Shown: positions 1 through 64,000 of the stretch, piece by piece
How positions within the stretch are numbered: the first letter of the stretch is position 1
How the letters are laid out: the number at the start of each line of letters is the position of its first letter
NCBI GenBank assembly: GCA_030390025.1
Contig: JASTWF010000334.1
Location: 434,001-498,000 of the forward strand
Direction of reading: 5' to 3'
DNA length: 64,000 nucleotides
Source of the DNA: Squalus acanthias
Lineage: Eukaryota
Notes under the pieces: model-generated
What the model was told of the DNA's origin: nothing
Databases searched by the model: none
Seen by the model: the letters and a program-made list of their open reading frames with translations, nothing else
Made by a program: the position numbers and the translations under genes

Positions 1-650
1 CTGGCAGGCCTGCTAATGCACCAAACATTTCTATGTGCATGCCCATCATCCTTCTTCTGTAGGCCGCCCCATTGAAGTCCTCATCTGACTCCTCTGCAGC
101 AGGACTTGTGTGCAACCTCACCCTCCAGGAAGCTGGCGCCTGCACTACCCTTCCCTCCTGCCCTGGATGCAGGCCACTTATGCCCGGTGACTCACCATGT
201 GCAGATCCTGCCTCTATATTACCCTCTAAAGTACGCGCAATGCCTGTTTCTGAGCGGTGCCTGCGAGTGTCAGATCGAGTGACAGTGTCTCTTCTTCTCC
301 ATCACTCTCCTCCTCTTTCTCTTCCTGCACAGACTGGGCTGGTTGGAGTTCTTGGGTATATGAAAGGCACAAGGGTAGGGTTGTGGTGAGTGGACGGGGG
401 GAAAGCAAGATGTCCATGCTTACTACATCAGCTTGTAAGTGAGAAGTGATTGTGGGATGAGGGGAAGGTGGGATGTGAGAAGGAGGATTAGGTATGAGCA
501 TAGCGTCATCATCAATGGTTTTAGCCTCGCTGATCACCACAGCCTCAGTGACGGCCCCTCCAATGATGTCTAGCACTGTCTCCTCCAGCTGGGTCAGGAT
601 ATGCAGCCGTGCCTGTCCCACGCCTGTTAGCTGCTGCTGGCATCAGTGAA
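1..650 (-). pseudogene. Degraded Harbinger Myb/SANT-like partner gene fragment (internal exons)
   Basis: Minus-strand QQLTGVGQARLHILTQLEETVLDIIG.. followed by an acidic EEKEEESDGEEE segment parallels exons 2-3 of the Harbinger Myb gene at 26627-28701. Confidence 0.45.
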
Positions 651-1014
651 GGAAAATCCATTTTAAACATCCCTGACAACAAGAAGAACTTTATACAAAA
701 GAGAACTTTTAATGATGGCTATACCACTTTAAAATGCAAGTTGAGAACAAAGAATATGGAGGAACATTTTTAACAGACATTACTCAGACAAAAAAAAGCA
801 GTTGTAGCCAAGGACAAATCCGGGGTTGCTATGGATCCAGTGGAACCAACCAGCACTGTCTTAAGATAAGACCCTCATTAAACTGCAACAAGTGACACGC
901 ATGATGAAGTGTCCCCACTAACCTTTGAACCAACCATGAACAACAAGGGGCAAAACCATGCTTGAATGAGCCAATCATTGAAGTTTACATGTGAACGCTA
1001 CAAGAAGAATGTTT

Positions 1015-1367
1015 TACATAGGATTACATAGGATATACGGCACAGAAACAGGCCATTTGGCCCAACCAGTCTATGCCGGCGTTTATGCTCCACTCGAGCC
1101 TCCTCCTGTCTTTCCTCATCTAAATCTATCAGCATAATCCTCTATTCCGTTCTCCCTCATATGCTTATCTAGCCTCCCCTTAAATGCATCTATACTATTT
1201 GCATCAACTACTCCCGGTGGTAGCGAGTTCCACATTTTCCTCTGGGTAAAGAAGTTTCTTCTGAATTCCCTATTTGATTTCTTGGTGACTATCTTATATT
1301 TATGGCCTCGAGTTATGTTCTTTACCACAAGTGGAAAAACTCTGTATCTACTCTATCAAAACCTTCT
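1015..1367 (-). mobile_element. CR1-type LINE, 3' fragment
   Basis: ORF 1116-1328 RGHKYK..FRRNFFTQR..WNSLP..VDANSIDAFKGRLDKHM is the CR1 ORF2 C-terminus; short-repeat tail near 1015-1035. Confidence 0.85.
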
Positions 1368-1396
1368 GAGCACAAAAAAATATAAGAACTAAGACA

Positions 1397-2405
1397 AGAG
1401 CTAGCCGCACCTCTAGCCAAGCTGTTCCAGTACAGCTACAACACTGCCATCTATCTGACAATGTGGAAGACTGCCCAGGTATGTCCTGTCCACAAAAAGC
1501 AGGACAAATCCAACCCGGCCAATTCCCGCCCCATCAGTCTGCTCTCAATCATCAGCAAAGTGATGGAAGGTGTCATCGACAGTGCTATCAAGCGGCACTT
1601 ACTCACCAATAACCTGCTCACTGATGCCCAGTTTGGGTTCTGCCAGAACCACTCAGCTCCAAACCTCATTACAGCCTTAGTCCAAACATGGACAAAGGAG
1701 CTGAATTCCAGAGGTGAGGTGAGAGTGACTGCCCTTGACATCAAGGCAGCATTTGACCGAGTGTCGCATCAAGGAGCCTGAGTAAAACTGAAGTCAACGG
1801 GAATCAGGGGGAAAACTCTTCACTGGCTGGAGTCATACCTAGCACAAAGGAAGATGGTTGTGGTGATTGAAGGTCAATCATCACAGCCCCAGGACATCGC
1901 TGCAGGAGTTCCTCAGGGCAGTGTCCTAGGCCCAACCATCTTCAGCTGCTTCATCAATAACCTTCCCTCCAACATAAGGTCAGAAGTGGGGATGCTTGCT
2001 GATGACTGCACAGTGTTCAGCGCCATTCACAACTACTCAGATAATGAAGCAGTCCATGCCCGCATGCAACAAGGCACAAGTAAGGAGTGTGATGGAATAC
2101 TCTCCACTTGCATGGATGAGTGCAGCTGCAACAACACTCAAGAAGCTCGACACCATCCAGGACAAAGCAGCCCATCTGATTGGCACCCCATCCACCACCT
2201 TAAACATTCAATCCCTCCACCACTGGCGTACCGTGGCTGCAGTGTATCATCTACAAGATGCACTGCAGCAACTCGCCAAGGCTTCTTCGGCAGCACCTCC
2301 CAAACCCGCGACCTCTTCCACCTAGAAGGACAAGGGCAGCAGGTGCATGGGAACACCACCACCTCCAAGTTCCCCTCCAAGTCACACACCATCCTGACTT
2401 AGAAG
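1397..2405 (+). mobile_element. LINE family B (CR1/L2-group) RT fragment, internally deleted
   Basis: RPISLLSIISKVME, QFGF, ALDIKAAFD, GVPQGSVLGP, ADD motifs; closely similar to the copy at 54961-57974. Confidence 0.85.
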
Positions 2406-2773
2406 TGTACCGCCCCGATCTCCTGCGCACGCAGATCTTGACGTCAGTCGAGCGTGCAACACCCTTGTGGCGACCCTGACCGGATGTTGAGTGGCGCCCC
2501 CCTCCTTTCCGCCTGGCGCAAGCAACAACAGGTAGACTGGAACATTTCCCAGTTGGTGTGGGGCTGGGGTGGGCGCTATTTAAAGGCGGCCTCTTCCTGG
2601 CTTTTTCTGTGGTAGACATTTTTGCACCACTCATTCTGACAGAGAGAGAGATTCTGAGGGAGAGGAGAGACTTCTGCATAGAGTCAACGCTGTGTGAAGT
2701 AGTTTTGGCTACTGAGCATCACTTTGCAGGTACTTTTGGATTTTGGCCTTCATTACTTTGATTCCCAAGAGAC

Positions 2774-3934
2774 TTGGGGGCTGCACTGATTCAGGGCGTC
2801 GTCCTGCGCCTGCAGATTTGGATGCAACATAGACGCAGAGAGAGAGTGGCAATCATGGCCAGACGGAGGAGGGCCAACAGACCTCTGTACAGGAGACCTT
2901 ACCCTCCCAGGGTCTTTCGCCAACAATTCTCCTACATTAATTTGTCTGAGGAGCAGTGTTTGCGCAGGCTGCGCTTCAGCAAGGAGGTAGTCACTGAGCT
3001 CTGCCACCTGCTGCAGCCAGATCTGCAGCCTCTACTGAGGACCAGGACGTCTCTGTGGGTGGCAGTGAAGGTCACAGTGGCTCTGAACTTTTATGCCACC
3101 AGCTCCTTTCAAGCAGCTACTGGGGACATCGCCAATATCTCCCAGTTCGCGGTCCATTGCTGCATCCGTCAGGTCACAAATGCCCTCTATAAAAGGAGAC
3201 GACAGTACATCTCTTTCCCGATGACCAGGGCCAAACAGCATGAACGCGCATTTGGGCTTTGCGAGGATAGCGGGCTTCCCCATGGTGCAGGGCGCCATTG
3301 ACTGCACGCATGTGGCATTGCGTGCACCGCATGAGAATGCAGAGGATTTCCGCAACCGCAAGGGGTTCCACTCCTTAAACGTTCAGTTGGTCTGTGACCA
3401 CAGACAGCTGATACTCGCTGTCAATGCCCGCTATCCTGGCAGCAGCCACGATGCATTCATCCTGTGCCAGACTACTGTGCCAGAACTTTTCCAGGCATCG
3501 CATCAGCCAAGTGGTTGGCTCCTCGGGGACAAGGATTATCCACTGTGCACCTGGCTGATGACACCACTCCGTAACCCCAACACCCCTGCTGAGCTGCGGT
3601 GCAACGAGAGCCATCTCACCACCAGGAACATCGTTGTGCAGACGATCGGTGTGCTGAAGCAACGGTTCCGCTGTCTGGACCACTCAGGAGGAGCCCTGCA
3701 GTTCTCGCCTGAGCGAGTCTCCTTCTTCATAGTTGTGTGCTGAATGCTTCATAACCTGGCAATCCTCAGGACCCAGCCAATGCCACCAGGCCTTGGAGCA
3801 CCACTGTGGAGGAGGAGGAGGAAGAGGAGGAGGAAGAGGAGGATGATCATCAGCAGCACCAAGGCGGGAGGGAGGCCCACAATGTTGAAACTGCAAGGGC
3901 CATCTGTCAACGGCTGATAGCAAGCCGCTTCTAG
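2774..3934 (+). pseudogene. Harbinger (HARBI1-like) DDE transposase, disrupted
   Basis: GAIDCTHV, RNRKGFHSLNVQLVCD, PGSSHDAFI, LLGDKDYP, IGVLKQRFRCLD, C*MLHNLAI, acidic tract, ..QRLIASRF* (TAG 3932-3934). Frameshift ~3245, stop 3741-3743, frameshift ~3808. Confidence 0.9.
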
Positions 3935-3962
3935 GCCGCTTCTGAGGAAATGGCTTCTGGCA

Positions 3963-5673
3963 TGTAGAATTCGCAATATATCACGATTTTATAAATAAGG
4001 AGAAAACACATAGTTTCGTTCAAACAGCTTTTATTTCAGCAGAATGCTGTCAGGTTTTCAAAGTGGACACAAGCAGCTTGTAAAATGGCCGCCACGCCTC
4101 GTGGCAGAACATTCTAGACTTTTCGACAGGCAGACAAGATGGCGTTCCAATAAACATTTGTGCAAGATCGATCAAGACTCAGCACATTTAAGATAATACA
4201 CGAGACATCATGGGTTTGCAGTATACACATAAATACTGAAATCGGTCTCCCAGGTGCGAATAAGGGCTATTGTACCAAGTAATCAAGAACCCATCCAAAG
4301 ACATTAATATGCAAAATCCCAACGACTCTACGATGAGAGAGCCGTTAGCGGGTAGTTACAGAAAACATGTGGAAGCCCCAAAACCCCTCCAGGGAGAACA
4401 CCGACCGATTAAACAATGGGAAAAGTATTAACAGGTACTCAGACAATTACGAGTATCCCCGAAACCCATTAAAACGGAGATCACCCTATACAAGAAATTT
4501 GAGCGCCAAACCCTAACAAAAGACAAGACATTAAGGTTGGGCGGGAAAAGGAAGATTTTGCACTATAACTGCAAGCTCCAACCGTCCATCTTTCTCTTAT
4601 CCTCTTATTCGGTTGACTCTTATCCTCGTGGCTGCTCCTGTTGCTCTTATCCTTTCGACTCCTTGCCGCCTGCCTCGTGTCTCTGCCTCTTGCAGCTTTT
4701 AAAGACTGTTGAACTTTACGATCCGCTCGGATCTACCTCGTGGCGTGCCGCGAAGATCTGTGTGGAACTGGGCTCTGAAGCCTTGAAGCGGGCGCACCAT
4801 CCCGAGAAGTCGGTAAACGGTGTTGGAACCGAAGGCCCGAGATGAGATGAGATGAGATGAGATGAGATGAGAAGAGAAGAACACCATACGTATTGCCACG
4901 GTCAGTAAGCTCCGACCGCGCCTGTAGGTCAAATAGACACTTTCCTTGCCAGGAAGACTTCTTCGAGTTTTACAGAACTGCCAGGAAGACTATTCTTCGA
5001 ATTCTATCGCATCAGTGCGAGGGCACAGGAAGACTCTTTTTTGAGCAGTGTCGGAACTCCGAGGACAACACAGATCTTCATGACAGCAGACGGTCCAGCC
5101 TGCTAGCCGGAGCAGAAACGAGTAAACAAGTGGGGTACAGAGACCTCTGATCGACACGTGGGTGCTGCGGTGAAAAACATCCGATCAGAGTTTTCGGAAT
5201 TCTCCGAGTTATCACGAGTGGTGAGCATGAGTCTCGATCCTACAAATCTAGCTTAGGGCAGATATTGATAGGGGAGGGTTTAAGTTTTAAGGATAATTGT
5301 AATGTGTGCCCCCATTTACGATGTGTCGTTCGTTCCTCGTTTCCCTGAAATTAGTTACATAACTGCGTGTAAGATTGTACTGTCATTAATCTGTGCTTAT
5401 GACATGTATTTCGTAATCTTAAATAATATGCAATAAAGATTTTCCATTTCGTACCATTCAACCGGGTCTACCTGAGTTTTACCTCCATTACTGCTCTCGC
5501 ATCTAAGTCCAGTGTCAGAACTGTAAGGGCGAGTGGGTCGAACCACTCACAGGTGTCTAGTGCTCCCAGACTAGCTGGAGACCAGAACAGGCGACAAGGC
5601 CTAACCTCGCACTAGCATCCAGGCTGCACAGAGCCACACGAATCTCACAGGTTCAGAGAGAAAAACCCTTACA
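3963..5673 (+). repeat. Outer provirus 5' LTR (1711 bp)
   Basis: TGTAGAATT...CCCTTACA; near-identical to 24638-26348; TATAA 4564-4568, (GAGAT)n 4839-4872, AATAAA 5432-5437. Confidence 0.97.
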
Positions 5674-5677
5674 GAAA

Positions 5678-7482
5678 ATGGCGACCGCGGCAGGACACTG
5701 GCAGCGAGAGGGTAGTGTGTTGGACTTTGGTGTGAATGTACGAAATGTCATGCAGGAAAAGATAGCAGATTATGTGTTCGGAAAGGTAAATTTAACTAAG
5801 AAATGGATAAGTGACCTGTTAGCGGATAAGAGTCCACTAGAGGCAGCCGAGAGGTGGACAGATAGTAAGGAACATAAAAAGACAGTCGAGAAAGCGGTCT
5901 GGTTAATGTGTTATAAAAGACAAATCCAGATTTCAAACCAGGTCATTACAGCGCAAACAGCTCGGATCAGGCATTTAGAGGAGGAAATGGACGAGAAGGT
6001 CTCTGGAGGGGAGTTGCTCATTAGGAATTTAAGCGCGTTGCACCGAGAACGCCAGGAAATCACCAGTCACCATAAAGCAAAAATAGATTACCTCGAGTGC
6101 CAGGTCACTGAGGCAAAGTTAAGTGAGGGCAGACTAAAGGAACGATGTGCCCGCCAAGCTGCCCAAATAAAAGCCCAGGAAGAGAGCTTAACGGGAGTTA
6201 GGGCGGCATATAAGATGGCTCTTGAGGATAAGTTTCAGGGGGCCGATCATAGCGTCTGCCAAAAGGAGATAGAACACCTTAAAAGGGCCGTGAACAAAGC
6301 GCACGGCATGGTGTGCCTTATCAGTCCATCAGCACACCAGCCACTAGTAGATGAGGAGTTTCAGAAATTCCCACCCAATAAAGCAAAGGAAGTATTAGCC
6401 ACTACGCCCTCCGCGCCACCCAGCTATTCGGAAACCTGGGTAAGGGAGGAAGTAGTAGAAGAAACGAAAGAGCCCACTGAGGGAGAAGTGGAAAAGGGAC
6501 CGTTGTGTTCGGTTACGGGTATCAAAAGGGGCCCAAACGGGAACGGTGGGGAACAAGGGGATCTCCTCAACCAGCTTGTGTTGCCTCACAGCTCACACCA
6601 GCTGAGGGTTATGATAAGTCACGTACGGAAGCTGACCGAATCAGACGACTCTTCCGTACATTTCAGGGAAGTTGAGCAACCGCAGCCATTAACGGCTGCG
6701 ACGATGGGGAAACAGCAAAGATGCTGTTATTTTCATTAGGTAGTTCGATCCTTCAGTGTCTCTCGGACGAGAGCAAGAGAGGAACCAAAAAATATGAGGC
6801 ACTAAAAAATGAGGTCCTAGAAGTATTGGGGACGGACGATGAAGGTCCGTTTGTTAGAGTGGGACAGACAGTGCAGATGGAGGGAGAACCCCCGAAGGTT
6901 TTCGCCGACAGGCTGTGGCCAGTATATCAGCGCAGCTGTCCAGGTGTGCCAGAGCGCGACGATGTGGAAGGCGTCGGTTTAGCTCATTGGCTCAGGTGTA
7001 TAGTAGCCAACAGTTTGCCAGCCGTCAGAGAGCAGGCAAAAGCGTGGTTTGATCCCACTGACCCCAACATTACGGAGGAGTCGGTCTTAAATCGACTCAC
7101 GGTAGGATACCGTAATATCAGGGGTATGGGAACACGTCCCCTTAAGGGAAAGGTACATGAGGTACGACCCGCAGCCCCGGCTCAAAAGGAGTGGCATCAG
7201 GAGGGTAACCGCGCCCCGCAGGCAAGTAATGCTTGTTACGGGTGTGGGAGGACAGGGCACTGGCGCAAGAACTGCAGGAACCCTTGGAAGGATTCCAGGG
7301 ATAAAAATCCCGCAGCCCGAGCCCAGATGCCTGTCTCTGTTAGGGAAGCTAGTGCACCCACCCCTCCCGACGACCTCGAAACAGTGTTGGGAGCCATGCG
7401 CAACTTCATGAGTGCGCATGGAAAAGTGGCGGTTGCTACCGGCCCCGCAGGTGCCACAGGCCCGTCTAACAATACCCAATGA
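5678..7482 (+). pseudogene. gag: gag of outer provirus (1-bp deletion frameshift ~6680)
   Basis: ORFs 5678-6739 and 6721-7482 join into the equivalent of the intact inner Gag (GAGCAACCG vs GAGCAAGCCG); coiled-coil, PSAPPSY, QMEGEPPKVFADRL, zinc knuckle CYGCGRTGHWRKNC. Confidence 0.93.
5679..5696 (+). promoter_or_regulatory. Primer binding site, complementary to the 3' end of tRNA-Arg(TCG)
   Basis: TGGCGACCGCGGCAGGAC is the reverse complement of GTCCTGCCGCGGTCG-CCA, the vertebrate tRNA-Arg(TCG) 3' end (recalled, not searched); starts 5 nt after the LTR. Confidence 0.85.
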
Positions 7483-10400
7483 CTAGAGCCCGCGCAGTCC
7501 GTCTACCTGTGTCCGCTCAGCTATGATGCGTGGAAGCGACCCTTGGTGGAAATGGAGGTAGAGAAACAGAAGGGTAGTTATTTGTTGGACACGGGAGCTT
7601 CTTGCACCGTGATTCATACAGATAGCCCTTTTGACTCACCGCTATCTACCAAGGTCCCATTCACATTAGCGGGGTTCACGGGAAAAGAACAGGCTGGCGC
7701 GTTCTCCCTTCCGCTATCCATTCGTTTGGGAGCACTCCACATCAAGTGGAAGTGCATACTGATGGAATGGCAGGAGGGGGGTGGGAGAGGTATCCTCGGG
7801 TCCGATCTCCTATCAGGACACGGGATCCTCGTGGACCTCAGGAATTACTGTCTCTGGGGGGCTAAGAGTGAAGAAGGCGAGGTAGTGGTAATTCCGGGGG
7901 AGGAAGAAACAGGGGTCCTGTGTACCATGCAGCCATCCGGAGGGTACGACCTCGGGCTTATGGTCGCAGATGTCCCAACGGACATGCAAACGTACGTGTC
8001 AGATAATATGCACGCGTTTGCAACCCACAAGCACGATTGTGGGAGGGTTACCGGGTTTGAGGTCAGCGTAGATGGGGACCCCATGACCCGGCCCCAAAAG
8101 CAGTATAACTTCCCCAAAGAAGCAGAACCCGATATGGAGACAGCAATGTCCTCCTTGGTGCAGCAGGGCGTGTTGAGGCCGATAGCCACACACGTGAACT
8201 CCCCATTATGGCCAGTTAGGAAGCCGGATAATTCGTGGAGGGCCACGGTGGACTACAGAGTCCTTAACAGTAACATTCCCGCCTGCGCGCCCACGGTAGC
8301 AGCAGTTGCTGACCTAATAGGGAGTATCCCAGCGTCCGCGACCACGTTCACGGTGCTGGATATCTCGAACGGTTTTTGGTCCATCCCGCTGCGGCGAGAG
8401 GACCAGTACAAGTTTGCCTTTACTTTCAAAGGACAACAGTACACATGGAACTGTCTGCCACAGGGTTTCCACAATAGCCCCAGTATTTTCCATCAGTGTA
8501 TGGCAGGAAGTTTAAAGGAGTTTAGTCAGCCCAATCAGATAGTGCAGTACGTGGATGATTTGCTCCTATTTACGGATTCAAAGGAGGAGCATGGACTACT
8601 ACTGGCCGAGTTATTGGAGCTGCTAGCGAGAAAGGGTTTCAAAGTAAATCCTAAGAAAGCACGTATCGGTCAGCAGGAAGTAAAATTCCTGGGGCTGACC
8701 ATTCGCGCTGGGGAAAGAGCCATAGATAAAGCTAGGAGGGAGTCGGTGCAAGAGTTACCGATTCCCAACACCATAAGGGGTGTGAGGTCCTTCTTGGGAC
8801 TGACCGGTTACTGCAGGGATTTTATCGAAGACTATGCGGCCACAGCGGCGCCGCTCCTCCGACTCCTCCATAACGGAGTGGAGTGGTCTTGGGACGAGGG
8901 CTGCCAAGCAGCTTTCGAGAAGTTAAAAAGGGATCTGCAGACCGCGCCAGCCTTAGGGGCCATAGATGGGGGGAAGTAGTTTTTCCTGGAGGTAGCTGCC
9001 AGCGGGGACAGCTTGAGCACTGTGCTGCTCCAAGAGCGTTACGGCAAGCTGAGGCCGGTTGTCTATTCGTCCAGGGTGTTAACGGATGTGGAGAGCAGTT
9101 TCTCCAATTGCGAAAGGCACCTTTTAGCCACGCATTGGGCTGTGAAAAGATCAGCGATCTTCACAGGGCTCTCTCCCATCACTCTCCTCACCCATCATAC
9201 ACCAACTAAGATGCTTCTAGACGGGAGAATTAAAGATGGGACCGTAAGCAGCGTGCGCATTGCGCGCTGGACCCTTCTTCTTTCCCAGATGGATCTTAGA
9301 GTAAAAGGTCTTTGCGAGCCCAGGCTTGCGGCCAATTTGGTATACCCCGGTACAGCCCACCGGTGTTCGGTGGAAGGGGTGTGGGACGTCAACATAGGTT
9401 TGCGGGCCGGGATACATCCCACTGGGCGCGAGATTTATGTTGATGGTTCCAGCACAGTATCTGCTGGCGAACGACTCACAGGGTGTGGAGTTTATGACCC
9501 TGCGGCAAACCTTGCCCTGGCGATCAAGCTCCCTAGCACCATGAGCGCGCAGCAGGCTGAGCTGTCTGCAGTGGTGTACGTCGTTACCCACCCAGACATT
9601 TTCCCAACCCCATACACGATTTGCTCGGACAGTATGTTCACATGTAATTCGTGTACGGAATACCTGGCCATTTGGTCCCGCCGTGGATACACCTCCGCGG
9701 ACGGGCGACCTTTAACGGTGAAGCCCTTGCTGGAAAAGATCCTAGCAGCAGTAGGGGAGGAAGGGGAGATTTTCATCCATAAGGTGAAGGCTCACTCCTC
9801 CACAGAGCCCCGTGGGGAGGGCAACCAGCAGGTGGATGCGCTAGCCAGGGAAGGTGCCCACAACGGCATTTTCTGGGACCCCTATGGGACCAGACCCATG
9901 GCAGCGATCCAAGGCAGGGACGGGAATCCCGGGAACACCAGGGTAGCATTGCCCCTAGACCTTAAGACCGTCCAGAACCAGGATCCCACCCTAAAAGCAG
10001 TCCTCAAAACCATTGCTGAGGGGAAGCAGGTAGAGGGTCCGTACAGTACGGCAACCCTCTCAGTTAAGGAAGGCATGCTGTTCCGCGAGGAGCAGTGGGT
10101 TGTGCCGCAGCAGCACAGGAGGGAATTCCTCCAGTTGGCTCACGAGGGACCAGGGGCAGGGCACCCCAGGCCCGAGGTTACCTGGCAACGGGTAGAGCAA
10201 GCGGGATGGTGGCCAGGGCTCAGGGAACAGGTCCGCGAGTTCTGTGCAAGCTGTCTCGTGTGCGCTGCAAACAACCCAGACCCCCAGAAAAGGAAAGTGC
10301 CCATGGGGCATGTAAGAAGGGTAGAGGGACCATGGCAGTCGATACAGATCGACTATATAGGGCCCCTGCCCACCACCCAGGGAGGCTATAAATACTGCCT

Positions 10401-11818
10401 CGTCTTGGTGGATGTGTTTTCCAAATGGGTGGAAGCCTTCCCCTGTCGAACAGCTACGGCACTGGGTACTGCAAAAATCTTGGTCCGGGAAGTATTCTCG
10501 CGGTGGGGACTCCCCCGTTTTGTGGAGTCAGACCAAGGGAGTCATTTCACCGGCCAGGTGATGCAGAACACCCTCATGCTTTTGGGCATTGAAGGGAAAT
10601 GGCACGTAGCGCACAATCCCCAGTCATCCGGGATTGTTGAACGCATCAACCGGACCCTGAAGGAGAAATTGAGGAAAGAGACTAGGAACTCGCCCCAAAA
10701 ATGGGCGGAGGTTCTGCCTTTAGTCCTCATGGGGGTCCGGGCCAGTCAGTCAAAAAGTACGGGGTATTCGCCGCACGAAGTGATGACTGGGAGGATCATG
10801 CGAACCCCCACCCATGTGCTAGCGCCGGTGCTCACTGAGGGTCAGCTCCAAGAGATAAGCAGGGACAAGTTCGCCCAGACCCTCTTGGAGCGCCTGAAGC
10901 AGGTTTATGAGCAGGCGGCTGGGAACATGGGAAGGCAGCATCAGGGCAATCGCCTGTTGCTGGAACCCCGCAAAACGCGGGAGTGGGAAGTAGGAGACCA
11001 GGTTATGGTCAGAAACTACGCCAGAGTAGGGAGTCTGGAACCACTGTATATGGGACCCTACAACATTGTCGATAAGGCGAGTCCCATGGTTTACGCCGTA
11101 AAGGTACCTCGGCGCACTAAGTGGTTCCACGTAAACCAGTGCAAACTGTACAAGCCAGGTGCACAAGGGAAAACCACAGGGGCAAAACCTGCGAGTGGGG
11201 ACTCGCAGCCCCAGGTAGGACCACAAGGCACACAAGCAGGCAAAGCAGCTTGCATCAGGGAAGGAGACATCCTGGAAAATTGTGAAACATTTTTGTGGGG
11301 TTGGGAGTCAGATGAGGGAGAGTTCCAGGAACTCGAGTCAGATGAGGATAGTGATGAGGACGAGTGGGAATCGGGGAACGCAAGGGTCGCCCCCAATTCA
11401 GGTATAGGGAGGACTGGGGCTGCAGATAGAGATCCACACAGGGTGGACACCGAGGCTGCAGGTCCCGCACACAGGAGGGAGGAGCTAGGGGAGGCGGAGC
11501 CAGCCACTGTGGGACCACAGGGCGTGACGGCGGAAACCTCAGAGCCCGAGCCGCCCGCCTTGAACGTCCTGCCCTCGAGGGAGGTAGGGACTGCGAGTGG
11601 AGGTTCGCCTGCTGGGCCGAGCAGGGCGGTGCCACAAGCTGCAGGTCCCGAGGTCAGGGAGGCGGAGTCAGGGGAGACGGAGCCAGCGACTGTGGTGGGA
11701 CCACAGGTCGTCCCGGTGGAAGTCCCGGAACCCGGTCCGTCAGTCCTGGGTTTCCTGCCCCCGACAACTCCTCGTAGGTCAAGTCGGGCACCCCAGCCCA
11801 GGAAGATGTGGTCATGTC
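7483..11818 (+). pseudogene. pol: pol of outer provirus: PR-RT-tether-RNase H-IN plus acidic/Pro-rich tail; in-frame TAG 8977-8979; tail cut by the inner element (resumes 21344 to ~21495)
   Basis: LLDTGAS, LPQGFHNSP, YVDD; degenerate first RH (LEVAAS..RPVVYSSR..RIARW); second RH (YVDGS, SAQQAEL, SDS, KVKAH, GNQQVDALA); IN H..H..CxxC, IDYIG, SDQGSHF, GIVERINRTLK, GPY. Confidence 0.95.
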
Positions 11819-13568
11819 TGTAGAATTCGCAATATATCGCGATTTTATTAATAAGGAGAAAACACAGAGTTTCGTTCAAACAGCTTTTATTTCAGCAGAA
11901 TGCTGGCAGGTTTAAAGTGGACACAAGCAGCCTGTAAAATGGCCGCCGCACCTCGTGACAGAACATTCTAGACTTTTCAACAGGCAGACAAGATGGCGTT
12001 CCAATAAACATTTGTGCAAGATCGATTAAGATTCAGCACAGTGAAGATAATACACGAGACATTATGGGTTTGCAGTATACACATAGATACTGAAATCGGT
12101 CTCCCAGGTACAAAGGAAAGCCATTGTACCGAGTAATCAAGGGCCCATCCAAAAGACATTAATATGTAAAATCCCAACGACTCTACGATGAGAGAGCCGT
12201 TAGCAGGTAGTTATACAGGACACTTGGAAGCCCCAAACCCCTCCAGGGAGAACACCGACCGATTTAACAATGGGAGAAATATTAACAGGTACTCAGACAT
12301 TTACGAGTAGCCCCGAAACCCATTAAGAACGGAGATCACCCATACAAGACATTTGAGCGCCAAACCCTAAACAAAAGAATGGACATTATAGTTGGGCAGG
12401 AAACGGAAGATTTTGCACTATAATTGCAGGCTCCAAACCGTCCATGCTCTTGCTCTTGCTCTTGCTCTTGCTTTTGCTCTTGCTGCTCTTATCATCGTGG
12501 CTGCTCCTGTGCTCTTATCCGATCGATTCGTAAACCTCGTGGCTGCTCCTGTGTACTCGTAGTTGGGCTCGCCCCTGCTTGCCTGTTGCCTCTTCTGAAA
12601 AGACTGTTGAACTTTCTGATCCGTTCGGATCTACCTCGTGTCGCGTAACGAAGACCTATGTTGGTAACTGGCAGCGGAACCGAAGGCCCGAGATGAGATG
12701 AGATGAGATGAGATGAGATGAGAAGAGAGGAAGACCATATCCATCGCCACGGTCAGTAAATCCCGACCGCGCCTGTAGGTCGATTATCCAAGTTTTCCTT
12801 ACTAGGAAGACTTCTTCGAACTTATAACGAAACATATTGCATCGATGATAACTGGACTGTGCCCAAAGTAACTGGAATGTGAAAACATATCGTATCGACG
12901 ATATTGACAACTGTGCTCCAAGAGTACCTGTTAAACCAACCAACACAGGTCTTCATCACAGCAGACGGTCCAGCCTGCTAGCCGGAGCAGCAGAAGCAAG
13001 TAAACAAGTGGGACCAGGAGATCTCCTGACCGACACGTGGGTGCTGCGGTGAAAAACATCCGATCAGCTATTCGGAATTTCTCCGAGTTATCACGAGTGG
13101 TGAGCATGAGTCTCGAAATCCTACGAATCTAGTTTAGGATAGATATTGATAGGGGAGGGTTTAAGGATTAAGGATATTTGTAATGTGTGCCCCTATTTAC
13201 TTTGTGCCGTTCGTTCCTCGTTTCCCTAAGATCGACTATATAACTGTTTGTAAGATTGTACTGTCATTAATCTGTGCTTATGACATGTATTTCATAATCT
13301 TAAGTATCATGCAATAAAGATTTTCCATTTCGTACCATTCAAACCAAGTCTACATGAGTTTCATCTCCATTACTGCTCTCGCATCTAAGTCCAGTGTCTA
13401 GAACCGTAAGGGAGAGTGATTCGAACCACTCACAGGTGTGTCTAGTGTTCCCAGACTGGCTGGAGACCAGAACAGGCAACAAGGCCTAGACCCGCACTGA
13501 CATACAGGCTGCACAGAGCCGCGTGAATCTCACAGGCTGCGAGACACGCACGGTCAGAATCCCTTACA
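11819..13568 (+). repeat. Inner provirus 5' LTR (1750 bp)
   Basis: TGTAGAATTCGC...CCCTTACA; essentially identical to 19590-21339. Confidence 0.97.
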
Positions 13569-13572
13569 GAAA

Positions 13573-15384
13573 ATGGCGACCGCGGCAGGACACTGGCAGC
13601 GAGAGGGTAGTGTGTTAGATTTTGGAATGACTGTACGAAATGTTATGCAGGAAAAGATAGCAGATTATGTGTTTGGAAAGGTTAATCTAACTAAGAAATG
13701 GATAAGTGAATTGTTAGCGGATAAGAGCCCACTAGAGGCAGCTGAAAGGTGGACAGATAGTAAAGAACATAAAAAGACACTTGAGAAAGCAGTCTGGCTT
13801 ATGTGTTACAAAAGGCAGGTTCAGATTTCCAACCAGACCATTACAGCGCTAGTAGCTCGAATCAGTCATTTAGAGGGAGAAATGGAGGAGAAGGTTTCTG
13901 GAGGGGAGGTGCTCATTAAGAATTTAAATGAGTTACACCAAGAAAGCCAGGAAGTCTCCAGTCACCTTAAAACAAGGATAGATTATCTCGAGTGCCAGGT
14001 CACTGAGGCAAAATTGAATGAGAGCAGGTTAAAGGAAAGATGTAACCGCCAAGCTGCCCAGATAAGAACTCAAGAAGAGAGCTTGACGGGGGTTAGGGCG
14101 GCATATAAGTTGGCCCTTGAGGATAAGTTTCAGGGAGCCGATCATAGCGCCTGCCAAAGGGAGATAGAGCACCTCAAAAAGGCCGTGAACAATGCGAACG
14201 GCATGGTGTGCCTTATCAATCCGTCGGCGCACCAGCCGCTAGTAAATGAGAGATTTAGAAAATCCCCACCAAGTAAAGCAGAAGAAGTAGTAGCCACTGC
14301 GCCCTCCGCGCCACCCAGCTATTCAGAAACCTGGGTTAGGGAGGAAGCAATGGAAGAAACAAAAGAGCCCATTGAAAAAGAAGTAGGAAAGGGATCGTTA
14401 TATCCAGTAACGGGTATTAAAAGGGGCCCAAGCAGAAACGGTGGGGAAGAACCGGGGGATCTCCTCGGACAGCTGGTGTTGCCTCACAGTTCACATCAGC
14501 TGAGAGCTATGATAAATCACGTACGGAAGCTGACCGAGGCAGACGACCCTTCCGTACATTTCAGAGAAGTTGAGCAAGCCGCAGCCATTAACGGCTGCGA
14601 TGATGGGGAAACAGCAAAAATGCTGCTGTTCTCATTAGACAGCTCGGTCCTTCAGTGTCTCTCAGGCGAGAGCAAGAGGGGAACCAAGAGTTATGAGGAA
14701 TTAAAGAATGAGGTCCTGGAAGTGTTGGGGGCGAACGACGAAGGTCCGTTTGCTAGAGTGGGACAGACAGTGCAGATGGAGGGAGAACCCCCGAAGGTTT
14801 TTGCCGACAGGCTGTGGCCAGTATATGAGCGCAGCTGTCTAGGTGCGCCCGAGCGCGAAGATGTGGAAGGTTTAGCTTTAACTCATTGGCTTAGGTGCAT
14901 AATAGCCAACAGTTTACCAGCCGTCAGAGAGCAGGCAAAAGCATGGTTTGATCCCAATGACCCCAACATTACGGAAGAGTCGGTCTTGAATCGACTCACG
15001 TTAGGTTATCGCAATATAAGGGGTATGGCAACACGTCCCCTTAAGGGAAGAGTACATGAGGTACGACCCGCAGCCCCGTATCAAAGAGAGTGGCATCAGG
15101 AGGGTAATCGCGCCCCACAGGCAAGTAATGCTTGTTACGGGTGTGGGAAGACAGGGCACTGGCGCAAGCATTGCAGGAACCCTTGGAAGGATTCCAAGGA
15201 TAAAAATCCCGCGGTCCGAGCCCAGGCGCCTGTCCCGGCTAAGGAAGCCAAGGCACCCACCCCTCCCGACGACCTCGAAGCAGTGTTAGGAGCCATGCGC
15301 AAGCTGGTCTTGAATGCGCGTGGACAGGTGGCGGTCGCAACCGGCCCCGTAGGTGCCGCAGGACTGTCTAATAGTACCCAATGA
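13573..15384 (+). CDS. gag: Intact Gag (603 aa), inner provirus
   Basis: Uninterrupted ORF; coiled-coil, PSAPPSY (14302-14322), capsid MHR-like motif, CYGCGKTGHWRKHC knuckle. Confidence 0.93.
   Translation: MATAAGHWQREGSVLDFGMTVRNVMQEKIADYVFGKVNLTKKWISELLADKSPLEAAERWTDSKEHKKTLEKAVWLMCYKRQVQISNQTITALVARISHLEGEMEEKVSGGEVLIKNLNELHQESQEVSSHLKTRIDYLECQVTEAKLNESRLKERCNRQAAQIRTQEESLTGVRAAYKLALEDKFQGADHSACQREIEHLKKAVNNANGMVCLINPSAHQPLVNERFRKSPPSKAEEVVATAPSAPPSYSETWVREEAMEETKEPIEKEVGKGSLYPVTGIKRGPSRNGGEEPGDLLGQLVLPHSSHQLRAMINHVRKLTEADDPSVHFREVEQAAAINGCDDGETAKMLLFSLDSSVLQCLSGESKRGTKSYEELKNEVLEVLGANDEGPFARVGQTVQMEGEPPKVFADRLWPVYERSCLGAPEREDVEGLALTHWLRCIIANSLPAVREQAKAWFDPNDPNITEESVLNRLTLGYRNIRGMATRPLKGRVHEVRPAAPYQREWHQEGNRAPQASNACYGCGKTGHWRKHCRNPWKDSKDKNPAVRAQAPVPAKEAKAPTPPDDLEAVLGAMRKLVLNARGQVAVATGPVGAAGLSNSTQ
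13574..13591 (+). promoter_or_regulatory. Primer binding site (tRNA-Arg), inner provirus
   Basis: TGGCGACCGCGGCAGGAC, identical to the outer PBS. Confidence 0.85.
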
Positions 15385-16377
15385 CTAGAGCCCACGCAGC
15401 CTGCCTACCTGTGTCCTTTTAAAAGACACGCACAGGAGGGGGTCTGCGGTGAGGAGGCCAGGTTAAAAGAGCAGGCCTTGCGGGAGGAGAACGCCCGCTT
15501 AATAGGGAAAATAGATGGGCTGGAAGGGCAGCTTAGAGAGCAGGCCCTGCGGGAGGAGAACGCCCGAGCAATGGGAAAGTTAGACGTGCTCAGGCTAGAA
15601 GCGCAGCTTAGTGAGATAAAAGCAGCCTACAGGGTAGCCAAAAGCCGGGAGTATGAGGATGTAAACCAATGCAAACTGTACCAGCCAGGTGCGCAAGGGA
15701 AAACTACAGGGGTAAATCCCGCCAATGGGAAAGCACAGCCCCAGGTAGGACCACAAGGCACACAGGCAGGCATAGCAGCTTGCATCAGGGGAAGGGACAT
15801 CCCGGACGATCATGCAGCGTTTTTCTGGAATTGGGGGTTAGATGAGGAAGAATTCAGGGTACCCGGGTCAGATGAGGATAGTGCAGATGAGGATAGTGAT
15901 GACGACGGGTGGTTTCGGAGGAACGGTCCCTTTTACGATATGGAGGGGACGGGGGCTGCAGGTAGAGATCCACACAGGGTGGACACACGAGCTGCAGGTC
16001 CCGAAGACAGGAGGGAGGAGCTAGAGGAGGCAGGGCCAGCCGCTATGGGAGCACAGAGAGTACCGGTGTGGCTCCCAGAGATGTGGCCGCCCGCTTTGAA
16101 CGTCCAGTCCTCAGGGGAGGCAGAGATCACGAGTGAAGGGCCGCCTGCTGGGCCGAGCAGGGCGGAGCCACGAACTGCCAGCCCCGAGGTTAGGGAGGCG
16201 GAGTCAGCGGAGGCGGAGCCAGCGACTGTGATGGAACCCCAGGTCATCCCGATGGAAGTCTCGGAACCCGGTCCGTCCGTCACGGAAACCCCGCCCATAG
16301 CAACTCCCCGTAGGTCAAGTAGAGAACCCCAGGAGGATGTGGTCATGTCCCCAGACTGCCCCAAGGCGGAAATTTAA
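15385..16377 (+). CDS. In-frame post-Gag ORF: pol N-terminal stub + novel coiled-coil + integrase C-terminal tail (no enzyme domains)
   Basis: Open from the gag TGA to TAA 16375-16377: LEPTQPAYLCP (pol stub), EQALREENAR x2..IKAAYRVAK, then VNQCKLY.. homologous to outer 11131 onward. Confidence 0.75.
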   Translation, partial: LEPTQPAYLCPFKRHAQEGVCGEEARLKEQALREENARLIGKIDGLEGQLREQALREENARAMGKLDVLRLEAQLSEIKAAYRVAKSREYEDVNQCKLYQPGAQGKTTGVNPANGKAQPQVGPQGTQAGIAACIRGRDIPDDHAAFFWNWGLDEEEFRVPGSDEDSADEDSDDDGWFRRNGPFYDMEGTGAAGRDPHRVDTRAAGPEDRREELEEAGPAAMGAQRVPVWLPEMWPPALNVQSSGEAEITSEGPPAGPSRAEPRTASPEVREAESAEAEPATVMEPQVIPMEVSEPGPSVTETPPIATPRRSSREPQEDVVMSPDCPKAEI

Positions 16378-16628
16378 GGTTAAGATAACCCAGATACAGA
16401 CCGGCCACATCGCAGCAGTAACAGGCTGCGGCAGATCAGAGGGAAGGGTCAGTGCCCTCCCACCGTCGGGAAGAGCTCGCAGCAGCCTTCTCAGAATTTA
16501 AAGGGGCCGCCCTGAGAACGGGTGGCACTGTATAGTAAGTAGTAATAAGTTTAAGTTTATAGTTCAAGGTTAAGTTTTATGTTTTATTAAGGTTAAGTTT
16601 GTCGTGTTTTTTAACAGAAAACGATAAA

Positions 16629-19140
16629 ATGATGGGAGCTTTAAAGATAGGTTTAGTTGAAGTTTATTCAGCGAACGTTGAAGTTTACGTGAGGCGAGGT
16701 CAGGGGACCCGCTCACCCTTCACAAAAGCCAGAGACTCTTGCGAGGCTGGCTACCTCATTCTATCTGATCACAGGAACCAAGGAAGGATGGAACGAATTC
16801 TAGTATTGCTCGTGGCAATCGGATGTGGATTGGCCTATCGAGGCCGCACCAAGGATGTCGTGGTGTTTGGATGTTCCGGGGACACGGCCCCCATCGCGGT
16901 GGATGGGACCGGAAGACGGGAGGCAGAGGAGACCAGCACCTATTTCCACAAGGGAAGGTGGCCAGGATGGCTGGGAACGAACTCAACGGAGTATTCCAGC
17001 ACATCGGGGTTTGCCTACCAAGAGACTTCTTTACTGTGCCCCAAAGTAAGGATCATCGCACCCAGGATCAGCGTCACCGTCGGCAAACGGATTTGTTTGA
17101 CTTGTAGTGGGAAGGTCCCATTGAGCCGATGGTGGTGGCTGCGAAAGCTGAGCAAAACTATGAGGAACTCTTCGGTCGAGTGGGAACGACTGGGTAATAA
17201 TACCCATCGGACAATTACGGGGACAGACGGACAAGTGAAAGTCTGTTGGGACAAATGGTGGGAACCGGATGAGGGAATTTATGTATGTATGTGGGGGTCA
17301 AAGTACGTTTGCCCCAAAGGCATCTCCATATTTTTCATTAATCAATGGCAGGATAACGGACAGGGGATGAGGTGGGATGCGAGCACCAGGGGGTGCGGAG
17401 CCCCATTCTCCCCGATCCCAGTAAATGCCACTGAGCTCATTACGCGCCCACGCAAAGCCCCGCCCACGATTCCGGTGGTTCTAGCTGAGGAAGAAGGGTG
17501 CCCTAAAACTAGTAAGGGACCCGGGAATGGTTTGGTACTGGTCCCCACAGACCAGATACTATTTCAGGGGGTACATTACGCGGTGGCCTCGGTGATTTTA
17601 AATCTCACTGAGGTGCGGTTACCAGAGTGGTGCCCCAAAAAGACGGAACAGTTGTACCAGGTCCTGTTGACCAAGATGTTCAGACAATTTTACGAATTCG
17701 ATTTCGCGGAAATTGATAAAACAAGTTTGTACACCGCACCACAGGAAGTTTTGGATCAAGTAGGGAGGCAAAGAAGGGGTTTGGTGAACGATGCGTTCAC
17801 TGCTTTTAACACAGGTACATCTGTGGTCAACGCTCTAGACAGTGTGGAGCTGCAGACCCAGATTAATGGTTTAAAGACACAATTAAAGGACATTCTAACA
17901 GATGAGAATAAAGTGGTAGGGTCGGGTCTACACGAGGACCAAGCCATGACCCTCCATTTAAAGGAAATTATAGCAGAGTTGGAGAAACATGCAAAGACGG
18001 TAAATGCCCTGATTAGGGAAGATCGGAATGCATCCGATCAAGCTGCGCAGAACGAGGTGTGCGTGCTTTACGGGGCGTGGTTACTGGGCGAGGGCCGCAG
18101 TAATTTGGAGGATTTAAAACAAGGTTTGGTTCCGTCCTGGATAAGTAACAAACACCTACGGGCGCTCCACCCTTTTCAGAACGCATTAAGCCCGTGCCAG
18201 CTCAGGCTAGCTTCAGAAGCATACCCAGTCCCCGTGGACTGTGGACGATCAAACCATACCATCATGGGTATAGTTTTACGTATGCCGGTTTTGGGCGACA
18301 CAGCAAAGCCCGCCCCGGTATATCGGGTAGAAAACATTGGTGTCATTCAGGGGGGGAGCCCACATTCGTTATGCAGCGGTTCCACCTTACGTCATCCGCT
18401 GGGAGCAAACGATGACAGGTACAGATCTCTCTGGTTGTCGTGGCAGGGGAGCACACATAATACTGTGCCCCCAGCACTTGAATGCCTTTTTAACACCACA
18501 GTGCGGGTTCAGAACGGCTGGCGCCAAGTCCATGAATTGCACCATGGAGGCAATGGCACAAGATCATGTGCCTCCGCAGGTAGCATACATCGGGGGTGGA
18601 ACATATTGTGTTACCACTGCAGCGCAACACTACCAGCATGGAAACCGTAGCCGGTGTCCGGTGAGTGACAGCAGTTTCTGTTTTAAACCCAGGGCGGAAG
18701 TTCAAGTAGCACAACAGCGAATTATCCCAATCCCTGAACCATCCACTGTTCATCTCACAGTAAAAGAGAATTTCACCGACTTGCAGCGATTCGTCGCGCA
18801 TTTTGGATACCTCATTCCCCCTCTCCCTGAACACCTCACCAAGCTTTTGAAAGCCGTCGCGGTGTCACAGAAACATTTTTATACATTAGAGCAGAAAACT
18901 GTCGAAATAGGAACAGACATTTTGGATATAGTAGTTCCACCGTGGTGGAATCTGTTCACCAATATTGAAGTACCTTCATGGATCAGAATAGCCTCCCACA
19001 TTTTAGTCGTATGCCAAGTTTTCATTGTAGTGTACCTATTGGTCGTACATTGTAAAAGAGACAAACGCCTCACCAAGCATGAAAACACGGGAGAGTGGCG
19101 AGAACGTTACGTGCGCGTGCACGATGAGAGCACCGTGTAA
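16629..19140 (+). CDS. env: env of inner provirus (one extra G in a G7 run ~18350 shifts frame; mutation or homopolymer error)
   Basis: Signal-like MERILVLLVAIGCGLA (16788), Ig motif, furin RQRR 17766-17777, fusion peptide and heptads, Cys-rich region, TM ILVVCQVFIVVYLLVV; candidate splice acceptor TTTTAACAG just upstream. Confidence 0.88.
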
Positions 19141-19577
19141 TCGGAAAATGGCGTCACTCCCGCTCGCCGCGTGCGCCGCGGAAGTTTGTACTCATATAAG
19201 ATTTTCAGAGATTGTAAATACGTTGGGAACTCGACATGTTAAGAGTTGGTGTTGATTTATTTTGGTGATGGTGTTACAGTTAAAAATGATTGTTTGGTTT
19301 TGGGTTTTGTTTTTCCTTTCCCTGAATAAAAGATGAATATACAGGTGATACGAGAGGCATCGGCCTGGTTACGCCGGGAAGGAAAACAAGTGGTGTAAGT
19401 TTAAGGGCAAATAATGCCTACGGTGATATAAAATGTAATTTTCTTGGGAAATGAGGACGACACAGAGACCCTAGCTAAGTTAAAATTATGGGATTAATTT
19501 ACTGGATTCGGAGAGAAATCGAGATAATATTGCTCACCACTATGATTTTTGATACGATAAGCGGAGTTATTCGCATC

Positions 19578-19589
19578 AACAGGAGGGAC
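19578..19589 (+). promoter_or_regulatory. Polypurine tract, inner provirus
   Basis: AACAGGAGGGAC abuts the 3' LTR; the same sequence is at 24626-24637. Confidence 0.8.
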
Positions 19590-21339
19590 TGTAGAATTCG
19601 CAATATATCGCGATTTTATTAATAAGGAGAAAACACAGAGTTTCGTTCAAACAGCTTTTATTTCAGCAGAATGCTGGCAGGTTTAAAGTGGACACAAGCA
19701 GCCTGTAAAATGGCCGCCGCACCTCGTGACAGAACATTCTAGACTTTTCAACAGGCAGACAAGATGGCGTTCCAATAAACATTTGTGCAAGATCGATTAA
19801 GATTCAGCACAGTGAAGATAATACACGAGACATTATGGGTTTGCAGTATACACATAGATACTGAAATCGGTCTCCCAGGTACAAAGGAAAGCCATTGTAC
19901 CGAGTAATCAAGGGCCCATCCAAAAGACATTAATATGTAAAATCCCAACGACTCTACGATGAGAGAGCCGTTAGCAGGTAGTTATACAGGACACTTGGAA
20001 GCCCCAAACCCCTCCAGGGAGAACACCGACCGATTTAACAATGGGAGAAATATTAACAGGTACTCAGACATTTACGAGTAGCCCCGAAACCCATTAAGAA
20101 CGGAGATCACCCATACAAGACATTTGAGCGCCAAACCCTAAACAAAAGAATGGACATTATAGTTGGGCGGGAAACGGAAGATTTTGCACTATAATTGCAG
20201 GCTCCAAACCGTCCATGCTCTTGCTCTTGCTCTTGCTCTTGCTTTTGCTCTTGCTGCTCTTATCATCGTGGCTGCTCCTGTGCTCTTATCCGATCGATTC
20301 GTAAACCTCGTGGCTGCTCCTGTGTACTCGTAGTTGGGCTCGCCCCTGCTTGCCTGTTGCCTCTTCTGAAAAGACTGTTGAACTTTCTGATCCGTTCGGA
20401 TCTACCTCGTGTCGCGTAACGAAGACCTATGTTGGTAACTGGCAGCGGAACCGAAGGCCCGAGATGAGATGAGATGAGATGAGATGAGATGAGAAGAGAG
20501 GAAGACCATATCCATCGCCACGGTCAGTAAATCCCGACCGCGCCTGTAGGTCGATTATCCAAGTTTTCCTTACTAGGAAGACTTCTTCGAACTTATAACG
20601 AAACATATTGCATCGATGATAACTGGACTGTGCCCAAAGTAACTGGAATGTGAAAACATATCGTATCGACGATATTGACAACTGTGCTCCAAGAGTACCT
20701 GTTAAACCAACCAACACAGGTCTTCATCACAGCAGACGGTCCAGCCTGCTAGCCGGAGCAGCAGAAGCAAGTAAACAAGTGGGACCAGGAGATCTCCTGA
20801 CCGACACGTGGGTGCTGCGGTGAAAAACATCCGATCAGCTATTCGGAATTTCTCCGAGTTATCACGAGTGGTGAGCATGAGTCTCGAAATCCTACGAATC
20901 TAGTTTAGGATAGATATTGATAGGGGAGGGTTTAAGGATTAAGGATATTTGTAATGTGTGCCCCTATTTACTTTGTGCCGTTCGTTCCTCGTTTCCCTAA
21001 GATCGACTATATAACTGTTTGTAAGATTGTACTGTCATTAATCTGTGCTTATGACATGTATTTCATAATCTTAAGTATCATGCAATAAAGATTTTCCATT
21101 TCGTACCATTCAAACCAAGTCTACATGAGTTTCATCTCCATTACTGCTCTCGCATCTAAGTCCAGTGTCTAGAACCGTAAGGGAGAGTGATTCGAACCAC
21201 TCACAGGTGTGTCTAGTGTTCCCAGACTGGCTGGAGACCAGAACAGGCAACAAGGCCTAGACCCGCACTGACATACAGGCTGCACAGAGCCGCGTGAATC
21301 TCACAGGCTGCGAGACACGCACGGTCAGAATCCCTTACA
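19590..21339 (+). repeat. Inner provirus 3' LTR (1750 bp)
   Basis: Direct repeat of 11819-13568, followed by TSD TGTC. Confidence 0.97.
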
Positions 21340-21652
21340 TGTCCCCAGACTGCCCCAAGGCGCAGGCTCAAGGTTAAGGCAGCCCAGGAAGGGCCCAGTC
21401 CCATCGCAGCAGCAACAGGCTGCGGCAGATCAAAGGAAGGGGTCAGTGCCCTCCCACTGTCGGGAAGAGCTCGCAGCAGCCTTCTCAGAATTTAAAGGGG
21501 CCGCCCTGGGAACGGGCGGCGCTGTACAGTTTATAAGTTTCTAGGTTTATAGTTTAAGGTTAAGAATAAGTTTATAGTATTAGATAAGGTTATAAGTTTA
21601 TAGTTTTAAATCAGGTTACGTTTGTAGTTTAATTTTAACAGAAAATGGTAAA

Positions 21653-24190
21653 ATGATGGGAGCTTTAGAGATAGGTTTAGTTAAAGTTTATTCAGCGAAC
21701 ATTGAAGTTTACGTGAGGCGAGGTCAGGGGACCCGCTCACCCTTCACAAAAGCCAGAGACTCTTGCGAGGCTGGCTACCTCATTCTATCTGATCACAGGA
21801 ACAAAGGAAGAATGGAACGAATTATAGTATTGCTCGCGGCAATCGGATGTGGATTGGCCTATCGAGGCCGCACCAAGGATGTCGTGGTGTTTGGATGCTC
21901 CGGGGACACGGCCCCCATCGCGGTGGATGGGACCGGAAGGCGGGAGGCTGAGGAGACCACCACCTATTTCCACAAGGGAAGGTGGCCAGGATGGCTGGGA
22001 ACGAACTCAACGGAGTATTCCAGCACATCGGGGTTTGCCTACCAAGAGACTTCTTTAATGTGCCCCAAAGTAAGGATCATCGCACCCAGGATCAGCGTCA
22101 CCGTCGGCAAACGGATTTGTTTGACTTGTAGTGGGAATGTCCCATTGAGCCGATGGTGGTGGCTGCAAAAGCTGAGCAAAAACATGAGGAACTCTTCGGT
22201 CGAGTGGGAACGACTGGGTAATAATACCCATCGGACAATTACGGGGACAAACGGACAAGTGAGAGTCTGTTGGGACAAATGGTGGGAACCGGATGAGGGA
22301 ATTTATGTATGTATGTGGGGGTCAAAGTACGCTTGCCCCAAAGGCATCTCCATATTTTTCATTAATCAATGGCAGGTTAACGGACAGGGGATGAGGTGGG
22401 ATGCGAGCACCAGGCGGTGCGGAGCCCCATACTCTTCGATCCCGGTAAATGCCACTGAACTCATTACGCGCCCACGCAAAGCCCCGCCCACGATTCCGGT
22501 GGTTCTAGCTAAAGAGGAAGGGTGCCCTAAAACCAGTAAGGGACCCGGGTGCCCTAAAACCAGTAAGGGACCCGGGAATGGTTTGGTACTGGTCCCCACA
22601 GACCAGATACTATTTCAGGGGGTACATTACGCGGTGGCCTCGGTGATTTTAAATCTCACCGAGGTGCGGTTACCAGAGTGGTGCCCCAAAAAGACGGAAC
22701 AGTTATATCAGGTCCTGTTGACCAAGATGTTCAGACAATTTTACGAATTCGATTTCGCGGAAATTGATAAAACAAGTTTGTACACTGCACCACATGAAGT
22801 TTTTGATCAAGTGGGGAGGCAAAGAAGGGGTGTAGTGAACGACGCGTTCACTGCTTTTAACACGGGTACATCTGTGGTCAACGCTCTAGACAGTGTGGAG
22901 CTGCAGACCCAGATTAATGGTTTAAAGACGCAATTAAAAGACATTCTAACAGATGAAAATAAGGTGGTTGGGTCGGGTTTACACGAGGACCAAGCCATGA
23001 CTCTCCATTAAAAGGAAATTATAGCAGAGCTAGAGAAACACGCGAGAACGGTAAATGCCCTGATTAGGGAAGATCGGAATGCATCCGATCAAGCTGCGCA
23101 GAATGAGGTGTGCGTGCTTTATGGGGCGTGGTTACTGGGCGAGGGCCGCAGTAATTTGGAGGATTTAAAACAAGGTTTGGTCCCGTCCTGGATAAGTAAC
23201 AAACACCTGCGGGCGCTCCACCCTTTTCAGAACGCATTAAGCCCGTGCCAGCTCAGGCTAGTTTCAGAAGCATACCCAGTCCCCGTGGACTGCGGACGAT
23301 CAAACCATACTATCATGGGTATAGTACTACGTATGCCGGTTTTGGGCGACACAGCAAAGCCCGCCCCGGTGTATCGGGTAGAGAACATTGGTGTCATTCA
23401 CGGGGGAGCCCACATTCGCTATGCAGCGGTTCCACCCTACGTCATCCGCTGGGAGCAAACGATGACAGGTACAGATCTCTCTGGTTGTCGTGGCAGGGGA
23501 GCACACATAATACTGTGTCCCCAGCACTTGAATGCCTTTTTAACACCACAGTGCGAGTTCAGAACGGCTGGCGCCAAGTCCATGAATTGCACCATGGAGG
23601 CAATGGCACAAGATCATGTGCCTCCGCAGGTAGCATACATCGGGGGTGGAACATATTGTGTTACCACTGCAGCGCAACACTACCAGCATGGAAACCGTAG
23701 CCGGTGTCCGGTGAGTGACAGCAGTTTCTGTTTCAAACCCAGGGCGGAAGTTCAAGTTGCACAACAGCGAATTGTCCCAATCCCTGAACCATCCACTGTT
23801 CATCTAACAGTAAAAGAGAATTTCACCGACTTGCAGCGATTCGTCGCGCATTTCGGATACCTCATTCCCCCTCTCCCTGAACACCTCATCAAGCTTTTGA
23901 AAGCCGTCGCGGTGTCACAAAAACATTTTTACACACTGGAGCAGAAAACTGTCGAAATAGGGACAGACATTCTGGATATAGTAATTCCACCGTGGTGGAA
24001 TCTGTTCACCAACATTGAAGTGCCTTCATGGATCAGAATAGCCTCCCACATTTTAGTTGTATGCCAAGTGTTTATTGCAGTGTACCTATTGGTCGTACAT
24101 TGTAAGAGAGGCAAACGCCTCACCAAGCACGAAAACACGGGAGAGTGGCGAGAACGTTACGTGCGCGTGCACGACGAAAGCACCGTGTAA
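21653..24190 (+). pseudogene. env: env of outer provirus (nonsense TTA>TAA at 23009-23011)
   Basis: ORFs 21653-23011 and 23108-24190 share a frame; colinear with the inner env; 27-bp duplication GCPKTSKGP x2. Confidence 0.92.
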
Positions 24191-24625
24191 TCGGAAAATG
24201 GCGTCACTCCCGCTTGCCACGTGCGCCGCGGAAGTGTTGTACTCGATCGTGATTTTTCAGAAACTGTAAATACGTTTGGAACTCGACATGTTTAAGAGTT
24301 GGTGTTTGATTATTTTGGTGATGGTGTTGTAGTTAAGAATGATTGTTTGGTTTTGTTTTGTTTTTCCTTTCCCTAAATAAAAATATGAATATACAGGTGA
24401 TACGAGAGGCATCGGCCTGGTTACGCCTGGAAGGAAAACAAGTGGTGTAAGTTTAAAGGCAAATAATGCCTGCGGTATTATAAGAATGTAATTTTCTTGG
24501 GAAATAAGGACGACGCAAAGACCCTAGATAGTTTAAGTTATGGGATTAATTTTCTGGATCTGGAGAAATCGAGATATATTGCTCACCACAATATTTTTGA
24601 TACGATAAGCAGAGTTATTCGCATC

Positions 24626-24637
24626 AACAGGAGGGAC
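24626..24637 (+). promoter_or_regulatory. Polypurine tract, outer provirus
   Basis: AACAGGAGGGAC directly before TGTAGAA. Confidence 0.8.
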
Positions 24638-26348
24638 TGTAGAATTTGCAATATATCACGATTTTATAAATAAGGAGAAAACACATAGTTTCGTTCAAAC
24701 AGCTTTTATTTCAGCAGAATGCTGTCAGGTTTTCAAAGTGGACACAAGCAGCTTGTAAAATGGCCACCACGCCTCGTGGCAGAACATTCTAGACTTTTCG
24801 ACAGGCAGACAAGATGGCGTTCCAATAAACATTTGTGCAAGATCGATCAAGACTCAGCACATTTAAGATAATACACGAGACATCATGGGTTTGCAGTATA
24901 CACATAAATACTGAAATCGGTCTCCCAGGTGCGAATAAGGGCTATTGTACCAAGTAATCAAGAACCCATCCAAAGACATTAATATGCAAAATCCCAACGA
25001 CTCTACGATGAGAGAGCCGTTAGCGGGTAGTTACAGAAAACATGTGGAAGCCCCAAAACCCCTCCAGGGAGAACACCGACCGATTAAACAATGGGAAAAG
25101 TATTAACAGGTACTCAGACAATTACGAGTATCCCCGAAACCCATTAAAACAGAGATCACCCTATACAAGAAATTTGAGCGCCAAACCCTAACAAAAGACA
25201 AGACATTAAGGTTGGGCGGGAAAAGGAAGATTTTGCACTATAACTGCAAGCTCCAACCGTCCATCTTTCTCTTATCCTCTTATTCGGTTGACTCTTATCC
25301 TCGTGGCTGCTCCTGTTGCTCTTATCCTTTCGACTCCTTGCCGCCTGCCTCGTGTCTCTGCCTCTTGCAGCTTTTAAAGACTGTTGAACTTTACGATCCG
25401 CTCGGATCTACCTCGTGGCGTGCCGCGAAGATCTGTGTGGAACTGGGCTTTGAAGCCTTGAAGCGGGCGCACCATCCCGAGAAGTCGGTAAACGGTGTTG
25501 GAACCGAAGGCCCGAGATGAGATGAGATGAGATGAGATGAGATGAGTAGAGAAGAAGACCATACGTATTGCCACAGTCAGTAAGCTCCGACCGCGCCTGT
25601 AGGTCAAATAGACACTTTCCTTGCCAGGAAGACTTCTTCGAGTTTTACAGAACTGCCAGGAAGACTATTCTTCGAATTCTATCGCATCAGTGCGAGGGCA
25701 CAGGAAGACTCTTTTTTGAGCAGTGTCGGAACTCCGAGGACAACACAGATCTTCATGACAGCAGACGGTCCAGCCTGCTAGCCGGAGCAGAAACGAGTAA
25801 ACAAGTGGGGTACAGAGACCCCTGATCGACACGTGGGTGCTGCGGTGAAAAACATCCGATCAGAGTTTTCGGAATTCTCCGAGTTATCACGAGTGGTGAG
25901 CATGAGTCTCGATCCTACAAATCTAGCTTAGGGCAGATATTGATAGGGGAGGGTTTAAGTTTTAAGGATAATTGTAATGTGTGCCCCCATTTACGATGTG
26001 TCGTTCGTTCCTCGTTTCCCTGAAATTAGTTACATAACTGCGTGTAAGATTGTACTGTCATTAATCTGTGCTTATGACATGTATTTCGTAATCTTAAATA
26101 ATATGCAATAAAGATCTTCCATTTCGTACCATTCAACCGGGTCTACCTGAGTTTTACCTCCATTACTGCTCTCGCATCTAAGTCCAGTGTCAGAACCGTA
26201 AGGGCGAGTGGGTCGAACCACTCACAGGTGTCTAGTGTTACCAGACTGGCTGGAGACCAGAACAGGCGACAAGGCCTAACCTCGCACTAGCATCCAGGCT
26301 GCACAGAGCCACACGAATCTCACAGGTTCAGAGAGAAAAACCCTTACA
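24638..26348 (+). repeat. Outer provirus 3' LTR (1711 bp)
   Basis: Direct repeat of 3963-5673, followed by TSD GGCA. Confidence 0.97.
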
Positions 26349-26626
26349 GGCATGGAGAACAACATGAATGAAACCAACCCGCAACCCCTAAGCCGTCCAA
26401 GGCAGCAATGAGTCCAAAGACCAAACATGTACATTTTGAATACAAAAACTTATTTATTTTACAAACTCTCTGTGTGTCATTTCTTCATGACAAACTAATA
26501 GAAACAAATACAAAAAATCATTCATTAACATAACTGGTTCTCACAACCTGGAGATAATGTCCAAAACACTAAACAAAAGTTTGAACGCGAACCTCGGCCT
26601 TTAATAAAAAATTGACCAACATTTCG

Positions 26627-28701
26627 TCACACCTCCTTCGAGGGTGATCTCCTTCCCTTGCGCACTTCCCCCCTTCCCACCCTACTGCTCCTCCGTAATA
26701 GGGCCCCAGTGGCTGCAGCAAGGCTGGTGGAAGGCTGCTGATTGTCAGAACCTGAGACTGCAGATGCCCTTGAAGGACGGCCTCGACCAGCTCTGGGCCT
26801 GGAGGGCCCGACTGCAGACTGCACCAACTCTGCATGGGTGGCAGCAGTCTGGGCTACAGGCGGTGGCAAGTGCAGTGGGGAAGTGACAGTGGTGGCAGCA
26901 GGAATGCTGTCATCTTGAGAGAGAAATGAGAAGTCGCACAACACCAGGTTATAGTCCAACAGTTTTATTTAAAATTACGAGCTTTCGGAGCTCCGCTCCT
27001 TCTTCAGGTAAAGGTACAGTGAGGGAATCGATTACACAGTATATATACACAGAGAACAATTTGTTCAATTTGTTCAAATTGTTCTCTGTGTATATATACT
27101 GTTGGACTATAACCTGTGTTGTGCGACTTCTGATTTTTGTCCACCCCAGTCCAACACCGGCATCTCCGCATCATGATCTTGAGAGAGGACAGCAACTCCC
27201 TGCTCGACCGACACACTGACACTCCCACGGGGCAGCACTTCAGCATCCAGAGCAATCTGCTGGAGCACAGATTGCTGGCCTGCTGCGGTGCAGTGAGAGC
27301 CCCAGGGAAATGTGTCCAAACCAGCGAGAATGGCAGCAGTCAGTGCTTGCATGACCTCAATCTGAGTCTGCATGAGAGCAGTCTGAGATGGGATCACGGC
27401 AGCCACTGACTGAATTGCAGCATTAAGCGTGGCATCCGCCTGTGCTACAGCGAAGTGATCCACACTCCTTGCCAGTGCTTCAATGCATTCGGGCACCCTT
27501 CCCACTGCACCCATGAGCTGAGTGTGCATGTGCACCGCCTGGGTGTTCATTTCAGCGATGAGCCGCTCCTCCTCTGCGTCCAGTGCAGCAGGACTCGCTG
27601 GCCTACTCTCCCTCCGGGGAGAAGGCCCCCGAGCTTCCCTAGCCACATCGCGTTGCTGCAGCCCGCTGGGTCCTGGAGCTTCACCCTCATCAGACCCTTC
27701 CCCCCTGCTCACCTCCAGGGAAGACGTGTTCCCAGTGTGGGCATGGGCTTCCTCGGGAGAGGGTGGCGCTGATGCTCCTGCTTCCTCTTCCTCCTCACCT
27801 GCAGCTTCACTCCCACTGGCAGCTTGAGGGCCCATCTCCTCAGCTGGCGAATCACCATCTGAAAGCAGGGAGGTACAAGAGTGGCTTTAGCGTGAGGACA
27901 GGGGGGCAGTAAGGGAGGAAGGAGTGGAGCGATTTAGTAAGTTGGATTGAAAGTGTCAAAGGCTGGTGTTGTGAGGGACAAGTGGAATGAGAGAGGAGAA
28001 AAAGGTGATAACCTTACCATTGCTGTCCAGAAGGGGGTCAGCCTCTCCAGGGGCGACGGGACCGATCACCTGGTTTGCCACAATCCTGTGGACGCGTGCC
28101 TCAAGATCGTGTAGGGGTTGCAGTTGAGGCCGCCCTCCACCCGTCCGTTGCTGCTGTCTCCTATTATGAAATAGCTTGGCCTGCAAGAAAAAGGACGGCG
28201 TCTGAGTAAATTTACAGCCATGGTCTTGCCTGATGTGCCTTCCATAGTTGAATAGCCCTTAATGTAAGCAGCCATGGTCTTGCCTGATGTGCCTCCTATA
28301 GTTGAATAGCCCTTACTGTATGCAAAGTGTGGAATGTACGTCTGTGTTTCATGAGAGGGACATAGGTGTTGGATCAGTGTTGGGCATTGGGATTTTAAGA
28401 CCCTCTGGCCATAGAGTGAGGTTGAGATGGAGGGATGGAGAGGTATTGAAAAACAGCCACTCACCCTGACGACCCGAGTGAGGTCATTAAACTTTTTGCG
28501 ACATTGAGTATGGGTCCTGGGCACCATGCTCCTGGAGGAGATGTGCTGAGCCACCTCCCTCCACACTCTTCTGTACTCGCGCGGCAAAGGCCTCCTGCCA
28601 CTCTCAGGGAAGAGTATAGATCTTCTGCACTCCACCGCGCCAACCAGAGCCTCCAAGGCCTACTCGCTGAAGCGCTGAGCTCGTTCTCTCACCCTCTCCA
28701 T
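26627..28701 (-). pseudogene. Harbinger Myb/SANT-like DNA-binding gene, 3 exons (28701-28465, 28180-28018, 27858-26627)
   Basis: MERVRERAQRFSE*ALEALV..WREVAQHI..RTHTQCRKKFNDLTR|GTGAGT; exon 2 AKLFHNRRQQQRTGGG..|GTAAGG; exon 3 frame is restored (..VLSQD/DSIPAA..) when the 26924-27175 insertion is removed. Confidence 0.85.
26924..27175. mobile_element. Penelope-derived fold-back insertion (inverted pseudo-LTR ends) with a hammerhead motif
   Basis: 12-bp TSD ATCTTGAGAGAG (26912-26923 / 27176-27187); arms match the pLTR at 33600-33697; hammerhead on - at 26975-27011. Confidence 0.85.
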
Positions 28702-29339
28702 AGTCCTTGGCTGGAAAATGTAGTCCCAGGTCTCTCCAGGCCGAGATTGAAGGCTCCAATGAGCAGGGTGTGGCTGGAGGGCAAGATCGACCCTCCCCTT
28801 TAAGAACTGTCCGGTGCCAGTGTGTCTGTGTTCCATCGCTAATTGACATCACCTGCGCTGTGCCCGCGCTCTGAGTTAGTGCCTCGCTCCTCGGCCTTTG
28901 CGCCTTAAGGCAGGTGTGTAGCGCCTGATTTAGCACTCCAATCACCTCCAGGGGCAATAAAAGCCAAGTTTGCAGTCGGAGGCGATAATTAGCGCCAGGC
29001 GCTAAACTTTGTGCCCGGCCGATAATCGCGCCTCAAACGGGGCGATACTGAATTTCTCCCCCCTAGTCTTTTACTGCCGTCGGCCAGGATAAATATATCC
29101 TGGTCTGATGAAGAGCAGATGTTTAAAGATTTCAATGGACTTCAAGTGATCAACGGTTTCGCCGCTGGGCACTTGAAGACTCCAGGACAGGTTAAGTTCG
29201 TATTTAATCCATGTGTTAGTGGTTAAATAAAAGATCTCTGGGAGACAGTGTATCTGTGTGGTTTTCTGTTACAAGTGGATTCAGGTCTATGAACCTCACT
29301 CTAACACTTAATGTGTGAGGTGTGAAAGTCTTAAATAAT

Positions 29340-30188
29340 TCCTAGCCTGGTCATGCACCACCTTGGCCTGCAAGAGATAGGGAAGTTTGTCAGTGAGTGT
29401 GGTGCAATGTGTTTGGGCGATGTGGCTGTCATGGTTGAATAGCTGGCACTGTGTGCAAGCTGTGAGATGTGGGTATGAGGCTTGCAGCAGTGGTTCATGT
29501 GTGAGGGTGAGGTGAAGCTATGATTGTGAGGTATGAGTTGTGATTGCTGGAGATTGTTGGTAGGTGAGTGATGGAGTGTGGTGCATTGAGCAGTGTGTGA
29601 GGCTAGTGGTGTAGTTGGTGAGATATGGCTTTTGAAGATGTATTCTCTGACCTTGACCACTCGTGTGAGGTCATTAAACTTCTTTTGGCGCTGGATCCAG
29701 TTTCTGGGGGAAAGACTGGTGGCACTGACCGCTTCAGCAATCTGCTTCCACTGCCTTTTTACAGTCAGTTTGGAGGGCCTCCAGCCCCCCTGCGGCAGAG
29801 AACTCGTCTCCTCCTTTCGACCCCCTGCACTAAGTGCTGCGTCTGAGAAACTAGGCACCCTTTCTCTGCCCTGTTGAGCCATAGCTACCTTACAGTTTCC
29901 TTTACAACACTTACAATGAGGTGCTTATTTCAGAAAGCACCTCCCCTTTAAGAAGTGAAGACTGCATTTCAAACTGTAGGCTAGCTTTAAAAAGAGATCA
30001 CAAAATTGGGCCCCCTGCTGAGCTGTCAGTCAATCAGCAGCGCTGCCTGCATTGGTTCAATGCTTCAATCATGTAAATTAGCTGCAGCACAAATGTTGGG
30101 TGCTGCCTGCATTATTTTCAACGGGCGTGGGCAGAGCCTGCATTGCGATCCACGTGCCCGTTTTTGTACGTTATCGAATTTTTAGCCC
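29340..30188 (-). mobile_element. Second Harbinger remnant (Myb/SANT exon 1 and element end)
   Basis: MAQQGRERVPSFSDAAL..WKQIAEAVSA..RNWIQRQKKFNDLTRVVK; terminal-like GAATTTTTAGCCC near 30177-30188. Confidence 0.7.
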
Positions 30189-30592
30189 ATTATCTTTGTT
30201 TTCACTACAAAAAGCAGATTCCAGGCAACTAACCTTGTACGTTGAGTGTTAGAGAAAGTTGGCTAATGGGCCACCAGTTCTTCAGTTTTCTGTATTCTTA
30301 CCACATCATTGTACTCACGCCTGTCAGGCACATACTTTCCATCACAGCACCCACTTTTATTCATAGGCTGATCTGTTAAACAGGTTAATTCAATGAGTAG
30401 AGCACTCAATGTGCTGATCTGTACACAAACAGCAGTCTTGGCCAGTTCACAAGGGGTGAGAAAAAAGAATCAAAGTTGAGGTGAGTTTTTGTACGCAGAT
30501 TGACATGGAGAACTCAGCTTTGTTGCTGTTGTGAGGTCATTTATTTCTTTCTACATTGGACCCTGGTCCTGGGGTGATGCTGTTGGCACTGA

Positions 30593-31120
30593 CCCTGATA
30601 ATCCTCAATCTGTGTCCTGATAATCCTCAATCTGTGTCCCTGATAATCCTCAATCTGTCTCCTGATAATCCTGAATCTGTCTCCTGATTATCCTCAATCT
30701 GTCTCCTGATAATCCTCAATCTGTCTTCTGATAATCCTGAATCTGTCTCCTGATAATCCTCAATCTGTGTCCCTGATAATCCTCAATCTGTGCCCCTGAT
30801 AATCCTCAATCTGTGTCCCTGATAATCCTCAATCTGTGTCCCTGATAATCCTCAAACTGTGTCCCTGATAATCCTCAATCTGAGCCCCTGATAATCCTCA
30901 ATCTGTGTCCTGATAATCCTCAATCTGTGCCCCTGATAATCCTCAATCAGTGTCCCTGATAATCCTCAATCTGTGTCCCTGATAATCCTCAATCTGTGTC
31001 TCTGATAATCCTCAATCTGTGTCCCTGATAATCCTCAATCTGTGTCCTGATAATCCTCAATCTGTGTCCCTGATAATCCTCAATCTGTGTCCTGATAATC
31101 CTCAATCTTTGTCCCTGATA
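30593..31120 (-). repeat. 22/23-bp satellite array, opposite orientation to the main array
   Basis: Tandem CTGATAATCCTCAATCTGTGTC(C)C; degenerate units resume at 32101-32165. Confidence 0.95.
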
Positions 31121-32097
31121 ATTTTGTTTTATAACGCTCCTATGAAGCACTTTGGGAGGTGTTACTGTGTTAAAGGCACTATATAAGTGCAAGTTGTTGT
31201 TGTTGTTGTGTGGTGAGTTAACTCGTATATCATGATAATAGTGCACCAATTTCACGATTTTATAAAAATGCCTGTCAGTCTCCCTAATGATTGTATTGCC
31301 TGTGACTGCTACATTTCTACACTTTGCTGTGTCCCCACGGTGCCGTGTCTTTCCTCTGCACTGCACTCCCTCAAGGTGTTGGCGACCCTCACCGGTAATC
31401 AGCTCTGAAAACCGGTTTGTCAGCGCCGCAATCCCTGATGACTCCTTGTTGAGGGAAAATATTGGCCAGGACACCGAGAGAACTCTTCGAATAATGCCAT
31501 GGGATCTTTTATGTCCATCTGAGAGGACCTTAGTTTTACGTCTCATCCAAAAGACAGAACCTGCCATAATGCAGCACTCCCTCAGTGCTGCACTGAAGTG
31601 TCGGTCTGGATTACGGGTTCGAGTCCCTGGAGTGGGCCTTGAACACATGACTTTCTGACTCAATGACAAGAGTGCTACCACTAAACCAAGGAGCCAGCTC
31701 CTTCACGGAGCCAGCACAGGCCACATGGGTTGAATGGAGCAAAGGACAGGGGAATGTGATTATATATCTGAGCTTTTCTGAGAGCTTCCACAGGCACAAT
31801 GGGCCGAATGGTCTCCTTCGGTGCCATTGTATAAATCTAACTCCAAGCACTCGCAGTATCGCTAGAGGCGTACAGGTGGTGGTCTCATCAGTGCCACCAG
31901 GAGGACTACACTGGAACTGCAGCATCCTCACTTGCTGCAATGTAAGTTTTTGTTAGATCGTGAAATTGGTGCAACTATTAACATGATCAGTGAGTGACCT
32001 CACCACACAACAACAACAACAGCAACTTGCATTTATGTAGCCACTTTAAAGTAGTAAAAAGTCCAAAGGTGCTCACAGGAGCGTTATCAGACAAAAT
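31121..32097. repeat. ~1-kb segment bounded by ~140-bp imperfect inverted repeats, inserted in the satellite
   Basis: 31121-31258 is the approximate reverse complement of 31957-32097 (ATAACGCTCC..TGCAAGTTG(TTG)n..GCACCAATTTCACGAT). Confidence 0.7.
31445..31700 (-). mobile_element. tRNA-headed SINE (DeuSINE/SacSINE-like)
   Basis: Minus strand TAGTGGTAGCACTCT..GAGTCAGAA..GTTCAAG..CAGTGCAGCACTGAGGGAGTGCTGCA..AAAAGATCCCATGGC; second copy 47652-47910. Confidence 0.65.
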
Positions 32098-32503
32098 AAC
32101 CTGAAAATCCTCAATCTGTGTCCCTGAAAATTCTCAGTCTGTCCCCGATGATCCTCAATCTGTGCTCCTTTACTGTGACATTGGCAGCATCCTCTTTAGT
32201 GAAGACAGATGCAAAGTGCTCACTGAGTTCCTTAGCCATGCCCTCTGCCTCCACAAGATCTTTTTTTTGGTCCCTAATCGGCCCAACTCTTCCTTTGACC
32301 ATCCTTTTGCTATTTTTATGTTTATTAAACTGTTGGGTTCATAAGAACAAAAGAACATAAGACGTAGGAGCAGGAGTAGGTCATTTGGCCCCTCGAGCCT
32401 GCTCCGCCATTCAATAAGATCATGGCTGATATGATCTTCGCCTCAACTCCACTTCCCTTCCCGCTCCCCATAACCCTTGACTCCCTTACCATTCAAAAAT
32501 CTG

Positions 32504-33697
32504 CGATGGACACCTACGGACGCTGAAAAACGCCCTCGTAAGAACGGGATATGACGCTCGACTCATCGATCGACAGTTCCGACGGGCCACAGCGAAAAAT
32601 CGCATAGACCTCCTCAGAAGGCAAACACCGGACACAACCAACAGGGTACCCTACGTCGTCCAATACTTCCCCGGAGCGGAGAAACTACGCCATGTTCTTC
32701 GCAGCCTTCAACATGTCATCGATGACGATGAACACCTCGCTAAGGCCATCCCCACGCCTCCACTACTTGCCTTCAAACAGCCGCCTAACCTCAGAAGTAC
32801 CATCGTTCGCAGCAAATTACCCAGCTTTCAGGATAACAGCGACCACGACACCACACAACCCTGCCACGGCAACCTCTGCAAGACATGCCAGATCATCAAC
32901 ACAGATACCATCATCACACGTGAGGACACTACCCACCAGGTACATGGTACATACTCATGTGACTCGGCCAACGTTGTCTACCTCATACGTTGCAGGAAAG
33001 AATGCACCGCGGCATGGTACATCGGCGAGACCATGCAGACACTGAGACAACGTATGAATGGACACCGCGCAACAATCGCCAGGCAGGATTGTTACCTCCC
33101 AGTCGGGGAACACTTCAGCAGTCAAGGACATTCAGCCTCGGATCTGCGGGTAAGCGTTCTCCAAGGCGGCCTTAGAAACACACGACAACGCAAAATCATC
33201 GAGCAGAAACTGATAGCCAAGTTCCGCACTCATGAGGACGGCCTCAACCGGGATCTTGGGTTTATGTCACAATACATGACGTAAAGTCATCCAGACTCGA
33301 GTCGTCGTTGGCTTGTTCACAGATGTGATTCCCAGTAAAAAAGTAAATTTTTTTTTTAAGTTTATCGTTTTCCATACCGACTGCAGCTTTTGACACATTA
33401 GACCCCCTGTAACTCCACCTCATTGTCTCAGTTGTATCTTGCTATGTCTTTGATGTGGTGTCTTCCTGGCTGACCTGATTGCCTTTTGTCACACCTCGGC
33501 AGATAAACAGTCAGGAGGATTAAATGTAGTCGTCTACCATTGTAAGTTACACATGCATTGTTCTCTATCTATATATGCTTTGTTGATTTGGTATTTCTTC
33601 ACTTCACCTGACGAAGGAGCTCCGAAAGCTCCGAAAGCTTGTGATTTCAAATAAAACTGTTGGACTATAACCTGGTGTTGTGCGACTTCTCATTTTT
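32504..33697 (+). mobile_element. 5'-truncated Penelope-like element (RT thumb, Cys linker, GIY-YIG endonuclease, pLTR)
   Basis: Open frame ~32506-33284: ..AFKQPPNLR..PCHGNLCKTC..NVVYLIRC..WYIGETMQTLRQRMNGHR..GLNRD; 13-bp TSD ATTCAAAAATCTG (32491-32503 / 33698-33710). Confidence 0.93.
33604..33644 (+). ncRNA. Minimal type I hammerhead ribozyme in the Penelope pLTR
   Basis: TCAC-CTGACGA-A-GGAGC..GCTCC-GAAA-GC-TT-GTGA: stem I TCAC/GTGA, catalytic core, stem II, palindromic stem III remnant. Confidence 0.75.
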
Positions 33698-35611
33698 ATT
33701 CAAAAATCTGTCTATTTCCACCTTAAATATATTCAATGACCCAGCCTCCACAGCTCTCTGGGGAAGAGAATTCCAAAGATTCACGACCCTCTGAGAGAAG
33801 AAATTCCTCCTCATTTCCGATGTAAATGGGTGCCCTCTTATTCTGAAATTATGCCCCCTAGTTCTAGATTCCCCCACGAGGGGAAACATCCTCTCTGCAT
33901 CTACCCTGTCAAGCCCCTTCAGAATCTTAAATGTTTCAATAAGATCCCCTCTCATTCTTCTAAACTCCAATGAGTAGAGGCTCAACATGCTCAACCTTTC
34001 TTCATAAGACACCCCCTTCATCTTCGGAATCAACCTCGTGAACCTTCTCCAAACTGCCTCCAATGCAAATATATCCTTCCTTAAATAAGGAGACAAAAAC
34101 TGTACGCAGTACTCCAGGTGTGGTCTCACCAGCACCCTGTACAGTTGTAACAGGACTTCCCTACTTTCATACTCCATTCCCTTTGCAATAAAGGCCAACA
34201 CTCCATTTGCCTTCCTAATTACTTGCTGTACCTGTATGCTAACTTTTTGTGATTCATGTACTAGCAGCCCCCAGATCCCTCTGTACCGCAGCATTTTGTA
34301 ATCTCTCCCCATTTAAATAATAATTTGCTTTTTTATTTTTCCTACCAAAGTGGATAACCTCGCATTTTCCCACAGAATACTCTATCTGACAGATTTTTGC
34401 CCACTCACTTAGCCTATCTATATCCCTTTGGAGATTCTTTGCGTCCTCCACACAATTTGCTTTCCCATCTATCTTTGTATCATCAGCAAATTTGGCTACA
34501 TTACATTCGGTCCCTTCATCCAAGTCATTAATATAGATTGTAAATAGTTGAGGCCCCAGCACTGATCCCTGTGGCACCCCACTAGTTACAGTTTGTCAAC
34601 CTGAAAATGACCCATTTAGCCCGACTCTCTGTTTTCTGTTAGTTAGCCAATCCTCTATTCATGCTAATATATTACCTCCAACCCCGTGAGCTCTTATCTT
34701 GTGTAGTAACCTTTTATATGGCACCTTATCGAATGCCTTCTGGAAATCCAAATACACGACATCTACTGGTTCCCCTTTATCCACCCTGCTCATTACATCC
34801 TCAAAGAACTCCAGCAAATTTGTCAAACATGATTTCCCTTTCACAAAACCATGCTGACTCTGCTTGACTATATTATGATTTTCTAAATGTCCTGCTATCA
34901 CTTCCTTAATAATGTACTCCAGCTTTTTCCCAGTGACAGATGTTAGGCTAACTGGTCGATAGTTGCCTGCTTTCTGTCTCCCTCCTTTCTTAAATAGGGG
35001 CGTTACATTTGCAGTTTTCCAGTCTGCTGGGACCTCTCCAGAATCCAGGGAATTTTGGTAGATTAGAACCAATGCATCCACTATCTCTGCAGCCACTTCT
35101 TTTAAGACTATCGAGTCCAGGGGACTTGTTCACCTTTAGTCCCATTAGTTTGCCTAATACTTTCTCTCTAGTGATAATGATTGTTTTAAGTTCCCCCCCT
35201 CCACCCCAATAGCCCCTTGATTATCCATTATTGGGATGCTTTTAGTGTCTTCTACTGTGAAGACCGATACAAAATATTTGTTCAAAGTCTCTGCCATTTC
35301 CCTGTTTCCCATTATTCATTCCCCAGACTCATCCTCTAGGGGACCAACGTTTACTATTAGCTACTCTCTTCCTTTTTATATAACTGTAGAAGCTCTTACT
35401 GTCTGTTTTTATATTTCTTGTTAGCTTACTCTCATAAGCTATCTTCTCTCTCTATCATTTTTCTAGTCATCCTTTGCTGGTTTTTAAAAATTTCCCAATC
35501 CTCTGACCTTCCACTATTCTTTGCAACATTGTATGCTTTTGTTTTCAATTTGATACCATCCTTTACTTCCTTAGTTAGCCACGGATGGTTCATTCTTCTC
35601 TTAGAGTCTTT

Positions 35612-36503
35612 GGGGGAAAAATTCAGTCGCCTCCGTTTGGGGCGCAAATATCGTCCGGGCACAAAAATTAGCGCCTGGCGCTAATTATCGCCACTGACTG
35701 GAAACTTCACTTTTAACGCCCCGGGAGGTGATTGGAGCGCTAAATCAGGCGCTGCACACCTGTCTTAAGGCGCAAAGGCCGAGGAGTGAGGCGCTAACTC
35801 AGAGCGCTGGCGAAGCTCATGTAATGTCAGTCAGCAATGGAACACACACACAATGGCACGGGCCAGTTCTTAAAGGGGATGGTTAATCTTGCTTTCCATC
35901 CACATCCTGTTCATTGCAGCCTTGAATCTCGGCCTGGAGAGACTTGCACATCAAATGTGCTGGAAAGAACAATGGAGAGTGCCAGGCAAAGAGCTCAGAG
36001 TGCAGCCCCCACAGTCTCTGCTAAATCGATACAAGGAATGGCAAATCAAAATGAACCTGCAAAGTGCTGCTCAGTACCCAAAACTCCTTCACACAACGTT
36101 GAATCTCTCCAGAAGTCTCTCCCTCTCTCTCTCAGAATGCGTAGTTCAAAAATGGCACCAACAATAAAAGGCAGGAAGCGGTCACCTTTAAATAGCGCTC
36201 CCCCTTTCCCTTCATGACTGCAGAACGCTCCCCTCAACCTGTCGTTGCTAGCATCAGGCGGTAAGGCAGGGGGCGCCACTCAATATCCGCTCCGGGGCGA
36301 TACCGGGGCGTTGCACACTCGACTGACGTCATGATCTGCCGGCGCAGGAGATCGTGGTGGTAGTGTTTAGCGCCGCCGCAAAATGTCTAGTTAATTTCGC
36401 GAGCAGCGCAAACTTCGCCGCGCCTGGGCGCTAGATGCTTTGCGCCCCATTAGCGCCCTCTTAAGGCGCTAACGGGAGGCGCAACCAACTGAATTTTTCC
36501 CCC
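35612..36503. mobile_element. Harbinger non-autonomous element (MITE), 892 bp
   Basis: Perfect 16-bp TIR GGGGGAAAAATTCAGT / ACTGAATTTTTCCCCC, 3-bp TSD TTT; internal parts match both ends of the element at 2408-29062. Confidence 0.92.
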
Positions 36504-37121
36504 TTTCTTTCTCACTGGAATATATCTTTGCTGAGAGTTATGAAATATCTCCTTAAATGTTTGCCACTGCTTTTCTACAGTCTTACCCTGTAATATATTT
36601 TCCCAGTCCACTTTAACCAAGTCTGCCTTCATACCTTTGTAATTACCTTTGTTTAAGTTCAGGACACTAGTTTGAGATCTAGCTTTCTCACCCTCAAACT
36701 GAATTTGAAATTCTACCATGCTATGATCACTCTTCCCAAGAAAATCCTTCACTTCGAGATCATTAATTAATCCAGCCTCGTTACACATTACCAGATCTAA
36801 AATAGTCTTCTCCCTGGTTGGTTCCACAATGTATTGTTCCAAGAAACCATCCCGTATACACTGTAAGAACTCTTCCTCAAGTCTACCTTTGCCAATTTGC
36901 TTTGTCCAATCCATATGAAGATTAAAATCCCCCATGATTAAAGCTGTACCTTTCTTACAAGCCTTTTATGTTAGCTACTAATCTATTCTCATATATTCTC
37001 TTTTCCCCTCTTTCCTTTTTCAGATCTCCCCTGTACTTTTGTATCCATCTTGGTTCTCTGCTGAATTATGAGCATGACGTTTATCATAAGCGTCCTGTTT
37101 ATGGTTCACCTTAATCTCTAT

Positions 37122-38407
37122 GGGGGTGAAATTGGGTATCGCCCCGTTTGGGGCACTAACTTTTGAAATTTGGGACATTTAGCGCCAGGTGCTAAGGATT
37201 CTGAACTTCTACTAAATTGGGTGTTAGCACTCAGGAATGAAGTGGGGTGCTAAATCAAGCGCTAATGACCTCAGTGGGGCGCTACAGGGGCGCTACCAGC
37301 AGAGGTGGTGCAGTGTACAGCCGGGCCTTCCAGGCCCAGGCCTGGTTGAGGGTGTCCTGCAAGTCCACCTGTAGTCTCTGGCACTGAGACTCAGCAGCCT
37401 TTCACTAGCCCTGCTTCAGCCACTGGGGAGATACTGCGTAGGAGCAGTAGATTTAGAAATGGGATTGTAAAGAGGAGAGGCAAGGGATTGCACAAGGGTG
37501 ATTAGTCAATATTGTTACAAAAGCAAAATACTGCAGATGCTGGAAATCTGAAATAAAAACAGAAAATGCTGGAAATACTCAGCAGGTCAGGCAGCATCTG
37601 TGGAGAGAGAAACAGAGTTAACGTTTCAGGTCGATGACCCTTCGTCAGAACTAGAAAAAGTTGGAGATGGAACAGGTTTTTAAGCCATTGCCAGTTACAC
37701 TTCATCTAGACTCATCTTTTGTTTCTTAACTTGTCCCATTACCATCTCATTTTGCCTTGCACCATCATCCCTTTTGTCGCTTAATGTCTCCTGTCTTCCA
37801 TCCTTTCACAGACCTTCCCTTTTGTTCCTTCCACCCCTCCCCCTTTCCCTGCCCCTACACTTGCTTAAAAACCTGTTCCATCTGCAACTCTTTCCAGTTC
37901 TGACGAAGGGTCATCGAGCTGAAATGTTAAATCTGTTTCTCTCTCCACAGATAGTGCCTGACCTGCTGAGTATTTCCAGCATTTTCTGTTTTTAGTCAAT
38001 ATTGTTGTTATATATATGTGGTTAATGGTTTATGATAAATTTATTCCTGGAATGTTGCAGATTTTGCTGCTGTCACATTTCAGTTCTGGGGTGTGGTATG
38101 GAATCACAAAGTGATGGAATGATGGCGACATGCTCAGCAACCGGAAAGAGGACTCTAAGTCACAGGAAACGCAGTCTGATGAGGCGGTCATGGACTGACC
38201 TTGCAGAACGCCGATTGAGTGGCTGCCTCCTCCGTCGCTGCTGTTCATTCTCCTGTTCCTCCTGCTCCTCTTCTTCCTCCTCCTCCATCTCCTCTTCCTC
38301 ATCCTTGTCCTCCTCCTCCTCCTGAGGTGGTGCGGCTATGCCTGGTGGTAATGGCTGCGCACTCATAATGGCCAGGTTCTCCCTTTACGACTCACTGAAA
38401 TTAGCCC
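37122..38407. mobile_element. Internally deleted Harbinger element (3' ends of both convergent genes)
   Basis: Start GGGGGTGAAATTGGGTATCGCCCCGTTT resembles the other termini; Myb C-terminus-like sequence on + (~37320-37460); transposase tail on - (NLAIMSAQPLPPG..polyE..DRLIRLRFL*, 38160-38380). Confidence 0.7.
37517..37991. mobile_element. Penelope-type fold-back insertion, second family
   Basis: 15-bp TSD TTAGTCAATATTGTT (37502-37516 / 37992-38006); ~130-bp inverted arms carrying CTGACGA..GAAA hammerhead cores. Confidence 0.8.
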
Positions 38408-38414
38408 TCCTCCC

Positions 38415-41400
38415 ATTGAGGATTATCAGGGAAAAAGATTGAGGATTATCAGGGACACAGATTGAGAATTATCAAAGACACAGATTGAGAATTATCAGAG
38501 AAACAGATTGAAGATTATCAGGGACAAAGGTTGAGGATCATCAGGGACACAGATTGAGGATTATCAGGGACACAGATTGAGGATTATCAGGGACACAGAT
38601 TGCGGATTATCAGGACACAGATTGAGGATTATCAGGGACACAGATTGTGTATTATCAGGTGCACAGATTGAGGATTATCAGGGAAACAGATTGAGGATTA
38701 TCAAGGACACAGATTGAGAATTATCAGAGAAACAGATTGAAGATTATCAGGGACAAAGGTTGAGGATCATCAGGGACACACATTGAGGATCATCAGGACA
38801 CAGATTGAGGATTATCAGGGACAAAGATTGAGGATTATCAGGACAGAGATCGAGGATTATCAGGGGCACAGATTGAGGATTATCAGGACACAGAATGAGG
38901 ATTATCAGGACACAGATTGAAGATTATCAGGGACACGGATTGAGTATTATCAGCGACACAGATTGAGGATTATCAGGGACACAGATTGAGGAATATCAGG
39001 GACACAGATTGAGGATTATCAGGACACAGATTGAGGATTATCATGGACACAGATTGAGGATTATCAGGGACACAGATTGAGGATTATCAGGACACAGATT
39101 GAGGATTATTAGGGATACAGATTGAGGATCATCAGGACACAGATTGAGGATTATCAGGGACACAGATTGAGGATTATCAGGACACAGATTGAGGATTATC
39201 AGGACACAGATTGAGGATTACCAGGGACACAGATTGAGGATTATCAGGACACAGATTGAGGATTATCAGGACACAGATTGAGGATTATCAGGACACAGAT
39301 TGAGGATTATCAGGACACAGATTGAGGATAATCATTGACACAGATTGAGGATTATCAGGGACGCAGATTGAGGATCATCAGGACACAGATTGAGGATTAT
39401 CAGGGGTACAGATTGAGGATTATCAGGGACACACATTGAGGATCATCAGGACACAGATTGAGGATTATTAGGGACACAGATTGAGGATTATCAGGACACA
39501 GATCGAGGATTATCAGGGGCACAGATTGAGGATTATCAGGACACAGATTGAGGATTATCAGGACACAGATTGAGGATTATCAGGGACACGGATTGAGGAT
39601 TATCAGGGACACAGATTGAGGATTATCAGGGACACAGATTGAGGATTATCAGGACACAGATTGAGGATTATCAGGGACACAGATTGAGGATTATCAGGGA
39701 CACAGATTGAGGATTATCAGGGACACAGATTGAGGATTATCAGGGACACAGATTGAGGATTATCAGGGACACAGATTGAGGATCATCAGGACACAGATTG
39801 AGGATTATCAGGGACACAGATTGAGGATTATCAGGACACAGATTGAGGATTATCAGGGACACAGATTGAGGATTATCAGGGACACAGATTGAGGATTATC
39901 AGAGACACAGATTGAGGATCATCAGGGACACAGATTGAGGATTATCAGGACACAGATTGAGGATCATCAGGACACAGATTGAGGATTATCAGGGACACAG
40001 ATTGAGGATTATCAGGACACAGATTGAGGATTATCAGGGACGCAGATTGAGGATTATCAGGACACAGATTGAGGATTATCAGGACACAGATTGAGGATTA
40101 TCAGGGACACAGATTGAGGATTATCAGGACACAGATTGAGGATTATCAGGACACAGATTGAGGATTATCAGGGACACAGATTGAGGATTATGAGGGACAC
40201 AGATTGAGGATTATGAGGGACTCAGATTGAGGATTATGAGGGACAGAGATTGAGGATTATCAGTGATACAGATTGAAGATTATCAGGACACAGATTGAGG
40301 ATTATCAGTGGCACAGATTGAGGATTATCAGGGACACAGATTGAGGATTATCAGGGACACAGATTGAGGATTATCAGGGACACAGATTGAGGATTATCAG
40401 GGACACAGATTGAGGATTATCAGGGACACAGATTGAGGATTATCAGGACACAGTTTGAGGATTATCAGGGACACAGATTGAGGATTATCAGGCAGACAGA
40501 TTGAGGATTATCAGGGACACAGATTGAGGATTATCAGGGACACAGATTGAAGATTATCAGGGACACAGATTGAGGATTATCAAGGACACAGATTGAGGAT
40601 TATCAGGGACACAGATTGAGGATTATCAGGACACAGATTGAAGATCATCATGACACAGATTGAGGATTATCAGGACACAGATTGAGGATTATCAGGAACA
40701 CAGATTGAGGATTATCACGGACACAGATTGAGGATTATCAGGGACACAGATTGAGGATCATCAGGGTCACAGATTGAGGATTATCAGGGACACAGATTGA
40801 GGATTATCAGGGACACAGATTGAGCATTATCAGGGAGACAGATTGAGGATTATCAGGGACACAGATTGAGGATTATCAGGACACAGATTGAGGATATCAT
40901 TGACACAGATTGAGGATTATCAGGGACGCAGATTGAGGATCATCAGGACACAGATTGAGGATTATCAGGGATACAGATTGAGCATTATCAGGGAGACAGA
41001 TTGAGGATTATCAGGGACACAGATTGAGGATTATCAGGACACAGATTGAGGATAATCATTGACACAGATTGAGGATTATCAGGGACGCAGATTGAGGATC
41101 ATCAGGACACAGATTGAGGATTATCAGGGATACAGATTGAGGATTATCAGGGACACAGATTGAGGATCATCAGGACACAGATTGAGGATTATCAGGGACA
41201 AAGATTGAGGATTATCAGGACACAGATCGAGGATTATCAGGGGCACAGATTGAGGATTATCAGGACACAGAATGAGGATTATCAGGACACAGATTGAAGA
41301 TTATCAGGGACACAGATTGAGGATTATCAGCGACACAGATTGAGGATTATCAGGGACACAGATTGAGGATTATCAGGGACACAGATTGAGGATTATCAGG

Positions 41401-44400
41401 ACACAGATTGAGGATCATCAGGACACAGATTGAGGATTATCAGGGACACAGATTGAGGATTATCAGGACACAGATTGAGGATTATCAGGGGCGCAGATTG
41501 AGGATTATCAGGGACACAGATTGCGGATTATCAGGGACACAGATTGAGGATTATCAGGGACACAGATTGAGGATTATCAGGGACACAGATTGAGGATTAT
41601 CAGGGACACAGATTGAGGATTATCAGGGACACAGATTGAGGATTATCAGGGACACAGATCGCGGATTATCAGGGACACAGATTGAGGATTATCAGGACAC
41701 AGATTGAGGATTATCAGGGGCGCAGATTGCGGATTATCAGGGACACAGATTGCAGATTATCAGGGACACAGATTGAGGATTATCAGGGTCACAGATTTAG
41801 GATTATCAGGGACACAGATTGTGAATTATCAGGGACACAGATAGCGGATTATCAGTGACACAGATTGAGGATTATCAGGGACACAAATTGAGGATTATCA
41901 GGGACACAGATTGAGGATTATCAGGACACAGATTGAGGATCATCAGGACAAAGATTGAAGATTATCAGGACACAGATTGAGGATTATCAGGACACAGATT
42001 CAGGATTATCGGGCGCAGATTGAGGATTATCAGGACACAGATTGAGGATTATCAGGACACAGATTGAGGATTATCAGGGACACTGATTGAGGATTATCAG
42101 GTCACAGATAGAAGATTATCAGGACACAGATTGAGGATTATCAAGGACACAGATTGAGGATTATGAGGGACACAGATTGAGGATTATCAGTGACACAGAT
42201 TGAAGATTATCAGGACACAGATTGAGGATTATCAGTGGCACAGATTGAGGATTATCAGGGACACAGATTGAGGATTATCAGGGACACAGATTGAGGATTA
42301 TCAGGGACACAGATTGAGGATTATCAGGGACACAGATTGAGGATTATCAGGGACACAGATTGAGGATTATCAGGACACAGATTGAGGATTATCAGGGACA
42401 CAGATTGAGGATTATCAGGGACACAGATTGAGGATTATCAGGGACACAGATTGAGGATTATCAGGGACACAGATTGAAGATTATCAGGGACACAGATTGA
42501 GGATTATCAAGGACACAGATTGAGGATTATCAGGGACACAGATTGAGGATTATCAGGGACGCAGATTGAGGATCATCGGGACACAGATTGAGGATTATCA
42601 GGGTACAGATTGAGGATTATCAGGGACACACATTGAGGATCATCAGGACACAGATTGAGGATTATCAGGGACACAGATTGAGGATTATCAGGACACAGAT
42701 CGAGGATTATCATGGGCACAGATTGAGGATTATCAGGACACAGATTGAGGATTATCAGGACACAGATTGAGGATTATCAGGGACACGGATTGAGGATTAT
42801 CAGGGACACAGATTGAGGATTATCAGGGACACAGATTGAGGATTATCAGGGACACAGATTGAGGATTATCAGGGACACAGATTGAGGATTATCAGGGACA
42901 CAGATTGAGGATTATCAGGGACACAGATTGAGGATTATCAGGGACACAGATTGAGGATTATCAGGGACACAGATTGAAGATCATCAGGACACAGATTGAA
43001 GATTATCAGGGACACAGATTGAGGATTATCAGGAACACAGATTGAGGATTATCAGGGACACAGATTGAGGATTATCAGGGACACAGATTGAGGATTATCA
43101 GAGACACAGATTGAGGATCATCAGGGACACAGATTGAGGATGATCAGGACACAGATTGAGGATGATCAGGACACAGATTGAGGATTATCAGGGACACAGA
43201 TTGAGGATTATCAGGACACAGATTGAGGATTATCAGGGGCGCAGATTGCGGATTATCAGGGACACAGATTGCGGATTATCAGGGACACAGATTGAGGATT
43301 ATCAGGGACACAGATTGAGGATTATCAGGGACACAGATTGAGGATTATCAGGGACACAGATTGCGGATTATCATGGACACAGATTGAGGATTATCAGGGA
43401 CACAGATTGCGGATTATCAGGGACACAGATTGAGGATTATCAGGACACAGATTGAGGATTATCAGGGGCGCAGATTGCGGATTATCAGGGACACAGATTG
43501 CAGATTATCAGGGACACAGATTGAGGATTATCAGGGACACAGTTTTAGGATTATCAGGGACACAGATTGCGAATTATCAGGGACACAGATTGAGGATTAT
43601 CAGGGACACAGTTTTAGGATTATCAGGGACACAGATTGCGGATTATCAGTGACACAGATTGAGGATTATCAGGGACACAGATTGAGGATTATCAGGGAGA
43701 CAGATTGAGGATTATCAGGACACAGATTGAGGATCATCAGGACAAAGATTGAAGATTATCAGGACACAGATTGAGGATTATCAGGACACAGATTCAGGAT
43801 TATCGGGCGCAGATTGAGGATTATCAGGACACAGATTGAGGATTATCAGGACACAGATTGAGGATTATCAGGGACACTGATTGAGGATTATCAGGACACA
43901 GATTGAAGATTATCAGGACACAGATTGAGGATTATCAGGGACACAGATTGAGGATTATGAGGGACACAGATTGAGGATTATCAGGGACACAGATTGAGGA
44001 TTATCAGTGACACAGATTGAGGATTATCAGGGACACAGATTGAGGATTATGAGGGACACAGATTGAGGATTATCAGGGACACAGATTGAGGATTATCAGT
44101 GGCACAGATTGAGGATTATCAGGGACACAGATTGAGGATTATCAGTGACACAGATTGAGGATTATCAGGGACACAGATTGAGGATTATCAGTGGCACAGA
44201 TTGAGGATTATCAGGGACACAGATTGAGGATTATCAGTGACACAGATTGAGGATTATCAGGGACACAGATTGAGGATTATGAGGGACACAGATTGAGGAT
44301 TATCAGGGACACAGATTGAGGATTATCAGGACACAGATTGAGGATTATCAGGGACACAGATTGAGGATTATCAGGGACACAGATTGAGGATTATCAGGGA

Positions 44401-46284
44401 CACAGATTGAAGATTATCAGGACACAGATTGAGGATTATCAGGGGCACAGATTGAGGATTATGAGGGACTCAGATTGAGGATTATGAGGGACAGAGATTG
44501 AGGATTATCAGGGACACAGATTGAAGATTATCAGGACACAGATTGAGGATTATCAGGGACACTGATTGAGGATTATCAGGACACAGATTGAAGATTATCA
44601 GGACACAGATTGAGGATTATCAGGGACACAGATTGAGGATTATCAGGGACACAGATTCAGGATTATCGGGCGCAGATTGAGGATTATCAGGACACAGATT
44701 GAGGATTATCAGGACACAGATTGAGGATTATCAGGGACACTGATTGAGGATTATCAGGACACAGATTGAAGATTATCAGGACACAGATTGAGGATTATCA
44801 GGACACAGATTGAGGATTATGAGGGACTCAGATTGAGGATTATCAGGGACACAGATTGAGGATTATCAGTGGCACAGATTGAGGATTATCAGGGACACAG
44901 ATTGAGGATTATGAGGGACAGAGATTGAGGATTATCAGGGACACAGATTGAGGATTATCAGTGGCACAGATTGAGGATTATCAGGGACACAGATTGAGGA
45001 TTATCAGTGACACAGATTGAGGATTATCAGGGACACAGATTGAGGATTATCAGGGACACAGATTGAGGATTATCAGGGACACAGATTGAGGATTATCAGG
45101 ACACAGATTGAGGATTATCACAGACTGAGATTGAGGATTATCAGGGACACAGATTGAGGATTATCAGGGACACAGATTGAGGATTATCAGGGACACAGAT
45201 TGAGGATTATCAGGACACAGATTGAGGATTATCAGGACACAGTTTGAGGATTATCAGGGACACAGATTGAGGAATATCAGGGAGACAGATTGAGGATTAT
45301 CAGGAACACAGATTGAGGATTATCAGGGACACAGATTGAAGATTATCAGGGACACAGATTGAGGATTATCAAGGACACAGATTGAGGATTATCAGGGACA
45401 CAGATTGAGGATTATCAGGGAGACAGATTGAGGATTATCAGGGACACAGATTGAGGATTATCAGGACACAGATTGAAGATCATCAGGACACAGATTGAGG
45501 ATTATCAGGACACAGATTGAGGATTATCAGGGACACAGATTGAGGATTATCAGGGACACAGATTGAGGATTATCAGGGGCACAGATTGAGGATTATCAGG
45601 GACACAGATTGAGGATTATCAGGGATACAGATTGAGGATTATCAGGGCCATAGATTGAGGATTATCAGGAACACAGATTGAGGATTATCACAGACACAGA
45701 TTGAGGATTATCAGGGACACAGATTGAGGATTTTCAGGACACAGATTGAGGTTTATCAGGACACAGATTGAGGATCATCAGGGTCACAGATTGAGGATTA
45801 TCAGGGACACAGATTGAGGATTATCAGGGACACAGATTGAGCATTATCAGGGAGACAGATTGAGGATTATCAGGGACACAGATTGAGGATTATCAGGACA
45901 CAGATTGAAGATCATCAGGACACAGATTGAGGATTATCAGGACACAGATTGAGGATTATCAGGGACACAGATTGAGGATTATCAGGGACACAGATTGAGG
46001 ATTATCAGGGGCACAGATTGAGGATTATCAGGGACACAGATTGAGGATTATCAGGGACACAGATTGAGGATTATCAGGGCCATAGATTGAAGATTATCAG
46101 GAACACAGATTGAGGATTATCACAGACACAGATTGAGGATTATCAGGGACACAGATTGAGGATTATCAGGGACACAGATTGAGGATTATCACAGATTGAG
46201 ATTGAGGATTATCAGCGACACAGATTGAGGATTATCACAGACTGAGATTGAGGATTATCAGGGACACAGATTGGGGATCATCAG
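38415..46284 (+). repeat. ~7.9-kb tandem satellite, unit GATTGAGGATTATCA(G)GGACACA (22/23 bp)
   Basis: Continuous head-to-tail units with point variants and no spacers. Confidence 0.98.
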
Positions 46285-46599
46285 AATTGATGGAAGGGAT
46301 CAGTCAAGTGATCTCTTCACCTACAAAACTGATTTTCAATGACTCTCTCAAAGACTTGCTGGCTGCAGACATGAGTAGAAGAGCAGCTCCCTGCCTTTCT
46401 GATGCTGGGCTCTCTGTTGACAAATTTCACCTACTCATGTTCTGGTGCCCTAATGGCCACGTGTGAACTTTCAATCACGCCCTACAAGGGAGGGAAGCCA
46501 TCTCCTTCAGCAAAGCCACAATCTGTGCCATGGTGACTGCTGACATCAGTGGGCAAGGTGATATACTGCTCGACCCTGGCAAAGAGGCTGTCAGTCACC

Positions 46600-47350
46600 T
46601 AGAATCATAGAATCATAGAATGGTTGCAGCACAGAAGGAGGCCATTCGGCCCGTCGAGCCCATGCCGGCTCTCTGAAAGAGCACTTCAGCTCGTCCCACA
46701 CCCCTTCCCTTTCCCCATAGCCCTGCAAAAATTTTTCCTTCAGGTATTTATCCAATTCCCTTTTGAAAACCACGATTGAATCTGCTTCCACCACCCTTTC
46801 AGGCAGTGCATTCCAGATCATAACCACTCGCTGCGTAAAAAAGTATTTCCTCATAACGCATTTGGTTCTTCTGCCAATCACCTTAAATCTGTGTCCTCTG
46901 GTTCTCGACCCTTCCACCAATGGGAACAGTTTCTCTCTATCTACTCTGTCTGGACCCCTCATGATTTTGAACACCTCTATCAAATCTCCTCTCAACCTTA
47001 ATACAATAGCAAAATACTGCGGATGCTCGAAATCTGAAATAACAACAGAAAGTGCTGGAAACACTCAGCAGGTCAGGCAGCATTGAGGAGAGAGAAACAG
47101 AGTCAACGTGTCTGACGAAGGGTTTGACCCGAAACGTTGACTCTGTTTCTCTCTCCTCGATGCTGGCTGACCTACTGAGTGTTTCCAGCACTTTCTATTG
47201 TTATTTCTCCTCTCACCCTTCTCTGGTCGAAGGAGAACAACCCCAGCTTCTTCAGTCTATCCACGTAACTGAAATCCCTCATCCCTGGAACCATTCTTGT
47301 AAATCTTTTCTGCACCCTCTCTAAGACCTTCACATCCTTTCCAAAGTGCG
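46600..47350 (-). mobile_element. CR1 LINE 3' fragment
   Basis: RLRGDLIEVFKIM..RTRGHRFK..FFTQRVV..WNALP; (TAGAATCA)n tail. Confidence 0.85.
47000..47205. mobile_element. Penelope-type fold-back (hairpin) insertion in CR1
   Basis: 15-bp TSD with one mismatch TCTCCTCTCA(A/C)CCTT (46985-46999 / 47206-47220); inverted arms enclose CTGACGA-AGGGT-TTG-ACCC-GAAACGTT. Confidence 0.8.
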
Positions 47351-47361
47351 ATGCCCAAAAT

Positions 47362-47650
47362 GCTTAATGCAGCTGTGAACTGCAGACTGGGAGACGTGAC
47401 TGATGTCCTCTCTAGCATCGCAAAAGGAGCCAGTGGTGTAAAAATTCCAGGCTGTGGTGACTTTGACGGCCACTGGCATGGTATGTCCCCCTGGTCCAGC
47501 AGGCAGCAGGTTGTGTTGCAGGAGGCTGCAGAGGACTGAGACAGCCTGGCCGGAGAAACGCAGCCTCCTCCTGCACTGTTGTGCAAATAGACCCAAGAAG
47601 CTGACTCGGTCTGTAGACTCTGTGTGCTGGGTATGGCCTCCTGCGCACAG
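47362..47650 (-). pseudogene. Harbinger transposase N-terminal fragment
   Basis: QQCRRRLRFS..LCSLLQ..VAVKVTTAWNFYTTGSF..ISHVSQSAVHSCI aligns by eye with 2900-3170. Confidence 0.8.
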
Positions 47651-47651
47651 T

Positions 47652-47910
47652 TGAGAGATAAATGTTGGCCAGGAGAACTCCCTGCTCTTCTTTGAGTTCT
47701 CCCATAGGATCTTTTACGTCCACCTGACCAGGCAGGTAAGACCTCGGTTTGAACATCTTGTCTAAAAGACGGCACCTCTGACAGTGCAGTACTCCCTCTG
47801 TACTGCACTGATGTGTCAGCATGGATTCTGTGCTCAAGTCTCTGGTGTGGGACTTGAACCTATGACCTTCTAACTCAGAGATGAGAGTGCTACCATTGAG
47901 CCACAGCTGA
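47652..47910 (-). mobile_element. tRNA-headed SINE (DeuSINE/SacSINE-like)
   Basis: TGGCTCAATGGTAGCACTCT..GGTTCAAGTCCCAC..CAGTGCAGTACAGAGGGAGTACTGCACTG; homologous to 31445-31700. Confidence 0.7.
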
Positions 47911-48369
47911 CACCCAATATGATTGAAACAATGAACAATACAGAGATTTCTATTATGGATAAACCATGTGGAGAATCCCACCCCACTTCACCAAAAGCAA
48001 TTTCCCATGGGCAGGAATGGGCTCTAAGGTTCTGAAGCTCCTCAAAGGGCTGAAAGAATTTATGAAACCGAAAGCCTCTTCCCATTTCCATTCCCGCTCA
48101 GCAGGAGCCCAGCTTCGGTAGTGTAAGTTCCGGGACGCAGGAACTGTGGCTGGGGGTCATTGTGGGCAGGTTGGCGTGGATCTGGTTTGCTGTCAGGGTC
48201 AGGGGGTGCAGCAGGCAGGGCCTGGGCCTTATACAAGACCCAGTGAGAGTGGGACTACCTGGGCACATTGGAGCAGGAAATGGGGAAGGAGCAAAATGTA
48301 GCTGGTGAGACCTGCTGGTGGAGTTCGGCCTGTTGACCTTCCCGGGAACTGGGAGCACCAGGCTGGAGT

Positions 48370-48440
48370 TGATCACGTGACCCATTCAGCCAATCAGCAA
48401 TAAGTATCATGAATACTGCAGCGCCACCTAGTTGTCAGCT
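48370..48440. promoter_or_regulatory. Candidate regulatory cluster: E-box, CCAAT box, CTCF-like motif
   Basis: TCACGTGA 48373-48380, GCCAATCAG ~48389-48397, TGCAGCGCCACCTAGTTG 48417-48434, in non-repeat DNA. Confidence 0.35.
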
Positions 48441-48812
48441 CAGAAAACTGAATCAGGGCTCAGTGCAATAAATAGGAAGATTGAAGTGTGACAGGAATTG
48501 TGTGACAGGAAGCAAGAGTAATACTTACAGGAAGTATGTTTACATGGAAGACTTTGAATATATTCTCAACGTGGATAACACAGAAAGAATGTGTTATTCT
48601 TAACATCTTTTGCTGTATCTCTTTTTCCCTCTAATATCTTTTTAATCTGTTTTAGTAAATTCCTCTACTCCCAGGGCTCCCTTTTCCCTGCAGTCCTGTA
48701 CTGTTGGTTGATATTTCTTATTCCTATTTTCATTGCCCCTTTGACTCATTCTGGGACTTTGTTTAGTTTACGGTTATTTTTGGGAGTAAATATTTATCTT
48801 CCACAATCTACA

Positions 48813-49290
48813 GGATTGATTCCTGGGATAGCGGGACTGTCGTATGAGAAGAGATTGAGTAAACTAGGCCTGTATTCTCTTGAATTCAGAAGAATGGGAG
48901 GGGATCTCATTGAAGCATACAAAATTATTACAGGGCTTGATAGGGTGGATACTGGAAGAATGTTTCCATTGGCTGGGGAGTCCAGAACCAGGAGCCACAG
49001 CCTCAGGATAAAGGGTAGGCCATTCAGGACTGAGATGAGAAGAAATTTCTTCACACAGAGGGTGGTGAATCTTTGGAATTCTCTACCCCAGAGGGCTATG
49101 GAGGCTCAGTCATTGGGTATATTCAAAACAGAAGTCGATAGATTTCTGACTAGTAAGGGCATCAAGGGATATGGCGATAGGGCCGGTGAATGGAGTTGAG
49201 GCAGAAGATCAGCCATGATCTCGTTGAATGGCGGAGCAGGCTCGAAGAGCCGAATGGCCTACTCCTGCTCCTATTTCTTATGTTCTTACA
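48813..49290 (+). mobile_element. CR1 LINE 3' fragment
   Basis: LIPGIAGLSYEKRL..LYSLEFRRM..RRNFFTQRVVNLWNSLP, plus 3' UTR. Confidence 0.88.
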
Positions 49291-49685
49291 TTAGTGCAGG
49301 TTTAAATCAGATCCAATTTCCTTTCACAGATTCCTTTCAGTAATATTTCCCAGTTCATTTCTTTCAGTTCATCTCCTCCTTTTAAAGTTTGTCTTCTTAA
49401 AACAAAAAGGCACAGTTATTGAAAGTTAATTTTACAAAGTCTGTGCCGCCTTCTCCCCGATGCAGTATTGAGTGAAGAGGTGGGTCGGAAGCTACAGTGG
49501 GACAGGAAGGCTGCTATAAACTAGACTCACACAGCATCAAACACATAGCTCAAGATGCAATTACATTTATTATTGGCTGAGAGACTAAGTCAGTACAATC
49601 ACCACAGGCAGTGACTGCGGCTACAAACAAATCGAGGCACTGAATCCACTCCTGGAAAGGATCCGTGGAGCATCGGCAGATTCTT

Positions 49686-49765
49686 CTAACTACAGCCCAG
49701 TTTGTAGGAGCAAACGAAAGGATATTGTATACCACAGGGCGCATTACTCCATTCACCTACAGCAC
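49686..49765 (-). CDS. C-type lectin, last coding exon
   Basis: Acceptor TTTCCAG; (G)AVGEWSNAPCGIQYPFVCSYKLGCS*; phase matches the preceding exon; AATAAA on - at 49571-49566. Confidence 0.85.
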
Positions 49766-49892
49766 CTGGAAATAGAAAAATTGAATCCAACATTTACCCC
49801 TCAGCGAATCAGGCAGATATTTGTTTAATTGTTTCATCCTTTCTCTATGGGAGTCAGTGTCTGTGATCCATTAATTTTCCCTGTCTTTTGAT

Positions 49893-52800
49893 CATAGATT
49901 CATACAATCATAGAATGGTTACAGCACAGTAGGCCCTGCTGGCTCTCTGCAAGAGTACTTCAGCTAGTCCCACTCCCCCGCCCTTTCTCCGCAGCCCTGC
50001 AATTTTTTTCTTTCAGGTACTTATCTAATTCCCTTTTGAAAGCCATGATTGAATCTGCCTCCACCACCCTTTCAGGCAGCGCATTCCAGATCCTAACCAC
50101 TCGCTGCATAAAATGGTTTTTCCTCATGTCACCTTTGGACCTTCTGCCAATCACTTAAATCTGTGACCCCTGGTTCTTGACCCTTCCGTCAATGGGAACA
50201 GTTTCTCTCTATCTACTCTGTCCTGACCCCTCATGATTTTGAACACCTCTATCAAATCTCCTCTCAATCTTCTCTGCTCTCAAGGAGAACAACCCCAGTT
50301 TCTCCAGTCTATCCACGTAGCTGAAGTCCCTCATCCCTGGAACCATTCTTGTAGATCTTTTCTGCATCCTTCCTAAAGTGCGGTGCCCAGAATTGGGTAC
50401 AATACTCCAGTTGAGGCCAAACCAGTGTTTTATACAGGTTCATCAGGACTTCCTTGCTTTTGGACTCTATGGGCTGGATTTTCTCAGCCCCGAGGAGGTG
50501 GGACTGCCGGTAAAGTAGCAGAAAGTGGGGCGGATGGCAAACCCGCCCCCATCCTGCCTCCGTGCCCTTTTGTCAGGAGGCAGGGAGATGTGCTACTTCA
50601 GGCCCCGTCTCCTGGAGGCGGGAAAGGCATTAAATACTTTTAACGGCCTGTTAACAGGTAGTTATCAGGCAGAAAAAAGGATTAGTGCCATTTTGCCTTC
50701 TCAGGTGAAGGCTTCCCGACCTCGGAGAACCCCGTCGGGTTGGTGGAGACGTGAAGGAGATCTGCGGGGGTCGGAGGCACCTGGAAGTAAGATGTAGAGG
50801 TGAGTGATGGGTGCAAGTGTGGAGTGGTAAGTATGTAAGGTGAGTGTTAAGTGTCAAAAAATCTTCACTTACCTTGTTTTCTTCCTACAGCCTTCATCCA
50901 CCCTGGATCGGGAGACCCGACATCTTCCTTGTCGATTTCACAGACTGGCTGTTGGATCCTCCGACCCAACAGCCATCTGAAATCGACAAAGTTGAAAGGT
51001 TTGATGAGTCCTGAACACCAGGACTCATCAAACTACAGAGAATGTCAGTGTTTGACAGCTTCACAGAGCTGTCAAATGCTAACAATTCTTCTTTCAAGAA
51101 GTCTTGACAGATAGCACGTCAGACGTTGACGTGCTCTGTCAGTGACTTCCTCCCTAATTGGCCTGCTGAGCCCGCAGGGCAGGCTTAACAAGGTCAATCA
51201 GGGGAAAATCCCTCTGGTTGGTCAGAAGATGATGGAGGTGGGACACTGACCCGATAAGCAGCAGTCCCACCTCCAACTCGTCTCCATTGAGAAAATCCAG
51301 CCCATTGCCTCTATTTATAAAGCCCAGGATCCCCTATGTTTTTTTAACCGCTTTCTCAACCTGTCCTGCCACCTTCAACGATTTGTGCACATATACCCAC
51401 CGGTCTCTCTGTTCATGCACCTCCTTTAGAATTGTATCCTTTAGTTTATAATGCCTCTCCTCGTTCTTCCTTCCAGAATGTATCACTTCACACTTTTCTG
51501 CATTAAACTTCATCTGCCACGTGTCCGCCCATTCCACCAGCCTGTCTATGTCCTCTTGAAGTCTATCCCTATCCTGCTCATTGTTCACTACAGTTCCAAG
51601 TTTTGTGTCATCTGCAAATTTTGAAATAGTGCCCTGTACAACTAAGTCCAAATCATTAATATATATCAAGAAAAGCAGTGGTCCTCGTACCAATCCCTGG
51701 GGAACACCACTGTATACCTTCCTCCAGTCTGAAAAACAACCATTCAGAACTAATATCTGTTTTCTGTCACTTAGCCAATTTCATATCCAAGGTTCCACTG
51801 TCCCTGTGATTCCATGGGCTTTAACTTTGCTGGCCAGCCTATTATGTGGCACTTTATCAAATGCCTTTGGAAGTCCATGTACACCACATCAAACGCATTG
51901 GCCCCATCAAGCCTCTCTGTTACCTCATCAAAAAATTCAATCAAGTTGGTTAAACACGATTTGCCTTTAACAAATCCATGCTGGCTTTCCTTAATTAATC
52001 CACACTTGTCCAAGTGACTGTTAATTTTGTCCCGGATTATTGTTTCTAAAAGCTTCCCCACCACTGAGGTTAAACTGACTGGCCTGTAGTTGCTGGGTTT
52101 ATATTTACACCTTGTTTTGAACAAGGGTGTAACATTTACAATTCTCCAGCTCTCTGGCACCACCCCCGTGTCCAAGGAGGATTGGAAGATTATGGCCAGT
52201 ACCTCTGCAATTCCCACCTTTACTTCCCTCAGCATCCGAGGAAGCATCTCATCCGGTTCTGGTGACTTATCTACTTCTTTAAGTACAGCCAGCTTTTCTA
52301 GCACCTCCTCTTTATCAATTTTTATCCCATCCAATATCTCAACTACCTCCTCTTTCACTGTGACTTTGGCAGTGTCTTCTTCCTTGGTGAAGACAGATTC
52401 AAAGTACCTCAGCCATACCCTCTGCCTCCATGCGTAGGTCTCCTTTTTGGTCCCTAATCAGCCCCACCCCTCCTCTTACTACCCGTTTACTATTTATGTG
52501 CCTATAGAAAACTTTTGGATTTCTTTTTATGTTAGTTGCCAGTCTATTCTCATACTCCTTCTTTTCCCCTCTTATTTCCTTTTTCATTTCCCCTCTGAAC
52601 TTTCTATATTCAGCCTGGTCCTCACTTGTATTCTCAACCGAACATCGGTCATATGCCCCTTTTTTCCGCTTTATCTTACTTTCTCTCTCTTTCATCATCC
52701 AGGGCTTTGGTTGCCCTACCTTTCCCCCTCGTGGGAATATACCTTGACTGTACCTGAACCATCTCCTCTTTAAAGGCAGCCCATTGTTCGATTTACAGTT

Positions 52801-52945
52801 TTGCCTGCCAATCTTTGATTCCAATTTACCCGGGCCAGCTCTGTTCTCAACCCACTGAAATTGGCTCTCCTCCAGTTAAATATTTTGATACTAGATTGCT
52901 CTTTGTCCTTTTCCATAGCTAACCTAAAACTTATGATACTATGAG
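49893..52945 (-). mobile_element. CR1 LINE ORF2 fragment, interrupted by a MITE
   Basis: YRPVSLTSVV, QHGFVKGKSCLTNL, FADDTKL and CR1 C-terminal motifs. Confidence 0.88.
50471..51303. mobile_element. MITE with 16-bp TIRs (Harbinger-type termini)
   Basis: GGGCTGGATTTTCTCA / TGAGAAAATCCAGCCC perfect TIR; CR1 is continuous on both sides; TSD imperfect (TAT/ATT). Confidence 0.8.
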
Positions 52946-53492
52946 TTCACCTTGTAAATAAAGTGATGCACTTCCTGTTGTGTTGCCGTGTGCACTCAGT
53001 CAGTGTGTGTCTCACTGAAATCTGGAAACCTCACAATATTCAGTGGGGTTTGGACAGTTCCTGACTGAAGATTGCGAGCTCACCCTGGGCTGGGTTTCCC
53101 AGTGTGGGGTGGACAGCAAGGCCTCACCACCAGGGCTAAACAGTCACCTTCCCCACTGCACGGACTTCACACGATTGGAGCAAAGGCTGTGATTTCTGGA
53201 GTTAGATTCTCTGTGTCCAGATTATATCATTTTAAATCTGGGAATTGAAACCCTGTGAAAAAGCGGGAGGGGCTTTTGGTGCATCAGTAAAGTGAGCGCC
53301 GGATACAAGAAGGTTGAATAATTTTCTGGGAATGTTGTGTAAACACAGAGAGGAGTCCTGCCCATTCGGAGTATGGCTTCAGTACATGTCAGGATCAGTT
53401 CAGTAAATATGGGCCAATTATAACACAGGTCTCAGTTTAGCCTCATCACTGCAGAATCCACAGAGATGGTCAATTGAGTGGAGGGAGAAACT

Positions 53493-53787
53493 GTAGTGTT
53501 ACACCCAGTGTACATTTCTCTACCTGCAGTGTTACACCCAGTGTAGGTTCCTCTATCAACAGTGTTACACCCAGTGTACGTTCCTCTATCTAGTGTTACA
53601 CCCAGTGTACATTTCTCTACCTGCAGTGTTACACCCAGTGTAGGTTCCTCTATCTGCAGTGTTACACCCAGTGTACGTTCCTCTATCTACAGTTTTACAC
53701 CCAGTGTACGTTCCTCTATCTGCAGTGTTACAACCAGTGTACATTTCTCTGTCTACAGTGTTACACCCAGTGTACGTTCCTCTATCT
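53493..53787 (+). repeat. Minisatellite, ~33-bp unit CAGTGTTACACCCAGTGTACGTTCCTCTATCTG
   Basis: About nine tandem copies. Confidence 0.9.
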
Positions 53788-53789
53788 TT

Positions 53790-56700
53790 TATTTTAATTG
53801 TTCATAGGATGTGGGCGTCGCTGGCAAGGCCAGCAATTATTGGCCATCCCTAATTGCCTTGGAGAAGCTGCTGGTGAGCTGCCTTCTTGAATCACTGCCA
53901 TCTGTGTGCTCCCATAGTGCTGTTAGGGAAAGATTTCCAGGATTATGACCCAGTGACAATGAAGGAACGGAGATATATTTTCAAGTCAGGATGGTGTGTG
54001 ACTTGGAGAGGAACTTGCACGTCTTGGTGTTCTCATGTACCTGCTGCCCTTGTCCTTCTAGGTGGTAGTGTTTGCGGGTTTTGGAGGTTCTGCCAAAGAA
54101 GCCTCGGCGAGTTGCTGCAGTGTATTGTATAGATGGTACACACTGCAGCCACGGTGCGCCGGTGGTGGAGGGAGCGAATGTTTCAGGTGGTGGATGGGGA
54201 GCAAATCAAGCGGGTTGCTTTGTCCTGGATGGTGTCCAGCTTCTTGAGTGTAGTTGCAACTGCACTCATCCAGGCAAGTGGTGACTATTTTGTCACACTC
54301 CTCACTTGTGCCTTGTAGATGGTGGAAAGGTTTAGGGGAAAGGTTTGGGGGAGTCATGATGTGAGTCACTCGCTGCAGAATACTCAGCCTCTGAACTGTA
54401 CTTGAAGGCACAGTATTTATGTGGCTGGTCCAGTTAAGTTGCTGATCAATGGTGACTCCCAGGATGTTGATGGTGGGGGATTCGGTGATGGTAATGCCGT
54501 TGAATGTCAAGGGGCGGTGGTTAGACTCACTCTTGTTGGAGATGGTCATTGCCTGTCACTTGTGTGGTACCAATATTAATTGTCACTTATCAGCCCAAGC
54601 CTGAATGTCGTCCAGGTCTTGCAGCATGCGGGCATGGACTGCTTCATTATCTGAGGAGTTGCGAATGGAATTGAACACTGTGCAATCATCAGCGAACATC
54701 CCCACTTTTGACCTTATGTTGGGGGGAAGGTCATTGATGATGCAGCTGAAGATGGTTGAGACCCTGCCCTGAGGAACACCTGCAGCGATGTTCTGGGGCT
54801 GAGATGATTGACCTCCAACAACCACAAACATCTTCCTTTGTGCTAGGTATGACTCCATCAAGTGGAGAGTTTTCCCCCTGATTTCAATTGATTTCAATTT
54901 TACTCGGGCTCCTTGATGCCACACTCAGTCAAATGCTGCCTTGATGTCAAGGGCAATCATGAACGGTAGCATAGTGGTTATGTTACTGGACTAGTAATCC
55001 AGAGGCCTGGATTAATGACCGGAGACGTGAGTTCATAATCCCACCACGGCAGCTGGGGAATTTGAATTCAGTTAATTAAATAAATCTGGAATAAAAAGCT
55101 AGTATCAGTAATGATGACCATGAAGCTATTGGATTGTTTACTAATGTCCTTTAGGGAAGGAAATCTGCCGTCCTTACCTGGTCTGTCCTATATGTGACTC
55201 CAGACCCACAGCAATGTAGTTGACTTAACTGCCGCTGAAACGGCCAAGCATGCCACTCAGTTGTAACAAACCGCTACGAGAAGCAATAATAAGAATAAAA
55301 CCAGACGGACCACCTGGCATCGACCTGGCACCAGATTAGGACATGAAAATGGCACACCCAGCCCAGTCGATAATCTGGGGACTTGTGCCAAAATTGGGAG
55401 AGCTGTCCCACAGACTAGTCAAGCAATAGCCTGACATAGTCATACTCACAGAATCATACCTTTCAGCCAATGTCCCAAACTCCTCCATCACCATCCCTGG
55501 GTATGACCTGTCCCACCGGCAGGACAGACCCACCAGAGGTGGCGGCACAGTGGTATACAGTTGGGAGTGGCCCTGGGAGTCCTCAACATTGACTCCAAAC
55601 CCCATGAAGGCTCATGGCTTCAGGTCAAGCATGGGCAAGGAAACCTCCTGCTGATTACCACCTACCGCCCTCCCTCAGCTGATGAATCAGTTATCCTCCC
55701 TGTTGAACATCACTTGGAAGAAGCACTGAGGGTAGCAAGGGCACAGAATGTACTCTGGGTGGGGGACTTCAGTGTACAAGAGAGAAAAATGTACTTGACC
55801 TCATCCTCACCAATCTGTCTGTCACAGATGCACCTGTCTATGACAGCATTGGTAGGAGTGACCACTGCACAGTCCTTGTGGAGATGAAGTCCCATCTTCA
55901 CACTGAGGACACCCTCCATCATGTTGTGTGGCACCTCATGGCCCAGCATATCCCTCACTCTACCATTACCATCAAGCCAGGAGACCAGGCCTGGTTCAAA
56001 GAGGAGTGTAGAAGAGCATGCCAGGAGCAGCACCAGGCGTATCTAAAAATGAGGTGCCAACCTGGGGAAGCTGCAACCCAAGACTAGATGCATGCTAAAC
56101 AGTGAAAGCAGCATGCTATAGGCAGAGCTATGCGATTCCACAATCAACAGATCAGATCAAAGCTCTGCAGTCCTGCCACATCCAGTCGTGAATGGTGGTG
56201 GAGAGTTAAACATCTAACGGGAGGAGGAGGCTCCATGAATATCCCCATCCTCAATGATGGTGGAGCCCAACATGCGAGCACAAAAGACAAGGCTGAAGCG
56301 TTTGCAACCATCTTCAGCCAGAAGTGCCAAGTGGATGATCCATATTGGCCTACTCCCGAGGTCCCCACCATCACAGAAGCCAGTCTTCAGCCAATTTGAT
56401 TCACTCCATGTGATATCAAGAAATGGCTGAGCGCATTGGATACAGCAAAGGCTATGGGCCCTGACAACATCAACGCTGTCGTGCTGAAGACTTGTGCTCC
56501 AGAACTGGTTGCGCCTCTAGCCAAGCTGTTCCAGTACAGCTACAACACTGGCATCCACCCGACAATGTGGAAAACTGCCCAGGTATGTCCTGTCCATAAA
56601 CAGCAGGACAAATCCAATCCAGCCAATTACTGCCCCATACTTTCAATCATCAGCAAAGTGATAGATGGTGTCGTCGACAGTGCTATCAAGCGGCACTTAC

Positions 56701-59480
56701 TCAGTAATAACCTTCTCACCGATGCTCAGTTTGGGTTCCGCCAAGACCACTCGGCTCCCAATCTCATTACAACCTTAGTCCAAACATGGACAAAAGAGCT
56801 GAATTCCAGAGGTGAGGTGAGAGTCATTGCCCTTGACATCAAGGCAGCATTTGACTGAGTGTGGCATCAAGGAGCCCTAGTAAAATTGAAGTCAATGGGA
56901 ATCAGGGGGAAAACTCTCCACTTGATGGAGTTATACCTAACACAAAGGAAGATGGTTGTGGTAGTTGGAGGTCAATCATCTCAGCCCCAGGACATCACTG
57001 CAGGAGTTCCTCAGGGCAGTGTCCTTGGCCTAACCATCTTCAGCTGCTTCATCAATGACCTTCCCTCCATCATAAGGTCAGAAGTGGGGATGGTCGCTGA
57101 TGATTGCACAGTGTTCAGCGCCATTCACAACTCCTCAGATAATGAAGCAGTTTGTGCCTGCATGCTGCAAGGCCTGGACGACATTCAGGCTTGATCTGAT
57201 AAGTGGCAGGTAACATTCACGCCACACATGTGCCAGGCAATGATTAGCTCCAACAAGCGAGAGTCTAGCCACCGCCCCATGACATTCAACGGCATTACCA
57301 TCGCCGAATCCCCCACTATCAACATCCTTGAGGTAACCATTGACCAGAAACATAACTGGACCAGCCGCATAAATACTGTGGCGACAAGAGCAGGTCAGAG
57401 GCAGGGTATTCTCTGGCCTCCTTATTCCCCAAAGCCTTTCCACCATTTACAAGGTACAAGTCAGGAGTGTGATGGAATACTCTCAACATGCCTGGACGAG
57501 TGCAGCTCCAACAACATTCAAGAAGCTCAACACCATCCAGGACAAAGCAGCCCGCTTGATTGGTACCTCATCCACCACCTTAAACATTCACTCCCTCCAC
57601 CACCGGCGTACTGTGGCTGCAGTGTGGACCATCTACAAGATGCACTGCAACAATTCGACAAAGTTTCTTCAGCAACACTTCCCAAACCCGCGACCTCTAC
57701 CACCTAGAAGGACAAGGGCAGCAGGCGCATGGGAACACCACTACCTGCAAGTTCTCCTCCAAGATACACACCATCCTGACTTGGAAATATATTGCCATTC
57801 CCTCATCGTCGCGGGGTCAAAATCTAGGAACTCCCTAACAGCACTGTGGGAGTACCTTCACCACACGGACTGCAGCGGTTCAAGAAGACGGCTCACCACC
57901 ACCTTCTCAAGGGCAATTAGGGATGAGCAATAAATGCCAGCGACGCCCACATCCCATGAACGAACAAAAATAAACTCTCACCTCACCTCTGGAGTTCAGC
58001 TCTTTTGTCCATGTTTGGACCAAAGCTGCAATAGGTCTGGAACCGAGTGGTCTTGGCGGAAGCAAAACTGGGCATTGGTGAGCAGGTTATTGGTAAGTGT
58101 TGCTTGATAGCACTGTCAACGACACCTTCCATCACTTTGCTGATGATTGAGAGTAAACTGATGGGGGCGATAATTGGCTGGATTATATTTGTCCTGCTTT
58201 TTGTGGACAGGACATACCTGGGCAATGTTCCACTTTGTCGGGTAGATGCCAGCTATACTGGAACAGCTTGGCTGGAGGCATGGCTTGTTCTGGATCACAA
58301 GTCTTCAGCACGACAGCCGGGATGTTGTCGGGACCCATAGCCTTTGCTTTATATAGTGCGCTCAGCCATTTCTTGAAATCACATGGAGTGAATCGAATTG
58401 GCTGAAGACTAGCTTCTGTGGTGGTGGGAGCTCAGGAAGAGGCCGTTATGGATCATCCGCTTCAGCCTTGTCTTTTGCACTCGCATGCTGGGATCCGCCA
58501 TGATTGAGGATGGGGATGTACATGGAGCCTCCTCCTCCCATTAGTTGTTTAATCGTCCACCACCATTCATGACTAGATGTGGCAGAACTGTGTAGCTTTG
58601 AGTTGATCCGTTCGTTATGGGATTGTTTAGCTCTATCTATAGCATGCTTTTCCTGCTGTTTAGCATGTATGTAGTCCTGTGTTGTAGCTTCACCTTGTTG
58701 GCACTTTATTTTTAGGTACGTCTGGTGCTGCTCCTGGCATGCTTTTCTACATTCCTCATTGAGCCAGAGTCAGTCGTCTGGCTTGATGATAATGGTAGAG
58801 TGAGGGATATGCTGGGCCATGAGGCCACAGATTGACGTTAAAACACTATTCTGCTGCTGTTGATGACCCCAGCACCTCATGGATGCCCTGTTTGGAGCTG
58901 CTAGCTCTGTTCTGAATCTATCCCATGGTGGTAGTGCCACATAACATGATAGAGGGTGTCCTCTGTGTGAAGACGGGGCTTTGTCTCCACAAGGACTGTG
59001 CGGTGGTCACTCCTACCAATACTGTCATGGACAGATGCATCTGCGACACGTAAATTGGTGAGAATGAGGTCAAGTAGGTTTTTCCCTCATGTTGATTCTC
59101 TCACCACATGCCGCAGGCCCAGTTTGACAGCTATGGCCTTCAGGACTTAGTCAGCTCGGTCAGTATAGGTGCTACCGAGCCACTCTTGGGGATGGACATT
59201 GAAGTTCCCCACCCAGAGTAAATTCTGTGTTCTTGCTACCCTCCGTGCTTCTTCCAAGTGGTGTTCAACATGGAGGAGTACTGATTCAGCAGCTGAGGGA
59301 GGGTGGTAGATGTTAATCAGCAGGAGGTTCCCTTGCTCATGTTTGGCCTGATGTCATGAGCCTTCATGGGGTCCGGAGTCAATGTTGAGAACTCCCAGGG
59401 CCACTCCCTCCTGACTGTATACCACTGTGCCGCCACATCTGGTGGGTCTGTCCTGCTGGTGGGACAGGGCATACCCAGGG
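53790..59480 (-). mobile_element. LINE family B copy on -, split at 54960/57975 by an opposite-strand copy
   Basis: ..GTCAAGGGCAATCA | CTCTCACCTCACCTCTGG.. rejoins to match the intact copy near 61900-61930. Confidence 0.85.
54961..57974 (+). mobile_element. Near full-length LINE family B with tRNA-derived 5' head and a single degraded APE-RT ORF
   Basis: A-box TAGCATAGTGG and B-box-like GAGTTCATAATCC, then IWGLVPKLGEL..PDIVILTES, WVGDF, RT motifs, 3' tail and A-rich end. Confidence 0.8.
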
Positions 59481-59589
59481 AGTGCTAATAGGACAAGTAA
59501 AGAAACAAAAAATGGTTCTAGAGGAGCTATAAATGGCAACAGCAAAATCATTACCAGCAGCGAATACAGTATGCTAAATTTTCACCAAA

Positions 59590-59892
59590 ATGTTCTTTTC
59601 ACCATGGATGACCAGTCCCTCTACACCTCCATTCCCTACCAGGAGGGCCTGTGGGCCCTCCCTTCATCCTGGAATGGAGGCCCAATCAATCCCTATCCAC
59701 CACTACAGTCCTCCTCCTGGCTGAACTTGTTCTTACATTGAACAACTTCTCCTTTGACTTGCTTAAAATCTGTTACATCTCGAACCTTTGCCAGTTCTGA
59801 TGAAAGGTCAATGACCTGAAACGTTAACTCTGTTTCTCTCCCCACAGATGCTGCCTGACCTCTTGAGTATTTCCAGCAATTTCCATTTTTAT
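59590..59892 (+). mobile_element. Internally deleted Penelope (RT fragment + pLTR with hammerhead)
   Basis: LFTMDDQSLYTSIPYQEGL..LAELVLTLNNFSFD; AGTT-CTGATGA..GAAACGTT-AACT ~59793-59829. Confidence 0.75.
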
Positions 59893-60027
59893 AAGTAAAT
59901 ATTTAAACGAACTTATTATCAATTACCAAATCCACTTCATAAATATCTATCTGTAATTTTCGGGCTGCACCCTCCACGCTGCTTGTGACATCACTGCTTC
60001 ACTTTTCCACTCTGTGTTTGTTTGCGA

Positions 60028-60265
60028 CGCTCTCTGTCGCTCTCTCTCTGCGCCTGCGCTGTATTTATGTTCCTCCATCTCCCACAATGCTCTCTGTCGC
60101 TCTCTCTCTGCGCCTGCGCTGTATTTATGTTCCTCCATCTCCCACAATGCTCTCTGTCGCTCTCTCTCTGCGCTTGTGCTGTATTTATGTTCCTCCATCT
60201 CCCACAATGCTCTCTGTCCCTCGCTCTCCGCGCTTGCGCTGTATTTATGTTCCTCAATCTTCCTG
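60028..60265 (+). repeat. 60-bp tandem repeat, ~4 copies (intronic)
   Basis: GCTCTCTGTCGCTCTCTCTCTGCGCCTGCGCTGTATTTATGTTCCTCCATCTCCCACAAT repeated. Confidence 0.9.
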
Positions 60266-60352
60266 CGATGCTCTCTGCCTCTCTGATCTATCCATTTTTC
60301 TGGAATTAATTTCCAATAAAATACTGTTTCCATAACACTTGTATCAACTTAC

Positions 60353-60461
60353 CGTAATTCATTTGCACACAGTTCTCCGTTACCTGATGATTATCGGGCT
60401 GATGCACATACCATTTTGTGAAATCAAATGAAGATCCATCAGTCCAAAGAAAAGTCCACAG
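60353..60461 (-). CDS. C-type lectin, penultimate coding exon (QPD motif)
   Basis: TTTCAG|LWTFLWTDGSSFDFTKWYVHQPDNHQVTENCVQMNY+G|GTAAGT (109 nt). Confidence 0.9.
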
Positions 60462-60549
60462 CTGAAAGACAGAAATAAAGTAATCATTTCAAAATGAATA
60501 TTTCTCTTTCAATAAACAATTTGTGATATAGTAACTCAGACAACGTTAC

Positions 60550-60690
60550 CTTGTGGATGTCACTCAAACCGATCCAAGTCAAAGGAGATGATCTGTCTTT
60601 TGCCTTTATCACCTGCTTAATGAACTCGTTCTGTTTATCCCAGTGTATGGAGGCAAGATGGCCGCCTGGAGCCAGTGCTTGGCAGTACAG
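60550..60690 (-). CDS. C-type lectin, internal exon (WIGL motif); earlier exons probably lie beyond the window end
   Basis: TTTAAAG|LYCQALAPGGHLASIHWDKQNEFIKQVIKAKDRSSPLTWIGLSDIHK|GTAACG (141 nt). Confidence 0.9.
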
Positions 60691-60764
60691 CTTTAAATAA
60701 AAATAAAACAGACCATTTGTTGTTTATCACCTTTTTACATTGACCATGTACAGTTCCGTTTTTT

Positions 60765-63700
60765 AAATTCATTCATGGGATGTGGGCATCGCTGGCAAGG
60801 CCAGCATTTATTGCCCATCACTAATTGCCCTTGACAAGGTGGTGGTGAGCCACCTTCTTGAACCGCTACAGTCCATGTGGTGAAGGTACTCCCACAGTGC
60901 TGTTAGGGAGGGAGTTCCAGGATTTTGACCCTGCGGCGAGGAAGGAACAGCAATATATTTCAAAGTCAGGAAGGTGTGTGCTTGGAGGGCAACTTGCAGG
61001 TGATGGTGTTCCCATGTGCTTGCTGCCCTTGTCCTTCTAGGTGGTAGAGGTCATGGATTTGGGAGGTGTTGCCAAAGAAGCCTTGGCGAGTTGCTGCAGT
61101 GTATCTTGTAGATGGTACACACTGCAGCCACATTGTGACGGTGGTGGAGGGAGTGAATGTTTAAGGTGCTGGATGGTTTGCCAATCAAGCGGGCTGTTTT
61201 GTCCTGGATGGTGTTGAGCTTCTTGAATGTTGTTGGAGCTGCACACATCCAGGCAAGTGGAGAGTATTCCATCACACTCCTGACTTGTGCCTTGTAGATG
61301 GCGGAAAGGCTTTGGGGAGTCAGAAGCTGAGTCACTTGCCGAGTCACTTGCTGCAGAATACCCAGCCTCTAACCTGCTCTTGTAGCTACAGTGTATATGT
61401 GGCTGTTCCAGTTAAGTTTCTGGTCAATGGTGACCCCCCAGGATGTTGATGGTGGGGGTTTCGGCGATGGTAATGTCATTGAATGTCAAGGGGAGGGAGT
61501 TTGACGCTCATTGCAGATAGTCATTGCCTGGCACTTGTGTGGCCCGAATGTTACTTGCCACTTATCAACCCAAGCCTCAATGTTGTCCAGGTCTTGCTGC
61601 TGCACCTGAGGAGCTGTGAATGGATCTGAACACTGCAATCATCAGTGAACATTCGCACCTCTTACCTTATGATGGAGGGAAGGTTGGATGCAGCAGCTGG
61701 AGATGGTTGCGCCTAAGACACTGCCCTGAGGAACTCCTCCAGCAATGTTCTGGGGCTGAGATGATTGGCCTCCAACAAGAACAACCATCTTCCTTTGTGC
61801 TAGGTAAGACTCTAGCCAGTGGAGAGTTTTCCCCCTGATTCCCATTGATTTAAATTTTACTATGGCTCCTTGATGCCACACTCAGTCAAATGCTGCCTTG
61901 ATGTCAAGGGCTGTCACTTTCACCTCACCTCTGGAATTCAACTCTTTTGTCCATGTTTGAACCAAGGCTGTAATGAGGTCTGGAGCCGAGTGGTCCTGGC
62001 GGAACCCAAACTGAACATCGGTGAGCAGGTTATTGGTGAGTAAGTGGCACTTGATAGCACTGTCGACGACACCTTCCATCACTTTGCCGTTGATTAGAAA
62101 CATAGAAAAATAGAAGCAGGAGTAGGCCATTCGGCCCTTCGAGCCTGCTCCGCCATTCAATATGATCATGGCTGATCCTCTATCTCAATACCATATTCCC
62201 GCTCTCTCCCCATACCCCTTGTTGCCTTTTGTGTCTAGAAATCTATCTATCTCCTTCTTAAATATATTCAGTGACTTGGCCTCCACAGCCTTCTGTGGTA
62301 GAGAATTCCACAGGTTCACCACCCTCTGAGTGAAGAAATTTCTCCTCATCTCAGTCCTAAATGTGCTACCCCATATGCTGAGACTGTGACCCCTCGTTCT
62401 AGACCCCCCAGCCAGGGGAAACATCCTCCCTGCATCCAGTCTGTCCAGCCCTGTCAGAATTTTATATGTTTCAATGAGATCCCCTCTCATTCTTCTGAAC
62501 TCTACGGAATACAGGCCTAGTTGACCCAATCTCTCCTCATAAGACAGTCCTGCCATCCCAGGAATCAATCTGGTGAACCTTCGCTGCACTCCCTCTATCG
62601 CAAGTATATCCTTTCTTAGGTAAGGAGACCAAACTGCACACAGTACTCCAGGTGTGGTCTCACCAAGGCCCTGTACAACTGTAGTAAGACATCCTTGCTC
62701 CTGTACTCAAATCCTCTTGCAATGATGGCCAACATACCATTTGCCTTCCTAACTGCTTGCTGCACCTGCATGTTTGCTTTCAGTGACTGGTGTACAAGGA
62801 CACCCAGGTCCCTTTGTACATCAACATATCCCAATCTATCACCATTTAAATAATACTCTACCTTTCTGTTTTTCCTACCAAAGTGGATAACTTCACATCT
62901 ATCCACATTATAATGCATCTGCCATGTATTTGCCCACTCACTCAACTTGTCTAAATCGCCTTGAAGCCTCTTTGCATCCTCCTCACAACTCACAATCCCA
63001 CCTAGTTTCGTGTCATCAACAAACTTGGAAATATTACATTTGGTTCCCTCATCCAAATCATTGATATATATTGTGAATAGCTGGGGCCCAAGCACTGATC
63101 CCTGTGGTACCCCACTAGTCACCGCCTGCCACCCTGAAAAAGACCCATTTATTCCTACTCTCTGTTTCCTGTCTGTTAACCAATTTTCAAGCCATGCCAG
63201 TCTATTACCCTAATCGCATGTGCTTTAATTTTGCACACTAACCTCTTATGTGGGATTTTATCAAAGGCCTTCTGAAAATCCAAATACACCACATCCACTG
63301 GTTCTCCCTTATCTATTCTACCAGTTACATCCTCAAAAAACTCCAGTAGGTTTGTCAAACGCGATTTCCCTTTCATAAATCCATGTTGACTTTGTCTAAT
63401 CCCGTTGATATTTTCTAAGTGTCTTGTTATCACATCCTTTTTAATAGACTCCAGCATTTTCCCTACTACTGATGTTAGGCTAACCGGTCTGTAGTTCCCT
63501 GTTTTCTCTCTCCCTCCTTTTTTAAATAGTGGGGTTACATTTGCCACCCTCCAATCTGCAAGAACTGTTCCATAACCTATAGAATTTTGGAAGGTGACAA
63601 CCAATGCATCCACTATTGAGAGTGGACTGATGGGGCGGTAATTGGCCGGATTGGATTTGTCCTGCTTTTTGTGGACAGGACATACCTGGGCAGTTGCCAG

Positions 63701-64000
63701 ATTGTCGGGCGGATGCCAGTGTTGTAGCTGTACTGGAACAGCTTGATTAGAGGCACAGCTAGTTCTGGAGCACAAGTCTTCAGCACAACAGCTGGGATGT
63801 TTTCGGGGCGCATATCTTTTTCTGTATCCAGTGCAATCAGCCTTTTCTTGATATCACGTGGAGTGAATCAAATTGGCTGAAGACTGGCTTCTGTGATGGT
63901 GGGGACCTCAGGAGGAGGCTAAGATGGATCATCCACTCGGCACTTCTTTGCTGAAGATGTTTGCAAATGCGTCATCTTGTCTTTTACACTTATGTGCTGG
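60765..64000 (-). mobile_element. LINE family B copy on -, interrupted by CR1
   Basis: Same RT motifs as 1397-2405; resumes after ~63615. Confidence 0.85.
62096..63614 (-). mobile_element. 5'-truncated CR1 LINE
   Basis: ORFs 62185-63600: GVPQGSVLGP, FVDDTKL, RPHLEYC, RRNFFTQRVV; (AGAAACAT) tail. Confidence 0.9.

What the first reader, a model, noticed from the sequence alone, without database searches (positions are those of the whole stretch)
7483..11130. Retrovirus-type pol (tether + second RNase H) with GPY integrase: candidate lokiretrovirus-like ERV in a probable shark genome
Seen: a Ty3/gypsy-like RH lacking its first catalytic Asp (LEVAAS instead of DAS) followed by a complete RNase H; RT LPQGFHNSP/YVDD; 4-bp TSD. 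Established: the dual arrangement typifies retroviruses and their closest relatives. With the F-like Env and coiled-coil Gag this points to the loki lineage. As I recall it was described in lampreys, bony fishes, amphibians and reptiles, so a young chondrichthyan member could extend the range. Host identity is itself an inference.
Basis: partly seen in the sequence, partly recalled or inferred. Interest (0 to 1): 0.72.

Follow-up and report, generated by a model that had tools for sequence, protein, structure and literature searches.

The report
Non-loki shark retrovirus, F-type envelope
This is a pair of young, broken retrovirus copies, one inserted inside the other, likely in a shark or skate; their polymerase groups with ordinary retroviruses and not with lokiretroviruses, yet their envelope is predicted to fold like the fusion protein of measles-type viruses, which hints that this envelope type may be the original one of retroviruses.

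Summary
In detail: protease, RT (LPQGFHNSP/YVDD), a dead Ty3-like tether, a complete second RNase H, a GPY integrase, 4-bp target duplications. The loki reading fails. With three real loki RTs in the tree, this RT falls among canonical retroviruses (100/99; AU rejects a loki grouping, p 0.003-0.03), near frog and coelacanth ERVs in the class III/snakehead-retrovirus (SnRV) grade, which is known from elephant shark. SnRV-clade membership is unresolved. The Env is predicted to be paramyxovirus-F-like (Foldseek E 2.6e-11). A profile of its shark and frog relatives detects Env of lokiretroviruses (34 bits), foamy viruses (up to 22), walleye dermal sarcoma virus (16) and SnRV (13), but 0 of 14 gamma/delta Envs. 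So F-type Env is not a loki hallmark and may be ancestral in retroviruses; in the papers I searched only the foamy and loki cases are described. The scan noted this family and its F-like Env before, on other pieces of this genome.

The parts
3959..3962 (.). left target-site duplication of outer provirus A (GGCA; right copy 26349-26352)
3963..5673 (+). 5' LTR of A, 1711 bp, TGT...ACA, poly(A) signal at 5432
   Evidence: 13 substitutions to the 3' LTR, K2P 0.0076
5679..5696 (+). primer-binding site (TGG...), 5 nt behind the LTR and overlapping the first gag ATG; match to tRNA-Arg(UCG) is recalled, not tested
   Evidence: 91 did not identify the host tRNA
5678..7482 (+). gag of A: coiled-coil-like N-half, one CCHC knuckle; frameshift near 6679; ends TGA followed in frame by CTA G and pol
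7483..8883 (+). pol: protease (DTG 7588) and RT (core 8101-8892)
8884..9309 (+). tether (degenerate Ty3/gypsy-type RNase H), three catalytic positions lost; premature stop at 8977-8979
9427..9864 (+). second, complete RNase H
10114..11823 (+). integrase (HHCC, D-D-35-E, GPY at 11053, SH3-like end) and an acidic/Pro-rich tail whose last codons are hit by the insertion of B
11815..11818 (.). left target-site duplication of inner provirus B (TGTC; right copy 21340-21343)
11819..13568 (+). 5' LTR of B, 1750 bp; 1 substitution to its 3' LTR; about 89% to the A LTRs
13573..15384 (+). gag of B, open, 603 codons, 88% DNA identity to gag of A
15385..16377 (+). pol remnant of B: first protease codons, a repeated helical block, integrase tail; no RT, RNase H or integrase core
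16788..19140 (+). env of B, frameshift near 18350; Ig-like stretch about 17052-17340 (weak support)
19590..21339 (+). 3' LTR of B
21812..24190 (+). env of A: signal peptide, Ig-like head, RQRR cleavage site ending at 22828, F-type fusion body, transmembrane helix (residues about 739-766); premature stop at 23009-23011; no CX6CC
24626..24637 (+). polypurine tract before the 3' LTR of A (same sequence before the 3' LTR of B)
24638..26348 (+). 3' LTR of A

Best explanation
The pol belongs to a young, now broken endogenous retrovirus whose RT groups with canonical retroviruses of the class III/snakehead-retrovirus grade and not with lokiretroviruses, and whose envelope is predicted to be a paramyxovirus-F-type fusogen; the host is likely a cartilaginous fish. 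Shown: gene order LTR-gag-pol-env-LTR, 4-bp target duplications, nesting of a pol-deleted relative B inside A, RT placement outside loki, sequence links of the Env family to loki and foamy Env. Inferred working: the LTR drives a genomic RNA; Pol is made by read-through of the gag TGA (in-frame stop, as in SnRV); a tRNA primes reverse transcription; the tether serves as connection domain and the second RNase H degrades the RNA; integrase makes a 4-bp staggered cut; Env, likely from a spliced RNA, is cut at RQRR and fuses membranes by the F-type refolding, with an Ig-like head as likely attachment part. Purifying selection on env between lineages A and B (dN/dS 0.12) suggests spread by infectious particles. 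B would have been copied in trans by the Pol of an A-type helper and likely took its env from the A lineage by recombination.
For: RT motifs: LPQG in the window, SnRV, gamma, epsilon and foamy rows against PFG in 24 of 24 loki rows. Three loki loci fetched by motif scan, near-identical by eye to the Loki-Sau/Pfl/Sri rows. RT trees: loki sister to a canonical clade holding the window, 100/99 (72 rows), 100/98 with mixture model (35 rows), 100/99 with foamy and walleye viruses added (55 rows). AU tests reject window+loki: p 0.0126, 0.003 and 0.029. Loki Pol has RT starting at residue 677 against 245 here. Relatives occur in Scyliorhinus torazame, Chiloscyllium punctatum and Rhincodon typus, species that Wang and Han screened and scored 0 of 6 chondrichthyan genomes loki-positive. 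Env model (mean pLDDT 66.8) matches hPIV3/RSV/henipavirus F: Foldseek E 2.6e-11, Z 12.9, rmsd 6.3 over 323 residues. Family profile A1 against 229 ORFs: loki Env 34.5 and 32.0 bits, foamy Env up to 21.7, WDSV Env 16.5, SnRV Env 13.3; best shuffles 7.0, 2.4, 7.5 (of 500 each) and 3.4 (of 1000); 0 of 14 gamma/delta Envs at E below 5. Pol-Env linkage outside the window: a whale-shark gene model joins pieces of both; a Pyxicephalus canonical Pol model ends in an Ig domain 48% identical to the head of family member P0191.
Against: The tether (79-82 bits to loki, 38 to SnRV) and integrase (about 202 bits to loki, 127 to SnRV) score higher against loki than against SnRV; the RNase H tree puts the window in a weakly supported group with loki and foamy (81/96) and does not reject window+loki (p 0.32); the integrase tree is unresolved. 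The window does not pair with SnRV in any careful tree; grouping with SnRV (p 0.33) or foamy (p 0.15) is merely not rejected. Only 3 loki rows, all of ray-finned type, and no Odin, alpha, beta or lenti rows were in the trees. The window Env alone finds no loki, foamy, WDSV or SnRV Env; with a profile of 14 chondrichthyan rows only, loki stays significant (17 bits) but SnRV (3.1) and WDSV (3.8) do not. Gag shows no significant match to SnRV or loki Gag. The host name is not shown: organisms were coded and no genome is held.
Confidence: 0.85

Rival explanations
1. It is a divergent lokiretrovirus, extending loki to cartilaginous fishes.
For: Well-kept Ty3-like tether and integrase score best against loki among named references; Env profile scores loki Env highest; RNase H tree does not reject the grouping.
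Against: RT motifs, identities, three trees and three AU tests; short protease-RT region unlike loki Pol; relatives lie in species scored loki-negative.
Confidence: 0.04
2. It is a recombinant: a canonical class III backbone that captured its env (and perhaps integrase) from a lokiretrovirus or another F-bearing virus at some later time.
For: Env swaps are documented (XtERV-S has class III pol with class I env, PMC8278194); env moved between lineages A and B here (dS 0.12 against 0.34 for gag); loki Env is the best outside hit; an earlier scan note reports F-like env on a class I pol in this genome (e1-9943543, untested).
Against: The Env is only distantly related to loki Env (no pairwise hit), the same pol-env pairing appears in frogs and sharks, and foamy, WDSV and SnRV Env carry the same body, so several independent captures would be needed.
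Confidence: 0.35
3. It is a member of the SnRV clade proper (clade Huo of Xu et al. 2018; CmiERV lineage I of Han 2015), so an ordinary addition to a group known from elephant shark.
For: SnRV is the closest named virus by RT (43%, 221 bits); same in-frame gag-pol stop, single knuckle, coiled-coil-like Gag, Arg/Pro-rich pol tail; SnRV Env aligns colinearly with the family (hhalign 90%, E 1.4e-6); clade Huo is reported from all major vertebrate lineages (PMC6001957). This rival concerns the label only and is compatible with the best explanation.
Against: No careful tree joins the window with SnRV; tether and Gag are weakly or not similar; no 3' ORF of 150 codons or more between env and LTR.
Confidence: 0.5
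4. It is a foamy-like ERV (long LTRs, 4-bp duplication, F-related Env).
For: 1.7-kb LTRs and 4-bp duplication (foamy values recalled); foamy Env is F-related (PMC11468914) and is hit by the profile; grouping not rejected (p 0.15).
Against: Foamy RTs form a separate long branch (100/100); RT scores 157-163 bits to foamy against 280-307 to frog/coelacanth ERVs, tether 3-13 bits; Gag has a CCHC knuckle and is in frame with pol; no Spuma Pfam domains; no accessory ORFs.
Confidence: 0.06

Closest known systems
Snakehead retrovirus (SnRV; L001/P0056, matching the SnRV row of PMC7947760's supplement) and SnRV-like ERVs (clade Huo, PMC6001957; CmiERV lineage I, PMC4422223)
   Same: RT 43% identical with the same motifs; gag-pol separated by an in-frame stop; one CCHC knuckle; GPY integrase with a basic tail; Env of the same F-type body.
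   Different: Not sister in my trees; SnRV has a longer Env (1134-codon frame), a 3' ORF and short LTRs; here LTRs are 1.7 kb, gag starts at the primer site, the tether is far better kept, and there is no 3' ORF.
Lokiretroviruses (Wang and Han, PMC7947760, PMC9040795; L002, L003, L006)
   Same: Tether plus second RNase H, NYNRIN/CGIN1-like integrase, F-like Env with RxxR site, homologous by profile (34.5 bits).
   Different: RT 33% identical, PFG against PQG, separate clade; Pol much longer before RT; loki Env in L003 starts its F body near the N-terminus, whereas this Env has about 250 extra residues with an Ig-like stretch.
Foamy viruses (Spumaretrovirinae; Env structures in PMC11468914)
   Same: Env shares the F-type core (profile up to 21.7 bits; 8rm1 at Foldseek E 2.9e-7); RNase H in the same weak group.
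   Different: RT on a separate branch; different Gag, protease, expression of pol and accessory genes.
Walleye dermal sarcoma and epidermal hyperplasia viruses (Epsilonretrovirus)
   Same: Env hit by the profile (16.5 bits, colinear) and WEHV1 Env by fold search (E 6.5e-7).
   Different: RT, RNase H and integrase fall in class I.
Paramyxovirus and pneumovirus F (hPIV3 1ztm, RSV 3rki; Pfam PF00523)
   Same: Predicted fold and order of elements.
   Different: 7-15% identity; PF00523 only E 0.077; extra N-terminal arm.

Membership tests
Retroviridae in the wide sense | LTR-gag-pol-env-LTR with PBS, PPT and target duplication | tested here: met
Retroviridae in the wide sense | tether plus second RNase H; RT outside Ty3/gypsy | tested here: met
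   (100/100 against gypsy rows)
Lokiretrovirus | RT inside the loki clade, sister to canonical retroviruses | tested here: not met
   AU p 0.003-0.029; 3 loki rows only
Lokiretrovirus | RT signature PFG (24 of 24 published rows) | tested here: not met
   against LPQG
Lokiretrovirus | Env similar to Mononegavirales F | tested here: met
   but also met by non-loki viruses
Lokiretrovirus | RNase H grouping with foamy and loki; integrase near CGIN1/NYNRIN | tested here: inconclusive
   RNase H 81/96, p 0.32; integrase unresolved; relatives are named NYNRIN-like
Lokiretrovirus | separate smc-like gene (some members) | tested here: inconclusive
   no separate ORF of 150 codons or more; coiled-coil-like stretch lies within gag
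SnRV clade / clade Huo (class III grade) | RT monophyly with SnRV | tested here: inconclusive
   not recovered, not rejected (p 0.33); 83 SH-aLRT only in the quick tree
SnRV clade / clade Huo (class III grade) | RT outside class I and foamy clades; TGT...ACA LTR ends (class III trait per PMC8278194) | tested here: met
   class II was not in the trees
SnRV clade / clade Huo (class III grade) | in-frame stop between gag and pol | tested here: met
   TGA at 7480-7482; TAG in SnRV; read-through itself untested
SnRV clade / clade Huo (class III grade) | kinship with CmiERV lineage I, ERV-L, ERV-S, ERV4 | not testable with these tools
   reference sequences could not be brought into the scripts; three short DNA motifs had 0 hits in the CmiERV dataset, which shows little
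Spumaretrovirinae | RT in the foamy clade; Gag without Cys-His box; Spuma domains; accessory genes | tested here: not met
Odin retrotransposons | no env; sister to loki | tested here: not met
   env present; no Odin sequence in the trees

The most novel reading that the evidence does not exclude
This shark/frog/coelacanth lineage is an early branch of canonical retroviruses that kept the ancestral kit shared with lokiretroviruses (well-kept tether, old-type RNase H, NYNRIN-like integrase, F-type Env). Its Env family is the sequence bridge that joins loki, foamy, walleye-epsilon and snakehead retrovirus envelopes into one F-type family, so the common ancestor of all retroviruses would have had a paramyxovirus-F-type fusogen and the gamma/beta-type Env would be a later replacement. 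That overturns the published statement that canonical and loki Env share no detectable similarity and means that infectious fish orthoretroviruses (SnRV, WDSV) enter by an F-type protein.
Probability: 0.45. Interest if true: 0.8.

Novelty: new variant of a known kind. Interest (0 to 1): 0.55.

Why it matters
Wang and Han left four scenarios open for the origin of Env because they saw no similarity between loki Env and canonical retroviral Env (PMC7947760, PMC9040795); Fernandez et al. set F-like foamy Env apart from orthoretroviral Env as two classes (PMC11468914); Viro3D scored WDSV as having no F-type hit (PMC12583693, source data). A canonical-RT lineage with an F-type Env, whose profile reaches loki, foamy, WDSV and SnRV Env, makes these scenarios testable with an Env tree and with the structure of SnRV Env, a virus already grown in fish cells. 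As a host-range record it adds little: SnRV-like ERVs are known from elephant shark (PMC4422223).

Tried and rejected
Whole-genome search: no genome held. Host name: organisms coded; 20 of 22 listed runs hold part of gag-pol, 5 hold half or more, all five of one coded organism; no RNA holder listed, which is no evidence on expression. Contigs of 4 runs laid on 3001-23000 cover all 30 bins, but no listed joint spans either insertion point, so polymorphism is untested. PBS check: 34 viral-contig matches, 1 of 34 at a tRNA 3' end with no usable anticodon; host tRNA not identified. Pfam finds no family on the window Env pieces at E 0.05; PF00523 only E 0.077; PDB sequence search with the Env profile gave coiled-coil noise only. 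Atlas: weak recognition, glycoprotein clusters of mixed classes for the Env body, nothing for the N-terminal arm. The SnRV Env model is poor (pLDDT 54.8) and was guided by my own alignment; its 8 matches at E below 0.001 are all paramyxovirus F but TM-scores are 0.16-0.22, so it is weak, not independent support. Pairwise BLAST of window Env against SnRV Env: nothing. The first quick tree dropped five retroviral rows through my filter and was redone. ERV-Spuma.0-Sca (PMC10699275) groups with fish foamy-like ERVs by its authors' text; three motifs had 0 hits in its supplements, which may not hold the sequences. Foamy, loki, Odin and Ty3/gypsy assignments were considered and rejected as above.
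Full report
Anatomy. ORF lists, sequence and self-comparison show two nested proviruses. Outer element A runs from 3963 to 26348: LTRs of 1711 bp (TGT...ACA, 13 substitutions, K2P 0.0076), target duplication GGCA, gag 5678-7482, pol 7483-11823, env 21812-24190. Inner element B (11819-21339; LTRs 1750 bp, 1 substitution; duplication TGTC) landed in the last codons of A's pol and carries an open gag, a pol remnant without RT, RNase H or integrase core, and an env. With the shark rates assumed in PMC4422223 (2.2e-10) and PMC10699275 (0.5e-9), A is about 17 or 8 million years old and B about 1.3 or 0.6; the rates are those authors' assumptions. A is broken by a gag frameshift near 6679, a stop at 8977-8979 and a stop at 23009-23011; B's env by a frameshift near 18350.

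Observation. Pfam confirms protease, RT, tether (PF17917, PF17919), RNase H (PF00075), integrase zinc finger, core and SH3-like end. Against the gypsy RNase H rows in the supplement of PMC7947760 the tether has lost three catalytic positions. Solved structures nearest by sequence are MLV/XMRV and foamy RT (about 185 bits) ahead of Ty3 RT (127), and foamy integrase ahead of Ty3.

Is it loki? I read the text of PMC7947760 up to the data statement (3 of 4 parts) and parts 8, 71, 73 and search passages of its supplement. Its Fig. S1 lists 0 of 6 chondrichthyan genomes as loki-positive. All 24 loki RT rows have PFG where the window has LPQG; the SnRV row shares LDISNGFWSI, LPQGFH and QYVDD with the window. 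Two protein searches with the RT (41 hits; 135 hits, 120 listed) returned shark, frog and coelacanth ERV proteins and SnRV Pol (P0056), but no loki motif among 161 proteins. To test the loki claim directly I fetched loki loci by a motif scan: 3 of 5 matches were loki; a second scan gave 42 loci with gamma, delta, foamy, walleye and SnRV genomes (WDSV, SnRV, MLV, KoRV, REV and HTLV-2 named by match to supplement rows, foamy and WEHV by motif, size and tree position). Of 161 proteins 27 were dropped for covering under 75% of the RT, and redundant rows were thinned by hand. RT identity: loki 33% (87/262, 88/262, 64/194), SnRV 43% (114/264), frog and coelacanth ERVs 52%. Three careful trees (72, 35 and 55 rows) reproduce the published shape, loki as sister to canonical retroviruses, with the window on the canonical side (100/99, 100/98, 100/99). 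AU tests reject window plus loki (p 0.0126; 0.003 and 0.029). Inside the canonical clade the window sits with frog, coelacanth and unnamed ERVs (98/89, unsupported), outside class I and foamy; union with SnRV (p 0.33) or foamy (p 0.15) is not rejected and not recovered. Against this reading: tether and integrase score higher to loki than to SnRV, the RNase H tree puts the window with loki and foamy at 81/96, the integrase tree is unresolved. I read these as ancestral states kept by both lineages; that is inference.

Env. It has a signal peptide, RQRR, a long Cys-rich C-terminal part, one transmembrane helix and no CX6CC. Searches found 3 and 42 relatives; of 20 looked up, 14 are named from sharks or a skate (Mustelus, Chiloscyllium, Pristiophorus, Heterodontus, Scyliorhinus, Heptranchias, Rhincodon, Rhinoraja), 2 from frogs, 4 unnamed (one of these is the Pol P0042). 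The closest named Env is from the skate Rhinoraja (82-84%), which with the RT hit in Heptranchias makes a chondrichthyan host likely but names no species. The model built on 31 sequences (pLDDT 66.8) matches paramyxo- and pneumovirus F (E 2.6e-11; Z 12.9), and among predicted viral structures also WEHV1 Env (E 6.5e-7) and feline foamy Env (3e-4). The family profile, run over 229 ORFs of the fetched loci, ranks only F-type retroviral Envs at the top: loki 34.5 and 32.0 bits, foamy 4-22, WDSV 16.5, SnRV 13.3; shuffles reach at most 7.0, 2.4-3.9, 7.5 and 3.4; 14 of 14 gamma and delta Envs stay above E 5. The alignments are colinear and include cysteines and beta strands, not only heptads. Limits: the window Env alone finds none of them, which would explain why pairwise searches missed the link; with chondrichthyan rows alone loki (17 bits) and one foamy Env (13) remain, SnRV and WDSV fall to 3-4 bits; the SnRV model is poor and alignment-guided. 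So the loki and foamy links are firm, the SnRV and WDSV links moderate.

How it likely worked. See Best explanation. Shown are the layout, the breaks, the placement and dN/dS of 0.12 for env and 0.24 for gag between A and B (Nei-Gojobori, 780 and 596 codons). Inferred are read-through at TGA-CTA-G (context recalled as a read-through signal; SnRV has an in-frame TAG), tRNA-Arg priming (recalled), env splicing, the fusion mechanism, the role of the Ig-like head and trans-mobilisation of B. Contig pieces of 4 runs from two coded organisms cover the element in large numbers (29,489; 45,122; 8,247; 1,754 pieces at 90% likeness), in line with a multi-copy family; this is no copy count.

Literature. 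Seen: PMC7947760 (as above); PMC9040795 (parts 1-2 of 4); PMC4422223 (part 1 of 2, supplement search); PMC10699275 (parts 1-3 of 4, supplement search); PMC5512871 and bioRxiv 2020.12.18.423569 (first part each); PMC12583693 (section 9, passages, 8 of 10 supplement files searched); PMC8278194 (passages, section 11); passages only of PMC12440569, PMC6001957, PMC12193657, PMC11468914, PMC13709493, bioRxiv 2024.03.17.585361 and 2023.10.26.564294. SnRV-like ERVs in elephant shark, F-like loki Env and F-like foamy Env are published. [quoted passage not shown] Not seen, and able to change the novelty call: Repbase and Dfam, papers without open licence, PMC11521997 and PMC10435555 (listing only), Calcraft 2024 and Wang, Chen and Cui 2023 (reference entries only), bioRxiv supplements, Fig. 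1B of PMC9040795 (figures are not held).

Earlier scan notes, read after my analysis, describe the same family on other pieces of this genome: not loki and SnRV-like (e1-7806250, e1-7789907), F-like Env (e1-7806516), Ig-like head (e1-7806110 and others), F-like env on a class I pol (e1-9943543). My tests agree on the first and third points; I could not reproduce a Gag match to SnRV (1.8 bits).

Verdict. Real feature; the loki label and host-range claim are not supported. It is a canonical retrovirus of the class III/SnRV grade that works with a loki-like kit, a new variant of a known kind. Interest 0.55, carried by the Env bridge; the reading that F-type Env is ancestral to retroviruses has probability about 0.45.

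Noticed in passing
window 11819-21339: Inner provirus B lacks pol but has an open gag; its env is 96% identical to env of A (dS 0.12) while gag is 88% (dS 0.34) and the LTRs about 89%, pointing to recombination between the lineages.
   Followed up: partly
window 5674-5696 and 13569-13591: The first gag ATG overlaps the primer-binding site 4 nt behind the LTR, so there is almost no leader outside the 1.7-kb LTR; the spacer between LTR and PBS is 5 nt.
   Followed up: no
window 17052-17340 and about 22076-22340: Ig-like stretch in the N-terminal arm of Env; a clearer V-set domain sits at the same place in frog relatives P0191 and P0045.
   Followed up: partly
window 15421-15660: In B most of pol is replaced by a short repeated helical block (EQALREENAR twice) in frame behind the gag stop.
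   Followed up: no
window 2762-3743, 28069-28659, 29334-29924: The provirus lies just behind a Harbinger-type transposase remnant (DDE_Tnp_4, E 3.8e-30), with Myb/SANT-like remnants on the far side.
   Followed up: partly
window 30593-31122 and 38415-46284: A 23-bp satellite, 23 and 347 copies, in opposite orientations; many LINE RT fragments around it.
   Followed up: no
L002, L003, L006: Lokiretrovirus pol and env lie in three records of the metagenome collection; L003 has an open 1745-codon pol frame.
   Followed up: partly
L075:5962-9650 and BFVD Q9WHI8: Env of walleye dermal sarcoma virus and WEHV1 appears F-type by profile and fold search, although Viro3D lists WDSV without an F-type hit.
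   Followed up: partly

Follow-up and report, generated by a model that had tools for sequence, protein, structure and literature searches.

A pol-less form of a lokiretrovirus-like family in Squalus acanthias carries a small Gag-like cassette in place of pol

Defective retroviral forms tend to be regarded either as offshoots that do not last long or as non-autonomous families in their own right. EAV-HP may provide a precedent for a pol-deleted form that keeps gag and env, and the non-autonomous partner in mouse ETn/MusD stays compatible with its helper, with recombination between the two. Work by Du et al. in 2010 is said to describe a soybean partnership of autonomous and non-autonomous elements via LTR swapping. 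In the soybean and ETn/MusD pairs the partners are internally distinct, whereas in the shark elements examined here only a cassette differs. Mouse IAP 1Δ1 is a highly successful internal deletion that creates a novel in-frame gag-pol fusion open reading frame (ORF) and needs proteins in trans; a cis role has been reported for the fusion in a review (PMC6466679). The canid CfERV-Fc1(a) envΔ1073 allele, a frameshifting env deletion, is described as present in 8 of 19 proviruses and skewed to old loci (PMC6407205). Zebrafish BHIKHARI elements are recently active non-autonomous relatives of lokiretroviruses; Bik-1 has a single ORF, Bik-2 is stated to lack pol and env, and a search of the reference genome found no partner (bioRxiv 10.1101/2024.03.25.586437). 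Literature searches, with most subscription papers outside their coverage, returned no report of the present retrovirus family or of a pol-replacing cassette.

We analyzed a window of 64,000 nucleotides from Squalus acanthias (assembly GCA_030390025.1, contig JASTWF010000334.1, positions 434,001 to 498,000 of the forward strand), in which one provirus lies inside another. Its features are as follows.

3964..26348, + strand: outer provirus, an older pol-bearing member of the same family (LTRs 3964-5673 and 24639-26348; TSD GGCA)
11815..11818, + strand: left TSD of the inner element, 4 bp (TGTC), in the integrase-tail region of the outer copy
11819..13568, + strand: inner 5' LTR, 1,750 bp, one mismatch to the 3' LTR
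13574..13590, + strand: PBS for host tRNA-Arg(UCG), pairing with its 3' end and overlapping the first in-frame gag ATG (13573)
13573..15384, + strand: gag, open, with coiled coil, putative CA-like region and CCHC knuckle; terminator TGA, then CTAG
15385..15416, + strand: protease stub, 11 codons, with bases fixed in the pol-less form and missing in pol-bearing (pol+) copies
15417..15660, + strand: pol-replacing insert, an in-frame fragment of a foreign Gag coiled coil, internally duplicated
15661..16377, + strand: integrase C-terminal tail, dN/dS about 1
16629..19140, + strand: env, putatively F-protein-like, furin-type RQRR at 17766-17777, frameshift near 18350 in the window copy
19578..19589, + strand: polypurine tract
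19590..21339, + strand: inner 3' LTR, paired with the 5' LTR
21340..21343, + strand: right TSD (TGTC), the same 4 bp as on the left

The inner element (11819-21339) is a complete provirus, as the original prediction held: its 1,750-bp LTRs have TG..CA ends and differ at one position (12398/20169), TGTC flanks both sides, and a PBS and polypurine tract are in place. The predicted combination of an intact gag with missing enzymes also stands. The gag frame is stop-free over 13501-15384 with its first in-frame ATG at 13573, and the inner ORFs gave no Pfam match to PR, RT, RH or IN, all of which are found in the outer copy. Gag of relatives matches zf-CCHC weakly, and no Pfam CA match was obtained for the inner and outer ORFs and the relatives scanned. 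Past the gag terminator, the reading frame continues uninterrupted for 330 aa (15385-16377) through the protease stub, the 244-bp insert, which is without counterpart in the outer copy, and the integrase tail; in most copies this readthrough frame runs to 366-398 aa, so the window copy ends early. Env, predicted to be near-intact, is present, but the frameshift splits it into two overlapping ORFs. Compared with the outer copy, env is 94-98% identical, LTR and gag 88% and the pol tail 82%.

The exact 5' pol-less junction occurs 955 times genome-wide (control, 0), against the possibility, raised beforehand, that the structure existed only once. Protease starts of the pol+ type number 2,125, counted with a permissive pattern that picks up distant families too (1 of 20 sampled). 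We sampled about 60 pol-less and 20 pol+ copies, picked by exact patterns on two chromosomes. A search for junction copies with different TSDs had been proposed, and 28 of the 31 measurable fetched pol-less copies have a perfect 4-bp TSD of their own (9 of 40 fetched were unmeasurable); median LTR divergence is 0.06% (n = 32, including the window copy). These junctions, independent TSDs and near-identical LTRs bear out the proposal of a persistent, recently spreading non-autonomous form with gag and env. The intact-pol relative that had been sought exists as well: pol+ siblings have the same LTR ends and PBS as pol-less copies, and pol is open for 1,494-1,511 codons in 11 of 20 unselected pol+ copies. 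The pol+ copy nearest to the window element is 99.3% identical in gag, 99.4% in env, 99.8% in the tail, 99.3% in U3 and 99.7% in U5. In runs bearing the labels of three other organisms, contigs span the 5' junction, and the pol+ continuation is seen there too. The form is a non-autonomous LTR element, devoid of enzymes, with LTRs, PBS and polypurine tract kept, many recent insertions and a coding-competent partner by which it would be mobilized in trans.

Pol-less and pol+ copies of matching age are interleaved on a single ladder-shaped tree. Across the 57 rows of the gag tree, the label changes between the two forms 16 times, compared with 15.7 when shuffled, and a single clade of pol-less copies is rejected (p-AU 0.004). 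Ladder position correlates with LTR age (Spearman -0.65, n = 46; pol-less -0.61, pol+ -0.71), with the proviso that recombination makes the gag tree approximate and the pairwise statistics non-independent. In a block test of the ladder, 2 of 7 pol+ pairs gave chi2 of about 20 on 8 df, and one pol-less copy has clearly recombined in blocks. Differences between rungs are mostly spread along gag, and a reading of the ladder as an artefact of block mosaicism alone was rejected. Among sampled copies, no fixed difference separates the forms in U3, U5, gag, tail or env, where they share 52-428 polymorphisms per region; fixed differences lie only at +20 and +22 behind the gag stop. The two forms are set apart only by the cassette of about 0.3 kb and some 20 linked bases. 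Three copies change from pol+-type to pol-less-type bases within about 15 nt of the stop, and a search for pol+ copies with the pol-less-type protease stub gave 0 matches, because those bases are linked to the cassette. Linked bases beside a junction are also expected under gene conversion.

The cassette (variants 0.25-0.45 kb) consists of the protease stub and a foreign Gag-like coiled coil. It lies in frame behind the gag stop in 80 of 82 anchored junction segments and in 12 of 13 older ones, and the in-frame cassettes span at least five shared length variants. Repeat- or microhomology-driven changes in a coiled coil may yield in-frame outcomes without selection. The oldest cassette finds its match in a distant family's Gag (50% over 86 aa; E 3e-23, five sequences searched), and the pol-less form is found again on backbones diverged by more than 20%. 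It also recurs in a second family, where the cassette is present in all 30 examined copies of 49 pattern matches (29 clearly), at LTR ages that overlap those of the window family; among the anchored cassettes of this older family, 4 of 23 are not in frame. Its cassette is 94-96% identical to that of the window family and the last 39 nt of gag are 90-97% identical, in a gag body only 66% alike, so the cassette has likely jumped between the backbones of two virus families, judging from sequence similarity. The putative direction, from the second family to the window family, rests on the hitch-hiked gag end, because a pol-bearing member did not turn up among the 30 second-family copies examined (of 49 matches), nor did an intact donor gag: the loci found by the long-variant motif (11) and by the insert core without the exact junction (20) were all pol-less cassette carriers.

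Since pol-less copies share almost all other sequence with pol+ siblings of the same age, borrowed enzymes and continued sequence swapping are likely. Very probably, the element represents the pol-less form of a family akin to lokiretroviruses, a form that likely borrows Pol from co-expressed siblings and likely swaps all but the cassette by template switching: pol-bearing siblings would supply Pol in trans, and RNAs presumed to be co-packaged would exchange everything except the cassette. By analogy, the form likely works as IAP 1Δ1 and the envΔ1073 allele do. As with IAP 1Δ1, a defective form has an in-frame fusion ORF, its product here predicted from the frame; IAP is without env and 1Δ1 loses part of gag (PMC6466679), whereas the shark form has whole gag and env. 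It further differs in having foreign Gag-like sequence for pol behind a readthrough stop, and in recurring in a second family. Unlike envΔ1073, it replaces pol, numbers about a thousand mostly very young copies, preserves the frame and carries a captured insert. With BHIKHARI it shares an intact coiled-coil Gag and the loss of pol, but BHIKHARI has Gag only (bioRxiv 10.1101/2024.03.25.586437), whereas the shark form retains env and has abundant matching pol+ partners.

Could the window instead hold an independent satellite lineage that split once from its helper family and evolved separately, with the enclosing copy as helper or its representative? The single shared junction, the high copy number and the 88% identity of gag and LTR to the outer copy speak for it. 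However, the pol-less form is not a separate satellite lineage, because its copies interleave with pol+ copies, monophyly is rejected and nothing outside the cassette is fixed; for sampled copies, the distinct lineage of the original prediction is refuted, and as an account of the whole we consider it highly improbable. Nor does the form resemble a satellite virus, whose genome is largely distinct and evolves apart from its helper. The enclosing copy, put forward as a possible helper, is dead (gag frameshift, pol stop, env stop) and, going by LTR divergence (13 mismatches in 1,710, 0.76%), roughly tenfold older, and other pol+ copies are far closer. Nesting in the window is probably incidental. 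As a sign of targeting it was set aside: among 40 pol-less copies sampled, 1 sits inside a pol+ copy. None of the contigs listed for public runs spans the nest junction, an outcome without weight given that repeats assemble into short contigs. The assembly contains the nest junction a single time, on a small contig, as a one-off rearrangement or misassembly would; yet the pol-less structure recurs on the largest contigs and in independent runs, and an identical 4-bp duplication marks both ends of the nest, which leaves that explanation extremely remote. Spread of the cassette after integration, by ectopic gene conversion that put it in place of pol in proviruses already present in the genome, would account for the interleaving and the linked bases, but would need about a thousand swaps of 3.6 kb for 0.25-0.45 kb, even in copies with identical LTRs; moreover, the cassette variant goes with the age of the backbone, and it is the oldest ones that have the foreign gag end and the long variant without duplication. 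We judge it very unlikely.

On the function step only, it is quite possible, if somewhat short of an even chance, that the readthrough frame is a passive remnant and that the cassette spreads only through the efficient copying of a shorter genome whose cis signals are intact. The dN/dS of the insert is 0.64 (bootstrap range 0.36-1.36); this range spans 1 and the tail is about 1, so selection on the fusion-protein sequence is unsupported, and frames are shortened or shifted in the window copy as well as in a few more young ones. Against a passive remnant, every shared length variant is in frame, the out-of-frame cases are private, and the TGA-CTAG/CTGG context is kept. Selection for an open frame might act through a cis-acting fusion protein, as in IAP 1Δ1, or through readthrough that shields the RNA from decay. 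The suggested check on gag and env did return dN/dS below 1 (0.27 and 0.10), but lends the pol-less form no support: both genes are common to pol+ copies and cannot reveal selection in it, a warning that the dN/dS of a non-autonomous form may be inherited from its helper. More tentatively, and at less than even odds, the parasitic unit may be no satellite genome but a selfish allele of about 0.3-0.45 kb: a captured foreign Gag coiled coil in the pol slot, making a readthrough Gag fusion with a cis advantage, that would have coexisted with the pol+ allele for as long as this fast-evolving enveloped retrovirus has left a record, and would have moved between families 34% apart. The thousands of young proviruses are a dated record of cheater and cooperator alleles in one recombining population, and allow the stability of defective-interfering forms, the cis or trans use of Gag, Env and Pol, and recombination across distant retroviral families to be measured from genome sequence alone.

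The backbone is lokiretrovirus-like by the best matches and domain content of its Pol. In the available part of their description by Wang and Han, lokiretroviruses carry gag-pol-env between LTRs, with PR, RT, a tether, a second RNase H and IN in pol; an RT clade sister to Retroviridae; IN near CGIN1/NYNRIN; a Gag CA fold like that of MuLV/Ty3; and an Env like the Mononegavirales fusion glycoprotein (PF00523), with an RXKR cleavage site, signal peptide and TM segment (PMC7947760). The shark family shares the gag-pol-env layout, the tether and second RNase H, and has a putatively F-like Env with a furin-type site; that part of the account is without a pol-less gag and env form, and the host classes it gives are without cartilaginous fishes (PMC7947760), whereas the closest relatives of the Env studied here come from a skate and a sawshark. 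Pol+ siblings match Pfam RVP, RVT_1, RT_RNaseH, RNase_H, Integrase_H2C2 and rve in this layout, from which the window element lacks pol. Among named proteins, the best matches to Pol are NYNRIN-like ones from frogs and coelacanth (48-49%), and PDB matches are divided among Ty3, MLV and foamy Pol. For Env, the outer env half matches PF00523 at a Pfam E of 0.054, three other env sequences do not match, and a PDB profile search gave no matches; ESM features lie at 0.93-0.94 to PF00523/Baculo_F clusters, with 10 of 10 in one family or clan, a lead. The TM helix is the sole confident part of an AlphaFold model with pLDDT 30. The cleavage site reads RQRR in place of RXKR, inspection by eye shows hydrophobic stretches at both termini, and Env also gives a weak Ig-like signal.

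The inner element lies where the original prediction placed it, with an LTR pair bordered at both ends by an identical four bases, and it sits inside an older, pol-bearing provirus (the outer copy):

11819-13568, inner 5' LTR, 1,750 bp, one mismatch relative to the 3' LTR
19590-21339, inner 3' LTR, 1,750 bp
3964-26348, outer copy, with its own target site duplication (TSD), 13 LTR mismatches, and gag, pol, and env each broken

As claimed, the inner open reading frames carry no protease, reverse transcriptase (RT), RNase H, or integrase core in Pfam searches, which detected all four in the outer copy. The inner gag is indeed open; env, described as near intact, is broken by a frameshift near 18350. 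After the gag TGA, 330 codons remain open in the same frame and encode, in order, 11 protease codons, a 244-bp insert carrying an internal duplication, and the integrase C-terminal tail; the protease stub and insert are here referred to as the “cassette.” The primer binding site pairs with the 3' end of tRNA-Arg(UCG) (435 genomic matches; ARAGORN support at two of two loci), and many of these matches are tandemly arrayed with a period of ~1,623 bp (G000:C26:38.99-41.88 Mb). The nest junction has a single match in the assembly; the nesting is incidental, and the point of interest is the cassette's behavior in the population. The window also holds 23-bp tandem-repeat arrays in opposite orientations (30545-31137 and about 38360-46000), and a weak Ig_3 signal (E 0.25-0.47; family copies L062 and L150) falls in the N-terminal half of Env, in the region of window env 16788-17400.

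The 3.7-Gb assembly contains 955 exact matches to the 24-base 5' junction (control, 0) and 2,125 matches to a degenerate pol+ protease-start motif. An insert-core motif matched 1,385 times, with some copies matched twice, and because 20 of 20 insert-core loci lacking the exact junction were also pol-less, 955 is a floor. From the two largest contigs, 40 junction copies were sampled in list order; both LTRs were measurable in 31, every one at a different site, with perfect 4-bp TSDs in 28 and 3-bp duplications in 3 (L071, L080, and L097), and with a median LTR divergence of 0.06%. Of these 40 copies, 30 have an open gag frame of 600 or more codons, 25 an open env frame of 810 or more, and 34 a readthrough frame of 366 to 398 codons; among 20 pol+ copies sampled in list order, pol is open for 1,494 to 1,511 codons in 11. 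The pol-less form, for which the original prediction proposed many copies with different TSDs as a sign of spread, is real, high copy, and nonautonomous. Contigs from three studies' runs (coded organisms C, D, and E, for which close relatives and contamination are not distinguishable) also bridge the 5' junction, with the pol+ continuation present as well. Among the first 100 junction hits, five adjacent pairs within 9 kb are tandem proviruses sharing an LTR, an arrangement seen among pol+ matches too. A six-unit array with a 6.4-kb period also occurs:

G000:C1:143657925-143673389, C3:64286105-64318214, and L152-L154, shared-LTR tandem proviruses

One pol-less copy (L062) is nested in the gag of a pol+ copy; further nests (L173; L168) involve a pol-less copy reversed in another copy's env and a reverse LTR within gag.

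Comparing regions with at least 80% coverage, we found that, relative to the inner element, identity in the nearest pol+ copies of the sample is 99.3% in gag, 99.4% in env, 99.8% in the tail, and 99.3 to 99.7% in parts of the LTR. The enclosing copy, proposed as a possible helper, is broken and 88% identical in gag, whereas other pol+ copies reach 99.3 to 99.8% across the regions compared. Neither that proposal nor the suggestion of a separate pol-less lineage holds for the sampled copies. The gag tree, built from 39 pol-less and 18 pol+ rows, is ladder shaped, and the two forms alternate along its rungs (16 label changes, versus 15.7 when shuffled); constraining pol-less rows to one group is rejected (p-AU 0.004). 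No fixed differences between the forms were found among sampled copies in U3, U5, gag, tail, or env, where 52 to 428 polymorphisms per region are common to both; the only fixed differences lie 20 and 22 bases after the gag stop, and in three copies the bases change from the pol+ type to the pol-less type within about 15 nt of that stop. For pol-less and pol+ copies alike, position on the ladder, of which the outer copy is an earlier rung, follows LTR age (Spearman −0.65, n=46, nonindependent rows). Gag differs by >20% along the ladder, yet LTR pairs span only about 1.4% to 0%. Synonymous divergence, from differing copy sets, is 0.21 to 0.28 in gag, 0.13 to 0.18 in env, 0.08 in the pol core, and 0.06 in the insert. 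One copy (L096) is a block recombinant: a more divergent source supplied roughly 1 kb of its gag along with a portion of its LTR (clustering of gag differences, chi2 106).

We infer that pol-less RNA is very probably packaged together with Pol supplied by pol+ siblings and that template switching inside the mixed particles would keep the pol-less backbone current. Pairwise dN/dS is below 1 in pol-less gag (0.27) and env (0.10), which the original prediction proposed as a sign of a spreading lineage, but equivalent in pol+ copies (0.29 and 0.11); because these genes are common to both forms, the values are uninformative on selection specific to the pol-less one. The pol core gives 0.14, the tail about 1 in both forms, and the insert 0.64 (range, 0.36 to 1.36). 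In the sample, no two pol-less copies had a frameshifting indel or an early stop codon of gag or env in common, which fits either a need in cis or constant refreshment.

Whether the readthrough frame itself is selected is a closer question, and we lean modestly toward selection. Of 82 anchored main-family segments (from 85 found, with 3 left unanchored; top-similarity matches, the window copy among them, account for 30, and one locus was counted twice), 80 preserve the cassette frame, as do 12 of 13 older copies of the main family and 19 of 23 anchored copies of a distant second family. Every shared length variant is in frame, and five independent in-frame events would have a probability of about 0.004 under random frames. 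That figure is weakened by the tendency of repeat-mediated changes within a coiled coil to preserve the frame, and an unselected frame is a serious, if somewhat less probable, alternative. Selection, if present, could act through a cis-acting readthrough fusion, as reported for IAP 1Δ1 (PMC6466679), or through readthrough that shields the RNA from nonsense-mediated decay, a protection described in PMC5360307.

Older pol-less copies carry a longer cassette without the duplication, and it aligns more closely with a distant family's Gag, in the coiled-coil and His/Cys region (50% over 86 amino acids), than with the Gag of the host family itself (33%). The second family, pol-less in 30 of 30 examined copies (49 pattern matches), holds the same cassette: in three pairs, identity with the main family is 94 to 96% over 430 nt and 90 to 97% over the last 39 nt of gag, versus 66% in gag bodies, with unalignable downstream tails. 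On partial alignments its LTR pairs are 1.0 to 2.6% apart, a range that overlaps that of the oldest copies in the main family. The gag end is of second-family type in old main-family pol-less copies and of pol+ sibling type in younger ones, which points to a jump of the cassette into the main family with a hitchhiking gag end that may later have eroded. Searches of the assembly found no intact donor. The closest match to the cassette is the Gag of a third, more distant pol-bearing family (L103/L123), whose pol and env are 73% and 72% identical to those of the outer copy.

By behavior, the nearest systems in the literature searched are IAP 1Δ1 (PMC6466679) and the canid envΔ1073 allele, for which spread via template switching was proposed (PMC6407205); PMC12440569, PMC6894440, and PMC8672886 provide further context. 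Our literature search returned no description of a cassette that replaces pol and both persists across a ladder of backbones and crosses families. The nearest kin are lokiretroviruses (PMC7947760), which have gag-only relatives in the BHIKHARI elements (bioRxiv 2024.03.25.586437). The backbone has the lokiretrovirus domain layout, the placement of Env and RT with this group is suggestive rather than proven, and Env has its closest relatives in a skate and a sawshark.

Follow-up and report, generated by a model that had tools for sequence, protein, structure and literature searches.

Defective retroviruses which outbreed their helpers are known, but only rarely is the mechanism of their success understood. 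Chicken EAV-HP and koala recKoRV are endogenous retroviruses which in their common form lack most of pol, and neither an in-frame helix cassette nor a conserved readthrough frame is known for either of them. ETn elements have lost their coding capacity and carry non-retroviral sequence which is not read as protein, and the readthrough stop of MLV is backed by a pseudoknot. In the available accounts, ETn elements cause most new insertions, and the mouse element IAP 1-delta-1 is portrayed as moving intracellularly, without env, with a 1.9-kb deletion and a direct gag-pol fusion (PMC6466679). Likewise, D-type elements of cattle are reported to dominate new insertions and are interpreted as parasitising a parasite (PMC10924933), and the gag stop of MLV is given as UAG (PMC4178896).

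The dogfish (Squalus acanthias) family of endogenous retroviruses considered here is a novel variation on such helper-dependent retroviruses, to be compared with IAP 1-delta-1. It comprises over a thousand copies which have lost all enzyme domains. A literature search retrieved no description of the family, nor any pol-less endogenous retrovirus described as carrying a helix cassette in frame.

The inner provirus and its altered pol

The window, i.e., the whole stretch of 64,000 nucleotides that was analysed, contains a copy of this family (the inner provirus, 11819-21339) nested in an older, outer provirus, whose pol sequence resumes on the far side of the insertion according to blastn of inner versus outer. 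The inner provirus integrated very recently, as seen from its identical LTRs and its 4-bp target duplication TGTC. The outer provirus served as yardstick and is itself damaged: its gag is frameshifted, and stops lie at 8977-8979 and, within env, at 23009-23011. The features are as follows:

7483-11818, forward strand: outer pol (yardstick) with protease, RT, RNase H, integrase and tail, cut at 11818 by the inner provirus
11815-11818, forward strand: target-site duplication TGTC, left copy (right copy at 21340-21343; flanks read)
11819-13568, forward strand: inner 5' LTR, 1750 bp with TG...CA ends, identical over its full length to the 3' LTR
13570-15384, forward strand: inner gag, open from 13501, first ATGs at 13573 and near 13624, TGA at 15382-15384
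15382-15388, forward strand: UGA-CUAG stop context, presumed readthrough site, read in the sequence and in 59 of 60 distinct copies
15385-15416, forward strand: retained start of the pro/pol frame (LEPTQPAYLCP), 32 bases, protease active site gone
15417-15660, forward strand: insert of 244 bp in the pol frame, bounded by the blastn breaks, predicted single long helix with an internal 69-nt repeat
15661-16377, forward strand: low-complexity tail downstream of the integrase SH3, in the pol frame, predicted disordered
16499-16501, forward strand: natural TAA stop of pol, serving the family frame and full-length relatives, out of frame in the window copy
16629-18650, forward strand: inner env, 673 aa in the window copy
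19590-21339, forward strand: inner 3' LTR, identical to the 5' LTR

The inner gag features an N-terminal coiled-coil region and one CCHC knuckle; in the outer gag, the zf-CCHC score lies below the Pfam cut-off (19.5 vs 20.8 bits).

An earlier note on this DNA had claimed that an in-frame stretch of 244 bp takes the place of 3.6 kb of pol, with the UGA-CUAG and the integrase tail retained, and the blastn breaks, the frame check and the sequence itself bear out all of this. Inner 12941-15416 matches outer 5066-7514 with 87.3% identity and inner 15661-16349 matches outer 11131-11818 with 78.9%, so that outer 7515-11130 (3616 bp) is swapped for inner 15417-15660 (244 bp), a difference of 3372 = 3 x 1124. 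The gag frame (13501-15384, ending in TGA) runs on in the same phase as the open frame 15385-16377, and 32 rather than 31 pol bases are retained behind the TGA. The lost stretch holds protease, RT, RNase H, the zinc and core domains of integrase and the SH3 domain (Pfam). The latter corresponds to residues 682-724 of ORF 8980-11820, and homology restarts right behind it, at VNQCKLY. The remaining 330-aa frame of the window copy is without enzyme domain, its sole Pfam match being a sub-threshold coiled coil, and within the insert frame 0 contains no stop in 92 codons vs 6-9 in the other forward frames.

The same note had let the frame end at TAA 16377, which proved to be a private trait of the window copy. 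Its frame ends at TAA 16375-16377 because a private 5-base deletion shifts the last codons; the five bases missing after 16327 are present in all of 29 other copies. Outside the window copy, the frame behind the UGA reaches the old pol stop and comprises 369-419 aa, of which the window copy misses the final 56 or so codons.

Predicted fold and donor of the insert

The insert encodes EQALREENAR twice, 23 codons apart, as well as IKAAYRVAK, and its internal repeat (15455-15540 and 15525-15615) shows 76% identity. AlphaFold2 predicts a single helix of 76 residues (21-96), with a block pLDDT of 84-97 for residues 21-80, followed by a disordered tail. The heptad register is not uniform, with the best single register placing hydrophobics at only 55% of the a/d positions.

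Searched against the window with blastn and tblastn, the insert matched nothing but its own internal repeat and, weakly, the gag coiled coil. The resemblance to Gag's own coiled coil, which had been pointed out earlier, turned out to be generic: alignment to gag reached z 5.0-6.4 over shuffles for the inner and 3.5-4.3 for the outer gag, and an unrelated coiled-coil protein gave 6.6-7.4. A phmmer search with 77 residues against 1.84 billion representatives yielded two weak generic coiled-coil matches (E 1e-5), one of them a bacterial repeat protein unrelated to Gag. Likewise, the ESM Atlas search returned nothing at or above 0.9, with scores of at most 0.88 that all belonged to generic coiled coils. 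In the dogfish genome itself, the best 150 of 2680 candidates for the 109-aa form-2 peptide were all family copies, and family copies alone were among the best matches to form-2-specific DNA; a donor of lower identity would not be visible in either search. The element's own gag was rejected as donor, as it shows no DNA similarity to the insert, though in its other parts the element shows 79-90% identity to its relative. A more distant gag is a possible donor, with a score over shuffles no better than that of the unrelated coiled coil.

Family size and putative helpers

First-look searches returned about 2,700 candidates for the insert in the genome (2680 by the insert peptide, with 150 of 150 scored places 95-100% identical), 1340 for the junction (40 of 40 scored places 100% identical) and 710 for the form-2 stretch. 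The identical 5' junction was found on many contigs, and the dispersed copies share one deletion, seen in all 29 places that were sampled via the gag end. Two junction forms, of 244 and 324 bp, occur in the genome, both of them in frame. The junction is bridged by contigs from two further sequencing runs (X4, X10), and contigs from four runs display the junction and both forms, with splice joints being absent.

For the integrase end, 2729 candidates were counted. Relatives combining integrase end and tail comprise the outer provirus and 29 further loci of the same genome, and the full-length ones carry protease, RT, RNase H and integrase (Pfam). Copy number, young LTR pairs and missing enzymes suggest that the pol-less family is likely mobilised in trans. 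No full-length parent of the inner lineage was found among the 29 places drawn on the gag end. One loose contig end (run X10) suggests that such a parent exists.

An open frame behind the gag stop

The gag TGA is retained in 60 of 60 distinct copies and the motif TGACTAG in 59 of them, with gag and the downstream frame contiguous and in the same phase across it. CUAG after UGA is described as a mark of validated human readthrough genes (10.64898/2026.07.14.738498; PMC4132726). Between 15404-15414 and 15430-15439, a weak hairpin spanning the junction is predicted (z of -1.9 with 99 nt and of -0.5 with 59 nt), and none is predicted for the full-length relative (z +0.25).

Stops and frameshifts at neutral rates in other copies, held in the earlier note to speak against a role of the frame, were not observed. 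All samples were obtained via their similarity to a single copy. In them, an open frame was seen in 24/29, 22/29 and 12/12 copies, and it extends to the pol stop in 51 of 60 distinct copies (pooled) as well as in 138 of 150 form-2 copies. Among 132 variant sites, no nonsense variant occurs vs 4.0 expected from spectrum-matched shuffles (P = 0.022), a modest statistic at a P of about 0.02 and with variants that are not independent. The other forward frames of the tail contain 8-14 stops. Recombination of the tail with helper genomes may supply part of this conservation.

The explanation which we tentatively prefer, granting it somewhat short of an even chance, is a helper-dependent family whose pol was swapped for a helix cassette and whose frame behind the UGA is likely held open for readthrough ribosomes. 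The pol-less family would multiply with Pol borrowed from full-length relatives, and ribosomes reading through UGA-CUAG would run on to the old pol stop, with the frame serving a role that tolerates sequence change. By sweeping about 1.1 kb behind the gag stop, they might shield the unspliced RNA from nonsense-mediated decay in an MLV-like manner, and a low-level Gag-helix-tail protein would arise as a by-product entering particles via its Gag part. Both readthrough and its benefit are inferred from sequence. In MLV as well as in Colorado tick fever virus, readthrough elements are reported to block decay by ribosomes passing the stop, with readthrough as low as 1.5% being protective and downstream out-of-frame stops likely preventing UPF1 removal (PMC6277124). 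In the dogfish family, it counts against such shielding that ribosomes would sweep no more than about 1.1 kb out of the roughly 5.9 kb past the gag stop.

Shared truncated frames were found as well, namely of 177 aa in three loci, 131 aa in three, 198 aa in four and 164 aa in two. Their persistence at several loci counts against the preferred explanation, as does the fact that the recent window copy lacks the last 56 or so family codons. Some of the truncated sets sit in tandem arrays and may have spread as DNA.

Amino acid change and the case for a protein

Gag is under purifying selection (pN/pS 0.27-0.28 vs 1.0-1.5 in control frames). Behind the UGA, amino acid change looks neutral. The insert shows 7 synonymous and 22 non-synonymous sites vs 7.5 and 19.8 expected, and a pN/pS of 0.95 (4 synonymous to 13 non-synonymous sites). 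Overall, synonymous sites numbered 41 vs 37 expected. Form-2 pairs gave pN/pS values of 0.91 (insert) and 0.83 (tail), and no difference was seen between singleton and shared variants. An unusual conservation of the insert was considered and discarded, the low form-2 diversity reflecting how copies were drawn; in the gag-drawn sample, variants are as dense in the insert as in gag. For the tail, pN/pS within pol-less copies is 0.55-0.58 vs 0.73-1.16 in control frames. Between the two families its omega is 0.81-1.0 (dS 0.22-0.26, dN 0.18-0.25), and within the full-length family frame 0 behaves like the control frames (0.84 vs 0.79-0.83). The suggestion that the tail has its own function is not supported; what speaks for it is the openness of the tail, and the last two comparisons add nothing. 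The proposed adaptor or decoy for co-assembly with helper Gag-Pol is unsupported as well: since the change in the insert looks neutral, a residue-specific role of this kind does not fit.

As an explanation of the open frame, this proposal, in which the Gag-helix-tail readthrough protein is a functional stand-in for Gag-Pol that aids its genome in cis or competes with the helper Gag-Pol, appears unlikely. It draws on the same open-frame evidence as the preferred explanation, on the confident prediction of the insert as one 76-residue helix and on the mild constraint of the tail in pol-less copies, and a precedent is offered by the IAP 1-delta-1 fusion protein, reported to act in cis (PMC6466679). 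Nevertheless, the neutral-looking change in both the insert and form 2, the likeness of singleton and shared variants, the generic nature of the Gag coiled-coil resemblance and the persistence of copies with shortened tails all argue against it.

Leftover, satellite gene or RNA element

It is unlikely that the frame is a functionless leftover, in which the deletion fell in frame by a one-in-three chance and the copies are too young for decay. Young the copies are: both LTRs are present in 10 of 11 other full copies with 98.8-99.9% identity within pairs, those of the window copy being 100% identical. The neutral-looking amino acid change, the frame-broken sublineages and the lack of a codon-position signal in the tail of the full-length family would suit a leftover, too. 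Nevertheless, each of the two separate junction forms preserves the frame, and nonsense variants are missing where 4.0 would be expected. Moreover, seven indels of at least 12 bases in or between copies (-12 twice, -18, -21, +39, +75 and a 33-base difference between the forms) are all multiples of three, to which codon-periodic repeats tend anyway, and the adjacent non-coding stretch 16500-16628 has indels of all lengths (1, 2, 4, 5, 7, 13 and 16 bases). Out-of-frame changes comprise the -5 of the window copy and 1-base deletions. Of the 11 other full copies, ten have an intact gag, ten an intact frame behind the UGA and five the env of 836 aa; env is broken in five and has 703 aa in a sixth, vs a single copy with a broken post-UGA frame. 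Finally, the tails of both families are open across about 280 codons despite differing at about 20% of their sites.

That helix and tail constitute an evolved satellite gene, i.e., a Gag-Pol mimic with an edge in packaging or assembly which recombines between lineages and whose frame is kept, we regard as distinctly improbable. If true, this would be the first case in which a vertebrate retrovirus has a dedicated parasite-of-a-parasite protein.

The least probable reading, compatible with the others and given little credence here, keeps the tail as a cis-acting RNA for the export or polysome loading of unspliced RNA, its openness being pol heritage, and would account for the equal change of the tail at all codon positions between families and its slower change than at gag synonymous sites (dS 0.45), but it leaves the stop deficit and the in-frame indels unexplained, and variation among pol-less copies is highest in the tail (81 variant sites in 666 nt vs 17 in 276 nt of leader and insert). 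In its favour, pol fragments of MLV and XMRV are reported to load gag RNA on polysomes in cis (PMC4174252). In addition, the pyrimidine tract ending in AG just 5' of env (about 16598-16617), which resembles a splice acceptor, lies 3' of the pol stop, so that splicing alone leaves 840 retained bases unexplained.

Significance and comparison with known systems

The family marks a very recently active retrovirus lineage in a large vertebrate genome and can serve as a natural experiment, its young copies running to thousands, in two junction forms and with a gag under selection. In a frame of 370-420 codons which stays open although its residues change freely, translation as such can be told apart from the making of a particular protein. 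Should this be confirmed, readthrough behind gag would be valuable even without a downstream enzyme, be it by RNA protection or as a tolerant Gag extension.

Unlike the non-coding sequence of ETn, the stretch replacing pol in the dogfish family is in frame. ETn, mobilised by MusD (PMC6466679), is otherwise comparable as a non-autonomous LTR element relying on a coding relative, as the dogfish family probably does. With the D-type ERVK[2-1-LTR] elements of cattle, the family shares that defective elements outnumber competent ones (85% vs 15% in cattle); these are described without functional genes, whereas the dogfish gag is selected and a long frame behind the UGA is open (PMC10924933). As in gammaretroviruses, gag and pol form one frame with a single stop in between (PMC6277124, PMC4178896), and readthrough ribosomes, which are reported to translate far downstream there (PMC6277124), are proposed to do so in the dogfish family. 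The latter differs from MLV by its UGA-CUAG without convincing structure and by a downstream frame that encodes no enzyme. The closest likeness is to mouse IAP 1-delta-1, in whose published description an internal deletion likewise leaves an open chimeric frame, proteins are needed in trans and the deleted form is highly successful and dominant among copies (PMC6466679). In contrast to that element, the dogfish family has kept the gag stop, so that its product would need readthrough, and it combines the absence of all enzyme domains with a foreign helix-coding insert and the presence of env.

Proviruses in the window

The window contains two related proviruses, one nested inside the other.

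Features of the two proviruses (window positions)
3963-5674 and 24638-26349: LTRs of the outer provirus, 99.24% alike (13 mismatches), GGCA duplication
near 6700: frameshift in outer gag
7483-11818: outer pol with protease, RT, RNase H, integrase zinc and core domains and SH3 (Pfam); stop at 8977-8979
21596-24190: outer env, internal stop at 23009-23011
11819-21339: inner provirus, at the pol end of the outer one; 4-bp duplication TGTC, two identical 1750-bp LTRs

The TGTC duplication and the identical LTRs indicate a very recent integration of the inner provirus, and the outer provirus (3963-26349), with its less similar LTRs, is the older one. For the outer family, first-look candidates number about 2,700, with identities of 97-99%. 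The outer RT is about equally near to solved gammaretroviral (E 3e-54) and foamy RTs (E 2e-53), the nearest integrase among solved structures is that of prototype foamy virus (E 1e-32), and env found no match among Pfam families or solved chains. A TGG-led stretch resembling a primer-binding site (13569-13595) lies five bases past the 5' LTR of the inner provirus. As the gag frame has its first ATG (13573) inside this putative site, gag more likely starts near 13624.

Elsewhere in the window, 347 units of a 23-bp satellite (92% matches) make up an array of 7.9 kb (38415-46284), and 7 kb upstream the unit recurs in reverse complement as an array of 0.5 kb (30593-31122). Dispersed repeats at 77-91% identity (33693-35084/62228-63616; 54002-54959/60981-61916; 1542-1841/56640-56939) have long open frames on the minus strand close by and probably represent other mobile elements.

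Replacement of pol and size of the family

The earlier note had described an in-frame exchange of most of pol for a short coiled-coil insert, and this exchange was confirmed: inner-outer homology ends at 15416 and restarts at 15661, 3616 bp being replaced by 244 bp (difference 3 x 1124), and the frame behind the gag UGA (post-UGA frame) is open over 15385-16377. The lost stretch starts 11 codons into the pro/pol frame, upstream of the protease active site, and ends at the last integrase SH3 strand, with homology restarting at VNQCKLY ahead of the low-complexity tail. The internal repeat of the insert was likewise found and spans 23 codons. The insert contains no stops in its reading frame versus six to nine in the other forward frames and is therefore regarded as a captured coding sequence in its own frame. 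The proposed likeness to Gag's coiled coil was not borne out by the alignment score, which was no better than against an unrelated coiled-coil protein; the order of motifs (GxE, (K/R)IDxLExQ, AAY(R/K), CL) is like that of Gag's coiled coil. Sequence comparison within the window excluded the element's own gag as a recent donor.

The inner provirus belongs to a pol-less, gag- and env-bearing family of more than 1000 copies, which exists alongside pol-bearing relatives. The junction stretch was 100% identical in all 40 scored places of 1340 first-look candidates, the best 150 of 2680 insert-peptide candidates were all 95-100% identical, and the deletion was present in 29/29 places drawn with the gag end. 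Moreover, contigs of two other coded sequencing runs (X4, X10) bridge the 5' junction. Over 3.3 kb, the divergence of other copies from that of the window is 1-5%, and in the eight additional full copies amenable to measurement the paired LTRs are 98.8-99.9% alike.

Besides the 244-bp insert (form 1), a second junction form (form 2; at least 710 candidates) shares the identical 5' junction, has an insert of 324 bp and returns to pol 47 bases further on (outer position 11178), likewise in frame. One copy features a third 75-base repeat unit with the frame kept. Form 2 occurs on gag backgrounds 92% and 99% like that of the window. In the tail, two in-frame length variants are common in the family, a 39-base unit (13 residues) present once or twice (16420-16455) and a 12-base unit in the acidic tract (15929-15940). 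Since junction form, -12 and +39 were seen in nearly all combinations, these markers point to recombination among lineages or recurrent repeat slippage.

Head-to-tail arrays of pol-less elements with common LTRs (int-LTR-int-LTR-int-LTR, at least three units) occur on coded contigs (G000 C3311:2260600-2278436, loci L115 and L116; C16:35639000-35657500, L117 and L118), and about 16 of 40 junction matches lie in pairs with 7.6-8.2 kb between members. The units are not fresh duplicates, as neighbours differ from each other (L002 vs L003). Given these arrays, part of the copy number may be due to arrays growing at the DNA level or to recombination of cDNA with LTRs already in place.

Openness of the post-UGA frame

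The post-UGA frame is open in most sampled copies of the family and lacks nonsense changes in them. Its end at TAA 16377, as first read, holds for the window copy, which alone lacks five bases after 16327 (present in 29/29 others), so that its last codons are shifted; elsewhere the frame runs to ...SSLLRI-stop (window 16499-16501), which is the pol stop of full-length relatives too. These relatives are open from SH3 to the pol stop in 22/29 cases. Following the proposal to look for stops and frameshifts in other copies, the frame was found open to the pol stop in 51 of 60 distinct pooled copies, all samples being drawn by likeness to one copy.

Copies with the frame open to the pol stop
Sample drawn on junction: 24/29
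Sample drawn on gag end: 22/29
Form 2: 12/12
Form 2 from protein search (373-419 aa): 138/150

Frameshifts or rearrangements account for all nine breaks in the 60 copies, with no nonsense substitution. Likewise, none of 132 variant sites in the pooled alignment (60 copies plus the window copy) is nonsense, where random placement of the same base changes yields 4.0 (P = 0.022, the variants not being independent). Each of the seven longer indels in the frame has a length divisible by three; in the 130 non-coding bases ahead of env, indel lengths are 1, 2, 4, 5, 7, 13 and 16 bases. Tail sequences of the inner and outer families diverge at about one fifth of sites, and both are open over about 280 codons, with 8-14 stops in the other forward frames. 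One frameshift common to three loci (177-aa frame) and recurrent shortened frames of 131 aa (three times), 198 aa (four) and 164 aa (two) count against frame conservation; some copies with shared shortened frames sit in tandem arrays.

Among 11 other full copies, gag and the post-UGA frame are each intact in 10, and env has full length (836 aa) in 5; env of the window copy (16629-18650) comprises 673 aa. The much higher rate of damage to env than to the other two hints that the pol-less family does not need its own. The tail also has a long open antisense frame in codon register (15933-16373, minus strand), which measures 146 aa in the window copy and reaches 278 aa among full-length copies; it is probably a side effect of the abundance of codons for acidic residues, Pro and Gly.

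The residues of the post-UGA frame are not conserved and look neutral, and singleton and shared variants behind the UGA showed no difference.

Amino-acid change in gag, insert and tail
gag: pN/pS 0.27-0.28; control frames 1.0-1.5
Leader + insert: pN/pS 0.95 (4 synonymous, 13 non-synonymous)
Leader + insert, pooled: 7 synonymous/22 non-synonymous observed, 7.5/19.8 expected
Tail, pol-less copies: pN/pS 0.55-0.58; control frames 0.73-1.16
Tail, pooled: 34 synonymous/69 non-synonymous observed, 30/70 expected
Form-2 pairs: pN/pS of insert 0.91, tail 0.83, gag 0.40
Inner vs outer family: tail omega 0.81-1.0 (dS 0.22-0.26), gag 0.28 (dS 0.45)
Tail, full-length family: frame 0, 0.84; control frames 0.79-0.83

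Possible role of the open frame

A sequence-tolerant role, in which the open frame would protect the long unspliced RNA from nonsense-mediated decay, is tentatively favoured. Pol would be supplied in trans, the UGA behind gag would be read through, and openness would matter because it leaves ribosomes free to continue; the Gag-helix-tail protein would be a by-product. UGA-CUAG is present in 59/60 copies, and CUAG after UGA is described as the mark common to validated human readthrough genes (10.64898/2026.07.14.738498; PMC4132726). For the readthrough elements of MLV and Colorado tick fever virus, protection from nonsense-mediated decay is reported, with 1.5% readthrough given as enough and out-of-frame stops downstream as likely to prevent UPF1 removal (PMC6277124). 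A statistically weak hairpin is predicted 6-7 bases past the UGA, its 10-bp stem pairing kept pol bases 15404-15414 with insert bases 15430-15439; no such fold was predicted for the full-length relative.

A functional fusion protein, as described for IAP 1-delta-1 (PMC6466679) and akin to the adaptor or decoy first suggested, is rather unlikely. AlphaFold2 without alignment predicts the insert as a single continuous helix (residues 21-96; block pLDDT 84-97 for 21-80), with nearly all of the product outside it below pLDDT 50; the heptad pattern is not uniform, and the residues drift as described. A functionless leftover is less likely again. A cis-acting RNA element in the tail, as reported for MLV pol (PMC4174252), is improbable, and a splice acceptor would not require the tail, as an acceptor-like tract is found past the pol stop.

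Comparison with known systems

A literature search, judged from the entries listed, found no description of the pol-less family. The general kind, defective endogenous retroviruses outnumbering their helpers, is already known, with IAP 1-delta-1 and ETn/MusD (as presented in PMC6466679) and the cattle ERVK D-type (as presented in PMC10924933) as examples. In contrast to these, the dogfish family keeps the gag stop, is devoid of any enzyme domain, carries a foreign helix-coding stretch in frame in two junction forms, and retains env.

Follow-up and report, generated by a model that had tools for sequence, protein, structure and literature searches.

A predicted immunoglobulin-like domain as the likely attachment head of an F-/foamy-type envelope protein in a snakehead-retrovirus-like element of Squalus acanthias

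The env genes of two endogenous retroviruses (ERVs) in Squalus acanthias, one inserted in the other, encode an N-terminal domain that we predict to be an immunoglobulin (Ig) V/I-type β-sandwich and that likely serves this snakehead retrovirus (SnRV)-like element as the built-in attachment head of an F-/foamy-type fusion protein. Both lie on the forward strand of a 64,000-nucleotide stretch (the window: assembly GCA_030390025.1, contig JASTWF010000334.1, positions 434,001 to 498,000), with the features below; Env residues are numbered from the ATG at 16788 (residue 1).

3963..26348 (+): outer element, split by the inner one; broken gag, pol, env
3963-5673 and 24638-26348 (+): LTRs of the outer element; 13 mismatches, target duplication GGCA
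7483-11823 (+): outer pol, with protease, RT, tether, RNase H and integrase; one internal stop
11819..21339 (+): inner provirus-like element; gag from 13573, pol almost wholly deleted, env
11819-13568 and 19590-21339 (+): LTRs of the inner element; 1 mismatch, target duplication TGTC
13100..16774 (+): putative GT..AG intron of env; donor within the 5' LTR, acceptor just ahead of the env ATG
16788..16844 (+): env start codon and hydrophobic signal-like peptide, by hydropathy; preceded at 13 bases by a splice acceptor
16845..17036 (+): conserved segment of the head ahead of the Ig domain (Env 20-83, including C29); pLDDT under 50
17037..17339 (+): predicted Ig-like domain, inner env copy (Env 84-184); C106, W115-117, DEGIYVC
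17340..17498 (+): segment behind the Ig domain, with C203, and variable stalk rich in Pro/Thr (Env 185-237); lowest identity
17499..19140 (+): F-/foamy-like fusion core, starting at the conserved CP motif (C238); RQRR, heptad region, transmembrane helix
17766-17777 (+): furin-type site RQRR, inner copy
about 19000-19044 (+): transmembrane helix, inner copy
21812..24190 (+): outer env copy; in-frame stop at 23009-23011
22061..22363 (+): predicted Ig-like domain, outer env copy; 94% amino-acid identity with the inner domain

A sequence-only reading of the window had proposed an Ig-like domain in both env copies on the strength of three motifs, and each was located where it had been placed. In the inner copy, VTVGKRICLTC terminates at C106 (17103-17105; B strand), with a second Cys, C103, at 17094, while WWW spans residues 115-117 (17130-17138; C strand) and DEGIYVC residues 161-167 (17268-17288; F strand). 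The outer copy has the identical Cys/Trp/DxGxYxC pattern at an offset of 5024 bases. Further conserved cysteines of the domain are at 84, 103, 153 and 175, and its E-F region is atypical (WDKWW). The same reading put the domain between the signal-like peptide and the fusion module, and it does lie there, residues 4-18 being hydrophobic and the core starting at C238, but not directly, since a 64-residue segment precedes it and the Pro/Thr-rich stalk follows. As a chance control, the pattern C-x(8-17)-W-x(35-65)-[DE]-x-[GA]-x-Y-x-C, formulated only after the sequence had been inspected, was confined to the two env copies when every open stretch in the six frames of the window (36,951 residues) was considered, and arose in 14 of 20,000 shuffles of Env 1-236.

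We consider an Ig fold of this domain very probable. The only or best Pfam family on the window domain was Ig_3 (E 0.017), which also matched five relatives (E 0.0006-0.023), in all cases at 16-21 bits, under the curated cut-off of 30. Nine of the ten best family-bearing matches in the ESM atlas share family or clan with the top one, an Ig cluster (0.92-0.93), with two unnamed sets ranking above the Ig clusters; the top phmmer matches in the PDB were JAM-A and antibody light chains (E 0.3-1). An AlphaFold model from a 29-row alignment has the Ig strand order, with a mean pLDDT of 42 and core strands at 50-72. The best 50 Foldseek matches listed for it were all, judged by their description or size, chains of antibody/TCR type (prob 0.85-1.0, E 0.017-0.068), none at E 0.001 or better, and the best 50 listed of 48,161 representatives compared by VIA were all Ig-superfamily or antibody chains (rmsd 2.5-5.2, 76-92 aligned) at Z 5.4-6.1, values below 8 that may reflect a common arrangement and are insufficient alone to prove kinship. 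A single-sequence model (pLDDT 42) gave fold matches to generic sandwiches only, the profile of the natural-row alignment (A2) had 0 matches in the PDB, and a BFVD search with the domain returned no useful match. Because in the alignment-based model the pre-Ig segment, itself of low confidence, supplies the first strand, and the G strand goes unaligned, the domain boundaries are unsure. Checked by Pfam, AlphaFold and Foldseek, the earlier Ig assignment is favoured by top fold matches that are all Ig V/I, and left short by sub-threshold Pfam scores and the pLDDT of 42. Within this fold, C106-C167 is predicted to be the canonical B-F disulfide. In the V-set register as we take it to be, C103 and C153 would face outward on adjacent B and E strands and C84 and C175 would lie on A and G, giving putative additional disulfides C103-C153 (B-E) and C84-C175 (A-G).

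It is quite improbable that the domain is instead a generic β-rich viral one, in which the Ig pattern is coincidental and CLTC is an isomerase motif of the gamma-type CXXC kind. Such a reading would accommodate the low model confidence, the Pfam scores, the WDKWW E-F region and the CXXC itself. However, sequence, language-model and fold searches all indicate the Ig superfamily, the pattern is as infrequent in shuffles as given above, and Ig-like heads occupy the same place in three other Env lineages (see below). The isomerase reading of CLTC moreover fails because, although this CXXC is present, the Env stretches scanned have no CX6CC, its partner in the transmembrane subunit.

Conservation supports the motifs as a unit. 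In A2 (29 natural rows, 50-94% identical to the window copy, with two fragments at 47% and 37%), C103 and W117 are present in 29/29 rows and C106 in 27/29, and G163 and C167 in all 27 rows that reach the F strand. The F-strand acidic residue is D in seven rows and E in 20, and the signature is therefore [DE]xGxYxC. Conservation of the Cys/Trp/DxGxYxC pattern in related Envs, on which the Ig proposal had been made to depend, is thus near-invariant, with D often E. The domain is conserved in skate, sawshark and whale-shark relatives and in all sampled subfamilies, and is under purifying selection: its dN/dS was 0.10-0.19 in 6/6 unsaturated between-subfamily pairs (of eight pairs, which are not independent), comparable to that of the fusion core, while the segment behind it (Env 185-237), the Env part of lowest identity, gave 0.30-0.57, with 0.37-0.57 for its Pro/Thr-rich stalk. 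Between the two window env copies the Ig-domain dN/dS was 1.7, a value resting on very few changes.

These data bear on whether the domain was captured recently from a particular shark gene, or is a functionless post-integration fusion, a reading that is largely refuted and that we regard as scarcely credible. Host captures into Env have been published, of SIRP-like domains (bioRxiv 10.1101/2024.03.17.585361) and of nectin3 in crocodilian ERVs (PMC4299795); here and below, statements on published systems refer to the parts of each source available to us. Against a recent event, the domain is present throughout the subfamilies and relatives just named, under purifying selection, is in frame in 17 of the first 20 listed copies, these having open frames over 800 codons, and finds no donor among the 60 host domains tested.

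The full order of Env is signal peptide, head with the Ig domain, Pro/Thr stalk and F/foamy-like core. The head bears three N-glycosylation sequons and six further conserved Cys in and around the domain. In the PDB the core profile matched foamy virus Env best (8rm1, E 0.008), PF00523 matched the outer-copy core weakly (E 0.054), and Baculo_F matched the relative P0047 (E 0.001). Env also has the class Ib features of a signal peptide, a furin site ahead of the fusion peptide and a transmembrane anchor. The resemblance, weak but consistent, suggests that the core is homologous to F0/foamy Env and hence a class Ib fusion protein. The inner copy is disrupted by a frameshift near 18340, downstream of the Ig domain. 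Its start at 16788 is supported by a splice joint, 13099 to 16775, that falls 13 bases ahead of the ATG in one contig of run X1, a run whose RNA nature is only guessed; depth over env was raised in contigs of runs likewise only guessed to be RNA.

We know of no account of how deep-branching fish and amphibian retroviruses find their cells. Since this element lacks a separate attachment gene, binding must reside in Env, and two parallels lead us to place it, provisionally, in the head: gamma-type SU has a parallel layout, in which a signal is followed by an Ig head, a proline-rich stalk and the core, and F is described as a minimal scaffold taking receptor-binding modules N-terminally or internally (PMC11468914). 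After signal cleavage, furin cleavage at RQRR would leave the head on the surface subunit, where, held out by the Pro/Thr stalk, it could bind a host surface protein, upon which the core would refold and fuse the membranes. The head is strongly conserved with no hypervariable loops, which also fits a structural role. There is a small chance that the domain is a disulfide-rich cap stabilising or shielding the prefusion trimer, with receptor binding elsewhere: its six additional conserved cysteines, its sequons and its core-level conservation would suit a cap, but a variable stalk tethers it and relatives with the same core lack it or carry another module in its place. An attachment head remains our preferred reading, and the makeup of these relatives informs it further.

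A search of 1.84 billion representatives returned 48 matches to a natural open-frame Env copy; longer homologues were sought and none found, and scans of viral and metagenome contigs yielded no relatives. The distant matches align only from the CP motif (C238) onward, and the related Envs of sharks, frogs and coelacanth have a common core and differing heads. Chiloscyllium P0016, whose automatic UniRef name is 'Ig-like domain-containing protein', has another Ig-like head (antibody VH matches, E 0.004) on the same core; Pelodytes P0023 may have a third Ig-like type (ESM atlas 0.88; a lead only); and Lithobates P0054 and its relative P0038 have a fourth, without the B-F cysteines (V-set, E 0.0015). 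Residues about 14-137 of P0038/P0054, the latter from a cluster of 14 members, have the look of a CEACAM/SLAM-type V domain, and of all the heads this frog one offers the best prospect of tracing a capture back to the host. Mustelus P0015 and Pristiophorus P0025 carry a Cys-rich head with no Pfam match, whereas in P0040 and coelacanth P0048 the signal peptide runs directly into the core, so that the core can evidently work without a head. Gene models P0005, P0011, P0014 and P0047 have env-family pieces fused to host Niban, zinc-finger, cadherin and F-box sequences, and are probably annotation artefacts of intronic insertions. The S. acanthias genome itself holds further F-core Env families (L066, L069-L073, L079, L090) with very different heads, some Ig-like and P0016-related and some neither; RTs of the three checked are 40-61% identical to the window RT over aligned pieces.

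The variety of heads also bears on a decoy role, in which the Ig domain would sit on virions and infected cells and engage host immune IgSF receptors while the core performs entry. We give this a minor though appreciable likelihood. CEACAM/SLAM N-domains are among the weak PDB matches of the frog type-D head (E 0.24-0.62), the headless Envs show that a head can be dispensed with, and Hotzel (bioRxiv 10.1101/2024.03.17.585361) proposes that newly gained receptor-binding domains (RBDs) begin as accessory binders. On the other side, unrelated non-Ig modules occupy the slot in co-resident families, which an attachment slot fits better. Immune mimics, besides, usually retain recognisable similarity to the host protein, whereas none of the 60 host Ig domains tested is close.

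As to origin, the suggestion that a captured Ig domain had been placed on an F-type core held for the conserved V/I-like domain ahead of that core, but not for an identifiable donor: among 60 host V-/I-set domains of this genome, a small sample, there was no close one, the best match being weak (z up to 5.9), and any capture is therefore ancient. The Ig head types are barely alike (pairwise z -0.7 to 4.3). Ahead of the F strand, the window type (A) and a second type (B) have W-x-x-[WF]-W in common (27/28 and 7/7 rows, against 0/60 host Ig domains), a motif picked after the fact, and on this ground the gain is probably old. Their profiles match over 71 columns at E 0.011, a weak match since it is no better than that of A to host I-set (E 0.004, 35 columns) or to the Cys-rich head (E 0.015, 15 columns). 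An Env-core tree (16 rows) has three Ig-label changes, with 313 of 500 shuffles equally low, and fits a single ancient gain with losses or several gains. We conclude that the domain was probably gained long ago and then diverged or was replaced in other lineages. A broader proposal, which we put forward tentatively as somewhat less than an even prospect, is that SnRV-like retroviruses of sharks, rays and amphibians possess a minimal F-type core whose head can be exchanged, and that host IgSF domains (at least two to four Ig types, one CEACAM/SLAM-like) were taken up into it repeatedly as receptor binders.

The ERV family is young and very abundant, with 6091 env candidates in the 3.7 Gb genome and 99-100% identity over Env 1-238 in all 150 matches scored; older subfamilies are also present. 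At least half of the 31-mers sampled from window positions 16500-17700 occur in 14 runs under six organism labels, and near-identical env copies are thus common to several species labels. Copies of the inner type recur at about 7.7 kb spacing (C7:29046441, 29054163; C16:35636846, 35644597, 35652343), which suggests a non-autonomous family that retains env and is arranged in tandem. At 1.7 kb the LTRs are of unusual length, and the env splice donor appears to lie within them. The gag ATG lies 5 bases past the 5' LTR and overlaps the TGG of a putative primer-binding site (5674-5695; 13569-13590), and in both elements the gag stop (7480-7482; 15382-15384) has an in-phase pol frame beyond it, an arrangement that by analogy may be that of stop read-through retroviruses. 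Elsewhere in the window, a 23-base satellite forms long arrays in opposite orientations (about 30570-31140 and 38360-46000); the 64 kb contain no tRNA genes.

Dual RNase H (tether plus RH; RT_RNaseH and RNase_H matches) in the window pol is a trait common to all retroviruses. In PDB searches the window RT scored 189 bits with MLV, 186 with foamy virus, 128 with Ty3 and about 60 with HIV. The F-like Env had initially led us to a lokiretrovirus assignment, which was dropped: in the RT alignment of PMC9040795, compared by eye and with no tree, SnRV was nearest among the references compared (about 88/174 columns identical, against about 64/174 for Loki-Bsp), and xPFGYxNS, IFLHKAM and K[GA]QW, motifs of all five Loki RTs shown, are absent from the window RT. 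By eye, PTVA, LPQGFH, IFHQ, QYVDD and NPKK are common to the window and SnRV RTs. By this comparison the RT appears snakehead-retrovirus-like and not lokiretroviral.

Among known systems, SnRV-like ERVs have been described from elephant shark, as CmiERV lineage I (PMC4422223), and as clade Huo, related to class III (PMC6001957); in the parts of these two sources available to us we located nothing on the fold of Env in SnRV or clade Huo, nor any mention there of an Ig head. Lokiretroviruses (PMC7947760) were found in none of three chondrichthyan genomes screened, and 'immunoglobulin' is absent from the accessible part of that paper's supplement. Their F0-like Env resembles the window Env in its signal peptide, basic cleavage site, fusion peptide, coiled coil and transmembrane region, and their pol, like the window pol, has dual RNase H. 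F-like Env appears not to be restricted to loki and foamy viruses. Foamy Env and paramyxo-/pneumovirus F, of class Ib, share with the window Env the furin site, heptads and transmembrane region. The foamy RBD, however, is a large insert of non-Ig fold, whereas the window module is N-terminal and Ig-like, and paramyxovirus F works with a separate attachment protein, of which the window element has none. F domain II is Ig-like too, but lies inside the core and is distinct from the window domain, and the coronavirus spike resembles the window Env in the N-terminal position of its receptor-binding module. These likenesses extend the class Ib idea of an F scaffold plus add-on module to retroviruses other than foamy viruses, with a head slot that is modular throughout an entire Env family and, here, a head that offers a candidate receptor-binding domain, small and soluble, in a family that is very young and present in high copy number.

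CrocERV31 (PMC4299795), an ERV outside classes I and II, likewise has IgSF sequence where env would lie, but there a whole host nectin3 mRNA (about 76% identical) replaces env, while the window Env joins a single diverged domain to a fusogen. An N-terminal Ig-fold RBD in gamma-type Env, and capture of SIRP-like domains, are already known; we found no print record of an F-type core that bears Ig in an exchangeable head, nor any published report of an Ig head on an F-type retroviral Env, in a search whose coverage excluded most subscription papers, Repbase entries and bioRxiv supplements. 'Immunoglobulin' occurs 0 times in the main texts of PMC9040795, PMC12440569, PMC13709493, PMC12193657, PMC4422223 and the errantivirus preprint, and 'shark' nowhere in the available part of bioRxiv 10.1101/2024.03.17.585361. 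The latter provides the closest parallel: gamma-type Envs (MLV, FeLV, Env-Pb(1)) have an N-terminal IgV-like RBD-C with a proline-rich region, and SIRP-like IgV capture and RBD swapping are reported for gamma- and alpha-like Env. There, as in the window Env, an IgV-like module is followed by a proline-rich linker and the rest of Env, and the modules are lineage-specific and exchangeable. In contrast to gamma-type Env, however, the core described here is F-/foamy-like, without CX6CC or a gamma-type transmembrane subunit; the Ig domain retains the B-F cysteines that RBD-C lacks; and, compared with the SIRP-like RBD, it has no close host donor among the 60 domains tested and belongs to viruses of sharks, rays and amphibians. 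This suggests that Ig heads became attached to two unrelated retroviral fusion machines, and repeated recruitment, if true, would mean that the gammaretroviral layout of an Ig RBD plus a proline-rich stalk had been invented a second time, independently and on a fusion machine unrelated to the first.
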